A stretch of DNA of 43,320 nt from a virus (taxonomy: Duplodnaviria > Heunggongvirae > Uroviricota > Caudoviricetes): the IMG/VR virus record IMGVR_UViG_2541047798_000010, one strand, 5' to 3'. How positions within the stretch are numbered: position 1 is the stretch's first letter; the number at the start of each line of letters is the position of its first letter. Shown piece after piece: positions 1 to 43,320 of the stretch. The notes under the pieces were generated by a model. That model was given only the letters and a program-made list of their open reading frames with translations. It was not told the DNA's origin and made no database searches. Made by a program: the position numbers and the translations under genes.

Positions 1-516
1 ATGAAATTTAAAAAATGTCTTCTGCCTGTGGCAATGTTAGCGTCATTCACTCTGGCAGGATGCCAGTCAAATGCTGATGATCATGCCGCCGATGTTTATC
101 AAACCGATCAACTGAATACCAAACAAGAAACTAAAACCGTTAATATTATTTCCATTCTTCCCGCAAAAGTTGCCGTAGACAACTCCCAAAATAAACGAAA
201 CGCACAAGCCTTCGGCGCGCTTATTGGTGCAGTCGCTGGCGGTGTAATCGGCCACAACGTGGGGTCTGGCAGCAATTCCGGAACGACGGCAGGTGCAGTT
301 GGCGGCGGAGCTGTTGGCGCGGCAGCGGGTTCTATGGTGAATGATAAAACCTTAGTGGAAGGTGTTTCTCTAACGTATAAGGAAGGCACCAAAGTGTATA
401 CCTCCACCCAGGTGGGTAAAGAGTGCCAGTTTACGACAGGTTTAGCCGTTGTTATTACCACGACGTATAACGAAACGCGTATTCAGCCAAATACGAAATG
501 TCCTGAAAAGAGCTAA
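1..516 (+). CDS. Lipoprotein with Gly/Ala-rich glycine-zipper core (SlyB/Pcp-like); probably host-side flank
   Basis: 171-aa ORF from ATG at 1; signal peptide with lipobox LAGC; central GALIGAVAGGVIGH...GAVGGGAVGAAAG segment. Confidence 0.65.
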   Translation: MKFKKCLLPVAMLASFTLAGCQSNADDHAADVYQTDQLNTKQETKTVNIISILPAKVAVDNSQNKRNAQAFGALIGAVAGGVIGHNVGSGSNSGTTAGAVGGGAVGAAAGSMVNDKTLVEGVSLTYKEGTKVYTSTQVGKECQFTTGLAVVITTTYNETRIQPNTKCPEKS

Positions 517-531
517 TGATCAGGAGGAGTC

Positions 532-1071
532 ATGAAGAAAGTTTTTCTTTGCGCCATCTTAGCCTCCTTAAGCTATCCGGCTATCGCCTCATCATTGCAG
601 GATCAACTCTCGGCTGTCGCAGAAGCGGAACAGCAAGGTAAAAATGAAGAGCAAAGGCAGCATGACGAATGGGTCGCGGAGCGCAACAGGGAAATCCAGC
701 AAGAGAAGCAACGTCGCGCAAACGCCCAGGCCGCGGCTAATAAAAGAGCGGCAACGGCAGCGGCGAATAAGAAAGCTCGTCAGGATAAACTGGACGCCGA
801 AGCCACTGCGGACAAAAAACGCGATCAAAGTTATGAAGATGAGCTACGCAGCTTAGAGATTCAGAAACAAAAACTGGCGCTGGCGAAAGAAGAAGCCCGC
901 GTCAAGCGCGAAAACGAATTTATCGATCAGGAACTGAAGCACAAAGCTGCGCAAACCGATGTGGTGCAATCTGAAGCTGACGCAAACAGAAATATGACTG
1001 AAGGCGGTCGCGATCTGATGAAAAGCGTGGGTAAAGCAGAAGAGAACAAATCGGACAGCTGGTTTAACTAA
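532..1071 (+). CDS. Secreted coiled-coil protein, Lys/Ala/Glu-rich; function unknown
   Basis: 179-aa ORF; strong RBS AGGAGGAG upstream of ATG 532; N-terminal signal peptide; followed by terminator at 1116. Confidence 0.6.
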   Translation: MKKVFLCAILASLSYPAIASSLQDQLSAVAEAEQQGKNEEQRQHDEWVAERNREIQQEKQRRANAQAAANKRAATAAANKKARQDKLDAEATADKKRDQSYEDELRSLEIQKQKLALAKEEARVKRENEFIDQELKHKAAQTDVVQSEADANRNMTEGGRDLMKSVGKAEENKSDSWFN

Positions 1072-1115
1072 GCGATGTCAGTAACTTCAAGCCTATGATT
1101 CGTGAGTATAAAAAA

Positions 1116-1142
1116 CCCTCTGTAGTAACAGAGGGTTTTGTT
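1116..1142. terminator. Bidirectional rho-independent terminator between host-like genes and the prophage lysis cassette
   Basis: Stem CCCTCTGT/ACAGAGGG with 4-nt loop, flanked by an A-tract upstream and TTTTGTT downstream (U-tract on both strands). Confidence 0.7.
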
Positions 1143-1266
1143 CATTCATAGTGCAGGGTTCAAATCATTCCCACTCAATTATTTACGATAACCATAACCA
1201 ATTGAGTGATAACATTTTTCCAAATCTCAATTTTTCCCGTACCGTTTTATATACCGTCACCGGAAA

Positions 1267-1764
1267 TCAGTGCCACGATTTTTGCTTCTTCAGTGAATCG
1301 TATTGCTGCTCGCAGAATTCCCCTGCGATACGATACTTTTCAGCCTCAGCTGCTGTTGCGTTGTAAACTCGGTTGCTTTCTTCAAGCATGTCGGCGAGCA
1401 CACCGATGACCTTGCTGGCTGGCGTGCCAGGGGGGAAAGATCCGGTATAGTGTTCGGCGAGCCGCCTGGTTTTGTCAAGCTCGGCGCGCATGCTGTCAGC
1501 AGCGGAATTAGCATACTCAGCATCAGCACGCGCCGCATCGATACGGGATTGTGCTTCACGTTCAATTTGTGTTTTCTCCTGCTCACGCTGTGACCTTAAC
1601 TTATCATCAGCCTGTTTCTGATCTTCCTTCGCCTGAGCATACCCGGCATCGTACTGGCGACTGCCGTGTATATTCCAGGCAACCACTCCTGATATGACCA
1701 GAACAGCAAGCACTGCCACGATAAGCAACTGTTTCCAGTATGCTTTTACGAATGCCCAGATCAT
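1267..1764 (-). CDS. Rz-like i-spanin (lysis protein, N-terminal TM anchor plus coiled coil)
   Basis: 165-aa ORF; N-terminal hydrophobic segment; ATGA overlap with endolysin stop at 1761-1764; last gene of lysis cassette. Confidence 0.6.
1290..1538 (-). CDS. Rz1-like o-spanin lipoprotein, fully embedded in the Rz gene in another frame
   Basis: ORF in +1 frame inside Rz; predicted start [17 protein letters not shown] has lipobox LLTAC followed by a Pro-rich mature peptide. Confidence 0.45.
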   Translation of the reverse strand: MRRVLMLSMLIPLLTACAPSLTKPGGSPNTIPDLSPLARQPARSSVCSPTCLKKATEFTTQQQLRLKSIVSQGNSASSNTIH

Positions 1765-2390
1765 ACCGCCAGCACCTTACTGGCAGTGATGTACCGCGCT
1801 CGCCGGTCGTCGATGCCGTTCCGGCCACCATTGATAATCAGAGTTACACGTGCAATATCGCCGGTATACTTCATGCATCCTTTGCTGGCGAAGAACCACG
1901 CCGCGCTACGAGCCGCATATTCGTCCTGCGCCAGCAGTTCAGGGCTCTCCAGCAGGTCAACCTTCAGACCGTTTCCGCAATCACGATAGTTATTCAAACC
2001 GGTAATCTGGATAAGTCCGCGCCCTCGGTAATTCCAGCCATCACCAGGGGCATTGTTCCCCATGCGTTTGCTGTATACCAGATTTGCGATCGCGCGCTGG
2101 CGCTCAAGTGGCAATGGTGGTTCACCAGCACGGCGCCCCAGTGCATTAGCCTGCCCCTGAGTGAGACGCCCAGCCCGAACGAAGTTAGCCAGTCCGCTGA
2201 CACTGTAGTTGAAATTCTCCTGCAACCTGGTGAAGCCCCCAGACTCATGCCCGACTTGAGCAATAAACATTGCCTGATCTTCTGCTTTGCTGATACCAAA
2301 CTCTTTCATCGCAGAAGTTATATGCGAGAACCAGCGTGCGGCCAGTGCCTCGCTGATACCAGCAGCTCGCTGGAATTGTTTAATCTCCAT
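1761..2390 (-). CDS. Endolysin, glycoside hydrolase family 19 (chitinase-like)
   Basis: Start chosen at internal ATG 2390 (RBS GAGG 9 nt upstream); GH19-type motif [20 protein letters not shown]; the longer ORF in the track overlaps the upstream holin. Confidence 0.85.
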
Positions 2391-2688
2391 GTTTAGACCT
2401 CGATACTTTAAAAATTTGAACGACGTTACCGCGCGTTTTAATAACCGCAGCCAGCATGACAGCGTTGATAATGACCTCAGATAAATCCACAGCCATTGGC
2501 GTACGTAACCAGATTGCATAGGCGACTCGAACAGGAATACTGGCCGCAGCAACAATCAGGAAATAAGCAAGCCATCCTCCCCACCTTCGATGTTGAGAGC
2601 CGTTACGCCGGAATGTGACAACGCGAATTGCTATGCCAGTGCAAATAACTGCATTGGTGATAAGCAAAAAAAACTCATGCGTTACCAT
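2380..2688 (-). CDS. Small membrane protein, holin or antiholin candidate
   Basis: 102 aa with two hydrophobic helices; RBS GGAG 8 nt upstream of ATG 2688; immediately upstream of endolysin. Confidence 0.5.
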
Positions 2689-3079
2689 CGTCTTTTCTCC
2701 CCGGAATTAACTCGCGTGGATTATCGGAACGGTGATAGAGCCATATACCAATACGCACAGCGACAATTGCTGACACGAATGCGCCTGCAGAGAAAACAAT
2801 CCCTTTTTCAAAAGAGTCCTGCGTGATGGTAGGGATCAGGCTGGCTATGCCGATAAGAATTGATGCTGCTGGTTTGTAAAAGAGAAGGCCGCAAAGAAAG
2901 CTGAGCATCGACAGGAGCACCCGGCGACGGATGGGGTACTCTACTGCAGAGGTAACAAAAATTACCGCCCCAGCCAAAGCCCCTAAAGCAACCTCCGGAG
3001 GGGCACCTGCAATAACCGCAGCAAGAGAACTAAAACTAAGCAACTGATTTAATTGCTCACTTGTTACTTGAGCAGACAT
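2675..3079 (-). CDS. Holin-like membrane protein
   Basis: 134 aa with multiple hydrophobic segments and a charged C-terminus; RBS AGGAG upstream of ATG 3079; first gene of lysis cassette. Confidence 0.5.
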   Translation of the reverse strand: MSAQVTSEQLNQLLSFSSLAAVIAGAPPEVALGALAGAVIFVTSAVEYPIRRRVLLSMLSFLCGLLFYKPAASILIGIASLIPTITQDSFEKGIVFSAGAFVSAIVAVRIGIWLYHRSDNPRELIPGRKDDGNA

Positions 3080-3360
3080 ACTTTCTCCTGTTTACTATCT
3101 ATAAGCCAGTCAATTATTGATGACTAAACCCGCATAGTAAACCATATATGAATCATTATTGTTCCATATCATATATCTCAATAAAAGTACTAATGATTTT
3201 ACAGAACGAGCCAGCAGAGTGGGGGCAGTTGTACAGGAACCATAGACTTAATTTTGTATTTAATAATGCTATGGTGTAATAAACCTGAACATGTATTTAA
3301 AATACGTACTGATTCATGATAGAATTCAAAGATAACTTTTCACAAACTCCGTTTTTGATA

Positions 3361-3386
3361 CCCGCAAAATATTGCGGGCTTTTTTT
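3361..3386. terminator. Hairpin overlapping the tailspike stop codon; U-tract is on the plus strand, orientation and function ambiguous
   Basis: Stem CCCGCAAAATATTGCGGG followed by CTTTTTTT on the plus strand. Confidence 0.35.
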
Positions 3387-6300
3387 AACGTTCTTCCAGA
3401 GACTGAATCCGCTCTTTTATCTTATCCATTTCTCTGCGCTGCCATGCTGCCTCGATATAGAATAAGAGATCAGGCCTGACCCCCCATCTAGATCCTGCTG
3501 GCGTTATTTCAACGCGCTCAATGATGTCTTCCATTACCATCACTGGATTATCATCCTCATCAACAATGATGCTCCCGTCATTATCAGTCAGCGGCATTTC
3601 CCTTTGGCCAGTAATGACGTCATCATATACTGCGGGATAATCGTCATAGCAAAGAAAGGCATAGCGGCATGTTGTGCTTTCTTCTTCCATGAGTCCGTGA
3701 GAAATAAGAACATCACGAAGTTGCTGCGCGATTACACCATGATGTATCCTCGCCCCTTCTTCCCCCTTTATAGCGACAGCGTTCAGCCATTTATAAGCGA
3801 TATACCTGACGTCACCCCAGGCATCCAGCAATGCTTCGTCAGGAGAGACCGGCTCTGTCTTTAATGTTCCGTCACTGGTAACCACAGGATTGGAGCCAAG
3901 ATAAACTGTCGAGAACCTGTTTCCCGGACCACCAAGAGCATTTACATTATCAAGATAAGGTTTAACATCTCCGTTCTCAAAAAGATGTTCGAGTGCGTTA
4001 TATACCGCGCGACGTGGAGTACTGCTTCCGGAACCATGCAACGTTATCATTGCACCATCTGCTGAAGACGTTGTTTCACCGCCGCTAACGATTAATCTCT
4101 GAGCGGTAACATCATCAGACGGTACTTTCTTCGCAATAATGGCGTAATTACCCTCAAGTTTGACTTCCGCGCGAACTTGTCCTGATGTACCTGCATGGAC
4201 AGTCAGTGACTGGACGGCAACATCATCTGTGAAATCAACGGGTACAGGAACCGTCCTCACGCCTGACGTCGACATAAAAGTAGGAAGCGTTCTGTTAGGA
4301 GTGGCTCCGTAGACAAAATCCCTTGAAACAAATTCTTCCTGTTTGATTTTCACCCTGAAACAATATAAATCAGCCGGGTGACCATCGTGAACATAAGGAT
4401 ATTTTCTGTTGTTATCCCCTATGCTCCATGGGTTTAGAAAGTCTTCCCCACCGAAAATGTAGTACAGCCAGTTGTCTTTGATACAAACTGAACCAACACC
4501 AACCGCAGAGTTAACTATTCCGCCCTGATAAATCTGATCAGTAACATTAACCCACTCTACATTATCCAGACTCCACTCATTGACGTTAACTCTGGTCATA
4601 AATGTTCTTGGATAATTTCCTGCATAACGGTTATCAGGTTCTCCTCCTTCCCACTCACCAAATGCGCGCTCACTGCCAAAAATAATCAGCTCATCGCCAA
4701 CTTTGGCAAAAGGAAGGTTTGAGTGATGAACATTATTTGGGAAGCGAAGAGAATTCCATGATGTACCTAAATCAGAGCTTCTGTGCAATGAACTACCGGG
4801 TTGAGTACTTAATGTCCCCCTGGTCGTCAGATACAGAATGCCATCATAATATTTTACACATGGCTCAGATGCATTCGCCTCATATTCTGCAGGTATGCGT
4901 CTGCGAACAAAGCTACCAGGAGAACCGAAAGCATCAGAGAAATAGAGTATCCCAAGCTCGCGTGGACCAATATCACCATTATGGTAGCCAACAGCAAAAC
5001 TGTTATCGCTAATCGTCGCAAAACTGTGAATCTCAGTAACAGGAGTGCTTCCGTCAACAAAAGAAGGAATAGTTCCAAGACTGGTTTTTCTCCATGGTGA
5101 CGAGTGAAATGATGTGCCAAAACTCCAGTATCTACCCTCGTTATTCTGATCCACATCCTGAGTATTTTGCGTCGTAACTGTAAAAGTATTTTTATCAATA
5201 ACAGTAGTCACCGTCATATTCCCGGTAACACCTGTAACACCAGAGTTTGAGAAGTTGACAAAATCACCAGCAAATAATCCGTGATCAGTAATGCGAATAT
5301 AAGCGACTTGCTGATTTGCTGCTTTCGTTATACCACCATAAACGCGAAGGCTGCGACTCATTGGGCGATCCCACAACTCTGCAACCTGCAGTTTATTTCC
5401 TCTCACGGTCCGCGTCTCAATTACAGCAAAAAGGCGATTTCTGACAACCCCCATACTCATGCAGTGATAGTTAACTGTGGGATAGTTTTCATGTAAATCT
5501 GTAAGCCATTCCGGCGTTGTCCAGGTCTTCCCGTCATCTCCTGAGCGAACCCATGCAACATGGAGGTTATTTACACCATGGCGGTCTCCAGCCATAAAAG
5601 GCGCATAGATGACATTGTCATATACAAACGTTTTATCCTGCGTCCAGGCGTTGTACCACGGTGTATCTGTAATTTTAAATAACTCTCCCTGGATAAAATC
5701 TTCAGAAGCATAAAAAAGAGGCTGGCCCGGTATTCTCTCAAATAAAAAACGAGCATTTTTAAATCGACTGACATCCGGAAGAGTTGATACTTTAAAAGTA
5801 AGCCCTAATCCGTCAATTTTATAACCTGGAGATGAGGCTTCAAGGCACGCGCTTATTGCAGTGGAGTCGTCATTTATACCATCACCAACAGCTCCAAAAT
5901 CTTTGGGGCTAATAGCATCACGCATTTTATCCTGGAACGTTCGGTACACAGCCCCAGAACCATACTGAATAAACCAACCAAAACCACCAACAACCCCGGC
6001 GATTGCAGCATCAACATAATTACGCATTGAGCGATTATTTACAGCGTCCTGCTCAAATGATGGATCTGCAAGGTTAGAAATTTTGTTTTGCTTTGCATCG
6101 TAATATTTTGCAAGCAGAGAGGGCTTCATCAATGCACGTCTGAACCACCCAAAACATTGCTGGATCAGCATCGTCAGGTAGTCAAAGGCATCTTCATGCA
6201 CTTCGGGGAAAAATTTTCCCTGATTGCGAAGGTCTGTCTCCTGCACTACATCAAGCACACGATCTATCGTAATTCGCCATCCAGTAGCAAGCGGAGACGG

Positions 6301-6504
6301 AAGAACCACAGAACCGCCACTATAAGTGCCCGCCCCAGTTACCGTATAACCGGTATCCAGGACCAATTCTGTTACGTTCCCGTTCAGGTCAGACACCTGA
6401 ACAACCAGGTCTGATTTTCTGAAAATTCGAAAAGTATACGGAAACGATGTCGTAACGCCGTTACCGGTGTATTCGTTGTGGTCAACTTCGGTTGAGACCG
6501 TCAT
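3385..6504 (-). CDS. Tailspike/depolymerase: T7 gp17-like N-terminal adaptor, central domain with pectate-lyase-like motif plus sialidase-type RIP and two Asp-box motifs, C-terminal intramolecular-chaperone (peptidase S74-like) domain
   Basis: 1039 aa; RBS GGAG upstream of ATG 6504; motifs DFGAVGDGINDD (aa 202-213), ERIP (aa 255-258), SGDDGKTW (aa 321-328), SSDLGTSW (aa 576-583); C-terminal about 160 aa from TSDGTLKTEP resembles auto-cleaving chaperone domains. Confidence 0.9.
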   Translation of the reverse strand: MTVSTEVDHNEYTGNGVTTSFPYTFRIFRKSDLVVQVSDLNGNVTELVLDTGYTVTGAGTYSGGSVVLPSPLATGWRITIDRVLDVVQETDLRNQGKFFPEVHEDAFDYLTMLIQQCFGWFRRALMKPSLLAKYYDAKQNKISNLADPSFEQDAVNNRSMRNYVDAAIAGVVGGFGWFIQYGSGAVYRTFQDKMRDAISPKDFGAVGDGINDDSTAISACLEASSPGYKIDGLGLTFKVSTLPDVSRFKNARFLFERIPGQPLFYASEDFIQGELFKITDTPWYNAWTQDKTFVYDNVIYAPFMAGDRHGVNNLHVAWVRSGDDGKTWTTPEWLTDLHENYPTVNYHCMSMGVVRNRLFAVIETRTVRGNKLQVAELWDRPMSRSLRVYGGITKAANQQVAYIRITDHGLFAGDFVNFSNSGVTGVTGNMTVTTVIDKNTFTVTTQNTQDVDQNNEGRYWSFGTSFHSSPWRKTSLGTIPSFVDGSTPVTEIHSFATISDNSFAVGYHNGDIGPRELGILYFSDAFGSPGSFVRRRIPAEYEANASEPCVKYYDGILYLTTRGTLSTQPGSSLHRSSDLGTSWNSLRFPNNVHHSNLPFAKVGDELIIFGSERAFGEWEGGEPDNRYAGNYPRTFMTRVNVNEWSLDNVEWVNVTDQIYQGGIVNSAVGVGSVCIKDNWLYYIFGGEDFLNPWSIGDNNRKYPYVHDGHPADLYCFRVKIKQEEFVSRDFVYGATPNRTLPTFMSTSGVRTVPVPVDFTDDVAVQSLTVHAGTSGQVRAEVKLEGNYAIIAKKVPSDDVTAQRLIVSGGETTSSADGAMITLHGSGSSTPRRAVYNALEHLFENGDVKPYLDNVNALGGPGNRFSTVYLGSNPVVTSDGTLKTEPVSPDEALLDAWGDVRYIAYKWLNAVAIKGEEGARIHHGVIAQQLRDVLISHGLMEEESTTCRYAFLCYDDYPAVYDDVITGQREMPLTDNDGSIIVDEDDNPVMVMEDIIERVEITPAGSRWGVRPDLLFYIEAAWQRREMDKIKERIQSLEER

Positions 6505-6608
6505 GTTAAATCTCCAGATAGTCGCAGCACCCGTTGCGCCGCATATCTGGTTATTCTATTACCTGAAAAACCACATATGGATAAAAAGACTATAAATACC
6601 AATAGATA

Positions 6609-6623
6609 TTACCTTTCGGGTAA
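6609..6623. promoter_or_regulatory. Operator-type palindrome TTACC-N5-GGTAA (copy upstream of LexA-controlled gene, in divergent region with tailspike)
   Basis: ATTACCTTTCGGGTAAT; perfect match to the motif found at OR and OL. Confidence 0.6.
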
Positions 6624-6660
6624 TTTGCAAAACGTGCTGGATAGCAAACAAATTATTTGT

Positions 6661-6680
6661 TACTGTATAAACATACAGTT
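6661..6680. promoter_or_regulatory. LexA (SOS) box
   Basis: TACTGTATAAACATACAGTT: CTGT-N8-ACAG core intact, 17 of 20 positions match TACTGTATATATATACAGTA; 20 bp upstream of ATG 6700. Confidence 0.75.
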
Positions 6681-6699
6681 ATTGCATGGAGAAGATAAG

Positions 6700-6957
6700 A
6701 TGCAGCAGTATCACTATCCACTGGAAGACGGATTTACCGAAAGGATTCACACGCCGGGAGGCGTCAGGTCACTGGTGGAGGGATCGCACTTGATGAAATT
6801 ACTCCGGGATCTCGATAAGGATGGATTTAATGTCGATGGCCCACTTGCCGAACTGACTGCACTGATTAACTACGTCACCAGCTCACAGATGTCTATGCAG
6901 GATCTACAAACACATCTCGACTATTGTGCCGAACAATTACGAAAACAAACCAGATAA
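6700..6957 (+). CDS. Small standalone antirepressor-effector-domain protein (homolog of the C-terminal domain of the two Ant paralogs); SOS-controlled candidate antirepressor
   Basis: 85 aa from ATG 6700 (RBS GGAG 8 nt upstream); aligns with Ant C-terminus (IH-P-GV...LM-LL...DG-V-G-AELT...DLQTH-Y); LexA box immediately upstream. Confidence 0.65.
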   Translation: MQQYHYPLEDGFTERIHTPGGVRSLVEGSHLMKLLRDLDKDGFNVDGPLAELTALINYVTSSQMSMQDLQTHLDYCAEQLRKQTR

Positions 6958-6988
6958 GATTTGAAATTACCAATAGGAGTGCTTATAT

Positions 6989-7003
6989 TTACCTTTGCGG
7001 TAA
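6989..7003. promoter_or_regulatory. Operator-type palindrome TTACC-N5-GGTAA sitting in the loop of a hairpin (AGGAGTGC/GCACTCCT) at the outer edge of the left ant arm
   Basis: TTACCTTTGCGGTAA; mirrored by the copy at 10028. Confidence 0.6.
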
Positions 7004-7094
7004 ATTTACATCGCACTCCTCTTGTGCCATAGTAATCGGGCACTGGCAAAATCCAGTGCCGGGATTGGCGTCCCGGGTTACTAAGTGGCGCATA

Positions 7095-7117
7095 CCACGC
7101 CAGACGTGGTTTTTTTA
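7095..7117 (+). terminator. Rho-independent terminator inside the ant1 leader
   Basis: Stem CCACG/CGTGG followed by TTTTTTTAT; preceded by two further stem-loops (GGCACTGG/CCAGTGCC and CCGGGA/TCCCGG). Confidence 0.55.
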
Positions 7118-7272
7118 TGCGTTAAGCACAGCTATATCCGAATTATGGTGGGCTGGGCAGGGGTCCGAAAGGACGCCGGTACCACTTAGGCCGGTACGCC
7201 AACCTTGTCCAGTTCACCACCAGTAATTGGCGTTGCGGTGGTGATTAAAATCACTAAGTGGAGATAACCACC

Positions 7273-7983
7273 ATGGCTAATGCTCAAACTGCCATCTTCA
7301 AATTTGAATCTGTTAACCCTATCCGTTCCATCATTATCGATGGCCAACCATGGTTTGTAGCCCAAGACGTTTGTAGTGCGCTGCGTATCCAAAACGTCAC
7401 CCAAGCACTTGAAAAACTGGATGATGATGAAAGGTCTATGTTCAACATAGGGCATGAACATCGTGCAATTTTTGACAGCCGAGTAAAAGAGATCAACATT
7501 ATCTCCGAGTCAGGCCTCTACACACTGATCCTCCGCTGCCGCGACGCAGTGACACCAGGCACTATCCCCTACCGCTTTCGTAAATGGGTTACAGGTGAGG
7601 TTCTTCCTCAGATCCGCCGCACCGGAAGTTACATTAAAAACTCGCTCCCGCAGGAAGAACGCATAAAGATGGTTGCCGACCAGGTAGCCAACGCCACAGC
7701 ATCAGCAGTGATGCAGGCAATGAAGATAGAGAACAAAACCTACAGCGCCCCGCTGAAGCCCGGCTACCGCAGCCTGATTCATTCGCCGTCTGGTGTTCTC
7801 GGCCTGACGGAGAACTCACTGCTGATGAATCTGCTGAACCAGTTACAGGAAGACGGGCACGATGTATCGGGCGCGGCGGCGGAGCTGACCACCATGTTTT
7901 GCTACATCGTTGGTGTGAGCAAATGCCTGCGTGATATCCAGACGCACGCGGAGTACATCAACGACAAGGCTGGGTTCTTCTGA
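7273..7983 (+). CDS. Antirepressor paralog 1 (Bro-N-like N-terminal domain plus shared C-terminal effector domain)
   Basis: 236 aa from ATG 7273 (RBS GGAG); N-terminal IFKFESVNPIRSIIIDGQPWFVAQDVCSAL is Bro-N/KilA-N-like; C-terminal half nearly identical to paralog 2. Confidence 0.8.
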   Translation: MANAQTAIFKFESVNPIRSIIIDGQPWFVAQDVCSALRIQNVTQALEKLDDDERSMFNIGHEHRAIFDSRVKEINIISESGLYTLILRCRDAVTPGTIPYRFRKWVTGEVLPQIRRTGSYIKNSLPQEERIKMVADQVANATASAVMQAMKIENKTYSAPLKPGYRSLIHSPSGVLGLTENSLLMNLLNQLQEDGHDVSGAAAELTTMFCYIVGVSKCLRDIQTHAEYINDKAGFF

Positions 7984-8010
7984 CGGGCGGCGGCACAGGG
8001 ATGTGCCTTT
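7585..8010. repeat. Left arm of a near-identical inverted repeat (about 425 bp) covering the 3-prime half of ant1 and about 25 bp beyond its stop
   Basis: Reverse complement of 9045-9470 matches with only scattered substitutions; mirrored antisense ORFs 7634-7819 and 9232-9417 have near-identical translations. Confidence 0.8.
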
Positions 8011-8055
8011 AAATAATTCTGTACGATTGCAGACAGGGTGGTGAATAGAGTACTA

Positions 8056-8070
8056 TTACCTTACGGGTGA
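8056..8070. promoter_or_regulatory. Imperfect operator-type site upstream of the cargo gene
   Basis: TTACCTTACGGGTGA (one mismatch in the right half-site). Confidence 0.4.
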
Positions 8071-8107
8071 TCCATAGCGATTAGGCACCGATACAGGAGG
8101 AGCCCAC

Positions 8108-8140
8108 ATGAGAAAATTTGACGAGTACGAAGGCGTTTAA
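8108..8140 (+). other. 10-codon upstream ORF (MRKFDEYEGV) with strong RBS, followed by a terminator-like hairpin at 8161-8184; candidate attenuator leader for the cargo gene
   Basis: AGGAGG 7 nt upstream of ATG 8108; hairpin GGGGCC-ATTA-GGCCCC then GTTTTCAT; cargo start at 8200. Confidence 0.3.
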
Positions 8141-8199
8141 CATTCGGATAGTTTAATGACGGGGCCATTAGGCCCCGTTTTCATGTCTGGAGACAGTTT

Positions 8200-8739
8200 G
8201 TGTTAAGTGAAGAAATGCAATTTGCCATGGCTGTGGCTCAAATCGTAAGTGCAGTCGCGGTTTCGCTTGGCTTGTTCATAGCTATCGCTACTATTATTTA
8301 TAATGTAAATACAGCGAGAAAAGTACACACTTCAGTATTCCTTGGTGAAAGCAGGTTTGATGTAGATTATAAGAAAGGCCTATCTACTATGCGCCGCATT
8401 CACGAGTCGAACAAATCATTCCGCTCTTATATGTATCCAAGCAATGGGCAGGCTGATCTTACGGATGAAGAAAAGATAGAGAAGAGAGAAATAATTTACT
8501 GTCTAGGTTTCTACGAACGCATGGCTGTGAGCGTGAAGCGGAAAACTTATGATGAGACCATGATTAAGGAAGTATTTTACAGCTCCGTTGTAAATAACTA
8601 TCAGATTGCGCTACCTCTTATACAAGCTATTAGAGAAAAAGAAAACATAAACACATATTTTAAAGAATATGAATGGTTAGCCACACGATGGAAGGATTGT
8701 CCATTGAAGGACAAATCCCCGTGGTACAAGTTTTGGTAA
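8200..8739 (+). CDS. Membrane-anchored protein of unknown function; AT-rich cargo between the inverted ant genes (candidate superinfection-exclusion or abortive-infection protein)
   Basis: 179-aa ORF with GTG start at 8200 (GGAG 7 nt upstream) or ATG 8215; single N-terminal TM helix; markedly AT-rich; 3 of the first 8 Arg codons are AGA/AGG; followed by a strong terminator. Confidence 0.6.
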   Translation: MLSEEMQFAMAVAQIVSAVAVSLGLFIAIATIIYNVNTARKVHTSVFLGESRFDVDYKKGLSTMRRIHESNKSFRSYMYPSNGQADLTDEEKIEKREIIYCLGFYERMAVSVKRKTYDETMIKEVFYSSVVNNYQIALPLIQAIREKENINTYFKEYEWLATRWKDCPLKDKSPWYKFW

Positions 8740-8762
8740 GCCCGCAGCGCGGGCTTTTTTGT
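8740..8762 (+). terminator. Rho-independent terminator after the cargo gene
   Basis: GCCCGC-AGC-GCGGGC followed by TTTTTTGT directly after the TAA stop. Confidence 0.7.
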
Positions 8763-8832
8763 GGACGAAACAAAAGTCAGTGCTACACTCATTGACGCCA
8801 CATTGAGGTGGCTTATAGATGGAAATTTCACA

Positions 8833-8994
8833 ATGAAAAAAGCATTTGCTGCACTGTTCGTTTTGTTGTCTCTGGTAGCTTCAACTCAGGCCTTTGCCGG
8901 TCGTTGTCAGCACGACAGCGACACTGCTGCTGACGGCTCCCGCTGCGGTGGGCGTTCTGCGGATTCCCGCCCTGGCGGCGGTGGCATTCGTTAA
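8833..8994 (+). CDS. Possible small secreted Gly-rich peptide (53 aa); weak call
   Basis: Internal ATG of track ORF 8761-8994; predicted signal peptide MKKAFAALFVLLSLVASTQAFA; no convincing RBS. Confidence 0.3.
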   Translation: MKKAFAALFVLLSLVASTQAFAGRCQHDSDTAADGSRCGGRSADSRPGGGGIR

Positions 8995-9017
8995 AAACAA
9001 GGCCGCGAAAGCGGCCT
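8991..9017 (-). terminator. Rho-independent terminator for ant2
   Basis: Minus-strand stem GGCCGC-TTTC-GCGGCC followed by TTGTTTTTAA, about 50 bp downstream of the ant2 stop. Confidence 0.55.
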
Positions 9018-9018
9018 G

Positions 9019-9030
9019 TGACATGTCACG
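9019..9030. repeat. 12-bp perfect palindrome GTGACATGTCAC (copy 1 of 3)
   Basis: Exact 12-mer also at 28175-28186 and 30629-30640. Confidence 0.6.
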
Positions 9031-9044
9031 ATAGTTTCGTTTTG

Positions 9045-9470
9045 CACATCCCTGTGCCGCCGTTCTGTCAGAAGAACCCTGCTTTGTCGTTGATATACTC
9101 CGCGTGGGTCTGGATATCACGCAGGCATTTGCTCACACCGACGATGTAGCAGAACATGGTGGTCAGCTCCGCCGCCGCGCCCGATACGTCGTGCCCGTCG
9201 TCCTGTAACTGGTTCAGCAGATTCATCAGCAGTGAGTTCTCCGTCAGGCCGAGAACACCAGACGGAGAATGAATCAGGCTGCGGTAGCCGGGCTTCAGCG
9301 GGGCACTGTAGATTTTGTTCTCTATCTTCATCGCCTGCATTACTGCTGACGCCGTGGCGTTGGCTACCTGGTCGGCAACCATCTTTATGCGTTCTTCCTG
9401 CGGGAGCGAGTTTTTAATGTAACTTCCGGTGCGGCGGATCTGAGGAAGTACTTCGCCTGTAACCCATTCA
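9045..9470. repeat. Right arm of the near-identical inverted repeat (3-prime half of ant2)
   Basis: Reverse complement matches 7585-8010. Confidence 0.8.
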
Positions 9471-9760
9471 AGAAATCTGAATGCTCTCGTTCCCTCAGTC
9501 ATTGCCTCTTTGCAACGCAGAATAAGGATGTAGAGACCTGATTCTGAAACGATGGATAGTTCTTGTATTCCACCAGGGGTCTGTATTGAATACAGCCCCT
9601 TTTTGTTCCAGCCTTTTTTATCAAGTTTTCTCGCTTGTGTAACATCAATATTCAAAGCATTGCACACATCTTTGGTGACAAACCAAGGTTCTCCGTCAAT
9701 CATGAACATACGGATCTGGCAGGATGACTCAAAGGAAAAGATGGAAGGTTTGGTATTCAT
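9068..9760 (-). CDS. Antirepressor paralog 2 (Bro-N-like N-terminal domain plus shared C-terminal effector domain), inverted relative to paralog 1
   Basis: 230 aa from ATG 9760 (RBS AGGTGA); N-terminal domain diverged from paralog 1, C-terminal about 130 aa near-identical. Confidence 0.8.
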   Translation of the reverse strand: MNTKPSIFSFESSCQIRMFMIDGEPWFVTKDVCNALNIDVTQARKLDKKGWNKKGLYSIQTPGGIQELSIVSESGLYILILRCKEAMTEGTRAFRFLEWVTGEVLPQIRRTGSYIKNSLPQEERIKMVADQVANATASAVMQAMKIENKIYSAPLKPGYRSLIHSPSGVLGLTENSLLMNLLNQLQDDGHDVSGAAAELTTMFCYIVGVSKCLRDIQTHAEYINDKAGFF

Positions 9761-10027
9761 GGCGATCACCTTTGTAGTTAGGTTAATCACCACCGCTGAG
9801 ACCAATCAGATGGTGGTGAACTGTGCAGAGTTGGTCTTACCGGCTACAAAGGAACCCGGCGCACCTTTCGGTGCCCCCACACAGCCCACCATAGAATAGG
9901 TGCGCTTTACACATAAAAAAACCGCTTATGCGGCATATGTGCCTCTGTAGTAATCCGGGAGACCAATCCCGGCACTGGATTTTGCCAGTGCCTGATTACT
10001 ATGGCACAAGAGGAGTGCGATGTAAAT

Positions 10028-10042
10028 TTACCGCAAAGGTAA
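10028..10042. promoter_or_regulatory. Operator-type palindrome TTACC-N5-GGTAA at the outer edge of the right ant arm
   Basis: TTACCGCAAAGGTAA; mirror of the 6989 copy, with the same downstream stem-loops and terminator in inverted orientation. Confidence 0.6.
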
Positions 10043-10065
10043 TGATAAACGCTAAGAAATATTAA

Positions 10066-10084
10066 AATCAACCATATTTGGTTA
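10066..10084. promoter_or_regulatory. Second palindromic motif ATCAACCAnATTTGGTTA (AACCA-N4-TGGTT), copy 1
   Basis: AATCAACCATATTTGGTTA; near-identical element at 36927-36945; degenerate AACCACATA versions at 6569, 27150 and 34987, each next to an operator-type site. Confidence 0.35.
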
Positions 10085-10189
10085 ATGCGTATAAAAGAGC
10101 CAGCAGCGAGAAATTGTGCCGCGACGTAAAATAACGAGCATCTGCTGGCTTACAACCAGCGATGTTTCAAATTTGTCACTATTATCAAC

Positions 10190-10543
10190 GTGCCATTCCA
10201 CGGCGCAGAGCTTTATGTTGTCAATCATAACGGCGAACCATACACCCCAATGAAACCTATCGTTGAAGGCATGGGTATGGATTGGGCTTCACAGTTTACG
10301 AAAATGAAGCAGCGGTTTAAAACCTGCATTGTGAAAATCACAATGCAGCTTCCTGGGGATGAACAGCGCCGTGAGATTATTTGTTTGGCACTTCGCAAAC
10401 TTGCTGGCTGGTTGCAAACCATCAGCCCTAACAAAGTCCGCCCTGAAATCCGCGAAAGTATTGAAACATCAACCGTATCGATATCGACACGGTTGATTAT
10501 GACGGTAACTTATTTCCGTGTGTCCTATTTCTCCCGCCACTAA
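10190..10543 (+). pseudogene. Possible gene remnant; ORF with GTG start and no RBS
   Basis: 117-aa track ORF; normal GC content, no ribosome-binding site, ends directly against the minus-strand AT-rich gene. Confidence 0.25.
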
Positions 10544-10840
10544 CTAATTATATTTGTCTTTAAAAATTTCATGGAATGATTGAGAGTAAGACTTGCCATA
10601 CTTCAAATAACATTCTTCATCCAACTTTCTTAATGAACTTCGAACCTGTTCGTGGCATACAGCAAAAAAAACAAGTCCGCCGCCTATTAATACCCCTATT
10701 GATATTGGGTTCGCAACATCCCATAAAAAATCGGCTAACAGAGCAAATACCCCACCGCCGCCAATAAATGCCCCTATAGCTCGGTTCGTTTTAGCTTGCT
10801 CATAGCGTCTCTCTAACTCACTAAACTCTTTAATATCCAT
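10544..10840 (-). CDS. Small two-TM membrane protein, AT-rich moron
   Basis: 98 aa from ATG 10840; two Gly-rich hydrophobic helices (GAFIGGGGVFALLADFLW and ISIGVLIGGGLVFFAV) with charged termini; low GC. Confidence 0.55.
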   Translation of the reverse strand: MDIKEFSELERRYEQAKTNRAIGAFIGGGGVFALLADFLWDVANPISIGVLIGGGLVFFAVCHEQVRSSLRKLDEECYLKYGKSYSQSFHEIFKDKYN

Positions 10841-10917
10841 ATAAGCACCTCTATAAAATTACTTCATCACCGGATCCACCTGGTTTATTAGTGGCGCAAT
10901 CCAGAACAGATGTTTTA

Positions 10918-11766
10918 TTATTGTGAAGTTTTCATTGCACGATTTTCAGCTCTGAATTCAAGAACCGTTTCAATATTTCTTTCCTTCAGCATATCCATAA
11001 CATTTTTATTCATTTGACTATCACTGGTTAATAACTGATAAACGTTTCTTTTCTCTTTATCAGAATTTTCTTTAACAGCTGATTTGCATGACAAATGCTT
11101 ATTGAAATTTTCTACATCGCTAGTACATGAATTTACGGCTGCGGATGAAATATCAGACGCTGAAGAAACACCGTCATCTAAACGTTTTATAGCATTTTCT
11201 ATACATGAGTTAAGGGAATAAACGACAACTGAGCGATACCCTTCAGACGCACACCATTCTAAATTTCTTGAAGGATCGAGTGGTTTTACTTCGCTGGATT
11301 GAATTAACTTGTCAAACACTGACTTATATTCAATCTGTTTTTTATCTATAGCCCATACCTCAGTAGCTGATTTATAATGCCCAGTATGCTTATTAACATC
11401 AAACCCATGTTTTATAAGCAAATCTGCCCATGAAAGATTTATTGATTCATTGTTATGAGGCCATTTCCCTGTCAGAACCGCCCCCATAGACCCCATATAT
11501 CCGCCATATGATGGTATAGCACCATGGCTCAATAACTTCTCAGCAACCACAGGGCAATTAATTACATAGGAGGCGTAAAGCCCATTCCATAAAGCCCCTC
11601 TATAGTAATCGCCGCGATTAGGTTCTTTTAAGTCGATAGCCTTTGATAATTGTTCACACGTTTTGCATGCATCAAAGTTATCCTTATTGCATTGCAATGA
11701 ACTGGCGGCTGTAGGATTTACAGCGACTATTGAAAGCACAATGCCAAACAAATTTATTTTTTTCAT
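10918..11766 (-). CDS. Secreted Cys-rich protein of unknown function, AT-rich moron (possible degenerate ankyrin-like repeats)
   Basis: 282 aa from ATG 11766; N-terminal signal peptide MKKINLFGIVLSIVAVNPTAASS; many Cys; segments such as ADLLIKHGFDVNKH resemble ankyrin repeat ends; low GC. Confidence 0.6.
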   Translation of the reverse strand: MKKINLFGIVLSIVAVNPTAASSLQCNKDNFDACKTCEQLSKAIDLKEPNRGDYYRGALWNGLYASYVINCPVVAEKLLSHGAIPSYGGYMGSMGAVLTGKWPHNNESINLSWADLLIKHGFDVNKHTGHYKSATEVWAIDKKQIEYKSVFDKLIQSSEVKPLDPSRNLEWCASEGYRSVVVYSLNSCIENAIKRLDDGVSSASDISSAAVNSCTSDVENFNKHLSCKSAVKENSDKEKRNVYQLLTSDSQMNKNVMDMLKERNIETVLEFRAENRAMKTSQ

Positions 11767-11767
11767 C

Positions 11768-14700
11768 CTATTTCATCTGCTCTTCAACTTTATTCAGTAA
11801 TGGTGATATCGCCCACAGGTTCTGAAAAGGTAGCATTTTACGGACCGCGTGGGTTTGCTGGCTGTCAAATTCTCCGTTAAGTACACCATTCGCAACCGTC
11901 GCGGCATCACCGCCAAGATCAAAGGTAGGACCAAGTAAAGCACCAATAGCATTACGACTCTGAAACCTTGATACCGGAGGCGCACCAAACATCGCGCCAA
12001 GACCAAACCTACCGCCGCTTATGTTCTCAACGGTATTCAGCGGCTCAGAGAGCCAGCCAAGCATTCCACCCCGGTCGATCCCCTCTTTCACAAGGTTATT
12101 CCAGCTGTAGTCGATATCGCGACCGCTTAACTTCTGTTTCATCATATAGACCATTGAGCCAAGCGCAATCGTGCCAAGCGCACCAAGATAGAATGCAGCA
12201 TCGCCCTGCTGGATACCAGATACCAGCACCCTGTTATGCTGTGCGAAGATAAACGTTTTGAACTGCGTGATCATCTTCCAGCCTTCTTTACTAAAAAACA
12301 GCGGTGTATCACCTACGCCAGGCGTTACAATCACTGAGTCTACATCTTTCAGCACTGCAGACTGGAAAATCTCTCTAGCGAAACGGTCATCCCACAGATG
12401 ACTATGCCCGGTTAACAGCCCGTCCATATCCTCTCCGTGCTTCCCGAATTGCTCCCCGATTCGGCGCAGAACATCTTCATTGATGCCGACCTGTGCCATC
12501 TTCCGCATTTCACTTTTGGAGAGCGTGCCACCAGCAGAAACTTGGCGAGCCGCGTCAAGTATCCTCGACTGCACTATCATCCCAGACCATGATTTAAGTG
12601 CGCTGTTCCACTGATTCATCAGCGTCCAGTTACCGAATTTCTGCGTCATCCAGTTCAGACCTCGCTCAGCGGCGCTTCTCCGGCTATAGGGGTCAGTAAG
12701 ATCCGCTATAGCCTTTGTACGCGTAGACAGGACATAATCAAGCCCAACTGCCATTTCTCGCAAATCCCTGGTTGCAATTTTCACTGAGTCCATATTTTTA
12801 AGCATGCTTACCATTGGTCCGAGAGATTTTCTCAGGCCATGCTGCATCATCGGTCGCATCAGATCAGTTGCAGCGGAGACGGTCATTCCACCAAGCAAAC
12901 GGAGGAAGTTAATATTCCTAGCAACTCGCCCGGCACGAACAAAGAAACTGCGTGGATCTTGAGGTGCACCGTAAGTACCAAGCAGTCGATCACGCATAGC
13001 CGTAATATCCCTAATATCAGCCTCCCGTTGCTTCTCAAGAACTGCACGTCGTTTAGGTGTTTTAGCCTCTTTTATTAGCCTGGTATATTCCTCACTAACC
13101 TGACGGATTTGCTCCCCCATATCTTTACGGCCAAACTGCGCAGTCAGCTCAATTTCTGGTGCCACCTGCCGGAGATAACTTTCCATGATGTAGTTAACAT
13201 CTGATTCAAGAAAATCTTCTATACGCTCATCAGGAATAAGCAGCGTTCGGCTTTTAGTGAAACCAGCCCGACCAACGAGTCTCTCTGGGATAATATCGGC
13301 TGGTACAAGCCCGGAAGGTGCGCCTATTATTTTATTCACGATCTCGTCAGCAGCGTCCTCTGCTTCCTCTCGGGATAGAGGCTCCATCTGCTTCAGTGCT
13401 CGCTCGCGGCTTGCATTCAGCCTTGTGGTTGAATTTGCCCGTTTTTGCAGTCGGCGAAGCTCAGAACGATATTTCCGTGGATTATCCAGCAACTCCATAT
13501 GGCGCTGATAGACAGGAAGCTCACTCTTTGCCTGCGCTATATCATCAAGGCGTGTTTTAAGGTCAGAGCTTTCTTTCATCATTCTTGCCTGAAGTTTTTC
13601 TGATGAAGTCTCGGCCAACTCTTTTTCTATTCTTGTAAGACGCGCCTGTGTGTCAGTCTCCTGAGATATAAGCTTATTTCGTTTATCCAGTTCTTCCATG
13701 AGTAGAATTTTTTTACCAGACCATTTCTCCGCTTCAGCGATTTCACTAGCGAGAGCATCAGCGCGCGGTGCTGATTCCTCTGCAGTTTTTAGCAATGAAT
13801 TTATCTTTTCAATTCGCTGACCTGCTTTGTCAGCACCTTTGGCACTAATCCCTTGTATCCAGTTGGCAATTCGCCCTCTGAATTCAGTGCGGTCGGAAAG
13901 TATCTTATCGAACTTATAAATGCGGGGAAGATAACTCTTCGCCGTCACGACATCGATATCCTCAGGAAGGATCCCCAATTCCTGCATACGGGCTTTTGTG
14001 GTCTCAAAAATGGGGCGGATTCTGGCGGCTGCTTGTGAAACCTCAGGAATATCACTCTGATCACCACGGCGCATAGCCATGCCAACAGCTTCATTGAAAT
14101 CAATAAAGTTCATCCTCTTCACGCCGCGGGCGCTGACAGATTTGCTGTACTGCTGGTAAGCATCACGAGTAGCTTCCATCTGCTTATAAAGCATGGCGTC
14201 GTATTGCTTAATCTTAGTCTCGACTGCCGTAAACGTAGCCAACCCCTCATCATTTTTGGCGAAGAAATAGTTATTTTCGGCAAGCTGCTGGTTAATCTGA
14301 CGGGAAACAAGAGATGGTGATTGCGCCAAGCGGCCAGCAGGAGTGACACTCAACGTTTTGTTAGCAAGTCCAAGTCCAGCAAGCTGTTCCTGATCGAGTG
14401 TGGTATTGAAAACCTGAGCTGCACCAATGCTTTGAGGAGAATCCATACCTCGCAAATGATTACCTACTGAGTTAACCACTGCCTCGCGCGCGCTAGGTCC
14501 AGCAAGTAGCTGTGCACCAGCACCAAGGATCCCACCAACGAGAGCATCAACAACAACGTTCGATACGCTCTCCATCGGTGAGCGAGCTTCCTGAGTGGCC
14601 TGCAATGCGGCCTCTGAAGCAACACTGCCAGCAGCATTGGCTAAAGCAAAACGTCCGGCTGTTTCTGCAATACGACCGCCACGAACGACAGCGCCGAACG

Positions 14701-15157
14701 GAATAAACATAGAAATCGCATTGAATGGATCTGCTAATCTCATTGCTACAGAAGAGACTGTACCAGCAAATCCCAAGCCTGAATTGTATTCCATGTCAGC
14801 TCTCTGCTGATCGATTCGATGTTTAATTGCCATTGTTTCTTCATGCGAACCGGAGTTGATAAACGAATCTGCAAAATCTTCATAGCCTTTAATATCTGCT
14901 GCATCGTTATCAAATGGGTTATATCCTTCAACCCTGTCAAACTGACTGAAAGGAGCACTGGCAATAAAGCTACCCAGCGTGTTATCTATACGAAATGCTG
15001 CTTGTCTAGACCTTTGAACGCGTTGATCACTGGTAAATGGGTTCACAGCAGAAAGCAAAGAAGGTGTTTCCATATAGAAATTACTGTCATCAGGTGCTGC
15101 TATTTGCTGAATACCCTCGCCAAGCAACTCTTTAGGATCCTGTTCATATATCGGCAT
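11768..15157 (-). CDS. Large internal virion / DNA-ejection protein (T7 gp16-like position and size)
   Basis: 1129 aa; coiled-coil-rich; start ATG overlaps the upstream stop (TAATG); last gene of the tail/core module. Confidence 0.6.
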   Translation of the reverse strand: MPIYEQDPKELLGEGIQQIAAPDDSNFYMETPSLLSAVNPFTSDQRVQRSRQAAFRIDNTLGSFIASAPFSQFDRVEGYNPFDNDAADIKGYEDFADSFINSGSHEETMAIKHRIDQQRADMEYNSGLGFAGTVSSVAMRLADPFNAISMFIPFGAVVRGGRIAETAGRFALANAAGSVASEAALQATQEARSPMESVSNVVVDALVGGILGAGAQLLAGPSAREAVVNSVGNHLRGMDSPQSIGAAQVFNTTLDQEQLAGLGLANKTLSVTPAGRLAQSPSLVSRQINQQLAENNYFFAKNDEGLATFTAVETKIKQYDAMLYKQMEATRDAYQQYSKSVSARGVKRMNFIDFNEAVGMAMRRGDQSDIPEVSQAAARIRPIFETTKARMQELGILPEDIDVVTAKSYLPRIYKFDKILSDRTEFRGRIANWIQGISAKGADKAGQRIEKINSLLKTAEESAPRADALASEIAEAEKWSGKKILLMEELDKRNKLISQETDTQARLTRIEKELAETSSEKLQARMMKESSDLKTRLDDIAQAKSELPVYQRHMELLDNPRKYRSELRRLQKRANSTTRLNASRERALKQMEPLSREEAEDAADEIVNKIIGAPSGLVPADIIPERLVGRAGFTKSRTLLIPDERIEDFLESDVNYIMESYLRQVAPEIELTAQFGRKDMGEQIRQVSEEYTRLIKEAKTPKRRAVLEKQREADIRDITAMRDRLLGTYGAPQDPRSFFVRAGRVARNINFLRLLGGMTVSAATDLMRPMMQHGLRKSLGPMVSMLKNMDSVKIATRDLREMAVGLDYVLSTRTKAIADLTDPYSRRSAAERGLNWMTQKFGNWTLMNQWNSALKSWSGMIVQSRILDAARQVSAGGTLSKSEMRKMAQVGINEDVLRRIGEQFGKHGEDMDGLLTGHSHLWDDRFAREIFQSAVLKDVDSVIVTPGVGDTPLFFSKEGWKMITQFKTFIFAQHNRVLVSGIQQGDAAFYLGALGTIALGSMVYMMKQKLSGRDIDYSWNNLVKEGIDRGGMLGWLSEPLNTVENISGGRFGLGAMFGAPPVSRFQSRNAIGALLGPTFDLGGDAATVANGVLNGEFDSQQTHAVRKMLPFQNLWAISPLLNKVEEQMK

Positions 15158-17904
15158 TATTTGCCCCCTGCGTATATATTGCTCGGAAGGTAATTGGCTG
15201 AACCATAACCGAATGGTTTTGTCAGATCTGGAGGAGTATATCCATCTTTATTGCTGAACTGCGGCAGCGGATTGCCTTCTCTCCGCACTCTAGCCTCATC
15301 AACACGCTGTTGCTGGAACTGAATGGTTTGCCTGTACATTGGAGATGTCAGCTGATCCGGCTTGAAACGAACAGGGAGACCATTTTCTCCAATATAATTT
15401 CTCGGTTCTATCGCTCCGTTTGCGTCAGGCTGTAAAACCATAACAGCATAACTCCTATCCCTTGCCGTAAGGCCATCAGAAACAAGTATTAAGTCCGTAT
15501 CACTGCGAGGACCGCCAAAGGATTTTGATTTAAGCTCGCGTTTTTCCTGCTCCCACTGCCCCTGTATCCAGTTACCAGCACCATTATTTACTCCGTACAA
15601 TGCCTCAGGTGCATACTTCATAACCTCTGCTTTGCCATTAACTGTAGAAACTCCCCAGGTGGTTCTGATCATGGCATTGGTCATTTTCTCAGCCTGTTCT
15701 GCATCGCCACCTGTCTGTACAAAGTTAGCATCGTAAATTGTCTGGTAATCTCGCTGATAGGCCGCATTTGATTTTCCTGGATCGGTAATATCCGGAGACC
15801 ACGAACCAAAGGAAGTCAGACTGCTGGCGTTATTTTGTGCAGCAGTTGCCCTCGCCGCGACATATTTTTTGTCTCGCATGGCAGTGGAAAGCATCTGTTT
15901 CATTCGGTCATCCTGTTGGAACACCTGGCTGTAAGCCATATCAACAGCCTTATCCTCCGGCACGCCAGCGCGGGAATAATCGTAAACCTTGCCGTAAAAT
16001 GCCATCGTACTTTTATCAAGTGTTGCCGCTGCCGCCGGATTATTATCAAATAACTGACCGTAGAATTTTGCCATCGGGACAACCAGCGCAGGATCTCTTG
16101 ATGTTGCTCCACTGTTAAGCATTGTTTTAACCTGAGTTGGTATCATGCCGCTTTTAGTTGTGACGGTGACCAGTGTATTGATGCTCTGCGGATCAGATAT
16201 GGAAAACGAAGGCGCGATATCCTGCGCGAAATAACGGTCTACCGCTGCCTGATTGTTTTTGTCGTTCGGGTCCAGCGGGAAGTTATTTTGCATTGAAGAC
16301 ACGAACCTGTTTCTTCCCTGCTGAATCTCCCACTCCCTATCCATCTCTTTAAATTTGGCCTGCATTTTCTCCCAGCGTTGCTGGTTAGCTGCAAATCCAG
16401 GAGCGTTTGGATCCTGTGGACGTAAACGTTCAAGAATGTCTTGTCGTCCTTCTGGAGTGAGGTCTTTAGCGGCACCAATGACACCTCCATATTGTATCTG
16501 CGCCTGCATATCCTTCCACTTCATAGCGCCAATGCGCGGACCATTGGCCCGGATAAAATCGTCCTCAGAAGGTAACGTCTCAGGTTTCAATCCTTCATCA
16601 AGGGCTGAATATGCATCTTTAACTACGGTGCTAAGCTGGTCCGCATACTGCTGGCGGTACTGATTTCTCAGCTCATTAGCCTGCCTCAATGCCTGTATTT
16701 GCATTTGAGGGCTCATAGCGTCAAATGCCGCATTGCCCGTATAACGCTTAGGTGAATCAAGGTTAGTTAGACCAAGGGATGCCGAGATACCAGTTTCAAG
16801 CTGTTCGGTGCTATAAGGCATACTGCCATTTTCGTGTTTAATAATCCCAGCACATAAAGCAGCTAGTGTCTTTGGGTTAGAGATATCAAGCTGATCATTC
16901 TCCCCAACACCAAGCTCACTACACAATGCCCTAATATAAGCATCAGTATTATTACCATCACTAGCCGGAGCATAGCGATTAACAATCTCGCTAACGGTGT
17001 CATAGCCTTGACGCTGGTAAGACAACATATTTTTACCCAACGCGCGGATTCCATGCTCAGGGGTAGCAAACGTTGCAAAACGTCCATCGCTACCGATCTG
17101 ACCTTCCCACGGGTTAGATTTGCTCGCTTCAATATTACCAGGGTTATTATTACGTAAACCACGAGCATCCAATGAATTACCATGTGATATTGCACGACTC
17201 ACACCATCAAGATCCCCTGGCTCTCCATTAACCTGAAGAAACTCGTTGTATTTTTGAGCGATATTTCCTATCCATGCTTGCTGCCCCATTTGTTCCTTGA
17301 GCTGAGTTTTCTGCTGAACACGCCACCCATCAGGAAGCCCATGTGCATCAGCGTATTGATCAATAGATTCAAATCGCTGCTTGGCTAAATCGACAAATGC
17401 TTGGTTATCGCTATATAGCCCCGCAGACTGAGTGACAGCCAATGCATTTCCTGACAAATACGTTTGATCTTGGAATTGCTGAAACTGCCCAACTTCATAT
17501 CGACGTGCCTGATTGTAATAAGACTGCATAGACTGCTGGAGTTGAAAGGATAATTTATTCCTTTCCTCACTTTCAGGAATTGAGCCTAATAATGCCTGAG
17601 CCCTTTCCTGCATATTTTTCATAACAGCGTCACTCTGACCAAGAGCGTTTTTACCCTGTTTAGAAATCAGCCCATTTTCAGGGTTGTTAATCTGGTCATC
17701 TGCAAATTGGTTAAATTGCAGTAACGCCTCCTGGGCCATAGCAACATTCGCTTTCTGCCTGGCTTCACCATATGCCACCGCATACTGATCTGCGACATTC
17801 GCCAGCACCTGACCTGCTTGAGGAACATCGAAGGTCTGAAAACCACCGGTTTGCACACCACGACTTTGCACCTGGCGTCCGGATGTAGTAGGAACAACAG
17901 GCAT
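15157..17904 (-). CDS. Internal virion protein with peptidoglycan-hydrolase-like segment (T7 gp15-like position)
   Basis: 915 aa; segment LRNNNPGNIEASKSNPWEGQIGSDGRFATFATPEHGIRALGKNML typical of phage virion-associated cell-wall hydrolase domains; ATGA overlap with upstream gene. Confidence 0.55.
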   Translation of the reverse strand: MPVVPTTSGRQVQSRGVQTGGFQTFDVPQAGQVLANVADQYAVAYGEARQKANVAMAQEALLQFNQFADDQINNPENGLISKQGKNALGQSDAVMKNMQERAQALLGSIPESEERNKLSFQLQQSMQSYYNQARRYEVGQFQQFQDQTYLSGNALAVTQSAGLYSDNQAFVDLAKQRFESIDQYADAHGLPDGWRVQQKTQLKEQMGQQAWIGNIAQKYNEFLQVNGEPGDLDGVSRAISHGNSLDARGLRNNNPGNIEASKSNPWEGQIGSDGRFATFATPEHGIRALGKNMLSYQRQGYDTVSEIVNRYAPASDGNNTDAYIRALCSELGVGENDQLDISNPKTLAALCAGIIKHENGSMPYSTEQLETGISASLGLTNLDSPKRYTGNAAFDAMSPQMQIQALRQANELRNQYRQQYADQLSTVVKDAYSALDEGLKPETLPSEDDFIRANGPRIGAMKWKDMQAQIQYGGVIGAAKDLTPEGRQDILERLRPQDPNAPGFAANQQRWEKMQAKFKEMDREWEIQQGRNRFVSSMQNNFPLDPNDKNNQAAVDRYFAQDIAPSFSISDPQSINTLVTVTTKSGMIPTQVKTMLNSGATSRDPALVVPMAKFYGQLFDNNPAAAATLDKSTMAFYGKVYDYSRAGVPEDKAVDMAYSQVFQQDDRMKQMLSTAMRDKKYVAARATAAQNNASSLTSFGSWSPDITDPGKSNAAYQRDYQTIYDANFVQTGGDAEQAEKMTNAMIRTTWGVSTVNGKAEVMKYAPEALYGVNNGAGNWIQGQWEQEKRELKSKSFGGPRSDTDLILVSDGLTARDRSYAVMVLQPDANGAIEPRNYIGENGLPVRFKPDQLTSPMYRQTIQFQQQRVDEARVRREGNPLPQFSNKDGYTPPDLTKPFGYGSANYLPSNIYAGGK

Positions 17905-18470
17905 CAGTAACCTCCTATTTTGAATCGGGAGTCAGAATTCATAAAACCTGAGTTAGATAACATTGGCGTGTTTCCTTGCTTACTAATCGGATTGATACTT
18001 CCGCTACCCAACTTATATGCACCGTATGCTTTTAGTGGTGCCGTTAACAAAGTGCTGGTCATCGATGATTTAGCAGCCGACTGAGCAGCAGCCCCCTGTG
18101 CCTGAGCATTCATTCCCTGAACCTGATACCCATATGCCTCACGCTGAGCATTATTCACTGTCGTTAACGCATCAAGAGTGCCGAACTGAGCATTATCCGC
18201 AAAAACGTCAAGAGCTGTTCCGCTACTTAATTCCGCACCGGTAGCCCCCATAGTGGCCGCCGCAGTGCCTGAGCGTTGACGCATTTCACGACGACGCTGA
18301 TCCGCTTCAATATTCCCACGATTGATTGAATCCTGTGCCTGAGCTTCAGCAATTTCAGCATTCCGATCAGCTATGGCTGACTGGTATTTTGCCTGCTTGC
18401 TCTGGCTGTACATTGACGCGGCTGTGGATGCCACTGTGACGGCAACCAAAGCGATGGCTGGGTTACACAT
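17904..18470 (-). CDS. Internal virion protein (T7 gp14-like position), N-terminal membrane anchor
   Basis: 188 aa; hydrophobic N-terminus, Ala/Gln-rich body. Confidence 0.45.
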   Translation of the reverse strand: MCNPAIALVAVTVASTAASMYSQSKQAKYQSAIADRNAEIAEAQAQDSINRGNIEADQRRREMRQRSGTAAATMGATGAELSSGTALDVFADNAQFGTLDALTTVNNAQREAYGYQVQGMNAQAQGAAAQSAAKSSMTSTLLTAPLKAYGAYKLGSGSINPISKQGNTPMLSNSGFMNSDSRFKIGGY

Positions 18471-18934
18471 TATTTTCTCTCCATGTGAAATCTGTGGAAA
18501 TTAAGACCAAGAGCACCATAAGGCGCGGCTTCTTCAAGCCTGAATCCAAGCCAGTGCAGCCATGCTTTGGCAACATGGTTTCGCTCGTCGACATAGTTTT
18601 CCAGGCGCGGATAAACTGCCAGCATCTGCTGCAATACAGGGCGGCAGTGGCGAAGAAATGTCTTCTGATATTTTTCGATACGGCTGGTTCCGACCAGCCA
18701 GGGCGTACCATTGCCACCGATCATTGACGCCGGAGATACGCCAAACATGGTTACCAGTTCTCCGTTCGCAAATCCTGACCAGGCCATAGTCGCAGTACGC
18801 AGACCAACACGCAGCGCATCTTCGGTAGTCATCAGTGATACCGCATACAGTTCGTCAATATCAGCCTGACGAACATCCGGCAAAATCATCTGAAGATGCT
18901 CTTCGGTTGCGGGAATAATTTGAACATCGATCAT
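18470..18934 (-). CDS. Hypothetical virion-module protein
   Basis: 154 aa; translationally coupled (ATGA) to the upstream gene. Confidence 0.4.
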   Translation of the reverse strand: MIDVQIIPATEEHLQMILPDVRQADIDELYAVSLMTTEDALRVGLRTATMAWSGFANGELVTMFGVSPASMIGGNGTPWLVGTSRIEKYQKTFLRHCRPVLQQMLAVYPRLENYVDERNHVAKAWLHWLGFRLEEAAPYGALGLNFHRFHMERK

Positions 18935-21405
18935 CAGAACCCACCAACAGTAAGGCGAGGAATAACGGCAAGAACAGACAGCGGCAACGGATCAAGCTGA
19001 CGGATTTTTACACGTCCGTTTTTGCCCCAGTTACTGTCCAGTTTCACTTCTACTTTTCCGGTAGCATCATCAACAGGATCATCGTAGAACTCGAATTCAC
19101 GCTGTGGATATTCGTACCATTTACCGCCGGGCGTAGTCGCCCAGATGCCGCGACTGGCATTCACAACCAGAGTAACGGAGGGGATCACCTGTTTTTTGTC
19201 CAGCAGCGTTTCCTGTCCGTTAATGTTGATATCCAGTGTTTCGAATTCAGCAGTTATTGGCAGGCCGATGTGCACTACAGCCCCCGGAGATTCCAGCGTG
19301 ACGGCACCTCCGGAAACCACTTTCTGTGGTTCCACGTTCGCATCAGAGAGAATGTTTACGGTCTGGCCTTCAAGATGAGACAGGCCTCCAAATGTCCGGC
19401 GCGCCATCTGCCAGTTCGTGGTGGCCACATTCCTGAGGGATGGCGGGACGTTCCTGTTAGCACGAACCACTACAGCGGTATTGCTGGTTACAGAAATAAT
19501 GTCGCAACGTAATTCTTTTGACACCTCATCGCCAGTATCAGGATCAGTTCCGGTATAAGGGAACTGTAGTTGCGCGCCGACATCACTACTGGTGAAGTAC
19601 GCACCACCAGAAACACTGATTGTATATTCCGCGCGGTAATCCCATTCGCCAGAACCACCAGTGATGGTCATCGTTCTGTCAGACGTATTTCTTCCATCAT
19701 AGCTAAGGCCAGAATCAACAAAGAAAGCATCTTCATCGCTGGTAAATAAACGGCTGGACAGTCGCTCGATGTATCTCACTGTTTGCCCGTTAACGGTTCG
19801 GTTAATGACGAAATACACCGCATCTTCATTGCCTTCGCTGATACTGCATGTGCTTTCATATTTTCCGGTACTGGACTGTGGTGCCCATGCAAAAACCTGT
19901 TGATCACGCAAATAGGTCATCACCAGTAATTTACCGTCATCACGAATGCAGAAGGCGCTGGAGTAAGGGACAATAGAGAAGCACCAGTCAACAATGCTGT
20001 GCTTCTGAAAAAGATGATTGGCAAGGATAGTAAGGTCGTTCCCCTGATAGCCGTCAACATCGAATGAGTAGGCCAGATCACGGACAACACTGCCTTTCTC
20101 CTGGACGAACAGAGCAATATTCGCCACGGCAATTGGTGGGACATTGCTCGAGCCATTTGATCCCTGAGAGCTGAATGCAAATGATGATGGGGTTAACACT
20201 TTGTTCTGGTCGCCGGTGATGACGTACTCACCTCCGGAAGTCAGCGCCACCAGAGAACCAACATCAATCAGGTGGCGGATCTCATTAACCTGACGCCCGG
20301 CATAGGTGTAGATAATTCTGTCGTCATCCTGCGTAGGATTGCTTTTGCCAAAATCCTTATAATCCCCGGTACGGCTGGCCCAGATAGTCTGAGGGAACGC
20401 AGTCGATGCGGCGAAGTAAAGACGCTGTTGATAATAAACAACAGTGCCAGGATAACCATTAACACTGTTCCAGGCATATTTAGCCCATTTATAGCTGGCA
20501 TTATCCTCGCCAACGACCTGCGAAGGGATATAGGAAATCACCTCAGCAGTTGCAGTAGTGCCATTTACAGCAGTTATACTGGCAATGCCAAAACCACTGT
20601 GCAGATACTCCCACTCAATGCCAGTATCATCATCACCGGATCCGCCCCAGCCATCCCATGATGTGCCTTCTGTATGCGAAGGGCGCAAAGTACCTGTTTT
20701 GCCTGCTGTAACGGCGCGATAGTAGTTACTGTCTGCACGGCGAATATCGCCAATCGACGTACTCTTACTGGTTTCCCATACCGGCACAGAATCCACTGCA
20801 GGCTGTTCCAGATAGAACAATTTGCCTACCTGCTCCGCGCCAAAAATAGAGGCGCTTGCCGTTAACGTAATTGTCCCGGTGCTGGCGCTGGCATAAACCG
20901 TCACTGACTCGTCAATATTGATATCTTCAAATGGCCCGTTCTTCGTTACCACATCAACCAGTTGCCAGTTGTCATGCGCATAGCGACGCAACTCTTTCGG
21001 CGGGTATGCCGGATGAACCAGCGTAAGCACGTCGGCGCTTTGCGTGAATTTAATTCGGAACAGATCGGCTTCAGTATATGGCGTGGCAATTTCATAAATA
21101 ACATTGCTGCTGTTCAGCACCAACGCACCATCTTTGATAACGCGCATGTACTGGTGTCCGAACTCCAGAGCATAGGTCTGAACCGTCGAGAACTGGAACG
21201 GGATCAGGCGGCATTTCCGATTTGGGTATTTGGCGGCACCGACAAAACGCGTACCAGGTCGATTCTCAACGCCGCCATACTGCCGCACGATAAAGTTATC
21301 GCACTTGCGCAATGCCACCTGGTACTTCGCCATGTCAATACGCCCGTACAACGACGGTCCAATCTCACCACCGGCAAAGCTGGGCTGGATCCAACTGATA
21401 GCCAT
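18934..21405 (-). CDS. Tail tubular protein B-like (nozzle), T7 gp12-like size and position
   Basis: 823 aa; follows a 202-aa gp11-sized protein; ATG 21405. Confidence 0.5.
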   Translation of the reverse strand: MAISWIQPSFAGGEIGPSLYGRIDMAKYQVALRKCDNFIVRQYGGVENRPGTRFVGAAKYPNRKCRLIPFQFSTVQTYALEFGHQYMRVIKDGALVLNSSNVIYEIATPYTEADLFRIKFTQSADVLTLVHPAYPPKELRRYAHDNWQLVDVVTKNGPFEDINIDESVTVYASASTGTITLTASASIFGAEQVGKLFYLEQPAVDSVPVWETSKSTSIGDIRRADSNYYRAVTAGKTGTLRPSHTEGTSWDGWGGSGDDDTGIEWEYLHSGFGIASITAVNGTTATAEVISYIPSQVVGEDNASYKWAKYAWNSVNGYPGTVVYYQQRLYFAASTAFPQTIWASRTGDYKDFGKSNPTQDDDRIIYTYAGRQVNEIRHLIDVGSLVALTSGGEYVITGDQNKVLTPSSFAFSSQGSNGSSNVPPIAVANIALFVQEKGSVVRDLAYSFDVDGYQGNDLTILANHLFQKHSIVDWCFSIVPYSSAFCIRDDGKLLVMTYLRDQQVFAWAPQSSTGKYESTCSISEGNEDAVYFVINRTVNGQTVRYIERLSSRLFTSDEDAFFVDSGLSYDGRNTSDRTMTITGGSGEWDYRAEYTISVSGGAYFTSSDVGAQLQFPYTGTDPDTGDEVSKELRCDIISVTSNTAVVVRANRNVPPSLRNVATTNWQMARRTFGGLSHLEGQTVNILSDANVEPQKVVSGGAVTLESPGAVVHIGLPITAEFETLDININGQETLLDKKQVIPSVTLVVNASRGIWATTPGGKWYEYPQREFEFYDDPVDDATGKVEVKLDSNWGKNGRVKIRQLDPLPLSVLAVIPRLTVGGF

Positions 21406-22010
21406 CAGGACAACCTCGCAATGGTAAACTCATCAACCGGTGGCTGTGGTTCCTGTGATTCATTCTGGCTATGCGAGCCAGCACTAAGAATCACGCGATT
21501 GTACATATTGAGGGCAAACGTACCGAGGTCTGCATTCCCAGTCAGCGCCATGTTAATAGCTGCCGCAAGACGCCAGGCCAACGCCTCCATAAAAATGGCA
21601 TCAAACATGTTCACATCTGAAACGCGAGAGACATACTTGAGCCATGCCTGCGGCTGGTCTGTGTAGATCAACTTTCCTGTTCCGTTGGTGTCTGCACCAA
21701 CTTCGTACTGAACGCGCATTGCTGCTGTTGGATTGCGTACACCAGGAAGCATAATTTCAGTAATGCGCAGACAATCGGACGGGTACTGGTACGCATATTC
21801 CCAGTCAGGCGGTGGATTGTTCGTATCTGCAAGCGCCACGCGTTTGGTAGCAAAGTTCCAGTCAAAATCAGAAAGCACAGCATCACGGCAGGCCTCAAAG
21901 TGCAGCGAACATTCCCCTGCTTCCTTGCTGGCTTCCGTCAGGCTGTTAATGCTGCGGCTGTTGCCAATATTGGACAGCGCACGATTACAGATCTCTACTA
22001 CAGAGGCCAT
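21405..22010 (-). CDS. Tail tubular protein A-like / adaptor (T7 gp11-like size and position)
   Basis: 201 aa from ATG 22010 (track ORF begins one codon earlier at GTG); ATGA coupling with upstream gene. Confidence 0.45.
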   Translation of the reverse strand: MASVVEICNRALSNIGNSRSINSLTEASKEAGECSLHFEACRDAVLSDFDWNFATKRVALADTNNPPPDWEYAYQYPSDCLRITEIMLPGVRNPTAAMRVQYEVGADTNGTGKLIYTDQPQAWLKYVSRVSDVNMFDAIFMEALAWRLAAAINMALTGNADLGTFALNMYNRVILSAGSHSQNESQEPQPPVDEFTIARLS

Positions 22011-22333
22011 CACTCCCCCCCGTTACCGTAGAGGGTTTCAGCCGCTGATTTTTCTACATCACCGGAAACAGGAGCGATTGCCATATCAGTGATCTGCAGA
22101 TCGGCGCTGCGATTAACACCATCGTCAGTTTCTCTGGCAGACAGGCCTCGAATAACAGCCTTTGCAGTTATCATCACTTCTGTTCCGACGCCCTGAGGTT
22201 GCGCCTTCAGCTTATTCAATGTGTCGTTATTAAGAGTGATGCACAGCCCCCACGGGTATTCATCGCAAGTTCTGGTTTCTCCGCTCTCATCCTGGTAGCT
22301 GTCAGTGCCGGTTTTGAGGTTTACGAGTTCCAT
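22010..22333 (-). CDS. Hypothetical head/neck protein
   Basis: 107 aa from ATG 22333 (RBS AGGAG 8 nt upstream). Confidence 0.45.
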   Translation of the reverse strand: MELVNLKTGTDSYQDESGETRTCDEYPWGLCITLNNDTLNKLKAQPQGVGTEVMITAKAVIRGLSARETDDGVNRSADLQITDMAIAPVSGDVEKSAAETLYGNGGE

Positions 22334-22383
22334 ATACACTCCTGCAATAAAGGGGCCGAAGCCCCTTGTCGGATTCGCGAGGC

Positions 22384-22719
22384 TTACACGCCCAGTTCTT
22401 TACGCTTATCTGCGATCTTCTCGCGGAGCGTTTCGGCTTTAGCGTTATGGTGTGGCTTCTCGTTAAAGAGCAATTCGTACTCTTCACGGAGCTTATCCAG
22501 TTCACCATCATCTGACACATCATTGATGATTTTGGTGCTGGTTGCTGCCATTGACACCTTTCCTGCAACTTTTGCTTTTGCCTGTCTGGCTGCATCGTTA
22601 ACAGGTTCCAGTGCGCTACCAGGCTCACCTTCGTATTCGATTTCTGCCCCCTCCGGCCACAGAGTGTTATGGATATGAGAGAGGCGCAGAACGAGGTATC
22701 TTGGTTTCTCACCTGACAT
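22384..22719 (-). CDS. Hypothetical head/neck protein
   Basis: 111 aa from ATG 22719 (RBS AAGGTGA 6 nt upstream). Confidence 0.45.
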   Translation of the reverse strand: MSGEKPRYLVLRLSHIHNTLWPEGAEIEYEGEPGSALEPVNDAARQAKAKVAGKVSMAATSTKIINDVSDDGELDKLREEYELLFNEKPHHNAKAETLREKIADKRKELGV

Positions 22720-22729
22720 CGATATCACC

Positions 22730-23167
22730 TTAACCAGTTACTTTTGAGCGGATCGGATACGGCGTATTGGCATCAACATCAAGACTGATACCAGCAGTGA
22801 ATTCGCCAGCCGTTAGTGGGCCAGTTGCGACGGAGTAGTTAACACGCAGATATCGCTGAACACCGGCAGGCACCTTTGCAGAAACAACTCGTTTACCTGC
22901 TGTCAGGGCGGTCTTTGCCAGTGCGCCACTATCATAAATAGTGGTCCATGAGCTGTTATTTTCACTCGTCTGCAACTGGATGTTTACAGTTGCATCACCG
23001 CTTGCCGCGGCGGCTGTGTTAACCAGCGCCCAAAACTCAAGCGGGTAACCAACGCCGATATCACGACGTTTTCCGTCAATTGGACCGAGATCGATTACGT
23101 CAGTAGAAGCCGCGGTATCAGTTACCGCCTGAGCTTCGGAGAACATCAACAGTTTGTCGGTGATCAT
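22730..23167 (-). CDS. Putative capsid decoration/stabilisation protein
   Basis: 145 aa; RBS GGAG; immediately downstream of the major capsid gene; Thr/Ser/Ala-rich beta-type composition. Confidence 0.4.
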   Translation of the reverse strand: MITDKLLMFSEAQAVTDTAASTDVIDLGPIDGKRRDIGVGYPLEFWALVNTAAAASGDATVNIQLQTSENNSSWTTIYDSGALAKTALTAGKRVVSAKVPAGVQRYLRVNYSVATGPLTAGEFTAGISLDVDANTPYPIRSKVTG

Positions 23168-23218
23168 CTTCTTTCTCCATTAGTGGGTCTGTTACGACCC
23201 ACAGGTTAATAACAGGCG

Positions 23219-24211
23219 TTACACCACGCGGGCTTCTGTTTCCAGAAGCGCATCAGTTTCACGGATTGGTACACCACGGAATGAAGTCCACCACTCGCCT
23301 TCTGTCTCTTTTACGCTGATCGCCAGAGATGTTTTCTCCAGAGATTGCAGATCAAGAGCCTGTCCTACAGTGCGGTTCATGTAGAACACCGGGCGACCCA
23401 TGCCACGATTTGGAATGCGATGCAGTGCTTTAACCATCAACTTCGCAATATTTGCGGCAGAGGAAGGTTCTGAAAGATTGCTGACATCGATGTTTGCAAT
23501 GCGAACAACATAACGCCAGTCACGCAGAGCAAGTCCGTTGTCCCATTTGTAATGGGTACGGTAGCCTTCGTACTTGCCGCCATTAGCATCTTCCAGTGTC
23601 ACCTGGCCTTTATCTTCCATCTGAATGCCAGCCTTCTGCCCTTTCGGGAAGATGCCATGCACGGTGTTTTCGCCCCACACCACTAACCAGATTGAGGTGT
23701 TATCTGTACCCGTGCCACCAGCATCAATGATGTTCTGAGCATTACCTGCAGACAGGCTGGAATAGCGGGAGGACAGTCCCATAAACTGCTGAGGGTTAAC
23801 GCTGGAATCACCATAAAACAGCGTCTGCGCCATCTGCTGATTCATCGCTTCAATAAATGCGCGGTCTTCAGACAGGCGGAATTCGGCGGTATTGCCGTTC
23901 AGATCAGCCAGTGACTTATCGACTTCAGCATAGGTTTCCAGCATGCCAACGGAATCGGTTACCTGCACTGTGGTTGATTTGCTTGGCTGTACGCCATAGT
24001 TCAGCAAACGCCAGGTAGCTGAAGGTAAACCAGAACGAATGGTGGTTCGGTGTCCGGTAGGAAGGTTCCCTTCGACAAAAGGCATATCCTGAAGGATCGG
24101 GTTAGTTTGACCGAGAAGCTCGATAATCTTATCGACTTTCCCGTTTGGATCGACGCGCTTACCCCAGTCAGCCAGCGTTAGCGCAGTTAAGCCTTTAACA
24201 GCCATTGTCAT
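23219..24211 (-). CDS. Major capsid protein
   Basis: 330 aa; RBS GAGAGG; position between scaffold and decoration genes; size typical of HK97-fold capsid proteins. Confidence 0.75.
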   Translation of the reverse strand: MTMAVKGLTALTLADWGKRVDPNGKVDKIIELLGQTNPILQDMPFVEGNLPTGHRTTIRSGLPSATWRLLNYGVQPSKSTTVQVTDSVGMLETYAEVDKSLADLNGNTAEFRLSEDRAFIEAMNQQMAQTLFYGDSSVNPQQFMGLSSRYSSLSAGNAQNIIDAGGTGTDNTSIWLVVWGENTVHGIFPKGQKAGIQMEDKGQVTLEDANGGKYEGYRTHYKWDNGLALRDWRYVVRIANIDVSNLSEPSSAANIAKLMVKALHRIPNRGMGRPVFYMNRTVGQALDLQSLEKTSLAISVKETEGEWWTSFRGVPIRETDALLETEARVV

Positions 24212-24219
24212 TTCCTCTC

Positions 24220-24915
24220 TTATTTGCCATAGAGCACTTCGGCCGCACTACGCTGGCCTTCATTACCACCGGTGACCATGCCATCTTCAGACATCGCCTT
24301 TCCGATTTTCACGAACGTTTTGACCAGATCAGGGTGATTACCCAGCCCGGTGGTGTTCAGATATTCTTTGAGTTCAGGTGTCCCGAACTGGTCAAGCGCA
24401 CGCTGTGCGGCGCTAAGGTTAGAAATCAACTTGTCGCCACCGATTTCTTTGTCAGCTTTTACATCAGCAGCCCACTGCTCGGTTGTTTTCTGCCAGGCTT
24501 CTGCCTGGCGCTGCTGCACACCTGCCAGAATCTTCGGATAAGCATCAACCAGCTTTTGCGCTTGCTCGTTGGTCAGGTTAAGTTCTCGCGCCACCGGCTC
24601 GAACTCCTTCAGCGCTTCTGTATCCAGCTCTACGCCTTCGGCAGCCTGAAACTCGTACTTCTCAGGCGCACCCTCTGGTTTATCGCCGTCCTTTTTTTCA
24701 TCCTGCTTATCGTTTTCAGGATTTTTGTCATCAGCAGGTTTATCGCCATCAGCAACAGGTTGTGGCTTATCACCTTCCTGTTGTGATGGATCACCAACTG
24801 GAGCAGGGTTATCACCTGCAGGCGCTGACGGTTCTGACGCAGCCGGAGCTGCTCCACCATCGACTGGTTGCTCATTGCAAAGACGGCGATACAGCAAACG
24901 CTCAAATAAATTCAT
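24220..24915 (-). CDS. Scaffolding protein
   Basis: 231 aa from ATG 24915 (RBS AGGAG); acidic, Pro/Asp/Lys-rich N-terminus and helical C-terminus; between portal and capsid. Confidence 0.55.
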   Translation of the reverse strand: MNLFERLLYRRLCNEQPVDGGAAPAASEPSAPAGDNPAPVGDPSQQEGDKPQPVADGDKPADDKNPENDKQDEKKDGDKPEGAPEKYEFQAAEGVELDTEALKEFEPVARELNLTNEQAQKLVDAYPKILAGVQQRQAEAWQKTTEQWAADVKADKEIGGDKLISNLSAAQRALDQFGTPELKEYLNTTGLGNHPDLVKTFVKIGKAMSEDGMVTGGNEGQRSAAEVLYGK

Positions 24916-24917
24916 GA

Positions 24918-25214
24918 TCACTCCTGTTCACTGGCCTCTTTGGCCATCTTCAAATACTGTTCAGGGCAATGCGCCATAACGCGCTGAAACAGTTCCAGCG
25001 CCAGATTGCGTTGCCCCTCATTAAATGCCATTGCCATAGCGTCCATCGGTGAGATAGCGGAAAACACACGGCCTTTCTCCAGCACCGACCAGACAACGCG
25101 ACGCCCCTGTTCACTGCTCATGACAAAGCGAATGTCATCAATTTCACGCTGCGCCATGTCACGTTGCTTACGGGCGTTTTCTTCTTTCAGTTGTTCGTCT
25201 TCGTAATCTGTCAT
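24918..25214 (-). CDS. Small hypothetical protein between portal and scaffold
   Basis: 98 aa; ATG 25214 overlaps the portal stop. Confidence 0.45.
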   Translation of the reverse strand: MTDYEDEQLKEENARKQRDMAQREIDDIRFVMSSEQGRRVVWSVLEKGRVFSAISPMDAMAMAFNEGQRNLALELFQRVMAHCPEQYLKMAKEASEQE

Positions 25215-26890
25215 TGTGATTGCCCACCCTGACCACTAACTGCATTCGCCATAGCTGACAAAACACTCGGATCCGAAGTTTTAGCTTCGCTTAGCGTCTT
25301 GGCACCCTGTGCCGCCGCCATCCCCATCGCCATCATTTGTTGCTGCTGTTGCTGCTGTGCCCGTTGCTGGCGAGCCTGCTCAACCTGTTCCTGCGGAACA
25401 ATGACGGTTGGAGACACTCCGGACATATCAGCGAATGCATCGATCGCTTGATCAACGTTGAGTTTGTCGAGAGCTTCTGGTTTCGCTTGCGCAAGTTGAC
25501 CAATGAAGTTAACCGTGGACGCCAGACTGGACAGGCCGATAGACTTCTGCGCCTGAGCCATGACGGAAATGTATTCGACCTTCAGGGGCATGCCTTCCAT
25601 CGCGTCAGGCGGTGGCGGCAGCATGTTTTTACGCACCATCATCGAGAAAGCGCGGTCAATGAGAGGATTAAGACATTCGTCGTTCAGACGCTCCAGAACC
25701 GGCCCCAACATCAGAAGTTTTTCTTCTTTCATTTCGATCACCGCTTCAACAGGCATCGAGCGGGTATTGATGTTCTGCAACATCATGAACAGATCGACAA
25801 AGTAGGCGCTGTTAATGATTTGACGAGTGTCCTGAATGTCTGCCACCAAATCTGCTGTACTGGGGTTAACCAGATAAGCAGGCCTGAAGCCATCCTGACC
25901 AGTAATCTGATCGATATACGTGATGTCGCCAGGAAGAAGGGAGGCGCGCTGATTCTTGAGGGAAGTCGGAGCAACCATCGGCGGATTGGTGGCTTTATCA
26001 ATCAACTGCGACTTGCGCTTCTGAAGAAGCTGCAATGCCTTAACAGCTCCAAGCGCCAGCATACCCGGGCATGATGATCCATAAACATCTTCGCCGTTAA
26101 CTTCCCAGCGCGGAGCCATAATTGGAAACTCATCGAATCCGGACTCACGCAACAACTTGTCGTTATCGCCACCAACCTCGTAATAAACCGATTTGAATGG
26201 CTTGTTCTTGCTATCCAGCTTCGATGTATCGCGGTCAATGTTCGGGTAAACCGAATGCATCACTTCAATCCACTTCTCGTAGGTGCCGCTTTCCCACATG
26301 CTTTTTACGGATTCGCTGACGTTATTTAGCCCGAACTCCTGAACAAGCTGACGAACAGTCATAGAGAACTTGCGGAAACAGGTGTCCACACTGCCACGAG
26401 GTGAGTTAGCCAGGTAGTAACTGCCTATCGGGAATGGCATTGTGCGAATGATGTCCTCGTCATCCTCCAGCACCGCCATTGCACCAGTGCTGTATGTGCC
26501 GAGGCTTCCGTATAACTGCGGAAGAGACTGGTAGAGATTCGACTTATTGAACATATCGTTCATGCGGTTCTGCACCGCCTCAAGCCACAACTTAACAGGG
26601 CCATAATCCATCATTTCAGGATCTGGCGTAGCCAGGCGAAACCACGGACGCGCGGGGCTTGTGATGCCTGACATCATGCCGCTGGCGAGAGTGCGCGCCG
26701 CCATAGTCCCGGTCGAATCAATAATGCGTGTATTGCGTCGATCGTTACGGTTGACCTCAGAAGTCAGAAAGCGGGAACCACGCGGGTTGATGTAATCACT
26801 CAACTCGCGCCAGTGCGGCTCGAACGACTGACGCTCGCTTTCAAGTTGTGCGAACTGTTTGTTCAATCGCTCTTTAGTTGTTTCCGCCAT
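25211..26890 (-). CDS. Portal (head-to-tail connector) protein
   Basis: 559 aa; RBS GGAG; first large gene of the head module; Gln-rich C-terminal tail. Confidence 0.75.
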   Translation of the reverse strand: MAETTKERLNKQFAQLESERQSFEPHWRELSDYINPRGSRFLTSEVNRNDRRNTRIIDSTGTMAARTLASGMMSGITSPARPWFRLATPDPEMMDYGPVKLWLEAVQNRMNDMFNKSNLYQSLPQLYGSLGTYSTGAMAVLEDDEDIIRTMPFPIGSYYLANSPRGSVDTCFRKFSMTVRQLVQEFGLNNVSESVKSMWESGTYEKWIEVMHSVYPNIDRDTSKLDSKNKPFKSVYYEVGGDNDKLLRESGFDEFPIMAPRWEVNGEDVYGSSCPGMLALGAVKALQLLQKRKSQLIDKATNPPMVAPTSLKNQRASLLPGDITYIDQITGQDGFRPAYLVNPSTADLVADIQDTRQIINSAYFVDLFMMLQNINTRSMPVEAVIEMKEEKLLMLGPVLERLNDECLNPLIDRAFSMMVRKNMLPPPPDAMEGMPLKVEYISVMAQAQKSIGLSSLASTVNFIGQLAQAKPEALDKLNVDQAIDAFADMSGVSPTVIVPQEQVEQARQQRAQQQQQQQMMAMGMAAAQGAKTLSEAKTSDPSVLSAMANAVSGQGGQSQ

Positions 26891-26904
26891 TTCAATGACT
26901 CCGG

Positions 26905-27111
26905 TTACTGACCAAGCAGCGTTTTACCGCTGGTATTAGCGGTTGATGTGTCGCCCTGAGAACCGGTAAGCAGCGTAGAACTACGACCAGCAGCAGCGCG
27001 ACGGCGACGAGTTTCTTCGTCGCGGGCATCAACAACGGCGGCATCCTGCTCCTGTGGTGCTGCCTGAACTTCTGGTGTTGCAGGCACTGATGGTGAGCTA
27101 CCCATGCACAT
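26905..27111 (-). CDS. Small Ala/Gln-rich protein, first ORF of the late operon; weak call
   Basis: 68 aa; RBS GGAG 8 nt upstream of ATG 27111; low-complexity sequence. Confidence 0.35.
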   Translation of the reverse strand: MCMGSSPSVPATPEVQAAPQEQDAAVVDARDEETRRRRAAAGRSSTLLTGSQGDTSTANTSGKTLLGQ

Positions 27112-27149
27112 ATCAATGACTCCGTACGCAATTAAATTATTACCAATTT

Positions 27150-27163
27150 AACCACATATGATT
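27150..27163. promoter_or_regulatory. Degenerate AACCA-N4-TG motif upstream of the late (portal) operon, 38 bp from an operator-type site
   Basis: AACCACATATGATT; compare AACCACATATGGAT at 6569-6582 upstream of the tailspike. Confidence 0.3.
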
Positions 27164-27201
27164 TATTTATCGTAGATAGTTGACATTTAACGCACTAATT
27201 A

Positions 27202-27216
27202 TTACCTTTCAGGTAA
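27202..27216. promoter_or_regulatory. Operator-type palindrome TTACC-N5-GGTAA upstream of the late operon
   Basis: TTACCTTTCAGGTAA; TTGACA hexamer at 27180-27185. Confidence 0.6.
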
Positions 27217-27239
27217 GCAAAGAGTTCATTCCGGTTATT

Positions 27240-27538
27240 AACCTGACTGGCTTGTCGTTAAATTGAACAGGTGGGGTGAGCTTTTATTTTGAGCAGTACG
27301 GTGTATGGCACATGCGCCGATAGCGGTCTGGATACGTTTAAGGGGCACCCTCCCTTGCTCGGGCAAACGAACCAGGTAGCCGGAATGTGCAAGTCGAGCG
27401 GTTTTATTCCGCGCACGGGGATTCACCATCCCGGCGATTCGGTGTGACGCCTCGGAAGAGACGAGGGTACAACGATGAGAGCATTTATGGAGCCGCGACA
27501 AAGTGTGGTGCCTTAACAGGCTAAGTGCTCTCAGCGTT
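27240..27538 (+). other. About 300-bp non-coding, stem-loop-rich segment upstream of the tRNA; possible leader or uncharacterised structured RNA
   Basis: No plausible ORF on either strand; several GC-rich stem-loops (for example GGGGAT/ATCCC, CCTCG/CGAGG, GCACAT/ATGTGC). Confidence 0.25.
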
Positions 27539-27615
27539 GTGGCATTAGCTCAGTTGGACAGAGCAACCGCCTTCTAAGCGGTTGGTCGCAGGTTCGAATC
27601 CTGCATGCCACGCCA
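27539..27615 (+). tRNA. tRNA-Arg (anticodon UCU, reads AGA), phage-encoded
   Basis: 77-nt cloverleaf: acceptor GTGGCAT/ATGCCAC, D-stem GCTC/GAGC, anticodon stem ACCGC/GCGGT with loop CTTCTAA, T-arm GCAGG-TTCGAAT-CCTGC, discriminator G and encoded CCA; differs from host argU. Confidence 0.9.
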
Positions 27616-27658
27616 GAATCACGCCTAAGGACCGTGATGCCAGAAGTTCCAGGGGCTT

Positions 27659-27701
27659 GGCGGTGATGGTTTCCCTTGAAGGACTATCACCGCCCTTTTT
27701 A
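27659..27701 (+). terminator. Rho-independent terminator downstream of the tRNA
   Basis: 9-bp stem GGCGGTGAT/ATCACCGCC followed by CTTTTT. Confidence 0.65.
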
Positions 27702-27778
27702 CAGCAGGACGCCATTGCGATGGCTTCATGCTGTAAACCAGTACAGCCACGGAAGGCATAACTCATTGCTTCCAGTTC

Positions 27779-27802
27779 GCCCGGTTCGCCGGGCATTTTT
27801 TT
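27779..27802 (+). terminator. Second hairpin plus U-tract immediately before the RBS of the next gene (terminator or attenuator)
   Basis: GCCCGG-TTCG-CCGGGC followed by ATTTTTTT, then AAGGTGA RBS and ATG 27814. Confidence 0.5.
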
Positions 27803-27813
27803 AAGGTGAGATT

Positions 27814-28170
27814 ATGAACGACCAGCAAATCGAAAAAGAAATCGCTGAGAAAGGCAAAACGGCACCGCGAGTTACGCCCCAATATATCGAAAGCATCATT
27901 CTTGAAGAGCATTTCTTTACTGCTTATGACGGCATTCGTGCTGCCAATATGGGCGTTGGCGATTCATGGACAGCGCATAAATCTACAGACCTCCTGACTT
28001 TCTGCGTACTGGTGCTGAAGAATGGCTTCACCGTCACCGGAGAGAGCGCCTGTGCAAGCCCGGAAAACTTTGATGCAGAAATTGGTCGGAAGATTGCCCG
28101 GCAGAATGCTGTAAACAAAATCTGGATGCTTGAAGGTTACTTGCTGAAGCAGAAGTTAAGCGAGCAATAA
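27814..28170 (+). CDS. Small phage protein, probably N4 Gp49 / Sf6 gp66-like family; plus-strand moron between terminase and portal
   Basis: 118 aa; RBS AAGGTGA; N-terminus MNDQQIEKEIAEKGKTAPRVT matches a widespread prophage protein family (assignment from memory). Confidence 0.5.
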   Translation: MNDQQIEKEIAEKGKTAPRVTPQYIESIILEEHFFTAYDGIRAANMGVGDSWTAHKSTDLLTFCVLVLKNGFTVTGESACASPENFDAEIGRKIARQNAVNKIWMLEGYLLKQKLSEQ

Positions 28171-28174
28171 CACC

Positions 28175-28186
28175 GTGACATGTCAC
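28175..28186. repeat. 12-bp perfect palindrome GTGACATGTCAC (copy 2 of 3), at convergent gene ends
   Basis: Exact 12-mer, 5 bp after the stop of the 27814-28170 gene and downstream of terL. Confidence 0.6.
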
Positions 28187-28260
28187 AAACAGCCAGCCTA
28201 TGAGCTGGCTTTGTTTTATCCTCACCAGAGGATATCAACGACATTATCCCCACCAGCGGA

Positions 28261-29736
28261 TTAAGCATAGGGATCGTAATCTGTAATGGCCTTGCCTTGC
28301 TGGTTCTGCTGACCTGGAATTCGCAGACGCTTCGACACAGGGAAAGCAAACGTCAGCAATAGCGCATCGCCTTTACCCGGCGAACGCCCAAGACGCTCTT
28401 TGATATCTTCCTTCGGTTCGATAACGATTTTACCGTCCACACGAACTTTGTACTCTGCCGCCGACAGGTCGTCTGCAGTTTCCTGGTCATCCAGCATGCC
28501 GCCCAGCCTCAGCCATGTCTTACATGAGTTGAACATCTCCCCACGCTTGTTAAGCATCTGCGGGTCAGTGGACGCACCGCCGAACGGAACAAGTTGCCAT
28601 GTACGTCCCCAGCCATCACCGATTGACTTCAGACCGGTTCCGTAACCGAAGTCGATGAACACCGCGTCAGCCTGGTACTGGTCTTCAAAGTCAGCGATAC
28701 GCTTCGCCATAATCAGATCGTCGGTGGTCTTGTTGCCGGTCCACAGCACCTTACTGTGCAGCCCCTGCCGCAGGTATATCACCGCGTCATCAACGCCTGA
28801 ATATGCCGGGTCAACACCGATTATCACCGGAGCATGTGCAACCTGCGCAGCGGTTACCACCCGTTTCATTGCCTCGTCAGTAAGACCGGTAGGGATAAAC
28901 TGCAATTCAGATGCATCAGGGAATATGCCACGCACACGGATTTTAACGAAGTCGCTATCTTCCCCGTAGTCATCAACCCATTTCTGCAACTGCTGTTTGT
29001 TGGTGCCTTCCACCGTCCTGCTGTCAATCTGCGCAGTTTTCCAGCGGTGTTTGTATTTGCGGAAACATTCACGGAAACGCCCGGTGTTACGTGTAGGGTT
29101 TCCGAAAGCCACCCAGATAATCTCAGTGTCTTCGTCCGTTAGCGCACCCTCGGCAACTTCCCACACCAGATCCGCAATGTTCGACGCTTCATCAAATACC
29201 ACGATGATGCGTTTACGCTCGTTGTGTAGTCCGGCGAATGCCTCAGTGTTGTGCTCAGACCAGGGGATTGCGTCAGCTCGCCACCGCTTGTCGTGCCCAG
29301 GGTCATTGCTGTACATCGCGGTAGCGGTACAGGTAAACCAGTCTTTCGTGATAGCAAGGTTTGACCACTTGATAATTTCCGGCCAGGTCTTCGTTCGTAG
29401 CTGGTTGTCGGTGTTGGCGGTCACCACGACCTTACAATCCTCGCAAGTGGACATGCCCCAGTTGGTCAGCATTGAGATGAATGCGGATTTACCAATACCG
29501 TGACCAGAAGCACGTGCCAGCATAAGCGGCTGATATCGCGTCTCTGGATTCTGCAGGTGATCACGTATCTCTCGGAACGCATCAGCCTGCCACTGACGTG
29601 GGCCGGTGGCATGTGCCAGTTCAGTCCCCTCTTCCCCCCATGGGAACGCATAGAGGGCATAGCCAAGCGGATCGTGAGTGAACCCTGCAATATCCTCGAT
29701 TAACTGCTCTTCAGGAGATAACGCTGTATCTGTCAC
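28261..29736 (-). CDS. terL: Terminase large subunit
   Basis: 491 aa; GTG start overlapping the terS stop (GTGA); Walker A-like GHGIGKS; C-terminal nuclease region. Confidence 0.9.
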   Translation of the reverse strand: MTDTALSPEEQLIEDIAGFTHDPLGYALYAFPWGEEGTELAHATGPRQWQADAFREIRDHLQNPETRYQPLMLARASGHGIGKSAFISMLTNWGMSTCEDCKVVVTANTDNQLRTKTWPEIIKWSNLAITKDWFTCTATAMYSNDPGHDKRWRADAIPWSEHNTEAFAGLHNERKRIIVVFDEASNIADLVWEVAEGALTDEDTEIIWVAFGNPTRNTGRFRECFRKYKHRWKTAQIDSRTVEGTNKQQLQKWVDDYGEDSDFVKIRVRGIFPDASELQFIPTGLTDEAMKRVVTAAQVAHAPVIIGVDPAYSGVDDAVIYLRQGLHSKVLWTGNKTTDDLIMAKRIADFEDQYQADAVFIDFGYGTGLKSIGDGWGRTWQLVPFGGASTDPQMLNKRGEMFNSCKTWLRLGGMLDDQETADDLSAAEYKVRVDGKIVIEPKEDIKERLGRSPGKGDALLLTFAFPVSKRLRIPGQQNQQGKAITDYDPYA

Positions 29737-30332
29737 TGATTGCCATCCTGACGTTCTTTCAGTCTCTTCCTGGCTGCCGCTATGCGATCAGCAATTGTCA
29801 CATTCACATTAACATCCAGGCGTTCTTTGAATGCGTTGACGTCGACGTGCTTACCAATCAGTTCGAGGTTCTTCACCTTGTCAGGCCATTTAATTTTTTT
29901 GAGGATGCCAACCAGCTCTTTCTCGTCTCCACGGCCTTCGAACATGTCGGCCAGTTCGAAACCTGTCAGGTACTGCCGCCAGACCTTAGGCCATTCCGAG
30001 ACCGGCTTGATGCTCATATCGTCGTTGAGAATGTCAATCACGTCCATCTGGTCGATCTCCACCAGGCGCATGAGAACGTAATCAGCACTGACGCGCATTC
30101 GTTTGTTGCGCTCCTCCATCAACTCGGCAATCCGTTTTTGAATGCGTTCATCGCGCATCATGACACTGGCTTTAACTGCCGCTGTATTTGGGGAGAATCC
30201 TGCGTTAATCGCAGCCTGAGTCTGGTTTTCAGGCGTTTGGATGTATGACTGGCAATAAGCCTCCTGCATTGCTGTTAGTGGCTTAAATTGCGTTGATTTG
30301 CGTTTATAGGTTTTAGGTTCAGCAGGCATCAT
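29733..30332 (-). CDS. terS: Terminase small subunit
   Basis: Start chosen at ATG 30332 (199 aa); the track's longer TTG-start ORF translates the operator-containing leader into an implausible TITTTVTITTVV N-terminus. Confidence 0.6.
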   Translation of the reverse strand: MMPAEPKTYKRKSTQFKPLTAMQEAYCQSYIQTPENQTQAAINAGFSPNTAAVKASVMMRDERIQKRIAELMEERNKRMRVSADYVLMRLVEIDQMDVIDILNDDMSIKPVSEWPKVWRQYLTGFELADMFEGRGDEKELVGILKKIKWPDKVKNLELIGKHVDVNAFKERLDVNVNVTIADRIAAARKRLKERQDGNQ

Positions 30333-30349
30333 AACCACCGTGGTAATAG

Positions 30350-30364
30350 TTACCGTTGTGGTAA
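30350..30364. promoter_or_regulatory. Operator-type palindrome TTACC-N5-GGTAA 18 bp upstream of terS
   Basis: TTACCGTTGTGGTAA, between a minus-strand terminator and the terS start. Confidence 0.6.
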
Positions 30365-30370
30365 TAGTAC

Positions 30371-30401
30371 CATGCAAAATAAAGCCGCCATAGTTGGCGG
30401 C
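30371..30401 (-). terminator. Rho-independent terminator separating the early operon from terS-terL
   Basis: Minus-strand stem GCCGCC-AACTAT-GGCGGC followed by TTTATTTTG. Confidence 0.5.
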
Positions 30402-30406
30402 AGTAT

Positions 30407-30619
30407 TCAAAGTCCATCAAATTCATCGTAAAAACTCTCGTCAAGATACCCTTCCCATTTACCGCGAATGAAAATTACATCCTCGCCGCAAGGGTGCTGA
30501 CTGTCGATAACTATATCCCTCCTGGCGCAACCATACTTATGCATGAGAAATTTAACCTCTTTCGGAAAATTTGCTGAGTTATCTCTCATATCTTCAAGGT
30601 CGTAGCGTATTTTTGGCAT
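30407..30619 (-). CDS. Small hypothetical protein
   Basis: 70 aa from ATG 30619 (RBS AAGG 6 nt upstream); the track's GTG start lies inside the 12-bp palindrome. Confidence 0.4.
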   Translation of the reverse strand: MPKIRYDLEDMRDNSANFPKEVKFLMHKYGCARRDIVIDSQHPCGEDVIFIRGKWEGYLDESFYDEFDGL

Positions 30620-30628
30620 AACACCTTC

Positions 30629-30640
30629 GTGACATGTCAC
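30629..30640. repeat. 12-bp perfect palindrome GTGACATGTCAC (copy 3 of 3)
   Basis: Overlaps the stop codon of the zinc-ribbon gene, 10 bp upstream of ATG 30619. Confidence 0.6.
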
Positions 30641-30975
30641 ACTATTAATTTCGTTTCATGCCAGCCTTTAGTCACCCAGCATTGCGAGTCACCATTACAC
30701 GGGCATGAATTAACGGGAACTCTCTCGCCGCACTTACCGCAAAGTTTTCTGCTGATCGATTTTATACGCCCGCGCACACGTGCATCATCCTGGCGGATCA
30801 GCAGCGCGATGTACTCGGCCATTTCATAGGGATCGTGACCAGGGCGCCGGGCGGCGCAGTTCCGCGCCAGCATTTCCTGCTCCTGCTTATCCAGCACCAG
30901 TTCAATTTTGCGCTCACCAGCGGCGGACTGCCGAGCGCGCTGCGCGGCTTTGCGTTCTGCGGGGGATTTAGCCAC
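30637..30975 (-). CDS. Zinc-ribbon protein (Cys cluster CGKCGERVPVNSCPCNGDSQC); candidate transcription regulator, start uncertain
   Basis: GTG 30975 chosen (GGAG 8 nt upstream); basic N-terminal region plus C-terminal Cys cluster; located just upstream of the terS operator. Confidence 0.45.
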   Translation of the reverse strand: MAKSPAERKAAQRARQSAAGERKIELVLDKQEQEMLARNCAARRPGHDPYEMAEYIALLIRQDDARVRGRIKSISRKLCGKCGERVPVNSCPCNGDSQCWVTKGWHETKLIV

Positions 30976-31090
30976 GAATCGCACTCCACGCCAGATTGAT
31001 TAATGACTCCCAGGCAATATAAACCAGGATACCAGCAGCCAGGCCGAAACCAATCACCATGGCATAAAGCAGAGCGTTGCGCTTGTTCAT
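30968..31090 (-). CDS. 40-aa hydrophobic micro-protein (MNKRNALLYAMVIGFGLAAGILVYIAWESLINLAWSAIRG), not in the ORF track
   Basis: ATG overlaps the upstream stop as TAATG (translational coupling); single predicted TM helix. Confidence 0.3.
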   Translation of the reverse strand: MNKRNALLYAMVIGFGLAAGILVYIAWESLINLAWSAIRG

Positions 31091-31923
31091 TACTTCGCCT
31101 CCTGCGGCGGTTCCGGTAGCGGCATCCAGTTGGTTACTCCATGCCATATACCAGTTAAGATTTCAAACCTTGGCTCTCTGCCTTTCTGTGTCTTGGCATA
31201 TTCATTTCTTGTATATACGCATTGTCTAACTGCATATCCATTCCATCCAATAACTGTTTGTCTGATTTCAGGCATTCGCTCACTACAGCTTATCCAACCA
31301 TCCGGAGTTACCGGAGAGTTGCCTGCCAGTCTACGCAAAACAGCCTTAACAGCCTCAATACGGTCATCATCGTAACTTTCTGCCGTATCTATGCGGTCGA
31401 GCATGATGATTGCGTTATCAATATCAGGATTGCCGGCCCACTCATTACCGCGATTGGATTCGGCAGCCTGGTTGCCGCGTACTGGTTGATTGTCGGCTTT
31501 ACCCAGTCTGTCGTCGCTGCATGAATGCCCTTCCAGCCAGGCCAATGCTTGTCGCATGAAATACGCAATATGTTTGCCGTGGTAATCGTCTTCATCGATG
31601 TGAAAAGCGATACTACGAATGTATTCAATTGCGTTTTCAATGGCCTCTAACGCTATCGGCGCTGGCGGGGCGATGCGTCCAAGCAACTTATTTACCTCTT
31701 TCGCCATCGCGTCATATTTATCTAAATGGCGATTAGCTTCTAAGCAGACTCGGCGCATCTGATCTGAGTTAACTCGTTTAACTGGATCTGCTTCCAGCGA
31801 TGCCAGAGCAATTCGTGCCAGTTCTTCCGCTTCTTCTGCTGGCAGTACAACGTTGCTACCAGGTCCGTATGTTTCGCGCCACTGCTTGATTGTCAGCAGT
31901 CGCTCTTTGGTTATAGTGGTCAT
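31090..31923 (-). CDS. DUF551-domain protein
   Basis: 277 aa; C-terminal WISCSERMPE...VTNWMPLPEPP signature typical of DUF551 phage proteins. Confidence 0.6.
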   Translation of the reverse strand: MTTITKERLLTIKQWRETYGPGSNVVLPAEEAEELARIALASLEADPVKRVNSDQMRRVCLEANRHLDKYDAMAKEVNKLLGRIAPPAPIALEAIENAIEYIRSIAFHIDEDDYHGKHIAYFMRQALAWLEGHSCSDDRLGKADNQPVRGNQAAESNRGNEWAGNPDIDNAIIMLDRIDTAESYDDDRIEAVKAVLRRLAGNSPVTPDGWISCSERMPEIRQTVIGWNGYAVRQCVYTRNEYAKTQKGREPRFEILTGIWHGVTNWMPLPEPPQEAK

Positions 31924-31933
31924 TTGTTAATCC

Positions 31934-32689
31934 TTAAACTGCTAGTTGCAATTGCATTTCAAATCGGTCGCGTTGTTCACAATACGCAAGAGAACCAGGG
32001 CTATTGTGTGCCTCAATCCGTTCTACCATTAATGCTGCTCGTGTCTCTTTACTTGCAGGTGCATAAGCCCCAGACCAGGCTTTATCAATACCGATGTTTC
32101 GAGCGACGTTCGTACTATCTGCGCTGGCTAAGGGTAATTTTGTGAATATCTGCGGATTTAACATGCGCAATCCATGTAGTTTCGCAACCGGCTGACCATA
32201 CTCATCAACAATGTGACGAATCAGGTCTTTCATTCTGGCTACCGCAAGAGTTGGGCGCTTTACGTCATAGTCGCCACAACTACCGATAGCCACTCGCGGA
32301 AACTCATTGCACAAATGAATAAATCGCTCGTCACTTTCATTCATGTGCCACACTGGAACGCCAGCTAGTTTTCCGTGAGGCCACTCATTCAGAAGCGCAT
32401 CATTTTCTTCCTCTCCGCCATCAATAACATCAGGGATAATGGCAAAATCGAATCCTGGGTGATTCTTCCAGCGAGCAACAAACTCGTAGTAATCGCTCCA
32501 GTCGATTTTGTTTTTGCCAGCTGCTTTCCAGGCGGTGAATGCACCGTTGTCCAGTGCGAACGACTGACAGTATTCAGCAGCGAGATTGATCTGGCCTGAA
32601 TGCGCAAAACTGATAAACGCATGTCGCCCTTTCCATGCTCTCATGGCGCACGTATCAGGAGTAATAGGCCCACCGTGATAGTGAATCAT
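31934..32689 (-). CDS. Truncated TGT-fold protein (tRNA-guanine transglycosylase superfamily, DpdA-like); candidate DNA 7-deazaguanine transglycosylase
   Basis: 251 aa from ATG 32689 (RBS AAGGAG 7 nt upstream); motif-level correspondence to TGT: ITPDTCAM vs VETPCFMP, ALDNGAF vs TDSGGFQ, RVAIGSCGDYD vs GYAVGGLAVGE, ADSTNVARN vs FDCVMPTRNARN; lacks the C-terminal zinc subdomain. Confidence 0.55.
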   Translation of the reverse strand: MIHYHGGPITPDTCAMRAWKGRHAFISFAHSGQINLAAEYCQSFALDNGAFTAWKAAGKNKIDWSDYYEFVARWKNHPGFDFAIIPDVIDGGEEENDALLNEWPHGKLAGVPVWHMNESDERFIHLCNEFPRVAIGSCGDYDVKRPTLAVARMKDLIRHIVDEYGQPVAKLHGLRMLNPQIFTKLPLASADSTNVARNIGIDKAWSGAYAPASKETRAALMVERIEAHNSPGSLAYCEQRDRFEMQLQLAV

Positions 32690-32690
32690 C

Positions 32691-33440
32691 TCACTCTCCT
32701 TTGATGCGAATGCCAGCGGCACGGGAATCATTCCATCGCTTTACTTCTTCACGAATTACGTCAATGCATTCTTTCGAATCCATTAGGTAATCTTCATCAA
32801 AAAGCCTTTCCTGTTCGTTTTCTATCGCAACAATGATTGCTTCAACTAACTTTTGTGCCTGAGAACCACTTTCTAACTCTGCAATGCGCTTCTCTGCGGC
32901 TTCCAGCTTCTCGCGCATATCGTCAACGTACTCGACCAGAGATCCGCCAGCAGGAATTTCGCACTCCTCGACCAGTTGGAAGTAGATATCAGCTGCGGCC
33001 CGTGTGTTGCTATGCCTAGCGTCGCCCATCTCACCTTCACGAAGAGCATCGCGTTCGGCGGTAAGATTGGCTATTTTGCTGTCTTTGCCTTCAAGCTCAA
33101 CGCGCAGCTTCCCTACCGTTAGCGCAATATCCTCGTTCTCCTGGTCGCGGCGTTTGATGTATTGCTGGTTTCTTTCCCGTTCATCCAGCAGTGCCAGCAC
33201 GGTAGCCGGGTTAGCCTCTGCTATGAATTCAGCGTTTGCATAAGCCTGAGCATCTGATTCAATCAGGCAGTTAACATGACATTCCGCAATCACGCCACCG
33301 GGTTCTCCTTTCCATTTTTGACAAACAAAAACTCCTGTTAAATTGCCGTGCTGGTTAACAGATGTATGCCCTACGATGTAGCTTCCTTTAGTTGCTTTCT
33401 CTGCCTTTTCACGCAGTGCCTGATAGTCAATCTTGCTCAC
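32691..33440 (-). CDS. Ead/Ea22-like early-region protein
   Basis: 249 aa; GTG start overlapping upstream stop (GTGA); N-terminus SKIDYQALREKAEKATKG and coiled-coil middle typical of Ea22-like proteins. Confidence 0.5.
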   Translation of the reverse strand: MSKIDYQALREKAEKATKGSYIVGHTSVNQHGNLTGVFVCQKWKGEPGGVIAECHVNCLIESDAQAYANAEFIAEANPATVLALLDERERNQQYIKRRDQENEDIALTVGKLRVELEGKDSKIANLTAERDALREGEMGDARHSNTRAAADIYFQLVEECEIPAGGSLVEYVDDMREKLEAAEKRIAELESGSQAQKLVEAIIVAIENEQERLFDEDYLMDSKECIDVIREEVKRWNDSRAAGIRIKGE

Positions 33441-33943
33441 TGGTTGCCTCCTTTGCGAAGCTGGTCGGCGAACAAACGTACACCAGACGCTTCACTGCGT
33501 AGAAACTTAACGGCATCATCAAAACCACCTCGTTCTGCGTCGTCTGCTCCGTTGTCGAGGTTATCTGCGTACATCTCTACCCCCTGCGCCCGTACTTCAG
33601 CCAGGAAAGCATCGGTGGCTGGGGGTTCGATATCGTTAATTTCAGGAAGAATCTCTTCCCATGTGGCGATATCGCCATTCAAATGCCATCCGGAAATTCC
33701 ACTGGAGTTATCCGCAACACTGCGAACGGCTTCAATAGTTTCGAGCATTACCGCACTCTCCGCCGCCAGCGCCGCGCATCTGGCTTCAAGTTCCGCAAAC
33801 TTATCAGCTACTGACTTCGGACCGTCTTCACCGCATGCCTGCATCATGGCTGTTTCCCATGCCCGCTCATTAGCCAGAGCAGCATCACAGAGACGTCGAG
33901 ATCTGTTCAGTTGCTCTTCAAGTTCTTCATAACTCGGTTTCAT
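33437..33943 (-). CDS. Hypothetical acidic early-region protein
   Basis: 168 aa; RBS GAGGG 6 nt upstream of ATG 33943. Confidence 0.45.
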   Translation of the reverse strand: MKPSYEELEEQLNRSRRLCDAALANERAWETAMMQACGEDGPKSVADKFAELEARCAALAAESAVMLETIEAVRSVADNSSGISGWHLNGDIATWEEILPEINDIEPPATDAFLAEVRAQGVEMYADNLDNGADDAERGGFDDAVKFLRSEASGVRLFADQLRKGGNQ

Positions 33944-34004
33944 CTTTACCCTCGCTTATCCACATAACTTATTGATTACATTGATAACTAAAAAGATCGT
34001 CGAT

Positions 34005-34613
34005 TCATGCCGATCTATTTTTCATCAGTGATTCATAAAACTTTTGCCACTTATGCCGACCGAAATTAGCCTTCGAGTTACAGCTCGAACAAAGGCAAAT
34101 AAGGTTCTCCTGACGACAGTCTTGCTTGTCGTAATTGATGTGATGAGTTGTTAGCCTTTTGTCTGTTCCATCACAACCTGGGTTCTGACAAGTAAAACCA
34201 TCTCGCTCAATAACCCTCTTGCTCGTTTCTCGGAAATCCCACGGATACGGCAATCTCGATAATCCACCAGACCAGTTTGGATTTCCTTCCCCCTTCATCA
34301 GAGAAGAACGCATTATGTTGGAACACTGTTTCGAGCAGCATTTATGACGCTTCTCATGACTCAAGAAAACGGAGAACGAAGATCCGCATACGCAGCATAT
34401 TTTTAATACTCGCTTTAGTTCCCGATTTACCGTCTTGCCTCGCTGTGAAATTCCTACACACTGAAGTGAGCAGAACCTTGAAGATGAGTTGGCTCGCTTA
34501 ACCTGATATTGCCTGCCACATACGGAACAAACCTTTTCGATTTTCCCACCCTTCCAATTCGGGTTTTTATCACCGGATACAATCAATCCCGCAGCATTGG
34601 GCTTCTCGCTCAT
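34005..34613 (-). CDS. HNH homing-type endonuclease with N-terminal zinc-ribbon repeats
   Basis: 202 aa; HNH motif TTHHINYDKQDCRQENLICLCSSCN; repeated CxxC pairs; AT-rich codon usage unlike flanking genes. Confidence 0.8.
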   Translation of the reverse strand: MSEKPNAAGLIVSGDKNPNWKGGKIEKVCSVCGRQYQVKRANSSSRFCSLQCVGISQRGKTVNRELKRVLKICCVCGSSFSVFLSHEKRHKCCSKQCSNIMRSSLMKGEGNPNWSGGLSRLPYPWDFRETSKRVIERDGFTCQNPGCDGTDKRLTTHHINYDKQDCRQENLICLCSSCNSKANFGRHKWQKFYESLMKNRSA

Positions 34614-34963
34614 AGTTCCTCAACCTCCCATCCACCACCGAGCTTTTTAGGTTTTGGATAAGCAACCTGAAAGACAAACGGATAGCTGTCTGCCGCAACC
34701 TTCATCTTGACTCTCGCATCGTCAGTAAAGACTGACTTACTTCCCTTAACGTCCACCATCACCAACTGCCCGTCAGCCAACATCACGGCAAAATCTACAG
34801 TCAGGAAGCAGTTGTCAGCTAACCGCAGCTTGATACCCTCGAATCGATACCAGGCGATTTCCCCTGCACGTTTACGCTGCTCAAGGTGCTGGCAATACGC
34901 AGATTCTGTTTTGTTCATCTGGCCTGTTTTGAGTCGACCAAGAGCCTGTATCTGTTTTCTCAT
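34610..34963 (-). CDS. DUF1064-like protein (putative PD-(D/E)xK-type nuclease)
   Basis: 117 aa; motif pattern TESAYCQHL...YRFEGIKL...TVDFAVMLADGQLVMVDVKG; operator-type site overlaps its RBS. Confidence 0.5.
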   Translation of the reverse strand: MRKQIQALGRLKTGQMNKTESAYCQHLEQRKRAGEIAWYRFEGIKLRLADNCFLTVDFAVMLADGQLVMVDVKGSKSVFTDDARVKMKVAADSYPFVFQVAYPKPKKLGGGWEVEEL

Positions 34964-34966
34964 GAT

Positions 34967-34981
34967 TTACCCCTGAGGTAA
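34967..34981. promoter_or_regulatory. Operator-type palindrome TTACC-N5-GGTAA overlapping the RBS of the 34610-34963 gene
   Basis: TTACCCCTGAGGTAA, 4 bp from the start codon. Confidence 0.55.
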
Positions 34982-35028
34982 TTAAAAACCACATAAGACA
35001 CGAAATCAATAGATTTTAGAATATTTTA

Positions 35029-35043
35029 TTACCCAACAGGTAA
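35029..35043. promoter_or_regulatory. Operator-type palindrome TTACC-N5-GGTAA, second copy in the intergenic region downstream of the P-like gene
   Basis: TTACCCAACAGGTAA; a promoter-like TTGATT-N17-TTTAAT (minus strand) lies between the two sites. Confidence 0.55.
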
Positions 35044-35080
35044 TCATCGAGACGTAAAAAAATGCGCTATCGCGCTGGTA

Positions 35081-35863
35081 TTACTTGATAAATCCTGCCG
35101 CCTTTCCCCGCCTGTATTCCTCCATCAGCCACTGCGCCGGTGTTATTCCCCCCAGGGTGGCGGCGTTAGGCATGCACCCGAAACTTCGCCCTGGTGGATG
35201 GTAAACGTCTCTCCCTGTATCCGGAGGTGTACTCATGGGTTCTGGCTTTGCCTGTATGCTGATCACCGGATCGGGTATCTGCTGTCCGGAAGCCACCTTT
35301 TTCGCCCAATCATCGAGCAGCCTGCGCGCGTGTTTCTCAACCTCAATCTCGCTAAGCTGGCGCTGATACATTGCACGGCGGGTATCACATACGACCCAGT
35401 ACATAACCGGATGTCGCCACGGGAATCTTTCGGGACCACCAGGATATAAACTTTTTTCCTTGCTGTACCGGTGAAACTCCGCCATCACATCGTCAATGGT
35501 GACGCCAAGAACCATCTTGCTGTCTTTACACCACTTGATAAATTGCCCTGGCGACGGCCAGAACGGAGATTCACTGGCGCGGGCGTGGCGCATACCAGCG
35601 TTAACCTGTTCCATTGTTGTGATCCCATTCTCCAGAAACGCAAGCATCCATTGTTTTCGAAATTCGTTTAGCTTTCCTTGCTCGCTGATAGCAGCGATGC
35701 TGCCTGGAAATGCAGCCTGTAACTGGACAAACATTTCGTTGAAAATTCTTGCAACCTGCTCCTTCTTTGCCCTTTCATCGTCAGCAGAAGCAACCGCCGT
35801 CGAGTGGTCATGCCCACCACGAAAGCGATCGTACTCATTAAGAAGTTCTGGAGTTGATTTCAT
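35081..35863 (-). CDS. Replication protein P-like (helicase loader)
   Basis: Start chosen at ATG 35863 (RBS GAGGTG); segment RKQWMLAFLENGITTMEQVNAGMRHARASESPFWPSPGQFIKWCKD closely matches lambda P (RQWVLAFRENGITTMEQVNAGMRVARRQNRPFLPSPGQFVAWCRE). Confidence 0.85.
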   Translation of the reverse strand: MKSTPELLNEYDRFRGGHDHSTAVASADDERAKKEQVARIFNEMFVQLQAAFPGSIAAISEQGKLNEFRKQWMLAFLENGITTMEQVNAGMRHARASESPFWPSPGQFIKWCKDSKMVLGVTIDDVMAEFHRYSKEKSLYPGGPERFPWRHPVMYWVVCDTRRAMYQRQLSEIEVEKHARRLLDDWAKKVASGQQIPDPVISIQAKPEPMSTPPDTGRDVYHPPGRSFGCMPNAATLGGITPAQWLMEEYRRGKAAGFIK

Positions 35864-36653
35864 CCCACACCTCATCTATCCAGTCAGTGTTATGCCAGTC
35901 AAGGCTCTTTCTGACTTCACCTGATTTCTGTCTACAGAACTGGATGCGCCTTGCCAGCTTCTGCTCCCACTGTGCCTGATGGTATGCCTTACCCTCAGCC
36001 ATCCAGTAAATTCTGAACTCTGCAAGTTCCTGTGCCGTTGGCAGACTGTCCAGGTAGATTCCCTGCAATGAGCTTTTCCGAAGAAAGTCATCTGATGGCT
36101 GCCATTGTTCATGCATGACAAATTTGCCTAATTGCCCTGGCCCACCAGGAGGAACAAAGTTATTCATCACGGCGTTGTTTGCGCCGGGGTCATGAGGCAC
36201 AGAATCCCCGGTTTTTGTCCTGCTCTCCCTCTCTTGGTTAAATGACTGGTTATATGACTGGTTCTGGATCCCGTTTTTGGGATCATTCAACATCCCGTTT
36301 TTGGGATCATTCAACATCCCGTTTTCGGGAACATTACCGTTTTCGGGTTCATTACACCCTTCTAGGTTGCCTTTAATGTTCCCGTTTTTGGTTATATTAA
36401 GAGAGAAAACCCGCACTCTTTTTGTCGCTCCCTTTCTCTCTCCGGTATCTGAAATAAGCCCCATTTTCATGAGCGATATAAGCCCGGCCTGCACGGTTTT
36501 TTTATTCAGGCAAGTGTCTTTAACGAGGCGTTCTATGCTGGGGTAGCAGAGGTTATATTCATCGGCTCTGTCAGCCATCGAGAGCAGTATGAGCTTTAAT
36601 GATGAGCTACCTGGATCTGTCTCCCAGGCCCAATCTGTTGCATGTCTGCTCAT
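35838..36653 (-). CDS. Replication initiator O-like protein containing the origin iterons
   Basis: 271 aa; RBS GGAG; N-terminal HTH-like domain; repetitive linker NDPKNGMLNDPKNG encoded by the iteron DNA; directly upstream of the P-like gene. Confidence 0.65.
   Translation of the reverse strand: MSRHATDWAWETDPGSSSLKLILLSMADRADEYNLCYPSIERLVKDTCLNKKTVQAGLISLMKMGLISDTGERKGATKRVRVFSLNITKNGNIKGNLEGCNEPENGNVPENGMLNDPKNGMLNDPKNGIQNQSYNQSFNQERESRTKTGDSVPHDPGANNAVMNNFVPPGGPGQLGKFVMHEQWQPSDDFLRKSSLQGIYLDSLPTAQELAEFRIYWMAEGKAYHQAQWEQKLARRIQFCRQKSGEVRKSLDWHNTDWIDEVWDEINSRTS
36267..36395. repeat. Origin-type iteron array inside the O-like gene
   Basis: Two exact 24-bp direct repeats (CATCCCGTTTTTGGGATCATTCAA, first copy starts GATCC) plus 2-3 degenerate copies with core CCCGTTTT(T/C)GG. 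Confidence 0.6.
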
Positions 36654-36668
36654 GATTAATCTCCGCTA

Positions 36669-36869
36669 TCAGTTTGAGTGTTGTGGGGAGGAATTAATCA
36701 TGATCTGCTTAATCTCTGCCCTGATGCGACGGTTTGATTCCATGGTGCACTCAACACAGTGTCCGTTGTAAACCCAGCGTTCACTGTCATGTCCATGCTT
36801 ACATGGTTTTCCGGTGTAGTAGCGTTTAAGTCCGCGCTTTGCGGCATCAATACGTGTAATGATTTCCAT
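36669..36869 (-). CDS. Small zinc-finger-like protein in the cII-equivalent position; function unknown
   Basis: 66 aa from ATG 36869; motif KPCKHGH...CVEC. Confidence 0.4.
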   Translation of the reverse strand: MEIITRIDAAKRGLKRYYTGKPCKHGHDSERWVYNGHCVECTMESNRRIRAEIKQIMINSSPQHSN

Positions 36870-36926
36870 GGTAAGCCCTGTTATTAGTATTGGGATTACG
36901 GTTATTTTGTGCTGACACAAAAAAAA

Positions 36927-36945
36927 GATCAACCAGATTTGGTTA
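36927..36945. promoter_or_regulatory. Second palindromic motif ATCAACCAnATTTGGTTA, copy 2
   Basis: GATCAACCAGATTTGGTTA, directly followed by an imperfect operator-type site at 36950-36964. Confidence 0.35.
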
Positions 36946-36949
36946 TTTA

Positions 36950-36964
36950 TTACCTTTGAGGTGC
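36950..36964. promoter_or_regulatory. Imperfect operator-type site upstream of the cII-position gene
   Basis: TTACCTTTGAGGTGC. Confidence 0.4.
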
Positions 36965-36970
36965 GAATAG

Positions 36971-36997
36971 ATATGAAAAGACCGCCGGGTGGCGGTC
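36971..36997 (-). terminator. Rho-independent terminator immediately after the cro-like gene (tR1-like position)
   Basis: Minus-strand stem GACCGCC-ACCC-GGCGGTC followed by TTTTCATAT. Confidence 0.5.
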
Positions 36998-37019
36998 TAC
37001 AGAGGGTTGTGACTGGATA

Positions 37020-37250
37020 TCATGAGTAGAAGAAGTATGCCAGTTCTGCTTTTGAGCGCAGCCATTGTCTTGTTTTACAGGCTTTAAAAAGCCCATTCAT
37101 CAATACTTTACCTGGCATTTTGCGCTTACCTGTTAAGTGAGTCTGGATATAGTGACTCGTCGTTCCGGCTTCCTGTGCGAAGGCTTCACGCTCATCCGGA
37201 GTAAGTGCAAGCCAGTGCTTTTTGAAATCGAAATGTCCGTTATCGCTCAT
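37020..37250 (-). CDS. Cro-like small DNA-binding protein, divergent from the repressor
   Basis: 76 aa; position opposite the repressor across a three-operator region. Confidence 0.55.
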   Translation of the reverse strand: MSDNGHFDFKKHWLALTPDEREAFAQEAGTTSHYIQTHLTGKRKMPGKVLMNGLFKACKTRQWLRSKAELAYFFYS

Positions 37251-37286
37251 AGCTATTGCCTGATATTTATTTCAGATAATAAATAT

Positions 37287-37349
37287 TCACCCATAAGGTA
37301 ACAAAAATCAAGGATAGTTACCTATGAGGTGCATTTACCTGTTGGGTAA
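37287..37349. promoter_or_regulatory. OR-type operator region: three operator-type sites between the cro-like and repressor genes
   Basis: TCACCCATAAGGTAA (37287-37301), TTACCTATGAGGTGC (37318-37332), TTACCTGTTGGGTAA (37335-37349); minus-strand promoter-like TTGATT-N17-GAATAT with the first site inside the spacer. Confidence 0.7.
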
Positions 37350-37404
37350 TATTGCTTTAAATTGAATCATCTACTGATTCATATATGAGGCGATTTTCCA
37401 GAAA

Positions 37405-37989
37405 ATGAAAAGTATCCAGGACGTCCGCAGGCAAAATCTCAACGACTTGATCGACCGTGAATTCAATGGTGTTCAGACGCGGATGGCAGAAAAACTTGGA
37501 ACTCAGGCAAATCTGGTAAACCGCTGGGCTCTTGGCAAGAAGGTTATCGGCGACCAGGTTGCACGAAAAATTGAAGCTGCCGCCAATAAACCCCGTAACT
37601 GGCTTGATATTGATCGTTCGCTTTCTCAGGAGGGTTTTCAGCCTGTCGGCCCGAGCGATATAGGTCAGTTGGCGGCTCACAACCTGGAACGCTGGATGAG
37701 CGAAAGCCGCGACCTTTCAACACAGGGAAAACTTCACCGCGCATCCGGCGTCGCCCAGGTGACAATCAGCCGCCTGTTAAACAATGAGGTCAGCGTTTCC
37801 ATTTCCACTCTGGAGAATGTTGCATCCGCATTCGGGCGTCACGGATATGAACTACTGATTCACCCGCACGACCCTGCGACTATCAACTATGACCGCTCAC
37901 GCTACGCATTGTTACCCGAAACCGAGAAAGCAAAGATCGAAAGTTACATTGAATTTGTCATCAACCAGAACGAAAAAAGCAAACAATAA
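37405..37989 (+). CDS. Prophage repressor with two tandem HTH (XRE-type) domains and no LexA-like autocleavage (S24) domain
   Basis: 194 aa; HTH-like segments near aa 20-60 and 95-150; divergent from cro-like gene; own terminator downstream. Confidence 0.7.
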   Translation: MKSIQDVRRQNLNDLIDREFNGVQTRMAEKLGTQANLVNRWALGKKVIGDQVARKIEAAANKPRNWLDIDRSLSQEGFQPVGPSDIGQLAAHNLERWMSESRDLSTQGKLHRASGVAQVTISRLLNNEVSVSISTLENVASAFGRHGYELLIHPHDPATINYDRSRYALLPETEKAKIESYIEFVINQNEKSKQ

Positions 37990-38010
37990 AACTATAGTTT
38001 TCAGTAAGTA

Positions 38011-38036
38011 AGCCGCCTCATGGCGGCTTTTTTATT
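38011..38036 (+). terminator. Rho-independent terminator after the repressor gene
   Basis: AGCCGCC-TCAT-GGCGGCT followed by TTTTTATT. Confidence 0.7.
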
Positions 38037-38046
38037 GCCAGATAGA

Positions 38047-38123
38047 TTACCTTACGGGTAATTTTTTTAACTCATATCTATTGACACTAAACCAAATAAG
38101 CATAATTATTACCTCAACGGTAA
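38047..38123. promoter_or_regulatory. OL-type region: two perfect operator-type sites flanking a sigma70-like promoter for the plus-strand recombination operon
   Basis: TTACCTTACGGGTAA (38047-38061); -35 TTGACA (38081-38086), 17-bp spacer, -10 AATTAT; TTACCTCAACGGTAA (38109-38123) starts right after the -10. Confidence 0.65.
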
Positions 38124-38142
38124 CAGACCGAGGTAACAAGTT

Positions 38143-38295
38143 ATGCAGTGGAAAATCATCAACGGTTGGTACTGCGTTACTGCATGCGGATTCATGAGCT
38201 GGAAGTTCCGCACCTTACAGGAAGGCATTAAGTGGGCTTTCGTCAGCAAAGAAGCTCGCGATGTAGCCAACGATAACGAGATATGGGAGGGCTGA
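38143..38295 (+). CDS. 50-aa Trp/Cys-rich small protein, first ORF after the OL promoter (not in ORF track)
   Basis: RBS GAGGT 9 nt upstream of ATG 38143; stop overlaps the RBS of the next gene. Confidence 0.3.
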   Translation: MQWKIINGWYCVTACGFMSWKFRTLQEGIKWAFVSKEARDVANDNEIWEG

Positions 38296-38297
38296 TA

Positions 38298-38597
38298 ATG
38301 AACGTTAATCAGCAGAAAAATCTTCAAAAAATCATGCTGGCATTCGACAAGGACTACCGCCTGTCAGAACAGCTATATGACCGACAAGTTGAACTGATTG
38401 AGAGCATCCGACTTCATCAACTGTCCTCAACTTTCGACGTTGTAACAGGCAAAGGCGTTCGTCAGGAAGTGCTGGAGGCTGCTAAAGACAGCCCTGAGTT
38501 CGAAGAACTGATGGATTCCTACCGGCGCGAGGCAATGGCAATTATCGCCCGCTGGGATCTGGCGGATCGGATTGATGGGCAGAGGGAAGCGGCATGA
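38298..38597 (+). CDS. Hypothetical early protein
   Basis: 99 aa from ATG 38298 (RBS GGAGGG 7 nt upstream); ATGA coupling to the exonuclease gene. Confidence 0.5.
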   Translation: MNVNQQKNLQKIMLAFDKDYRLSEQLYDRQVELIESIRLHQLSSTFDVVTGKGVRQEVLEAAKDSPEFEELMDSYRREAMAIIARWDLADRIDGQREAA

Positions 38598-39493
38598 TGC
38601 AGAACGCTGGAATCATGGATAGAACAAAATACATCGGAGGAAGCGATGTTGCAGGGATTCTTGGAATTAGCCCATGGCGCACCCCGCTTGAGGTTTATCT
38701 GGATAAGGTCCAGCCACGTGTCAAACCAGTAGACCCAAGCAAGCAGAAAGTTTTCACGCGTGGCCAGCGTATGGAGCCATACGTAATAGACCTGCTTTCT
38801 GAGGAAACAGGGATGGAAATCGTTCATCGCGGAAACCGCTATATCCACCGTGATTACGATTTTATTGCAGCTGAGATCGATGCAGAAGCAGCGTCAGGCG
38901 AGAACATTGAGATCAAAACAGTTAGTCCGTTCAAAGCCAAAGAATGGGGAGAAATCCAGACAGATGCAATTCCTGTGCATTACACGGCCCAGGCCATGCA
39001 CGGGTTGATGGTTACAAACAAACAGGTATGCGTTTTCGGTGTGCTTATCGGTGGCGACGACTTCCGAATCTATCGGGTTGAGCGTGATGAAGAAACTATC
39101 CAGGCGATCTTAGAAAAAGAAATCGCTTTCTGGGACCGAGTGAAAAATCTTAACCCGCCGGAAGCTACCAGCGTAAGCGATGTATCGCTGATGTTTGAGA
39201 AAGATGCCGGGACAAGTATCGAGGCTGACGGAAAGGCACTCGCACTATTCAACGATCTACGAGACATGAAGTCACGCAGAAAATCACTGGAAGAAGAAAT
39301 AGCTATATCAGAAGAGAAGCTGAAGATGTACATGCAAGAGCACTCAGTCCTGACCCTGGACGGAAAGCCGCTCTGCACATGGAAATCTCAGATCAGCAAC
39401 AGATTCGACCAGAAGCTATTCCAGTCAGTACACCCTGAGTTATTCGAAAAATTCAAAACAACAACGACACAACGCGTCTTCAGAATGAAGTAA
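38594..39493 (+). CDS. YqaJ-like recombination exonuclease (PD-(D/E)xK)
   Basis: 299 aa; N-terminal YIGGSDVAGILGISPWRTPLEVY typical of YqaJ/lambda-Exo-like exonucleases; paired with RecT. Confidence 0.8.
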   Translation: MMQNAGIMDRTKYIGGSDVAGILGISPWRTPLEVYLDKVQPRVKPVDPSKQKVFTRGQRMEPYVIDLLSEETGMEIVHRGNRYIHRDYDFIAAEIDAEAASGENIEIKTVSPFKAKEWGEIQTDAIPVHYTAQAMHGLMVTNKQVCVFGVLIGGDDFRIYRVERDEETIQAILEKEIAFWDRVKNLNPPEATSVSDVSLMFEKDAGTSIEADGKALALFNDLRDMKSRRKSLEEEIAISEEKLKMYMQEHSVLTLDGKPLCTWKSQISNRFDQKLFQSVHPELFEKFKTTTTQRVFRMK

Positions 39494-39502
39494 GGAGAAA
39501 AA

Positions 39503-40525
39503 ATGTCTATCAATGCACTTAAGGCAGCGGCTACCGGTAACCAAGTTGCACATCATAATGAGAAACCAACAACTCTGGCCGGACTTCTGGCAGACCCAAA
39601 AATTAAAGCTCAGATGGCTTTGGCACTTCCAAAGCACATGACAGCAGACCGTCTGGCGCGCATAGCAACCACAGAGATCAGAAAGGTTCCAAAACTTGCA
39701 TCATGCGACCAAGCCAGCTTCCTGGGGGCAATTATGCAATGTGCCCAATTGGGTCTTGAACCAGGCGGAGCTCTTGGACACGCTTACCTGATACCGTTCG
39801 ACAAACGCCAGAAAGTAAATGGAAGATGGGAAACCGTATCTACAGAAGCACAGCTGATTATCGGCTATCGCGGAATGATTGACCTTGCCCGCCGCTCTGG
39901 GCAGATCCTGAGTATCTCGGCTCGTACCGTACATACAAACGACAAATTCAGCTACTCATACGGCCTGGAAGAAACGCTCGAGCATTTACCTTGCGAAACA
40001 GGTGACCGCGGAGAATTAACGCACGTTTACGCCGTTGCACGACTGAAAGATGGCGGAGTCCAATTTGAAGTTATGAGCCGGGCAGACGTTGAGAAAGTTC
40101 GTGCACTGAGCAAAGCCGGTAGCAGTGGCCCATGGGTTGATCACTTCGATGAGATGGCTAAAAAAACAGTAATTCGCCGACTGTTCAAATATCTTCCTGT
40201 TTCTATTGAAATGCAGAAGGCTGTTGTTATGGATGAGCGCGCTGAAGCTGGACTTAGCCAAGATAACGCAGCTGTTATCACTGGTGAATATTCCGTAGTT
40301 GACGATGAGCGTCAACACCTGTCGCCAATTTCAGATTCAGAACGAGAAGAAGCTCGAGAATATATCATCGCGATACTTAATAGCCTGGATCCATCTGCTG
40401 AAGATGCAAAAACGATGTTCAAGCGCGCTGAAAATGAAATTAACACCATGGCTGAAAAGCTCGGTGATGAATATCACCAAAAATTCATGATGACGCTTAA
40501 CGATATGCGTCCAGAATTCGAGTAA
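39503..40525 (+). CDS. recT: RecT-family single-strand annealing protein
   Basis: 340 aa; RBS AAGGAG; follows the exonuclease gene; RecT-like core. Confidence 0.85.
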   Translation: MSINALKAAATGNQVAHHNEKPTTLAGLLADPKIKAQMALALPKHMTADRLARIATTEIRKVPKLASCDQASFLGAIMQCAQLGLEPGGALGHAYLIPFDKRQKVNGRWETVSTEAQLIIGYRGMIDLARRSGQILSISARTVHTNDKFSYSYGLEETLEHLPCETGDRGELTHVYAVARLKDGGVQFEVMSRADVEKVRALSKAGSSGPWVDHFDEMAKKTVIRRLFKYLPVSIEMQKAVVMDERAEAGLSQDNAAVITGEYSVVDDERQHLSPISDSEREEAREYIIAILNSLDPSAEDAKTMFKRAENEINTMAEKLGDEYHQKFMMTLNDMRPEFE

Positions 40526-40574
40526 CCACCACCGCGGCGCCACGTGCGCCGCACTGCAACCAAGAGAGGTATTC

Positions 40575-40823
40575 ATGAAAGGTGCATTAGGTAAGAAAGA
40601 ACTCCTGGCGGTGGTGCCACTGTCATGGAGCACTATCGACCGTATGGAGCGCGCAGGGGAATTTCCTAAACGCTGGTATATCACCGATAAACGCTGCGCA
40701 TGGAACCGTGATGAAGTTGAGCGTTGGCTTGATGAACGTCAGGCAGCAAGCCCGGCAGAGTTCCAGGGTAAAAAGCCTCCTGTTCAGCAACGTGTATATC
40801 GTCCCGTGAGCAACGCTGCATGA
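40575..40823 (+). CDS. AlpA/Xis-like small HTH protein (candidate excisionase or regulator)
   Basis: 82 aa; RBS GAGAGG; segment LLAVVPLSWSTIDRMERAGEFPKRWYITDKRCAWNRDEVERWL typical of the AlpA family. Confidence 0.65.
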   Translation: MKGALGKKELLAVVPLSWSTIDRMERAGEFPKRWYITDKRCAWNRDEVERWLDERQAASPAEFQGKKPPVQQRVYRPVSNAA

Positions 40824-40932
40824 GTGCGCTGCTAAGGCACTGGAGCAAATGGTCAGGATGGTACTTATTCCTGGCCTCTGTTTCAGCATGGCTTTATCTG
40901 CTGGCATTAATTTTCAGAGAGGGTTGGATTAA

Positions 40933-41232
40933 GTGAGAAAGTTAAGCCGACTTGAAAAATATCACATGAATAAGGTTTCAATGCGCAGTCCGTCAAAGAT
41001 TGTCGCCGTTACTCCTGCGGCGATAGAGATCGAAAAACGCGCGATTGAAAGAGAGAAAAAAGGGCAATTCCGCATTGCCGCTCACCTTTGGCTTCAGTGT
41101 ATGGATGTTGCTTCTGGTGATGTTGAACGTGCAAGGATCGCGGTTCGCAGGGACCAATGTATCACAAAAGGTAACGGCCTTCGCCGTGGCGACTATAGCG
41201 GCATAGGATGTTGTGGGGTGGTTTATGACTAA
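40933..41232 (+). CDS. Hypothetical protein, start uncertain (GTG 40933 or ATG 40966)
   Basis: 99-aa track ORF; stop overlaps the methyltransferase start region. Confidence 0.35.
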   Translation: MRKLSRLEKYHMNKVSMRSPSKIVAVTPAAIEIEKRAIEREKKGQFRIAAHLWLQCMDVASGDVERARIAVRRDQCITKGNGLRRGDYSGIGCCGVVYD

Positions 41233-41875
41233 GAAATACACACTAATCTATGCAGATCCACCCTGGGTATACCGGGACAAAGCCGCAGATGGTAATCGCG
41301 GTGCCGGTTTTAAATATCCGGTTATGAGTGTGCTGGATATCTGCCGCCTTCCTGTGTGGGATTTGGCCGATGAAAACTGTCTGTTGGCCATGTGGTGGGT
41401 GCCAACACAACCACTCGAAGCACTAAAAGTTGTTGAAGCCTGGGGATTCCGTCTGATGACGATGAAGGGCTTCACGTGGATAAAATGTGGTAGTCGACAA
41501 CCAGATAAACTGGTTATGGGTATGGGACACATGACTCGCGCCAATAGTGAAGATTGCCTGTTTGCGGTAAAGGGAAAACTACCTACGCGCATTAATGCAG
41601 GGATCGTTCAGTCATTTACCGCACCGCGGCTTGAGCATTCAAGAAAGCCAGATATCGTTCGTGAAAAACTTGTGCAATTATTAGGCGATGTTTCTCGCAT
41701 TGAACTGTTCGCCCGCCAGACGTCTCATGGCTTTGATGTTTGGGGTAATCAGTGCGAAGACCCGGCAGTGCAACTACACCCTGGATACGCGTTGGATATT
41801 GGCGGATTAACAAATGCATTCAGCAATGCTCCGCTGTCACCAACAGACATCCAGGGGCGGGAGCGTGCTGCATGA
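41225..41875 (+). CDS. MT-A70-family DNA N6-adenine methyltransferase (orphan)
   Basis: 216 aa from ATG 41225; catalytic DPPW motif in YTLIYADPPWVY; no adjacent restriction endonuclease gene. Confidence 0.8.
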   Translation: MTKKYTLIYADPPWVYRDKAADGNRGAGFKYPVMSVLDICRLPVWDLADENCLLAMWWVPTQPLEALKVVEAWGFRLMTMKGFTWIKCGSRQPDKLVMGMGHMTRANSEDCLFAVKGKLPTRINAGIVQSFTAPRLEHSRKPDIVREKLVQLLGDVSRIELFARQTSHGFDVWGNQCEDPAVQLHPGYALDIGGLTNAFSNAPLSPTDIQGRERAA

Positions 41876-42066
41876 ACAGGGCATCACCAGCAGATTTAAG
41901 AAAATGCCTTGAAACTGCAAACATGCTTGCACACAGCGGGATCAGGTTTGTTCCAATTCCCGCTGTCACTGATGCTGAATTTGCAACACTGTCAGCAATA
42001 TTCGAAAACAAAATTGAATCACTGGCAGCAGAAGCAGAGATGGAAGAAAATCAGCAGAACTATTAA
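41872..42066 (+). CDS. Small hypothetical protein
   Basis: 64 aa; ATG overlaps the methyltransferase stop (ATGA); convergent with the integrase. Confidence 0.4.
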   Translation: MNRASPADLRKCLETANMLAHSGIRFVPIPAVTDAEFATLSAIFENKIESLAAEAEMEENQQNY

Positions 42067-42069
42067 ACG

Positions 42070-43320
42070 TTATTCCCCCGCCATCCACTTCTCAAACTTC
42101 GACGGGGAGAACGGAATCAGATCCGTATGCTCCCCGTCAATCCATGAATCAATCATATCGGCCCACTGCTGCAACATGTAGGCGCGCTGTCTGGCGTATT
42201 CCGCTTTGTTATATACGGCGCGCACACCTTTCTGCTCATGTGCCAGAGCCTTTTCAATCCAGTCTGAAGGATAACCAGCCTCATGCAACAACGTACTGGC
42301 TGTACGGCGCATATCATGTACAGTGAAGTCCTGAATATGCTCACCATCTTCATTTATTATTTTCACCGTTCTGTCGATCAGAGAGTTCAGCGCGGCATTA
42401 GATAATGGCTTCCGGAAATTGTAACGACCAGGAACCAGATATTCACTTCCACCAGCGCACATCTGCAACCCGACCAATATATCCTGTGCCTGTTTAGGCA
42501 GGTAAATAACGTGCGCCCGGCTTCCCTTCATGCGGTCTGGAGGAATTGTCCATGTCCATTTTTTAAAATCTATTTCATCCCACGTTGCATTGGTGAATTC
42601 GCCCTTACGAACCATAGTGATAAGCACCAGTTTTAAAGCCATTTTCATAGTGCCCATAGCACCAATGGCATCCAGCGTGCGGAAGAACAGGCCAATTTCT
42701 TCTGGTGTCAGTGTTCGCTCTCGTGGTTTAAATATGGCGATAGACGAAGGTTTAATGTCAGCCGCAGGATTAAACAAACCATGACCACGGTCATTGGCGT
42801 GACGGTATACGCTACTGATGATCTCCCTGGCCTGCACTGCTGTTGCCCGGCCACCGCGTTCGACAATCCGGTCACACAAATCACGAACCATCGATGTGGT
42901 AATTTCAGCCATCATTTTATTGCCAAGAACCGGAAGTATGTCACGGTCGATCACCGCCTGTTTCATTGCGCGGGTACTGTCAGCCAGGATGACGTGTTTC
43001 ATATAACTGTCGGTATGTACCGCAAACGTCTCGGCACCACGAATCTTTTTGATACCGTCACGTTTAGCCGCAGCCGGTGACTGGCCTGCTTTAAGCAGCT
43101 TCTTTGCAGCAATCAGTTCTTCTCGCGCTTCTGCCAGGCTGATACCGTCACGCCCATACTGCCCGATTACCAGTGTTTCGCGGCGACCGTTGATACGGTA
43201 GTCATAGCGAAACGAGACCGTGCCTGACGTAAGCACAGCTACATACAGCCCGTCACGATCGGAGACCTTGTACAGTTTGTCCTGCGGCTTGAGGTTTTTT
43301 AATTTTGTATCGGTAAGCAC
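42070..43320 (-). CDS. int: Tyrosine integrase, P4-type (5-prime end at or just beyond the window edge)
   Basis: 416-aa ORF running to the window edge; N-terminal LTDTKLKNLKPQDKLYKVSDRDGLYV arm-binding domain and C-terminal catalytic region (R...HDMRRT...Y). Confidence 0.9.
   Translation of the reverse strand: MLTDTKLKNLKPQDKLYKVSDRDGLYVAVLTSGTVSFRYDYRINGRRETLVIGQYGRDGISLAEAREELIAAKKLLKAGQSPAAAKRDGIKKIRGAETFAVHTDSYMKHVILADSTRAMKQAVIDRDILPVLGNKMMAEITTSMVRDLCDRIVERGGRATAVQAREIISSVYRHANDRGHGLFNPAADIKPSSIAIFKPRERTLTPEEIGLFFRTLDAIGAMGTMKMALKLVLITMVRKGEFTNATWDEIDFKKWTWTIPPDRMKGSRAHVIYLPKQAQDILVGLQMCAGGSEYLVPGRYNFRKPLSNAALNSLIDRTVKIINEDGEHIQDFTVHDMRRTASTLLHEAGYPSDWIEKALAHEQKGVRAVYNKAEYARQRAYMLQQWADMIDSWIDGEHTDLIPFSPSKFEKWMAGE

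Follow-up and report, generated by a model that had tools for sequence, protein, structure and literature searches.

Two AT-rich accessory genes for predicted envelope proteins behind the ejectosome genes of a temperate Escherichia coli podovirus prophage

The Locus and Its Host Prophage

We analysed a stretch of viral DNA of 43,320 nt (IMG/VR record IMGVR_UViG_2541047798_000010), hereafter the window. The element is a temperate podovirus prophage of E. coli with an endosialidase (K1-type) tailspike, and a 99%-identical prophage copy adjoins yfgI in E. coli strain MLI109. The prophage encodes a Bbp16-type capsid cement protein, and its lysis cassette comprises two holins, a GH19 endolysin, and a DUF2514 protein. 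Its ejectosome set is of the T7 type: a T7_gp14-family protein (17904–18470, assigned by a family match) is followed by a 915-aa protein and then by a 1129-aa T7 gp16-like internal core (ejection) protein. The gene of the latter, the last ejectosome gene, lies at 11768–15157 on the minus strand (PHROG 342, E = 1.2e-232).

Two open reading frames come next on the minus strand, encoding a protein of 282 aa (p282; 10918–11766; PHROG 6118, E = 2.3e-195) and a protein of 98 aa (p98; 10544–10840; PHROG 21905, E = 1e-67). Sequence inspection placed the ATG of p282 1 nt past the TAG of the 1129-aa core gene. The two genes are separated by an intergenic spacer of 77 bp (10841–10917, minus strand), which contains the ribosome-binding site of p98 (GAGGTG) and the junction between the p282 and p98 modules described below. 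On its other side, the p98 module is abutted by the truncated remnant of a P22_AR_N antirepressor gene on the plus strand (10190–10543; Pfam E = 1e-31). The P22_AR_N match covers only residues 2–92 of this remnant, RefSeq annotates it as incomplete, and the antirepressor homology stops at approximately 10459–10466. The remnant is part of an immI-like region that separates the core genes from the tailspike. Also present in this region are two C4 antisense RNA/isrK modules, a pair of Bro-N antirepressor (Ant) genes, and a DUF4760 gene.

The GC content of the 1223-bp interval formed by p282 and p98 was 0.372, compared with 0.482 for the window (z = −3.7). Only 0.02% of equal-length windows across the 43 kb had a GC content this low, and the GC minimum begins at position 10541. 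The GC content and GC3 were 0.366 and 0.297 for p282, and 0.384 and 0.333 for p98, against gene means of 0.48 and 0.48. The coordinates, GC content, and neighbours thus agree with the initial annotation, which described two low-GC minus-strand genes flanked by the ejection-protein gene on one side and the antirepressor block on the other; as the interval is the GC minimum of the window, its composition is not uniform with that of the backbone. No RNA family was detected by Rfam within 10544–11766. A repeat search returned no meaningful repeats flanking the p282/p98 cassette and no insertion-type direct repeats.

Predicted Features of the Two Proteins

The first 22 residues of p282 (MKKINLFGIVLSIVAVNPTAAS; 11701–11766, minus strand) were assigned as a signal peptide using sequence rules, not SignalP. 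Residues 4–20 constitute the sole hydrophobic segment of the protein and are followed by an A-x-A-type site (cleavage after TAA or after AAS, in either case before S), which fits a cleavable signal peptide. The N-terminal leader is kept in all p282 homologues despite sequence divergence. A lipoprotein was also considered and ruled out, as a lipobox was present in none of the homologues. The proposal that p282 is exported is therefore upheld as a prediction from the hydrophobic segment, the cleavage site, and the missing lipobox.

The richness in cysteine remarked on earlier amounts to eight residues (26, 34, 37, 71, 172, 188, 214, and 227). All eight were invariant among 14 homologues sharing 39–96% identity, which suggests that the protein has four disulfides. 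The mature part was divided into two domains. The N-domain (residues ~25–160; 11287–11694, minus strand) is predicted to consist of disulfide-containing ankyrin-like repeats. The C-domain (residues ~165–282; 10921–11274, minus strand) is predicted to be helical, carries the motif C..LDDGxSxASDI..C, and had a pLDDT >90 in a model of the full-length structure.

By structural comparison, p282 has the stacked helix-turn-helix/beta-hairpin repeat fold of ankyrin proteins. This bears out the ankyrin-like character suspected in the initial annotation, although Pfam Ank models do not: none matched p282 at E ≤ 0.1, and in one distant homologue an Ank match reached E = 0.013, below the cut-off. A profile search of PDB sequences with p282 gave nothing significant, with a DARPin appearing only at E = 1.2. 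The protein is hence described here as having an ankyrin-like fold and not as a member of the ankyrin family by sequence. Ankyrin folds are binding modules, and enzyme inhibition is what known periplasmic examples such as Tli do.

An exhaustive profile search revealed that p282 is a fusion of two domains, each of which also stands alone behind an N-terminal leader. Stand-alone N-domain proteins are ~160 aa long and were found with E-values down to 1e-41; stand-alone C-domain proteins are secreted proteins of 110–160 aa with the motif C..LDDGxSPASDI..C. Pfam covers neither of the two domains. The computed evidence strongly supports a leader that resembles a Sec signal peptide and, in the mature protein, an ankyrin-like domain for protein binding joined to a helical domain that is conserved.

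The p98 protein contains two hydrophobic Gly-rich segments (residues ~21–40 and 42–66) joined by a short acidic loop, in line with the two Gly-rich transmembrane helices that had been ascribed to it. Its N- and C-termini are charged and conserved, and an N-in/C-in hairpin is therefore predicted. The protein is probably a two-helix hairpin in the inner membrane with both termini toward the cytoplasm.

We compared both proteins with collections of known families. Neither had a Pfam match at E ≤ 0.1 or an NCBIfam match, and no family of PADLOC-DB v2 matched either of them at E ≤ 1. The PHROGs to which full-length p282 and p98 belong are both annotated as "unknown function"; what is new here beyond that annotation is the dissection of the p282 domains and the analysis of the slot that the genes occupy. 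No homology to SieA, Imm, Sp, Cor, or Llp was detected in the Pfam, PHROG, and PADLOC searches. Homology to virion proteins, which would have contradicted the view of p282 and p98 as non-structural accessory genes, was looked for and not found: neither protein resembled structural or ejection proteins, and both genes were missing from close relatives.

Selection, Presence, and Mosaicism in E. coli

Comparison of E. coli alleles of p282 yielded a dN of 0.018 and a dS of 0.115 (dN/dS ~0.16), and p98 differed from its copy in UTME-14 by seven synonymous and zero non-synonymous substitutions. Purifying selection on both thus identifies them as real genes and not spurious open reading frames.

A count over complete E. 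coli genomes gave 120 with the 3′ end of the core-gene allele, 106 (~2% of 5426) with p282, and 38 with p98. In 34 genomes the two genes lay side by side on one strand, and ~72 genomes carried p282 without p98. Among 50,697 phage records, one contained p282 (EC.W1-9) and none contained p98. In strain 2/0, which lacks p282, the core gene is 99% identical and the match ends exactly at its stop codon. Strain N1 and phage EC.W1-9 have p282 without p98, and their match begins at position 10911. The UTME strains carry p98 without p282; in UTME-14, the match ends at position 10909, and p98 lies directly behind a gp16-like gene only 44% identical to the one in the window. p282 and p98 are dispensable and independent modules with a junction at ~10910. 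The initial annotation had treated them as a pair, a description that we abandon given this junction, the many genomes in which the genes occur apart, and a p98 homologue that stands alone in Citrobacter. We are highly confident of the anatomy, localisation, and accessory status of p282 and p98 described here.

Between E. coli alleles, the dS of p282 (0.115–0.122) was 3–9 times that of the abutting core gene (0.013–0.041), pointing to local mosaicism. By these sequence comparisons, recombination shuffles p282 alleles locally.

Homologues in Other Genera

Close p282 homologues were few and confined to Enterobacterales, namely to Escherichia, Klebsiella, Serratia, Morganella, and Providencia. 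Their identity to p282 was 85% in Klebsiella, 57% in Serratia, and 41% in Morganella. The adjoining core protein was 79% identical in Serratia and 55% identical in Morganella, so in these two genera the divergence of p282 follows the same rank order as that of its neighbour. A position directly behind the final core gene was common to the homologues of E. coli, phage EC.W1-9, Klebsiella, Serratia, Morganella, Providencia, and a metagenomic contig. Its GC content, compared with that of the adjoining core gene, was 0.37 versus 0.52 in Klebsiella, 0.40 versus 0.54 in Serratia, 0.35 versus 0.52 in Morganella, 0.36 versus 0.395 in Providencia, and 0.375 versus 0.55 in the metagenomic contig.

Homologues of p98 were extremely few and limited to E. 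coli and one Citrobacter. The latter, located in a prophage, shares 59% identity with p98, has a GC content of 0.42 against 0.56 for the core, and lies directly behind a different last core gene without p282.

As p282 occupies the same slot and is AT-rich in every backbone, its low GC content, like that of p98, is a maintained property and not a sign of recent acquisition. It had been read earlier as an indication of horizontal acquisition, a reading at odds with homologues that are AT-rich (0.35–0.40) in the identical slot across genera and that co-diverge with the core protein in Serratia and Morganella. By the same comparisons, p282 is an old resident of the post-core slot. Whatever the function of the protein, the locus offers a clear case in which an accessory gene of long standing is stably low in GC content, so that this trait does not signal recent transfer.

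Cargo of the Post-Core Slot and Contexts of the Stand-Alone Domains

The slot behind the last core gene also holds other genes. In another Morganella prophage it is occupied by P0080, a homologue of the C-domain only (hhalign probability 94%, E = 1.5e-7). Serratia and Providencia have unrelated membrane proteins of ~100 aa there, and strain 2/0 has a very AT-rich 146-aa protein with a signal peptide. A 227-aa protein with a signal peptide is found in Morganella, and Klebsiella phage ST512-KPC3phi13.3 has one of 204 aa that lacks a signal peptide. Three of the cargo proteins were compared with p282 or p98 as candidate relatives, and no relationship emerged: the 98-aa protein downstream in Serratia is not a p98 homologue, the 204-aa Klebsiella protein is not related to p282, and the p282 N-domain and the 227-aa Morganella protein are likewise unrelated. 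In the sample examined, the post-core slot is a general cargo site harbouring mostly envelope-targeted proteins; given the Klebsiella protein without a signal peptide, it is not specific to exclusion. p282 and p98 represent a well-known kind of element: accessory genes of prophages that encode envelope proteins and sit at a cargo hotspot.

The contexts of stand-alone N-domain genes were mixed, and no toxin partner was found in the neighbourhoods examined. In Microbulbifer and Marinobacter, these genes are carried by GPA-replicon elements and have Abi_C, a reverse transcriptase, and a PIN protein as neighbours, a setting that mildly favours a defence role. In Burkholderiaceae, they have a conserved neighbourhood of the housekeeping type. 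In Bdellovibrionota elements, N-domain genes are accompanied by a gene for a 219-aa WRNQNPGN/DUF3892 protein.

Expression Signals

A consensus scan found no sigma-70-like promoter upstream of p282, and promoter-like sites numbered four versus 6.4 expected from shuffled sequence. The 1-nt gap between the core gene and p282, seen in both E. coli and Klebsiella, was read as translational coupling. A hairpin of 13–15 bp approximately 50 nt past the p98 stop (10468–10497, minus strand) is a candidate terminator and marks the left edge of the p98 module. This region had a z-score of −3.3 and also emerged as an inverted repeat (I1); the U-tract is interrupted, and the hairpin was not called by a consensus terminator scan.

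Both proteins may be made only late in infection. With no promoter found and the p282 start lying 1 nt past the core stop, their expression in the lysogen is only hypothetical. With regard to the earlier label of "moron", p282 and p98 show presence or absence in near-identical phages and an atypical, AT-rich composition, as morons do; as to signals of their own, the scans gave no sigma-70-like site upstream of p282 and the candidate terminator behind p98.

Comparison with Known Systems

AT-rich extra genes such as lambda bor and lom and the HK97 morons similarly lie between conserved genes, vary in presence, are non-essential, and often encode envelope proteins. Textbook morons come with a promoter and a terminator of their own, and the prophage expresses them. 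By contrast, p282 abuts the core gene with no promoter found, and it is a long-standing, co-diverging occupant of its slot, which sets it apart from a one-off insertion.

In phage P22, gene 16 is followed by sieA, immI, and gene 9 (tailspike). The order here is P22-like, with core genes followed by cargo, the antirepressor/antisense-RNA immunity region, and the tailspike. The resulting positional analogy between the slot and P22 sieA is circumstantial. SieA is a ~160-aa protein of the inner membrane with three or four transmembrane segments, an FxRYPxEAxxFNK motif, and its own promoter PsieA; it is an accessory envelope protein whose sequence types vary among related phages and which acts on the ejection-protein conduit (PMC10883804). 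p98, on the other hand, has two transmembrane segments, no FxRYPxEAxxFNK motif, and no detectable homology to SieA. p282 is predicted to be soluble and periplasmic, and no counterpart of PsieA was found here.

A second comparison is offered by T4 Imm and Sp, which, following Lu and Henning, are reportedly two independent exclusion proteins acting at the envelope. Imm is located in the inner membrane; Sp, which is turned toward the periplasm, is an inhibitor of the gp5 lysozyme that comes in. The two proteins are produced in the course of infection and not from a repressed prophage. Neither shares sequence similarity with p282 or p98, and p98 lacks any Pfam match at the threshold given above. 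Sp is a membrane-anchored protein of 97 aa, whereas p282 is an ankyrin-like two-domain protein, and T4 is a lytic myovirus, unlike the prophage podovirus described here.

Possible Functions

With no homology pointing to a function, the argument has to be made from anatomy and position. We consider it plausible, without regarding it as probable, that p282 and p98 each alone protect the lysogen or the infected cell through superinfection exclusion at the envelope. p282 would bind a protein exposed in the periplasm by an incoming phage, be it the ejectosome tube or a wall-degrading enzyme, and its action could be likened to that of T4 Sp or to a soluble counterpart of P22 SieA. p98, like T4 Imm and P22 SieA, would independently stop DNA from entering at the inner-membrane step. 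Exclusion is the best inference from the accessory status, the mosaicism, the predicted envelope targeting, the position in the slot, and the P22-like order. Speaking against it are the lack of homology to known exclusion or defence families, the lack of a promoter, the cargo of the slot, which is not exclusively envelope-targeted, and the housekeeping-type neighbourhoods of N-domain genes. If exclusion is correct, T7-core-type temperate podoviruses of Enterobacterales would keep a locus for swapping in exclusion genes behind their ejectosome genes, like P22 sieA, and p282 would belong to the poorly documented exclusion factors that act as soluble inhibitors in the periplasm.

It is a bolder and unlikely proposition that p282 represents an unrecognised class of phage periplasmic exclusion proteins directed against T7-type ejectosomes, with the slot as an "anti-ejectosome" locus and the domains as new inhibitor families. 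In that event, a disulfide-locked ankyrin-like clamp, fused to the "LDDGxSPASDI" helical domain, would grip the gp14/15/16-like ejectosome of an incoming podovirus as it assembles across the periplasm. The slot would be dedicated and subject to fast turnover, analogous to P22 sieA yet mechanistically distinct, and both p282 domains would be periplasmic inhibitor modules that are used outside phages too.

The target of p282 could also be unrelated to phages. The protein might be an immunity-type inhibitor of a periplasmic enzyme, for example a lipase or amidase effector of a T6SS, or some other toxin that degrades the wall or a membrane, which would make it a lysogenic-conversion trait guarding the host in bacterial warfare. 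Exported ankyrin folds that neutralise a periplasmic enzyme by binding it are exemplified by Tli of E. cloacae (PDB 7ubz) and Bd3460 of Bdellovibrio. The N-domain of p282, in comparison, is divergent, disulfide-locked, outside Pfam Ank, and fused to an unrelated helical domain; unlike Tli, p282 is phage-borne, and it showed neither an adjacent cognate effector nor a specific similarity to Tli. We regard such an immunity role as doubtful. Somewhat less probable still is that p282 and p98 are late helpers of the phage's own lytic cycle, affecting lysis timing, with p98 acting like a holin or antiholin, or masking receptors or debris to keep progeny from being wasted. The genes share the direction of the late operon, p282 is coupled to the core gene across a 1-nt gap in E. 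coli as well as Klebsiella, no separate promoter was detected, and p98 has a class-II-holin-like topology, all of which would suit that role. It is opposed by the dispensability of both genes among prophages with a ~99% identical adjoining core gene, by the two holins, GH19 endolysin, and DUF2514 protein that the prophage already has, and by the lack of a match to any holin or spanin family.

Two further explanations are contradicted more directly by the distribution and anatomy of the genes. That p282 and p98 form an obligate two-component envelope defence system is very improbable: they are adjacent on the same strand in the 34 E. coli genomes, and Serratia and Providencia also have a gene for a small membrane protein after the p282 homologue, but those small proteins are not homologous to p98, the two genes occur apart in many genomes with a junction at ~10910, and PADLOC returned no match. 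We give hardly any credence to p282 and/or p98 being virion or ejectosome components, or spurious open reading frames. A virion role would agree with the position right after the core genes and inside the late transcription unit; a Sec leader and a disulfide-rich fold, however, are incompatible with cytoplasmic virion assembly, and the genes are absent from close relatives and lack homology to structural proteins. Spurious open reading frames are ruled out by the clear purifying selection.

Regardless of function, the analysis defines two uncurated families of periplasmic domains. Envelope exclusion by p282 would be of relevance to phage therapy against K1 E. coli and Klebsiella, and p282 is carried by an isolated phage, EC.W1-9.

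Cargo in the Post-Core Slot

A periplasmic protein plus a small membrane protein is a recurring arrangement with non-homologous parts in the slot directly after the 3' end of the core gene, which encodes the T7 gp16-like internal core (ejection) protein. In Serratia (L006 10850-11146) and Providencia (L024 6838-7140), a multi-TM protein of approximately 100 aa follows the homologue of p282, the exported 282-aa protein, on the same strand. These two small proteins were assessed as relatives of p98, the 98-aa two-TM hairpin protein, and were found to be related neither to it nor to each other.

The slot also accepts other cargo. In E. coli strain 2/0, which has the core gene and lacks p282, it is occupied by a very AT-rich gene (GC 0.317; L008 4560-5000, plus strand) for a 146-aa signal-peptide protein, adjoined by a 149-aa gene. 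The 146-aa gene lies on the strand opposite to the core gene and is convergent with it. In a related Morganella morganii prophage (plus strand, within L033 6001-7182), the same slot contains P0080, a 156-aa protein that has a signal peptide and is homologous to the C-domain of p282 only. It is followed, in order, by a 227-aa protein, Bro-N, a YafO toxin gene, and the tailspike. The 227-aa protein is an unrelated one with a signal peptide or lipoprotein-like leader.

Antirepressor Genes and Antisense RNAs

Adjacent to p98 is a truncated antirepressor gene (10190-10543, plus strand), with homology to residues 2-92 of P22_AR_N only. This homology stops at approximately 10459-10466, where it directly adjoins the hairpin (10468-10497). 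UTME-14, which has p98 without p282, carries the same block of antirepressor remnant plus p98; thus, the remnant and p98 travel together.

Two modules of isrK plus C4 antisense RNA were detected above the Rfam gathering threshold (7040-7224, plus strand, and 9809-9991, minus strand; bit scores 66-79), both oriented outward. Downstream of each is a Bro-N antirepressor gene, at 7258-7983 (plus strand) and 9068-9805 (minus strand), respectively. The paired units represent a duplicated immI control region of the P1/P7 type. A DUF4760 gene (8200-8739, plus strand; Pfam E 1.6e-30; PHROG 2284, unknown function) with a GC of 0.39 is the region's other AT-rich cargo gene. Its product has an N-terminal hydrophobic segment and had no match in PADLOC. 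The 53-aa product of a GC-rich gene (0.57-0.58, unlike its neighbours) at 8833-8994 on the plus strand has a signal sequence followed by a Gly/Arg/Asp-rich tail with two Cys: MKKAFAALFVLLSLVASTQAFAGRCQHDSDTAADGSRCGGRSADSRPGGGGIR. The peptide is identical in E. coli 2/0 and N1. Klebsiella phage ST512-KPC3phi13.3 has a 52-aa gene in a similar position, and both genes are labelled 'transmembrane anchored protein'.

Stand-Alone N-Domain Genes

Genes encoding only the N-domain of p282 adjoin a conserved 219-aa protein in three loci from Bdellovibrionota/Deltaproteobacteria MAGs (L012, L013, and L014). This neighbour carries the motif WRNQNPGN, with DUF3892 at its C-terminus, and a weak match (E 0.009) connects its N-terminal part to the beginning of the 1295-aa PDB chain Gp29 (9vvp_L). 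All three loci appear to be copies of the same mobile element, and the link between the N-domain and the 219-aa protein therefore counts as a single association. Further stand-alone genes belong to small integrated elements that carry a replication gene of the P2 GPA type. In Microbulbifer (L026) the neighbours are Abi_C and a reverse transcriptase; in Marinobacter (L016) the neighbour is a PIN_12 protein.

Core Protein, Tailspike and tRNA

With PHROG 342 ('internal virion protein with endolysin domain'), the core protein (11768-15157, minus strand) aligns only from position 192 of the profile onward; the lytic domain at the N-terminus of that family is therefore not evident in it. Its RefSeq name, 'DUF919 family protein', derives from a short match (residues 530-575) barely above the Pfam cut-off (23.4 versus 21 bits) that appears uninformative.

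The tailspike (1039 aa; 3385-6504, minus strand) is a full endosialidase, with End_beta_propel (E 6.5e-233), End_N_terminal, End_beta_barrel, End_tail_spike, and Peptidase_S74 domains, which makes the K1 capsule (polysialic acid) the prophage's probable specificity. The virion carrying it is probably of the BPP-1/T7-core type rather than the P22-like CUS-3 type. Tailspikes differ in related prophages.

A tRNA gene is located between the portal and terminase regions (27539-27612, plus strand); tRNA-Arg is annotated in the corresponding region of the 99%-related MLI109 prophage.

Follow-up and report, generated by a model that had tools for sequence, protein, structure and literature searches.

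We identified, between the portal and terminase genes of an epsilon15/phiV10-like (Uetakevirus) prophage, a member of a previously unannotated family of phage RNAs which, on comparative sequence evidence, is widespread, strongly covarying and pseudoknotted. The RNA lies at positions 27297-27538 (+) of the window (the whole stretch of DNA analyzed, 43,320 nucleotides), is approximately 240 nt long, and comprises helices P1-P6 and two pseudoknots. A preliminary description of the region had proposed a leader or an uncharacterised small RNA, which was right in kind and far too modest, given that the family spans three unrelated phage groups. These are the Uetakeviruses, where the RNA lies 5' of a tRNA; lambdoid phages, where it lies 38 nt past pL/oL; and P1-like phages, where it lies between trnI and ban. 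Of 5426 complete E. coli genomes, 1840, or roughly one in three, carry the RNA; in UPEC UTI89 the match is at 4994672-4994915 of NZ_CP064825.1.

The portal gene (25211-26890, minus strand) and terL (28261-29736, minus strand) are separated by a 68 amino acid minus-strand ORF (26905-27111), which is the epsilon15 gp3 homologue, and by an island on the plus strand. Because this ORF adjoins the portal gene, the island is delimited to 27112-28260 (1149 bp). This agrees with the approximately 1.1 kb of opposite-strand material described previously. The non-coding stretch reported there is also present and structured (plus strand of 27132-27538; folding better than shuffled sequences, z = -3.2), with a length of 407 nt and not 300. 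The other items listed were all found, namely a tRNA-Arg(UCU), intrinsic terminators, a Gp49-family gene, and a 12-bp palindrome. In our view the island is best explained as a repressor-controlled early RNA operon of the prophage, in which a promoter/operator would be followed, in order, by the ~240-nt structured RNA, tRNA-Arg(UCU), terminator T1, a hairpin, terminator T2, the Gp49-family accessory gene, and terminator T3.

The conserved core of the RNA (27297-27468, plus strand) was recognized by a covariance model of the family with 138.9 bits (E = 2.7e-43), and is the sole copy within the window. The core contains helices P1 (27299-27303/27315-27319), P2 (27327-27376), P3 (about 27398-27412), P4 (27418-27421/27429-27432), and P5 (27450-27466), together with pseudoknots PK1 (27308-27313 with 27385-27390) and PK2 (27424-27427 with 27441-27444). 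To evaluate this fold, 62 non-redundant copies (<93% identical) were aligned with MAFFT, blind to structure. In this alignment, 96% of cells were paired, compared with 24-46% in controls with the partners slid; 13 pairs showed compensatory changes and 129 cells were changed on both sides, which was reached in none of 500 shuffles. The distal helix of P2 covaries as well. The pairing of PK1, modeled from sequences that are invariant and hence outside the covariation evidence, is plausible, and the loops of P2 and P5 may be in contact. The many G-U pairs are legal on the plus strand only, which identifies it as the RNA strand. The core includes 44 invariant columns, with many invariant unpaired nucleotides, and measures 146-178 nt across the family (typically ~170 nt). 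We propose to define the family by P1, P2, P4, PK2, and P5 together with the invariant 19-mer junction GGUAGCCGGAAUGUGCAAG, all of which are found at 27297-27468 of the window.

Downstream of the core, the P6 domain (27468-27541, plus strand) consists of a long closing helix around a variable insert. Its 5' strand lies from 27469 (ACAACGATGAGAGCATT) and its 3' strand at 27523-27541 (AAGTGCTCTCAGCGTTGTG), and the last 3 nt of P6 are the first 3 nt of tRNA-Arg. Since the gapless MAFFT alignment misregisters two length variants, the evidence for P6 consists of per-sequence duplexes and not of a formal pair count: in 58 distinct family members the two strands form duplexes of -24 to -33 kcal/mol, with differing, compensating sequences. 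In 27 of the 62 representatives, the GUUGUGG at the 3' end of P6 pairs with a CCACAAC located 70-290 nt downstream (chance 0.018 each), a pairing that closes a four-way junction in the slot of the tRNA; in many other phages, P6 leads into a closed cloverleaf-shaped domain where the tRNA sits in the window. This domain had no significant score with the tRNA family model and its fold is no better than that of shuffled sequences (z = -1.4). A boxA-like UGCUCUC/UGCUCUUU within P6 was considered as a clue to the binding of Nus factors and discarded, as P6 is a long, covarying helix free to change in sequence; given that UGCUCUC is the 3' strand of this helix, its resemblance to boxA in the window copy is probably coincidental.

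The core was found in Uetakeviruses, in P1, P7, D6, SJ46, and RCS47, in the lambdoid phages mEp460, cdtI, Stx2c, and Stx2a, and in Klebsiella phage SopranoGao, the sampled carriers all being phages of Enterobacteriaceae. It is ~80% identical in otherwise unrelated genomes and close relatives differ in carrying it, and its sequence distribution suggests that it behaves as a self-contained mobile module. Each phage carries one copy; in mEp460 it is the only one in 20000-44510, which covers both early operons, with none on the pR side. In 30 of 160 loci scanned, a tRNA-Arg(TCT) of the same orientation lies 69-135 nt past the core; in 20, a tRNA(CAT) lies 15-17 nt ahead of it; and 110 have no tRNA within 400 nt. 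Matches to the 19-mer in four Bacillota/Flavobacteriales metagenome bins (L023, L027, L030, and L034) show no other similarity and were attributed to chance, while a further metagenome-bin match (L041) is a true copy of the RNA on a 1.7-kb contig that was probably misbinned.

A search of Rfam 15 (4227 models, which should include GOLLD, ROOL, and EAR) with 27132-27538 returned no match at E values up to 10, and the element in seven other member loci returned none at E up to 0.1. The RefSeq annotation pipeline calls no gene at the RNA in any of the E. coli genomes listed, and several ORFs in GenBank that cross the RNA or run antisense to the tRNA are probably not real genes. No description was found in literature on the exact motifs, phage structured RNAs, put, the P1 ban operon, anti-defence RNAs, or surveys of non-coding RNAs. 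The RNA may already be included, unnamed, in bulk catalogues such as a 2023 set of 10,006 viral RNA candidates (PMC10690425).

The settings of the RNA point to early, repressor-controlled transcription. In the window, we identified by reading the sequence a candidate early promoter (27180-27208, plus strand) with a -35 element TTGACA (27180-27185), a 17-nt spacer, and a -10 element TACCTT (27203-27208), which a consensus scan missed because the -10 is weak. An operator palindrome (TTACCTTTCAGGTAA, 27202-27216, no strand) overlaps this -10. Seven Uetakeviruses (from E. coli, Salmonella, Klebsiella, and Enterobacter) share TTGAC and the -10/operator bases without change, and the equivalent site in epsilon15 is an annotated repressor-binding site. 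The dispersed operator, TTACC-N5-GGTAA, has 13 copies in the window (0.7 expected), some of which flank an HTH_3 repressor candidate (37405-37989). The overlap of this operator with the island promoter suggests that the island is probably an early lytic unit. In mEp460 the RNA is accompanied by oL operators and pL, and starts ~38 nt past the predicted pL start, compared with ~80 nt past the predicted start in the window; in P1 it belongs to the C1-controlled ban operon, where it lies mid-operon, 2.3 kb from the promoter.

The tRNA-Arg(UCU) of the preliminary description was called by ARAGORN (27539-27615, plus strand; anticodon tct; CCA encoded) and matched the Rfam tRNA model RF00005 with 73.3 bits (E = 2.7e-14; threshold 29). 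The ORFs of the window use AGA and AGG at 7.7 and 6.5 per 1000 codons, against 1.8 and 0.8 in 30 annotated host genes (Fisher p = 1.5e-12 for AGA and 2.7e-15 for AGG). Thus, the elevated use of both codons relative to the host holds, and it extends beyond the AT-rich cargo genes: AGA codons lie mostly in tail, tailspike, and early genes, with none in head genes. Moreover, since the dispersed operator overlaps the promoter, the tRNA is probably made after derepression and missing during lysogeny, which is when the cargo genes would require it. With an anticodon that reads AGA and a 4.3-fold enrichment of AGA in the prophage ORFs, the tRNA resembles other phage-encoded rare-codon supplements, from which nothing unusual sets it apart, and it would separately supply AGA decoding to AGA-rich phage genes. 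The host counterpart is argU, from which the acceptor and anticodon stems of the phage tRNA presumably differ.

Three predicted intrinsic terminators, each with a G+C-rich hairpin followed at once by a U run, lie on the plus strand past the tRNA, one more than had been counted: T1 (27659-27701; hairpin 27659-27694 with a 14-pair stem, then CTTTTTAC), T2 (27779-27802; hairpin 27779-27794, then ATTTTTTT, with a run of 7 U), and T3 (28191-28218; hairpin 28191-28210), which closes the island and is annotated as rho-independent in phiV10. The stems of T1 and T2 covary among Uetakeviruses, and a terminator scan found 5 sites against 1.8 expected. The loop of T1 carries a UUYCCUUGA motif that resembles the apical loop of P2 in relatives. 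A hairpin after the tRNA (ATCACG...CGTGAT; 27618-27638, plus strand) is invariant across Uetakeviruses, and a hairpin region between T1 and T2 (27703-27778, plus strand) is conserved across genera; the segment 27616-27813 as a whole has a fold z-score of -4.3. The region 27703-27778 may form a small RNA by itself, with its end at T2, and its matches in Rfam were at chance level (RyhB, 18 bits). Directly 3' of T2 is the ribosome-binding site of the Gp49-family gene (27814-28170, plus strand; Pfam PF13876, Phage_gp49_66, 118.7 bits with a cut-off of 27, E = 1.6e-34), and a scan found no promoter-like site from T1 to its ATG. Relatives carry different accessory genes at this place, such as a DUF2829/Tad2-like gene. 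The palindrome GTGACATGTCAC (28175-28186, no strand) begins 4 nt past the stop codon of the Gp49-family gene, and is present three times in the window, where 0.2 copies would be expected.

Structured RNAs with such wide horizontal transfer, many invariant nucleotides, and two pseudoknots have mostly proved to act as ribozymes or sensors or to work with central machinery of the cell. We consider it close to an even call that the family is a new class of large pseudoknotted phage RNAs acting on a core host machine, either as a protein-independent antiterminator unlike put or as a decoy released by tRNA processing, which would disarm a host factor or defence system at the onset of lytic growth. 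As to the specific mechanism, we tentatively propose an accessory, stand-alone RNA that is cut free by tRNA processing and acts on a host factor. According to this proposal, the RNA would be made at once upon loss of the repressor, RNase P maturing the abutting tRNA would free its 3' end, and in P1-like phages, whose tRNA precedes the RNA, processing of that tRNA would release the 5' side; the released RNA, which may accumulate stably, could then bind a conserved enterobacterial component as part of an early host-takeover or counter-defence programme. Accessory behavior is indicated by three observations. First, in 80 loci that share the same first early-left gene, the RNA is present in 51 and absent in 29, which nonetheless keep the downstream terminator. 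Second, epsilon15 is viable despite having lost most of the RNA. Third, the neighboring genes are of variable accessory or anti-defence types (Gp49, Tad2-like DUF2829). Against a stand-alone RNA, the cloverleaf-shaped domain lacks both a significant tRNA score and a fold better than that of shuffled sequences. In lambdoid phages, the position ~38 nt past the predicted pL start is the slot of cis-acting nut and put elements, and a canonical boxA directly follows the core in three subfamilies. Furthermore, cis-acting read-through would neatly explain the Gp49-family gene of the window, which lies beyond T1 and T2 and lacks a dedicated promoter.

These last points would fit a cis-acting processive antiterminator with a new fold, an alternative only slightly less probable than the stand-alone RNA, in which the RNA, while still nascent, would bind host RNA polymerase during transcription without the need for an N-like protein. 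Polymerase would then pass T1 and T2 in the window and the leader terminator in lambdoid early-left operons. The RNA is always sense and near the start of repressor-controlled early transcripts, and terminators, with no promoter, lie between it and the first ORF in the window and in 28 of 32 distinct Uetakevirus loci, a layout repeated in several lambdoid subfamilies (mEp460 2885-2932, BUCT708). No N gene is annotated in mEp460, and none of 9 downstream ORF families matched an N-type Pfam family. In addition, a relative without the element has a canonical boxA in the same slot, and the boxA of the three subfamilies mentioned above lies ~35 nt past the core. An Arg-rich ORF of 24 codons past the element in mEp460 was considered as an N-like peptide and rejected, as it is not conserved in other subfamilies.

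On the other hand, relatives without the core keep both the terminator and the first gene, one of them (L167) lacking core and boxA alike, and epsilon15 has retained T2 and a Gp49-like gene after losing the core. The mid-operon position in P1 and the single copy per phage, with none on the pR side, also argue against antitermination, as do several lambdoid subfamilies without a terminator ahead of the first ORF. A relaxed scan detected terminators in 52 of 61 loci compared with 47 of 61 on the opposite strand, and because this control strand is nearly as positive, the association between RNA and terminators is not statistically secure; a strict scan near the RNA found few. The terminators named here are those that convince individually.

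The remaining explanations are less compatible with these data. That the RNA is a passive 5' leader of a tRNA or mRNA, with hairpins that aid processing or stability and an island devoted only to codon supplementation, is very unlikely: the RNA does abut the tRNA and AGA use is raised, but most loci have no nearby tRNA, and neither the invariant columns nor the compensatory changes in three phage groups would be expected of a spacer. Very unlikely, too, is a riboswitch-like leader that senses a ligand or signal with the pseudoknotted core as aptamer. The compactness of the core and its invariant unpaired nucleotides would suit such a role, and the 3'-terminal GUUG of P6 has two possible partners, CAAC upstream and CCACAAC downstream, a choice that could set the fate of the transcript; however, the downstream genes are inconsistent (tRNA, ban, Gp49, YfdQ-type, and others), the terminators are 120-400 nt away without overlapping the core, and in the window the tRNA replaces the alternative pairing partner. 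Finally, a protein-coding gene on the opposite strand or a DNA-level site is almost certainly wrong, and coding potential was rejected on either strand, for although ORFs of 45-122 amino acids can be drawn across the RNA (mEp460 gp37 and BUCT554 QQM14145, annotated on the opposite strand in GenBank; 27238-27501, minus strand, 87 amino acids, in the window), substitutions in the helices are compensatory, the G-U pairs are legal on one strand only, core lengths do not differ by multiples of three, and RefSeq calls no gene there.

A lambda nut site consists of a boxA (YGCUCUUUAACAA-like) followed by the boxB hairpin, and is accompanied by a gene for an N-type protein. The RNA shares the slot after pL with nut, and, as in nut and rrn leaders, a canonical boxA is found past the core in 3 of 62 representatives; in contrast to lambda nut, the copy in the window has no canonical boxA and no N-like gene was found downstream. 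RNAs joined to tRNA processing include the C4 RNA of P1 and P7, which is cut by RNase P, the stable RNAs C and D of T4, which sit in a tRNA cluster, and, by analogy, MALAT1-mascRNA. Like these, our RNA is a non-tRNA RNA joined to a tRNA or tRNA-shaped structure that could define its end, but it has no sequence or model similarity to them. A C4 RNA is recognized by Rfam elsewhere in the window.

The put RNA of HK022 and the EAR RNA of Bacillus are nascent RNAs that bind transcribing RNA polymerase, and put suppresses termination in cis via the zinc-binding domain of the beta-prime subunit. The put RNA is ~70 nt long, forms two stem-loops, and lies after both pL and pR (PMC9378689). Like put, the RNA described here is close to pL in lambdoid phages without a recognized N gene, has no dedicated phage protein nearby, and has terminators downstream. 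Unlike put, it combines five helices and two pseudoknots in a core of ~170 nt, carries P6 in addition, occurs as one copy, and is also found mid-operon in P1 and beside tRNAs. The RNA was excluded from put because of its size, its fold, its copy number, and the outcome of a model search, in which our covariance model, with filters off, reached at best 5.8 bits in the HK022 early region. If the RNA is a new protein-free antiterminator, it would explain early-left expression in the lambdoid phages without a recognized N gene.

GOLLD and ROOL are large, ornate, prophage-associated RNAs that are often adjacent to tRNA genes. The RNA differs from them in lacking an Rfam match, in its smaller size (170-240 nt, up to ~400 nt with the cloverleaf-shaped domain), in its restriction to Enterobacteriaceae phages as sampled, and in its position behind repressor-controlled early promoters. 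It went unannotated in systems as well studied as the P1 ban operon, the Stx2 phages of O157, and the early-left leaders of many lambdoid prophages. Like GOLLD and ROOL, it is carried by phages, often adjacent to a tRNA, and has an intricate conserved fold with no partner protein gene; should it prove to be a stand-alone RNA freed by tRNA processing, it would offer a tractable enterobacterial counterpart to these tRNA-adjacent RNAs.

The annotated neighbours of the plus-strand island (27112-28260), namely genes for the small and large terminase to one side and, to the other, those for a homologue of epsilon15 gp3, the portal, the protease and the major capsid protein, place the window, as judged from gene content, among the epsilon15/phiV10-like podoviruses of the genus Uetakevirus. 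More than 200 complete E. coli genomes carry prophages that share 98% identity with the region 27100-28260, and phiV10, TL-2011b and the O157 typing phages 9 and 10 cover 84-100% of it. The island is flanked on the minus strand by terL (28261-29736) and by the genes for the 68 amino acid gp3 homologue (26905-27111) and the portal (25211-26890). The preliminary description had reported here a tRNA-Arg(UCU), two terminators, a 300-bp structured non-coding stretch and a Gp49-like gene ending at a 12-bp palindrome. Our analysis confirmed the tRNA (27539-27615), the Gp49-family ORF (27814-28170; PF13876, E 1.6e-34) and the palindrome GTGACATGTCAC at 28175-28186, which has two further exact copies in the window (9018-9029 and 30629-30640; three in all against 0.2 expected). 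Both terminator-like hairpins were found (T1, 27659-27694; T2, 27779-27794), together with a third at 28191-28210 that had been overlooked. The non-coding stretch is indeed structured, its plus strand outperforming shuffled sequences (z -3.2), but measures 407 nt.

This stretch is well supported as a member of a functional RNA family. BLAST searches with it alone returned matches of about 80% identity in non-coding DNA of unrelated phages, including: P1, P7, D6, SJ46 and RCS47, where trnI and the helicase gene ban flank the match; the lambdoid phages cdtI, mEp460, mEp390, Ayreon and Stx2c- and Stx2a-converting phages, directly 3' of a CI-like repressor gene; and two further phages, one deposited under Stenotrophomonas and the other Klebsiella phage SopranoGao. 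Alignment of the copies revealed invariant blocks with variable hairpins between them. The invariant 19-mer GGTAGCCGRAATGTGCAAG has 23 true copies in contigs sampled at one genome per species, with Enterobacteriaceae as the assigned family of almost all, and at least 120 in viral contigs. By BLAST, 1840 of the 5426 complete E. coli genomes contain the element, which carries no annotated feature in the E. coli genome records listed. A covariance model built from our alignment of representatives scored the core (27297-27468) of the window copy, which spans 27297-27538, at 138.9 bits and detected no second copy in the window, a single copy in mEp460 and only an 83-nt remnant (2812-2894) in epsilon15. 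Epsilon15 is without the tRNA and keeps T2 and the Gp49-like gene; in its record, the opposite strand of this region bears an annotated RNase III site. In several phage records, GenBank ORFs cross the RNA or run antisense to the tRNA (phiV10, 3446-3697, PhiV10p04; mEp460, 2443-2811, gp37; BUCT554, 2305-2556; locus L015, 2406-2567), and given the evidence for the RNA these are probably spurious.

The alignment comprised 62 copies less than 93% identical to one another, aligned by MAFFT without consulting structure, and yielded a model with five covariation-supported parts plus a pseudoknot, PK1. In the window, the five parts correspond to P1 (27299-27303 with 27315-27319), P2 (27327-27376), P4 (27418-27421 with 27429-27432), PK2 (27424-27427 with 27441-27444) and P5 (27450-27466). 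Pairing was found in 96% of cells, compared with 24-46% when partners were slid by 1-3 columns, and two-sided changes affected 13 pairs (129 cells); none of 500 shuffles reached the observed values. Frequent G-U pairs assign the RNA to the plus strand, that of the tRNA. PK1 (27308-27313 with 27385-27390) is invariant and, since its pairs do not vary, it stays a proposal drawn from the alignment. Per-sequence folding showed a variable hairpin, P3, and extensive covariation in the distal P2 helix, whose apical loop, YYCCUUG, is conserved.

A long helix 3' of P5, P6, closes a variable insert, and its strands vary with compensation between subfamilies (duplexes of -24 to -33 kcal/mol; 58 distinct sequences). 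The window P6 spans 27468-27541, its final three bases being the first three of the tRNA. Just 5' of the P6 3' strand, the inserts of several subfamilies (BUCT554, SPC32H and the phage loci L134 and L138) carry T-arm-like hairpins (GGTTCGAATCC, GGTTCGATTCC, GGTTCAATTCC), which may represent pieces of a tRNA or a mini-helix resembling one.

A tRNA-Arg lies at the P6 end in seven of the 62 representatives. In 27 others, the P6-terminal GUUGUGG pairs with CCACAAC located 70-290 nt downstream (chance 0.018 each). This pairing closes a domain, GUUGUGG(UGA)...(UCA)CCACAAC (mEp460, 2738-2875), that occupies the place of the tRNA-Arg in the window and, in mEp460, folds as a cloverleaf-like four-way junction; its Rfam tRNA score is not significant. 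In some Uetakeviruses, the sequence 3' of the domain matches the window sequence 3' of the tRNA. This match and the common position at the P6 end indicate, at the sequence level, that the tRNA and the cloverleaf-shaped domain are alternative cassettes of one slot. In P1-like phages, a tRNA is instead located 15-17 nt upstream of the RNA.

Natural variants without the RNA also exist: among 80 viral loci with the same first early-left gene, 51 carry it and 29 do not, and the latter retain the downstream terminator hairpin and harbor no cryptic copy of the core. In one such type (L167), the pL transcript begins directly at GUUGUGG and the cloverleaf-shaped domain. In another, comprising mEp460 relatives (L172, 1258-2365), the pL leader contains the canonical boxA CGCTCTTTAACAA; this type also has an STnc100-like match below threshold (36 bits; threshold 47), which ends in the same terminator that mEp460 keeps downstream of the element. 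Three core-bearing subfamilies have a canonical boxA about 35 nt after the core.

In 75 of 160 scanned loci a co-oriented CI/LexA-type repressor gene lies directly 5' of the RNA; Uetakeviruses account for 39 loci and P1-like phages for about 20. In mEp460, the cI stop codon is followed by the cI terminator, two oL operators of the same type as the oR operators, a plausible pL and, 38 nt on, the RNA. In P1 the RNA lies within the C1-controlled ban operon. In the window, a candidate promoter (TTGACA, 27180-27185; TACCTT, 27203-27208) kept in seven Uetakeviruses from four host genera is overlapped by the palindrome TTACCTTTCAGGTAA. The window holds 13 occurrences of the motif TTACC-N5-GGTAA, where 0.7 are expected. 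They are spread through the prophage at 6609, 6989, 8056, 10028, 27202, 30332, 30350, 34967, 35029, 37287, 37335, 38047 and 38109, some of them bracketing an HTH_3 repressor candidate (37405-37989), and the equivalent site in epsilon15 was annotated as a repressor operator by its authors. Taken with the mEp460 oL/pL region and the P1 ban operon, the window operator suggests that each of the three phage groups makes the RNA as part of an early transcript under repressor control, with predicted promoters. In the window, one repressor seems to govern many scattered operators, in the manner of C1 in P1. The window also contains two inverted copies of an isrK and C4 antisense-RNA pair (7040-7224, plus strand; 9809-9991, minus strand; Rfam 66-79 bits), each preceded by an operator (6989 and 10028) and located upstream of a Bro-N antirepressor-like gene (7258-7983, plus; 9068-9805, minus), which looks like a duplicated immI-type immunity module of P1/P7 in a podovirus prophage.

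Downstream of the tRNA, about 200 nt up to the start codon of the cargo gene are conserved in Uetakeviruses of E. coli, Klebsiella and Salmonella, with covarying T1 and T2 stems, and the cargo gene that follows varies (Gp49, DUF2829/Tad2-like and others). The U run of T2 directly abuts the Gp49 ribosome-binding site, and the window scan found no promoter-like site upstream of this gene. A conserved hairpin followed by T2 (27703-27802) is laid out like a small RNA some 100 nt long; its Rfam matches are at chance level (RyhB, 18 bits). The T1 loop (27670-27680) contains a UUYCCUUGA motif like the P2 apical loop of relatives, with 13 nt identical between the two loops in SPC32H. This motif resembles the CCUCCUU anti-Shine-Dalgarno of 16S rRNA and could pair with GGAAG of the P5 loop. 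In some relatives, a gene similar to Tad2 (Thoeris anti-defence 2) fills the cargo slot 3' of the RNA, and the Gp49 match in phage Huey falls on a gene bearing an anti-CRISPR annotation (cargo-slot examples: loci L012, 2697-3218, and L077, 742-1317); the island may be an anti-defence locus.

The tRNA had been proposed to support AGA/AGG-rich cargo genes, a proposal staked on elevated use of these codons relative to the host. Window ORFs, a mechanically chosen set including a few doubtful ones, contain 7.7 AGA and 6.5 AGG per 1000 codons, compared with 1.8 and 0.8 in 30 annotated chromosomal genes of a strain with the same prophage (odds ratios 4.3, p 1.5e-12, and 8.0, p 2.7e-15). The proposal thus passes its own test, and the codon-supply idea is supported; the tie to cargo specifically is weak, since AGA clusters in tail, tailspike and early genes as well as in the few AT-rich genes. 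Head genes have no AGA codons. The AT-rich gene at 8200-8739 (39% G+C), named in the preliminary description and encoding a DUF4760 protein, uses three AGA and one AGG among ten arginine codons.

As to what the RNA does, we tentatively favour a stand-alone accessory RNA, because it forms a closed module whose ends are defined and which has beside it tRNAs or a tRNA-shaped domain on which RNase P could act to set those ends. It also travels between unrelated phages and occupies different positions, among them the middle of an operon in P1; close relatives may have or lack it, as with accessory and anti-defence functions, and variable accessory genes surround it. A cis-acting processive antiterminator is a close rival, only slightly less probable. 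The RNA sits directly after early promoters, as nut and put do, boxA sometimes adjoins it, the phages examined yielded no N-type gene, and in the window and several lambdoid subfamilies terminators without an intervening promoter part it from the downstream genes; however, element-less relatives and epsilon15 cope with the same terminators, and the terminator statistics are not clean. A canonical nut site was rejected for the window copy, and a put RNA is ruled out by size, fold and copy number.

The value of the island lies in its structured non-coding stretch: a widespread early phage RNA, pseudoknotted and so far without annotation, with a mechanism now open to simple experiments. Neither the covariance model search of the HK022 early region nor comparison with 4227 Rfam families gave a match, and we found no description of the RNA in the searchable literature; bulk catalogues of unnamed viral RNA candidates may already list it uncharacterised. 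It resembles GOLLD and ROOL only in that all are intricate, tRNA-adjacent, phage-borne RNAs of unassigned function.

Follow-up and report, generated by a model that had tools for sequence, protein, structure and literature searches.

The DNA analysed here is a stretch of 43,320 nucleotides from a virus of the Caudoviricetes (IMGVR_UViG_2541047798_000010; hereafter the window). It represents a temperate E. coli prophage of the epsilon15/phiV10-like podovirus type. Its closest relatives are phages phiv142-3, vB_EcoP_PAS61 and TL-2011b (~97% identity across 70-74% of the 23 kb tested). The early operon is carried on the minus strand and contains, in order, genes for a replication initiator, a lambda-P-like helicase loader, a DUF1064/resolvase-like protein and an HNH endonuclease, two Ea22-like genes, the dpdA-like gene that is the subject of this analysis, a DUF551 gene, a regulator, a small ORF, and the gene for the small terminase subunit; the large terminase subunit gene comes next on this strand. 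TL-2011b has no dpdA-like gene at the equivalent position, which makes the gene an accessory cassette of a mosaic early region. The mosaicism extends to the HNH and DUF1064 genes (202 and 117 aa; the latter Holliday-junction-resolvase-like), since their position between the replication and Ea22-like genes is taken by other genes in TL-2011b. The coordinates of all features are given in the Table.

Table. Features of the 43,320-nt window, by position.
Feature	Position	Strand	Evidence or remark
171-aa ORF	1..516	plus	full-length match to phrog_1277 'DNA methyltransferase', E 5e-111
Low-GC stretch	3385..6504	minus	GC 0.40-0.45, against ~0.50 elsewhere
Ant-like anti-repressor gene	7258..7983	plus	paralogous to the next Ant-like gene, ~1 kb away
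Ant-like anti-repressor gene	9068..9805	minus	opposite orientation to the first
Low-GC stretch	10000..12000		GC 0.40-0.45, against ~0.50 elsewhere
tRNA-Arg (anticodon TCT)	27539..27615	plus	strand opposite to the structural genes; between head genes and large terminase subunit gene
Early operon	29733..36653	minus	Pfam and PHROGs matches, tight gene junctions
dpdA-like gene	31934..32689	minus	251 aa plus stop; predicted compact (beta/alpha)8 barrel of the TGT superfamily; no zinc subdomain
D191 codon, SADST	32117..32119	minus	predicted nucleophile; corresponds to 9g D215, S. Montevideo DpdA D256, E. coli Tgt D264
H172 codon, KLHGLR	32174..32176	minus	invariant; aligned to 9g His196
D87 codon, IPDVI	32429..32431	minus	candidate base-recognition Asp; compare S. 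Montevideo DpdA D130, 9g D114, E. coli Tgt D143
D47 codon, LDNGAF	32549..32551	minus	predicted general acid/base; corresponds to 9g D72, S. Montevideo DpdA D95, E. coli Tgt D89
Ribosome binding site AAGGAG	32696..32701	minus	direct sequence reading; 6-nt spacer to the ATG at 32689; inside the 3' end of the Ead/Ea22 gene
HNH endonuclease and DUF1064 genes	34005..34963	minus	
MT-A70 family DNA methyltransferase gene	41213..41875	plus	Pfam PF05063, E 2.8e-22; TL-2011b homolog annotated as DNA methyltransferase

The 251-codon reading frame had been pointed out in an earlier note on this DNA, without its strand; it is real and lies on the minus strand. A mechanical list of ORFs gives a longer version, which runs from the first ATG at 32731 to 31934 and would encode 265 aa. 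This start was rejected in favour of the ATG at 32689 on three grounds: the N-termini of close homologs, all of which start with MIHYHGG and have ~250 aa; the ribosome binding site; and the upstream stop codon, that of the Ead/Ea22 gene (32693-32691), which finishes 1 nt ahead of the ATG. On the other side, the DUF551 gene starts 10 nt past the dpdA-like stop. Directly beside the gene on its own strand, neither a promoter-like nor a terminator-like site was found. The tight junctions with the Ead/Ea22 and DUF551 genes indicate that it is a member of the operon, not a free-standing moron, and it is translationally coupled within the early operon of the prophage.

Comparison with the ortholog in phage SPN3UB (pS 0.72, pN 0.046) gives a dN/dS of ~0.02-0.06, a value that indicates strong purifying selection on the dpdA-like gene. 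Its homologs form at least 7,845 clusters at 90% identity, and an exhaustive search yielded 1,546 clusters at 50% identity, mostly of ~250 aa. Homolog clusters and dN/dS together argue against a chance ORF.

Several other features of the window are recorded here in their own right. The MT-A70 methylase that the earlier note had placed at 41225-41875 is real, its ORF being at 41213-41875. It is a separate gene on the strand opposite to the dpdA-like gene; that it might form a second layer of modification was the proposal of that note, and the link between the two genes is putative. The ORF at the left end of the window was considered as a third modification gene and rejected, as its sequence resembles the outer-membrane lipoprotein SlyB (PDB 7OJF, E 4e-10) and TraT. 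Its PHROG label is thus probably wrong; the ORF looks like a lipoprotein moron, possibly with a role in exclusion or serum resistance. The two low-GC stretches coincide with a 1,039-aa tailspike and a 282-aa phrog_6118 protein, and probably represent modules, for host range or of the moron type, that are exchanged horizontally. The window also has a pair of paralogous Ant-like anti-repressor genes and a tRNA gene.

Among the routine annotation searches, the sole positive for the dpdA-like protein was phrog_887, 'queuine tRNA-ribosyltransferase' (E 1e-102). There was no match in Pfam or NCBIfam at E values up to 10, and none in PADLOC, including its DpdA model. A phmmer search of the PDB was empty, and the matches of two family profiles there were all at chance level and included no TGT or DpdA chain. 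Foldseek against the PDB, run with a first structural model (pLDDT 75), found generic TIM barrels only, and hhalign of the family profile against the single sequence of E. coli Tgt gave no signal (0.65% probability). The negatives from Pfam, the PDB and PADLOC do not count against membership of the DpdA family, because the validated DpdA of phage 9g fails likewise: it is missed by Pfam and by HMMER searches of the PDB, and is found only marginally by the PADLOC DpdA model (E 0.02).

The relationship becomes apparent when the 9g protein itself is used for comparison. BLASTP of the dpdA-like protein against 9g DpdA gives an E value of 3e-7, and tblastn of the window with 9g DpdA matches the dpdA-like ORF only (E 3.8e-5). 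Profile-profile comparison (hhalign) of a shallow profile with a 15-sequence alignment of the 9g family gave 95.6% probability (E 1.1e-8); with a deep family profile of 54 diverse sequences, down to 32% identity, the match rose to 99.0% (E 9.5e-18, 172 columns). The deeper alignment also lifted the AlphaFold model from a pLDDT of 74.7 to 91.7, and the improved model has a complete eight-stranded barrel, the TGT-like (beta/alpha)8 fold expected of a phage DpdA. By sequence comparison, then, the dpdA-like protein belongs to the DpdA/TGT superfamily.

This placement bears out the kinship with TGT and DpdA that the earlier note had claimed from motifs, by means of the 99% profile-profile match to the 9g family and the invariance of the predicted catalytic residues. 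The motifs quoted in that note are present in the translation (FALDNGAF, with D47, and SADSTNVARN, with D191), its E. coli Tgt motifs TDSGGFQ and FDCVMPTRNARNG agree with the Tgt sequence, and the zinc subdomain is absent as it said, with no CxCxxC motif in the protein. The profile and structure comparison that it had proposed came out on the DpdA side: there is a profile match to the 9g DpdA family and an eight-stranded barrel, but no match to TGT in Pfam, NCBIfam, the PDB profile searches, Foldseek or the hhalign comparison with E. coli Tgt.

Five residues (D47, H172, S189, D191 and S192) are invariant among the 54 diverse sequences, and at least 90% of them keep P86-D87. D47 aligns with 9g D72 by both BLASTP and hhalign; in the model it is the last residue of strand 43-47, and an aromatic residue, F51, follows at +4. 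D191 aligns with 9g D215 and falls within strand 189-192 of the model; only ~60 residues follow it. In the model, each of D47, H172 and D191 is located either within a barrel strand or at its C-terminal end. The assignment of D87 as the base-recognition Asp is plausible, as the residue is just past strand 80-84 in the model, but the BLASTP and hhalign alignments are out of register here by 3-4 residues and pair 9g D114 with D90/G91. The overall D-D-H-D spacing, 47/87/172/191, mirrors that of 9g DpdA, 72/114/196/215. The roles of D47 and D191 are those assigned to D95 (general acid/base) and D256 (nucleophile) of the S. Montevideo DpdA (PMC10164549). The His196 signature, which H172 matches, sets DpdA1-type proteins apart from DpdA2, which lacks it (Hutinet et al., 2019; PMC6884629).

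The resemblance to 9g DpdA, a member of the DpdA1 subfamily from the Queuovirinae for which insertion of preQ0 into DNA has been shown, extends to the motifs LD[NS]GAF, K[LV]HG and S[AC]DS[ST] at near-identical spacing, and to the lack of a zinc motif in both proteins. The two differ in that the window protein is only ~22% identical to 9g DpdA, has 251 aa against 317, and lacks the N-terminal ~25 residues and much of the C-terminal tail. They differ also in genetic setting: the gene for 9g DpdA belongs to a folE-queD-queC-queE cluster (with Gat-QueC), and its product modifies ~25-30% of G, whereas the window gene is an orphan. The difference from the bacterial Dpd system is greater. S. Montevideo DpdA (PDB 7UI4), of the Dpd restriction-modification island, has 413 aa and four insertions, binds structural zinc at a CXCX2CX22H site and depends on a ParB-like ATPase, DpdB, as its partner (PMC10164549); the window protein has none of these. 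Neither that zinc site nor the large Ins8 insertion (PMC10164549) was found in the window protein. Beside the gene there is no DpdB, DpdC or DpdD-K; its neighbours are the Ea22-like, DUF551, HNH and replication genes.

The PHROG and GenBank label would make the protein a tRNA-guanine transglycosylase, which could alter queuosine-family tRNA modification and so tune translation during infection. We regard this as very unlikely. The zinc subdomain and the tRNA-binding insertions of TGT are missing, E. coli Tgt (with its CxCxxC zinc motif at residue 302) is ~125 residues longer, and the protein has no significant sequence or profile similarity to the Tgt/ArcTGT family (PF01702), as seen in the absence of Pfam and NCBIfam TGT matches and of any hhalign signal to E. 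coli Tgt. The tRNA-Arg(TCT) of the window lacks a GUN anticodon and is thus no TGT-type substrate, and E. coli has its own Tgt. The 'queuine tRNA-ribosyltransferase' label appears to have been inherited through annotation.

A transglycosylase of the DpdA type would need a supply of 7-deazaguanine. The earlier note had reported that the window is without folE, queD, queE and queC, and tblastn with the 9g FolE, QueD, Gat-QueC and QueE proteins gave the same answer (all E > 1); the precursor must therefore be made by the host. The E. coli host has the full queuosine pathway (PMC6884629), of which queA and tgt were observed here. The hosts of the gamma-proteobacterial phages that carry DpdA without precursor genes have the full queuosine pathway (Hutinet et al., 2019; PMC6884629), and 9g DpdA expressed alone in E. 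coli produces 790 dPreQ0 per 10^6 nt from the host pool (PMC6884629).

On balance, we think it probable that the protein is a stand-alone, catalytically competent DNA-guanine transglycosylase of the DpdA type, which is expressed early and uses 7-deazaguanine made by the host. The enzyme would be expressed from the prophage early operon alongside the replication genes. [quoted passage not shown] Resolution of the intermediate by a 7-deazaguanine would complete the double displacement. The incoming base would be supplied by the queuosine pathway of E. coli and would most likely be preQ0, or possibly preQ1 or an ADG/CDG derivative. The expected outcome is a post-replicative modification of phage DNA that is sparse and probably restricted to certain sequences, and that may blunt some restriction enzymes. 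What the analysis shows is the ORF in its operon, its homology to validated DpdA, the fold, the conserved catalytic residues, the purifying selection and the lack of que genes; that DNA is the substrate, which base is inserted, how densely, and to what benefit are inferred.

The window gene is not new as a type: it belongs to the DpdA-only phages catalogued in 2019, when a third group of 76 phages was described that have DpdA and lack precursor genes (Hutinet et al., 2019; PMC6884629). Entries in Supplementary Data 1 of that study include SPN3UB (YP_007011024), SfI, HK106, SEN1, BTP1, PEAT2 and 7-11. Identity to the window protein is 92% for SPN3UB, 68% for SfI, 36% for HK106, 37% for SEN1, 40% for PEAT2 and 36% for 7-11. 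The homologs in DpdA-only phages resemble the window protein in size (~230-265 aa) and in being single genes without que genes. The window copy differs in its carrier, as epsilon15/phiV10-like podovirus prophages do not appear in the parts of the published list that were searched, where TL-2011b too is absent. The gamma-proteobacterial singleton DpdAs cluster apart from the others, have possibly diverged in function, and have a modification status that is hard to predict (PMC6884629). A literature search found no later experimental work on the prophage singleton DpdA clade. The question left by Hutinet et al. (2019) is whether DpdA-only phages modify DNA to a meaningful extent, and with which base.

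Two DpdA-only phages bear on this question. Virion DNA of 7-11, the only measured member of this gamma-proteobacterial clade, contains 50 +/- 2 dADG per 10^6 nt, ~0.02% of G (Hutinet et al., 2019; PMC6884629), or by our arithmetic about nine modified bases per genome. In mycobacteriophage Orion, which has a singleton DpdA and a host without the preQ0 pathway, no modification was detected (PMC6884629). The Orion result, together with the lack of the gene in a relative as close as TL-2011b, is what one might expect if the protein were a non-catalytic remnant or a structural passenger with no transglycosylase activity. We consider such a role extremely unlikely. The Orion negative is explained by the missing host pathway, dN/dS is ~0.02, the predicted catalytic residues are invariant in more than 50 diverse sequences, and the family is large and uniform in length.

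By analogy with 7-11, the density of modification in the window phage is likely to be low. Strong protection from restriction is doubtful when 7-11 carries only ~50 dADG per million nucleotides, and the 'two layers of anti-restriction' that the earlier note saw in the dpdA-like and MT-A70 genes may be an overstatement. The chemistry could be the same and its purpose different: a few site-specific marks that serve as a self-mark, as a regulatory or packaging signal, as protection of critical sites, or as a decoy for defences that sense modification. This is possible, although we would not expect it. Besides the sparse marks of 7-11, it would fit the placement of singleton DpdAs in clusters of their own, with possible functional divergence (Hutinet et al., 2019), and the spread of the family through temperate phages of several architectures under strict conservation, from which a real selective benefit can be argued despite the low density. 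But the clade has provided no evidence of site specificity, and the low level in 7-11 could reflect limiting host precursor or growth conditions. Even sparse marks would be costly, since the modification-dependent systems GrwAB and Dag1 target deazaguanine DNA.

The wider family provides further hints of a connection with deazaguanine and DNA modification. A 24-kb metagenomic phage contig has a single ORF (P0389; L015 2840-3847) in which a QueD domain (PTPS, E 1.2e-24) is fused to a DpdA-like domain; the QueD half retains CSNLHGH, and the DpdA half matches 9g DpdA (E 3e-8). No QueC, QueE or FolE was found within the 11.8 kb of this contig that were examined, so that over this span QueD alone accompanies DpdA and the pathway is incomplete. 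In a second fusion (P0362, 421 aa), the partner is an N6-adenine methyltransferase of the Dam type (D12 class), and the DpdA-like domain is missing its first ~37 residues. This may be a genuine bifunctional DNA modifier, or a deletion may have brought two neighbouring genes together. A third (P0386), to a baseplate GPD domain, was set aside as a probable artefact of gene calling or assembly.

In Rhizobium phage RHph_X2_30 (L017), the DpdA-like gene (8995-9684) lies downstream of a PF02592 gene (7985-8515), with two small genes in between. We take the PF02592 protein to be of the YhhQ family, a putative preQ0/preQ1 transporter. YhhQ is described as a transporter specific for preQ0 (Hutinet et al., 2019; PMC6884629), and the gene pair suggests that this phage imports the precursor instead of making it. 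A link to precursor supply is thus found for the dpdA-like gene in the host pathway and, in other family members, in the QueD fusion and the YhhQ-type neighbour.

Other neighbourhoods are varied. In P2-like prophages the homolog abuts the replication gene A; one of these copies has a C5 DNA methylase gene close by, with just a 64-aa ORF in between. In lambdoid phages it follows the O/DnaC replication genes or lies between the recombination genes and xis/int. In Pantoea phage AH07 (L010 3682-5004), a gene for a 440-aa ParB-HTH protein overlaps by 4 nt the start of a homolog that is 89% identical to the window protein. A conserved ParB/DpdB-like partner was considered for this reason and dropped, as the AH07 gene fails the PADLOC DpdB model and there is no such gene in the window or in the other contexts. 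No partner gene is conserved across the sampled contexts of DpdA-like homologs, and the QueD, YhhQ and methyltransferase associations, each a single instance, are suggestive but carry no statistical weight.

These contexts bear also on a reading in which the protein does not act on nucleic acid. Cap10 of type IV CBASS (PDB 9NTN), whose partners in a bacterial defence operon are Cap9 and a CD-NTase, binds protein-linked 7-amido-7-deazaguanine. A phage protein of this kind might bind or transfer 7-deazaguanine that is carried by another protein or by a small molecule; it could, for instance, serve counter-defence by intercepting a deazaguanylated CD-NTase (type IV CBASS, QatC-type). Such a role seems to us very unlikely. 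The detectable sequence kinship of the window protein is with phage DpdA; it is 9% identical to Cap10, with no sequence-level relationship and no PDB sequence match, and the rank that Cap10 obtained is probably due to both proteins being minimal TGT barrels. No Cap9 (QueC-like) or CD-NTase gene was found in the window operon or in eight sampled contexts, PADLOC has no match for the protein, and the fusions in the family are to QueD and Dam, none to defence proteins.

The allele of the dpdA-like gene, at 95% nucleotide identity or more, is present in 204 of the 5,426 complete E. coli genomes (~4%), with five copies on plasmids; that of E. coli IAI39 is 99.2% identical. The RefSeq rows listed for it all read 'hypothetical protein' (e.g., NC_011750.1 2782489-2783244), and no Pfam, NCBIfam or PADLOC model picks up either it or the validated 9g DpdA. 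The interest that remains lies in this annotation gap in E. coli genomes and in the function of orphan DpdAs. One may speculate, with little confidence, that orphan DpdAs of temperate phages do not provide bulk anti-restriction at all, and that they place a few site-specific marks or, like Cap10, have a target other than nucleic acid. If true, this would be a widespread and unrecognised epigenetic or counter-defence function, since ~4% of the complete E. coli genomes have this allele and the family comprises over 1,500 clusters at 50% identity. An active enzyme would mean that, with no more than one 0.75-kb gene, a temperate phage can exploit the tRNA-modification pathway of its host to alter its own DNA chemically. 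Such an activity would be relevant to evasion of restriction, to sensitivity to modification-dependent defences, such as the GmrSD-like GrwAB and the Dag glycosylases, and to sequencing and cloning artefacts in prophage DNA.

Follow-up and report, generated by a model that had tools for sequence, protein, structure and literature searches.

The stretch of DNA analysed here, referred to as the window, comprises 43,320 nucleotides and is assigned to the genus Uetakevirus (epsilon15-like podophages) with E. coli as host. Positions 36900-38300 are 97-98% identical to Escherichia phages phiV10, PAS61, ZX5, HEMP4, and TL-2011b. The region 37287-38123, which starts with OR1 and ends with OL2, controls the choice between lysis and lysogeny in an E. 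coli phage of the phiV10/epsilon15 type. An earlier note on this DNA had described a lambda layout in mirror image, and the open reading frames and domain searches agree with this description: rep and the exo/RecT genes are encoded on the plus strand, the cro-like, DnaT-like, and lambda P-like genes on the minus strand (Table 1). The divergent rep and cro-like genes are accompanied by a tripartite OR and a bipartite OL. Lambda CI/Cro shares the divergent arrangement of repressor and cro, the tripartite OR, and an OL with several sites; in both phages, the recombination operon is read from the same strand as the repressor gene and the replication operon from that of cro. The three operator-type sites at OR and the two at OL were recovered where they had been placed before, and the terminators claimed for the repressor and cro-like genes are present as hairpins with T-runs, both of which are annotated in phiV10.

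Table 1. Features of the immunity region and further operator sites in the window. Mismatches refer to the motif TTACC-N5-GGTAA; a dot indicates that no strand is assigned.
Feature	Position	Strand	Description
operator	6609..6623	.	exact; between the divergent tailspike and ant genes
predicted LexA box	6661..6680	.	TACTGTATAAACATACAGTT; 17/20 to consensus; 20 bp before the ant ATG
ant	6700..6957	+	85-aa antirepressor, orthologue of SPC32H Ant
operator	6989..7003	.	exact; adjoins the -10 of TTGAAA-17-TATATT, driving isrK, C4, and the Bro-N::Ant gene 7258-7983
operator	8056..8070	.	1 mismatch; adjoins a TACTAT -10; upstream of cargo gene 8200-8739
operator	10028..10042	.	exact; operator for Bro-N::Ant gene 9068-9805 (-), in an inverted duplicate of the 6989 module
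operator	27202..27216	.	exact; between the gp3/portal block (-) and the tRNA-Arg side (+)
operator pair	30332..30364	.	30350 exact, 30332 with 1 mismatch; 18 bp apart; immediately before the small-terminase start codon
operator pair	34967..35043	.	34967 and 35029, both exact; 62 bp apart; flank TTGATT-17-TTTAAT; after the P-gene terminator
replication genes	35081..36653	-	DnaT/HTH_36 protein (35838-36653) and lambda P-like protein (35081-35875); Pfam domain search
cro-like gene terminator	36979..36998	-	intrinsic; G+C-rich hairpin and T-run
cro-like gene	37020..37250	-	76 aa; first gene of the PR operon; ORF list
PR	37276..37311	-	promoter-like core in front of the cro-like and replication genes; consensus scan (37304-37276) and alignment
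OR1	37287..37301	.	TCACCCATAAGGTAA; 1 mismatch; inside the core of leftward PR
OR2	37318..37332	.	TTACCTATGAGGTGC; 2 mismatches
OR3	37335..37349	.	TTACCTGTTGGGTAA; exact; best-matching OR site
rep	37405..37989	+	194-aa repressor; ORF list, domain search, PDB search, structure model
rep terminator	38010..38036	+	intrinsic; G+C-rich hairpin (38010-38029) and T-run
OL1	38047..38061	.	exact; PL -35 lies 19 bp downstream
PL	38081..38109	+	predicted promoter TTGACA-17-AATTAT; 10/12 consensus match
OL2	38109..38123	.	exact; first base is the last base of the PL -10; centre 62 bp from that of OL1
PL operon	38143..40525	+	two small genes, YqaJ-type exonuclease (38594-39493), RecT (39503-40525); domain search

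The operator motif is a 15-bp palindrome, TTACC-N5-GGTAA, and it is the five sites flanking rep that make up OR and OL. The half-sites of OR1 are unchanged in an alignment with phiV10, Tyrion, and epsilon15. The centre of OR2 is 31 bp from that of OR1 and 17 bp from that of OR3, and the epsilon15 counterpart of OR2 matches the motif exactly. The core of PR can be read in two ways, as TTGTTA-17-TATTAT or as TTGATT-18-AATATT, and the alignment shows a conserved AAAAATCAA block at this promoter. The -35 element of PL is unchanged in Tyrion and epsilon15.

The consensus scan found no promoter for rep. A weak candidate found by eye is TTACCT-17-TAAATT; its TAAATT (37358-37363) is the only -10-like element that is conserved in the alignment. 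The candidate -35 overlaps OR3, and such an arrangement would lead to negative autoregulation rather than to activation of the lambda type. As far as this weak candidate can be relied on, we take it to suggest that Rep is purely negatively autoregulated via OR3.

The cro-like protein matches phrog_35 'transcriptional repressor' with an E-value of 5.6e-13, and this PHROG family is its only match, as searches of Pfam, NCBIfam, and PDB sequences gave none. Just 3' of the terminator of its gene is a weak operator-like site (TTACCTTTGAGGTGC, 36950-36964, 2 mismatches). It precedes a 66-aa gene (36669-36869) and may represent an extra control point in the PR operon.

At the distal end of the PL operon (38594-40525), the YqaJ-type exonuclease and RecT are encoded by two ORFs in the window and also in epsilon15. 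The phiV10 record has one CDS, termed 'recET fusion', at the equivalent place.

The repressor Rep

Rep is 99.5% identical to phiV10 p40 and to ZX5 ORF21. The phiV10 record labels it as 'putative transcriptional repressor, two helix-turn-helix motifs', and a Pfam search gave two HTH matches, one to HTH_3 (aa 106-147, E 1e-9) and a sub-threshold one of the YdaS/Cro type (aa 21-61). When compared to PDB sequences (phmmer), Rep matches the repressor of Salmonella phage SPC32H (5D50_A) over aa 1-190 (E 3.5e-42, ~43% identity) and also 5D4Z, the crystallised C-terminal fragment of that protein. An AlphaFold model, built on 36 homologues and with a mean pLDDT of 75, consists of a four-helix HTH domain (aa 4-59, approximately 1-60), a disordered linker (60-82), a five-helix XRE-like domain (~83-151), and a helical tail (164-193). 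Foldseek searches with this model returned 5D50 and 5D4Z as top hits (TM 0.76, C-terminal part), followed by generic XRE HTH proteins. The recognition-helix segment NLVNRW is common to the Reps of the window phage and of epsilon15, and N36, R40, and W41 are invariant across 36 Rep homologues.

The earlier note had called Rep a tandem-HTH repressor. Two HTH-like domains are indeed present, but the second is most likely a dimerisation domain and not a second DNA reader, because its homologue SPC32H Rep is described in this way. The relevant passage of PMC9986798, which cites Kim et al. 2016, assigns DNA binding to the N-terminal domain, dimerisation to the middle domain, and tetramerisation together with Ant binding to the C-terminal domain. 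It is the middle domain with which the strong Pfam HTH_3 match coincides. According to a statement in PMC9638917, SPC32H Rep is a tetramer on DNA and is split into dimers by tetrameric Ant.

If Rep were to read DNA as a genuine tandem-HTH protein, each monomer would touch DNA with its two HTH-like domains and would read composite or paired sites directly instead of by oligomerisation. This would fit the fact that the second domain provides the best Pfam HTH_3 match and has a five-helix XRE-like fold in the model, and also the frequent pairing of operators, with spacings of 17, 18, or 62 bp. However, it conflicts with the functions which the cited passage gives for the middle domain and the C-terminal tail of the homologue, and a simple 15-bp palindrome with only one kind of half-site suits a dimer having one HTH per subunit. 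We consider such a dual reader to be highly improbable and treat the second domain as a dimerisation domain in what follows.

The claim that the repressor lacks a peptidase-S24 domain was confirmed. The Pfam search gave no Peptidase_S24 match even at E<=10, and the model is all-helical, with no beta-rich protease-like part. A cryptic S24 domain, which was considered separately, was rejected on the basis of the Pfam search, the AlphaFold model, and Foldseek. In this respect Rep differs from lambda CI, and cleavage upon RecA stimulation is not expected; operator spacings differ from those of lambda as well. Induction of the lambda type, by RecA-stimulated self-cleavage of Rep via a cryptic catalytic domain, would have the general lambda-like gene layout as its one point in favour. 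Against it, all 194 residues are covered by helical domains which are homologous to SPC32H Rep, and the window encodes an Ant orthologue with predicted LexA control. Self-cleavage is so improbable that we disregard it in favour of inactivation by Ant.

Putative repressor operators across the window

Exact matches to TTACC-N5-GGTAA were counted 10 times in the 43.3-kb window, while 0.00 were expected from 100 dinucleotide shuffles. Outside OR and OL, exact sites start at 6609, 6989, 10028, 27202, 30350, 34967, and 35029. Near-matches start at 8056 and 30332, in addition to the weak one at 36950. All strong operator sites are intergenic. The description as a lambda-like switch holds for OR, OL, and the divergent genes but does not cover the operators at about eight other intergenic sites: lambda operators are confined to OL and OR, whereas those of the window phage are also found at late and accessory promoters. 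Judged from their positions, these promoters appear to be repressed directly by Rep and not through a cascade as in lambda.

Many of the sites share a common geometry. At seven of them (38109+, 34967-, 6989+, 10028-, 8056+, 30350-, and 27202+), the first T of the operator doubles as the final base of a -10-like hexamer. PL and the promoter downstream of the P gene are built to one plan, in which an operator is followed by 19 nt, the -35 element, 17 nt, and a -10 element that overlaps a second operator; as a result of this plan, the two operators are 62 bp apart. Downstream of the operator at 27202 and of a promoter-like site, TAGATA-18-AATTAT, a tRNA-Arg gene (anticodon TCT) is found at 27539-27615 on the plus strand, between the terminase and portal blocks.

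The motif occurs at equivalent positions in epsilon15, in Tyrion, and in Klebsiella phage BUCT711. In these three phages, too, sites within OR are spaced by 17 bp, and pairs with a spacing of 62-63 bp occur at OL and downstream of the replication genes, the latter being the counterpart of the 34967/35029 pair. The operators in the ant region of ZX5 match those of the window. No operators are annotated in the phiV10 and ZX5 records. For epsilon15 (repressor gp38), the GenBank record (AY150271.2) labels seven such sites as 'protein_bind repressor', and the consensus, ATTACC-N5-GGTAAT, is the same. In position, the epsilon15 sites agree with those of the window phage at the terminase, gp3, tailspike/ant, and OL as well as downstream of the replication genes, and the 62-bp and 17-bp spacings also recur. 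Annotations exist for the counterparts of the 6609 site (19895-19911, as a repressor binding site) and of the 27202 site (2931-2947); the terminase operator pair has its counterpart at 12-27. There are also differences, as epsilon15 has three OL sites compared to two in the window phage, its operator centres are more A/T-rich, and for one additional epsilon15 site, ahead of the lysis genes, no equivalent was found in the window.

In four additional genomes (epsilon15, Tyrion, BUCT711, and ZX5), the half-sites TTACC and GGTAA are constant while the 5-nt centre is free to vary. Three of these phages have diverged Reps (epsilon15 43%, BUCT711 45%, and Tyrion 78% identity) and were compared in the expectation of diverged operators, as a test for co-variation. 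None of the three shows an operator change that parallels the divergence of Rep; the half-site is identical, and the comparison thus yields conservation only. A half-site that stays constant despite Reps with 43-45% identity fits the conserved NLVNRW helix. One specificity is kept by Reps down to 43% identity in phages of Escherichia, Salmonella, Enterobacter, and Klebsiella.

As an alternative to Rep, the cro-like protein or another regulator could recognise the palindromes that lie beyond OL and OR, or these palindromes could form RNA hairpins with a 5-bp stem at transcript 5' ends, since many of them begin at about +1 of predicted promoters and so would be transcribed. However, in sequence they do not differ from the operators of OR and OL, such sites are ascribed to the repressor in the epsilon15 record, and constant half-sites with free centres are the mark of sequence-specific DNA recognition. 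The RNA-hairpin reading was rejected, as stems never co-vary while loops vary freely. Overall, we consider it very unlikely that these palindromes serve anything other than Rep, and they are treated as putative Rep operators below.

In a lysogen, Rep would read TTACC-N5-GGTAA by its N-terminal HTH and oligomerise via its middle and C-terminal parts. When bound to OR1-3, it would shut PR, with OR1 being inside the PR core, and thereby silence the cro-like and replication genes. When bound to OL1-2, it would shut PL and the recombination genes, with OL2 covering the PL start. It would also occupy about eight further intergenic operators. RNA polymerase would be occluded at the seven operators that overlap a -10-like hexamer by one base.

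Antirepressor and induction

Ant matches the crystallised SPC32H Ant (5D50_E) with an E-value of 4e-47 over aa 2-84 and ~87% identity, and it is 84% identical to epsilon15 gp19. The core of the predicted LexA box, TACTGTATAAACATACAGT, is found identically upstream of epsilon15 gp19. Other CTGT-N8-ACAG matches in the window were rejected as LexA boxes as they lack the flanking consensus, and only the one at 6661-6680 looks genuine. Kim and Ryu reportedly established in 2013 that ant is under LexA control and that Ant inactivates Rep without cleavage. The epsilon15 repressor is said to have been identified genetically, by Kropinski et al. in 2007.

The SPC32H Rep/Ant system (PDB 5D50, 5D4Z; Kim & Ryu 2013; Kim et al. 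2016) resembles that of the window phage in full-length homology of Rep, in the close similarity of Ant, in a LexA box before ant, in a repressor without S24 domain, and in belonging to the genus Uetakevirus. Rep of the window phage has diverged: when aligned with epsilon15 Rep, its N-terminal domain is ~50% and its C-terminal part ~42% identical. In contrast to the Salmonella phage SPC32H, the window phage has E. coli as host, and its genome contains two genes for Bro-N::Ant fusions, both preceded by isrK/C4 leaders. The orthology of Rep and Ant together with the LexA box supports the antirepressor-based induction that had been predicted earlier.

We are confident that the immunity switch of this phiV10-like Uetakevirus works as a Rep/Ant system of the SPC32H type. 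This assessment draws on sequence features, on their conservation in four related phages, and on the homology of Rep and Ant to a crystallised pair. Binding of Rep to its sites, of LexA to its box, and of Ant to Rep is what we infer from the work on SPC32H and from the overexpression of the ZX5 repressor, by which lysis-gene transcripts were reduced by more than 99.9% and free phage was abolished (PMC9782041). Upon DNA damage, LexA would be cleaved and leave the box upstream of ant, and Ant would be made. Ant would then bind to the C-terminal part of Rep and break up the oligomer, so that Rep comes off the DNA.

Ant has 84-87% identity to its epsilon15 and SPC32H orthologues, compared to 43% for Rep (~42% in the C-terminal part). 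Compatibility of Rep and Ant is assumed for the window phage, with a C-terminal half of Rep that has ~42% identity to that of epsilon15 and an Ant with ~84-87%. As Ant is far more conserved than Rep across the genus, one Ant may act on several types of Rep. From the sequences, this suggests that related prophages could be cross-induced.

In the ZX5 record, the orthologue of ant (1801-2058) is annotated as 'hypothetical protein', and in the published ZX5 study, the Bro-N protein (ORF4) was taken as the antirepressor (PMC9782041). The LexA-controlled Ant appears to have been overlooked in that phage.

Gifsy prophages (PMC3121763), coliphage 186 (Tum), and N15 (AntC) follow the same induction logic, in that repressors which cannot be cleaved are inactivated by small antirepressors of the SOS regulon, but the proteins are unrelated to those of the window phage and the mode of repressor inactivation differs. 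Rco/Rap of pLS20 (PMC9986798) has an N-terminal DNA-binding domain and a C-terminal tetramerisation module and is relieved by a protein partner. It is, however, a conjugative-plasmid system that has no middle dimerisation domain and no SOS link.

Nothing in the switch itself is new, as the Rep/Ant pair has already been studied and crystallised in Salmonella phage SPC32H, and the understanding of prophage induction is unchanged. What is gained for phiV10-like phages is detail: an operator map, a common -10/operator geometry, and the 62-bp pairs. The main value is in annotation. Phages of this type are employed against E. coli O157, both as reporters and in biocontrol, and a map with about 15 putative Rep operators, an ant gene under predicted LexA control, and isrK/C4-Bro-N::Ant modules would be useful for engineering non-lysogenic or non-inducible derivatives.

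Bro-N::Ant modules and neighbouring genes

The window contains two inverted antirepressor modules (6978-7984 and 9067-10053), with repeat arms of 504 nt (89% complementary) and 106 nt (92%). In each module, a Rep operator adjoining a promoter is followed by an isrK RNA (RF01394), a C4 antisense RNA (RF01695), and a Bro-N protein. According to Rfam, with scores above the gathering threshold, isrK is found at 7040-7116 and 9915-9991 and C4 at 7141-7224 and 9809-9896. The leader of the antirepressor genes thus contains both C4 and isrK RNAs, as in P1 immI-like and Gifsy-1 isrK-type systems. The C-terminal ~80 aa of both Bro-N proteins are homologous to the small Ant (phrog_450). ZX5 has the isrK/C4-Bro-N::Ant module in a single copy, with the same isrK/C4 leader.

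Two possible refinements of the Rep/Ant scheme may be put forward, which taken jointly we regard as tentative and rather doubtful. The first is a feed-forward loop, in which LexA-gated Ant would remove Rep and thereby derepress the two Rep-controlled Bro-N::Ant genes (7258-7983 and 9068-9805). The fusion proteins would add more antirepressor, or antirepressor with a broader spectrum. If true, this would make the decision irreversible or would allow an infecting phage to induce related resident prophages. The second concerns the 62-bp operator pairs which bracket PL and the post-replication promoter. One Rep tetramer, with two pairs of DNA-binding domains, could clamp such a pair and would then enclose the promoter in a very small loop.

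Between the inverted modules is a cargo segment (8056-9066). It codes for a 179-aa protein of unknown function (phrog_2284) with a hydrophobic N-terminus, followed by a terminator (8738-8756), and may represent a Rep-controlled accessory or defence gene. A small ORF in this segment (8761-8994) has a signal-peptide-like start. Beyond the second module, a 117-aa ORF (10190-10543) matches only the N-terminal ~90 residues of Ant-type antirepressors with ~317 aa (phrog_524) and, from its sequence, is probably a truncated remnant.
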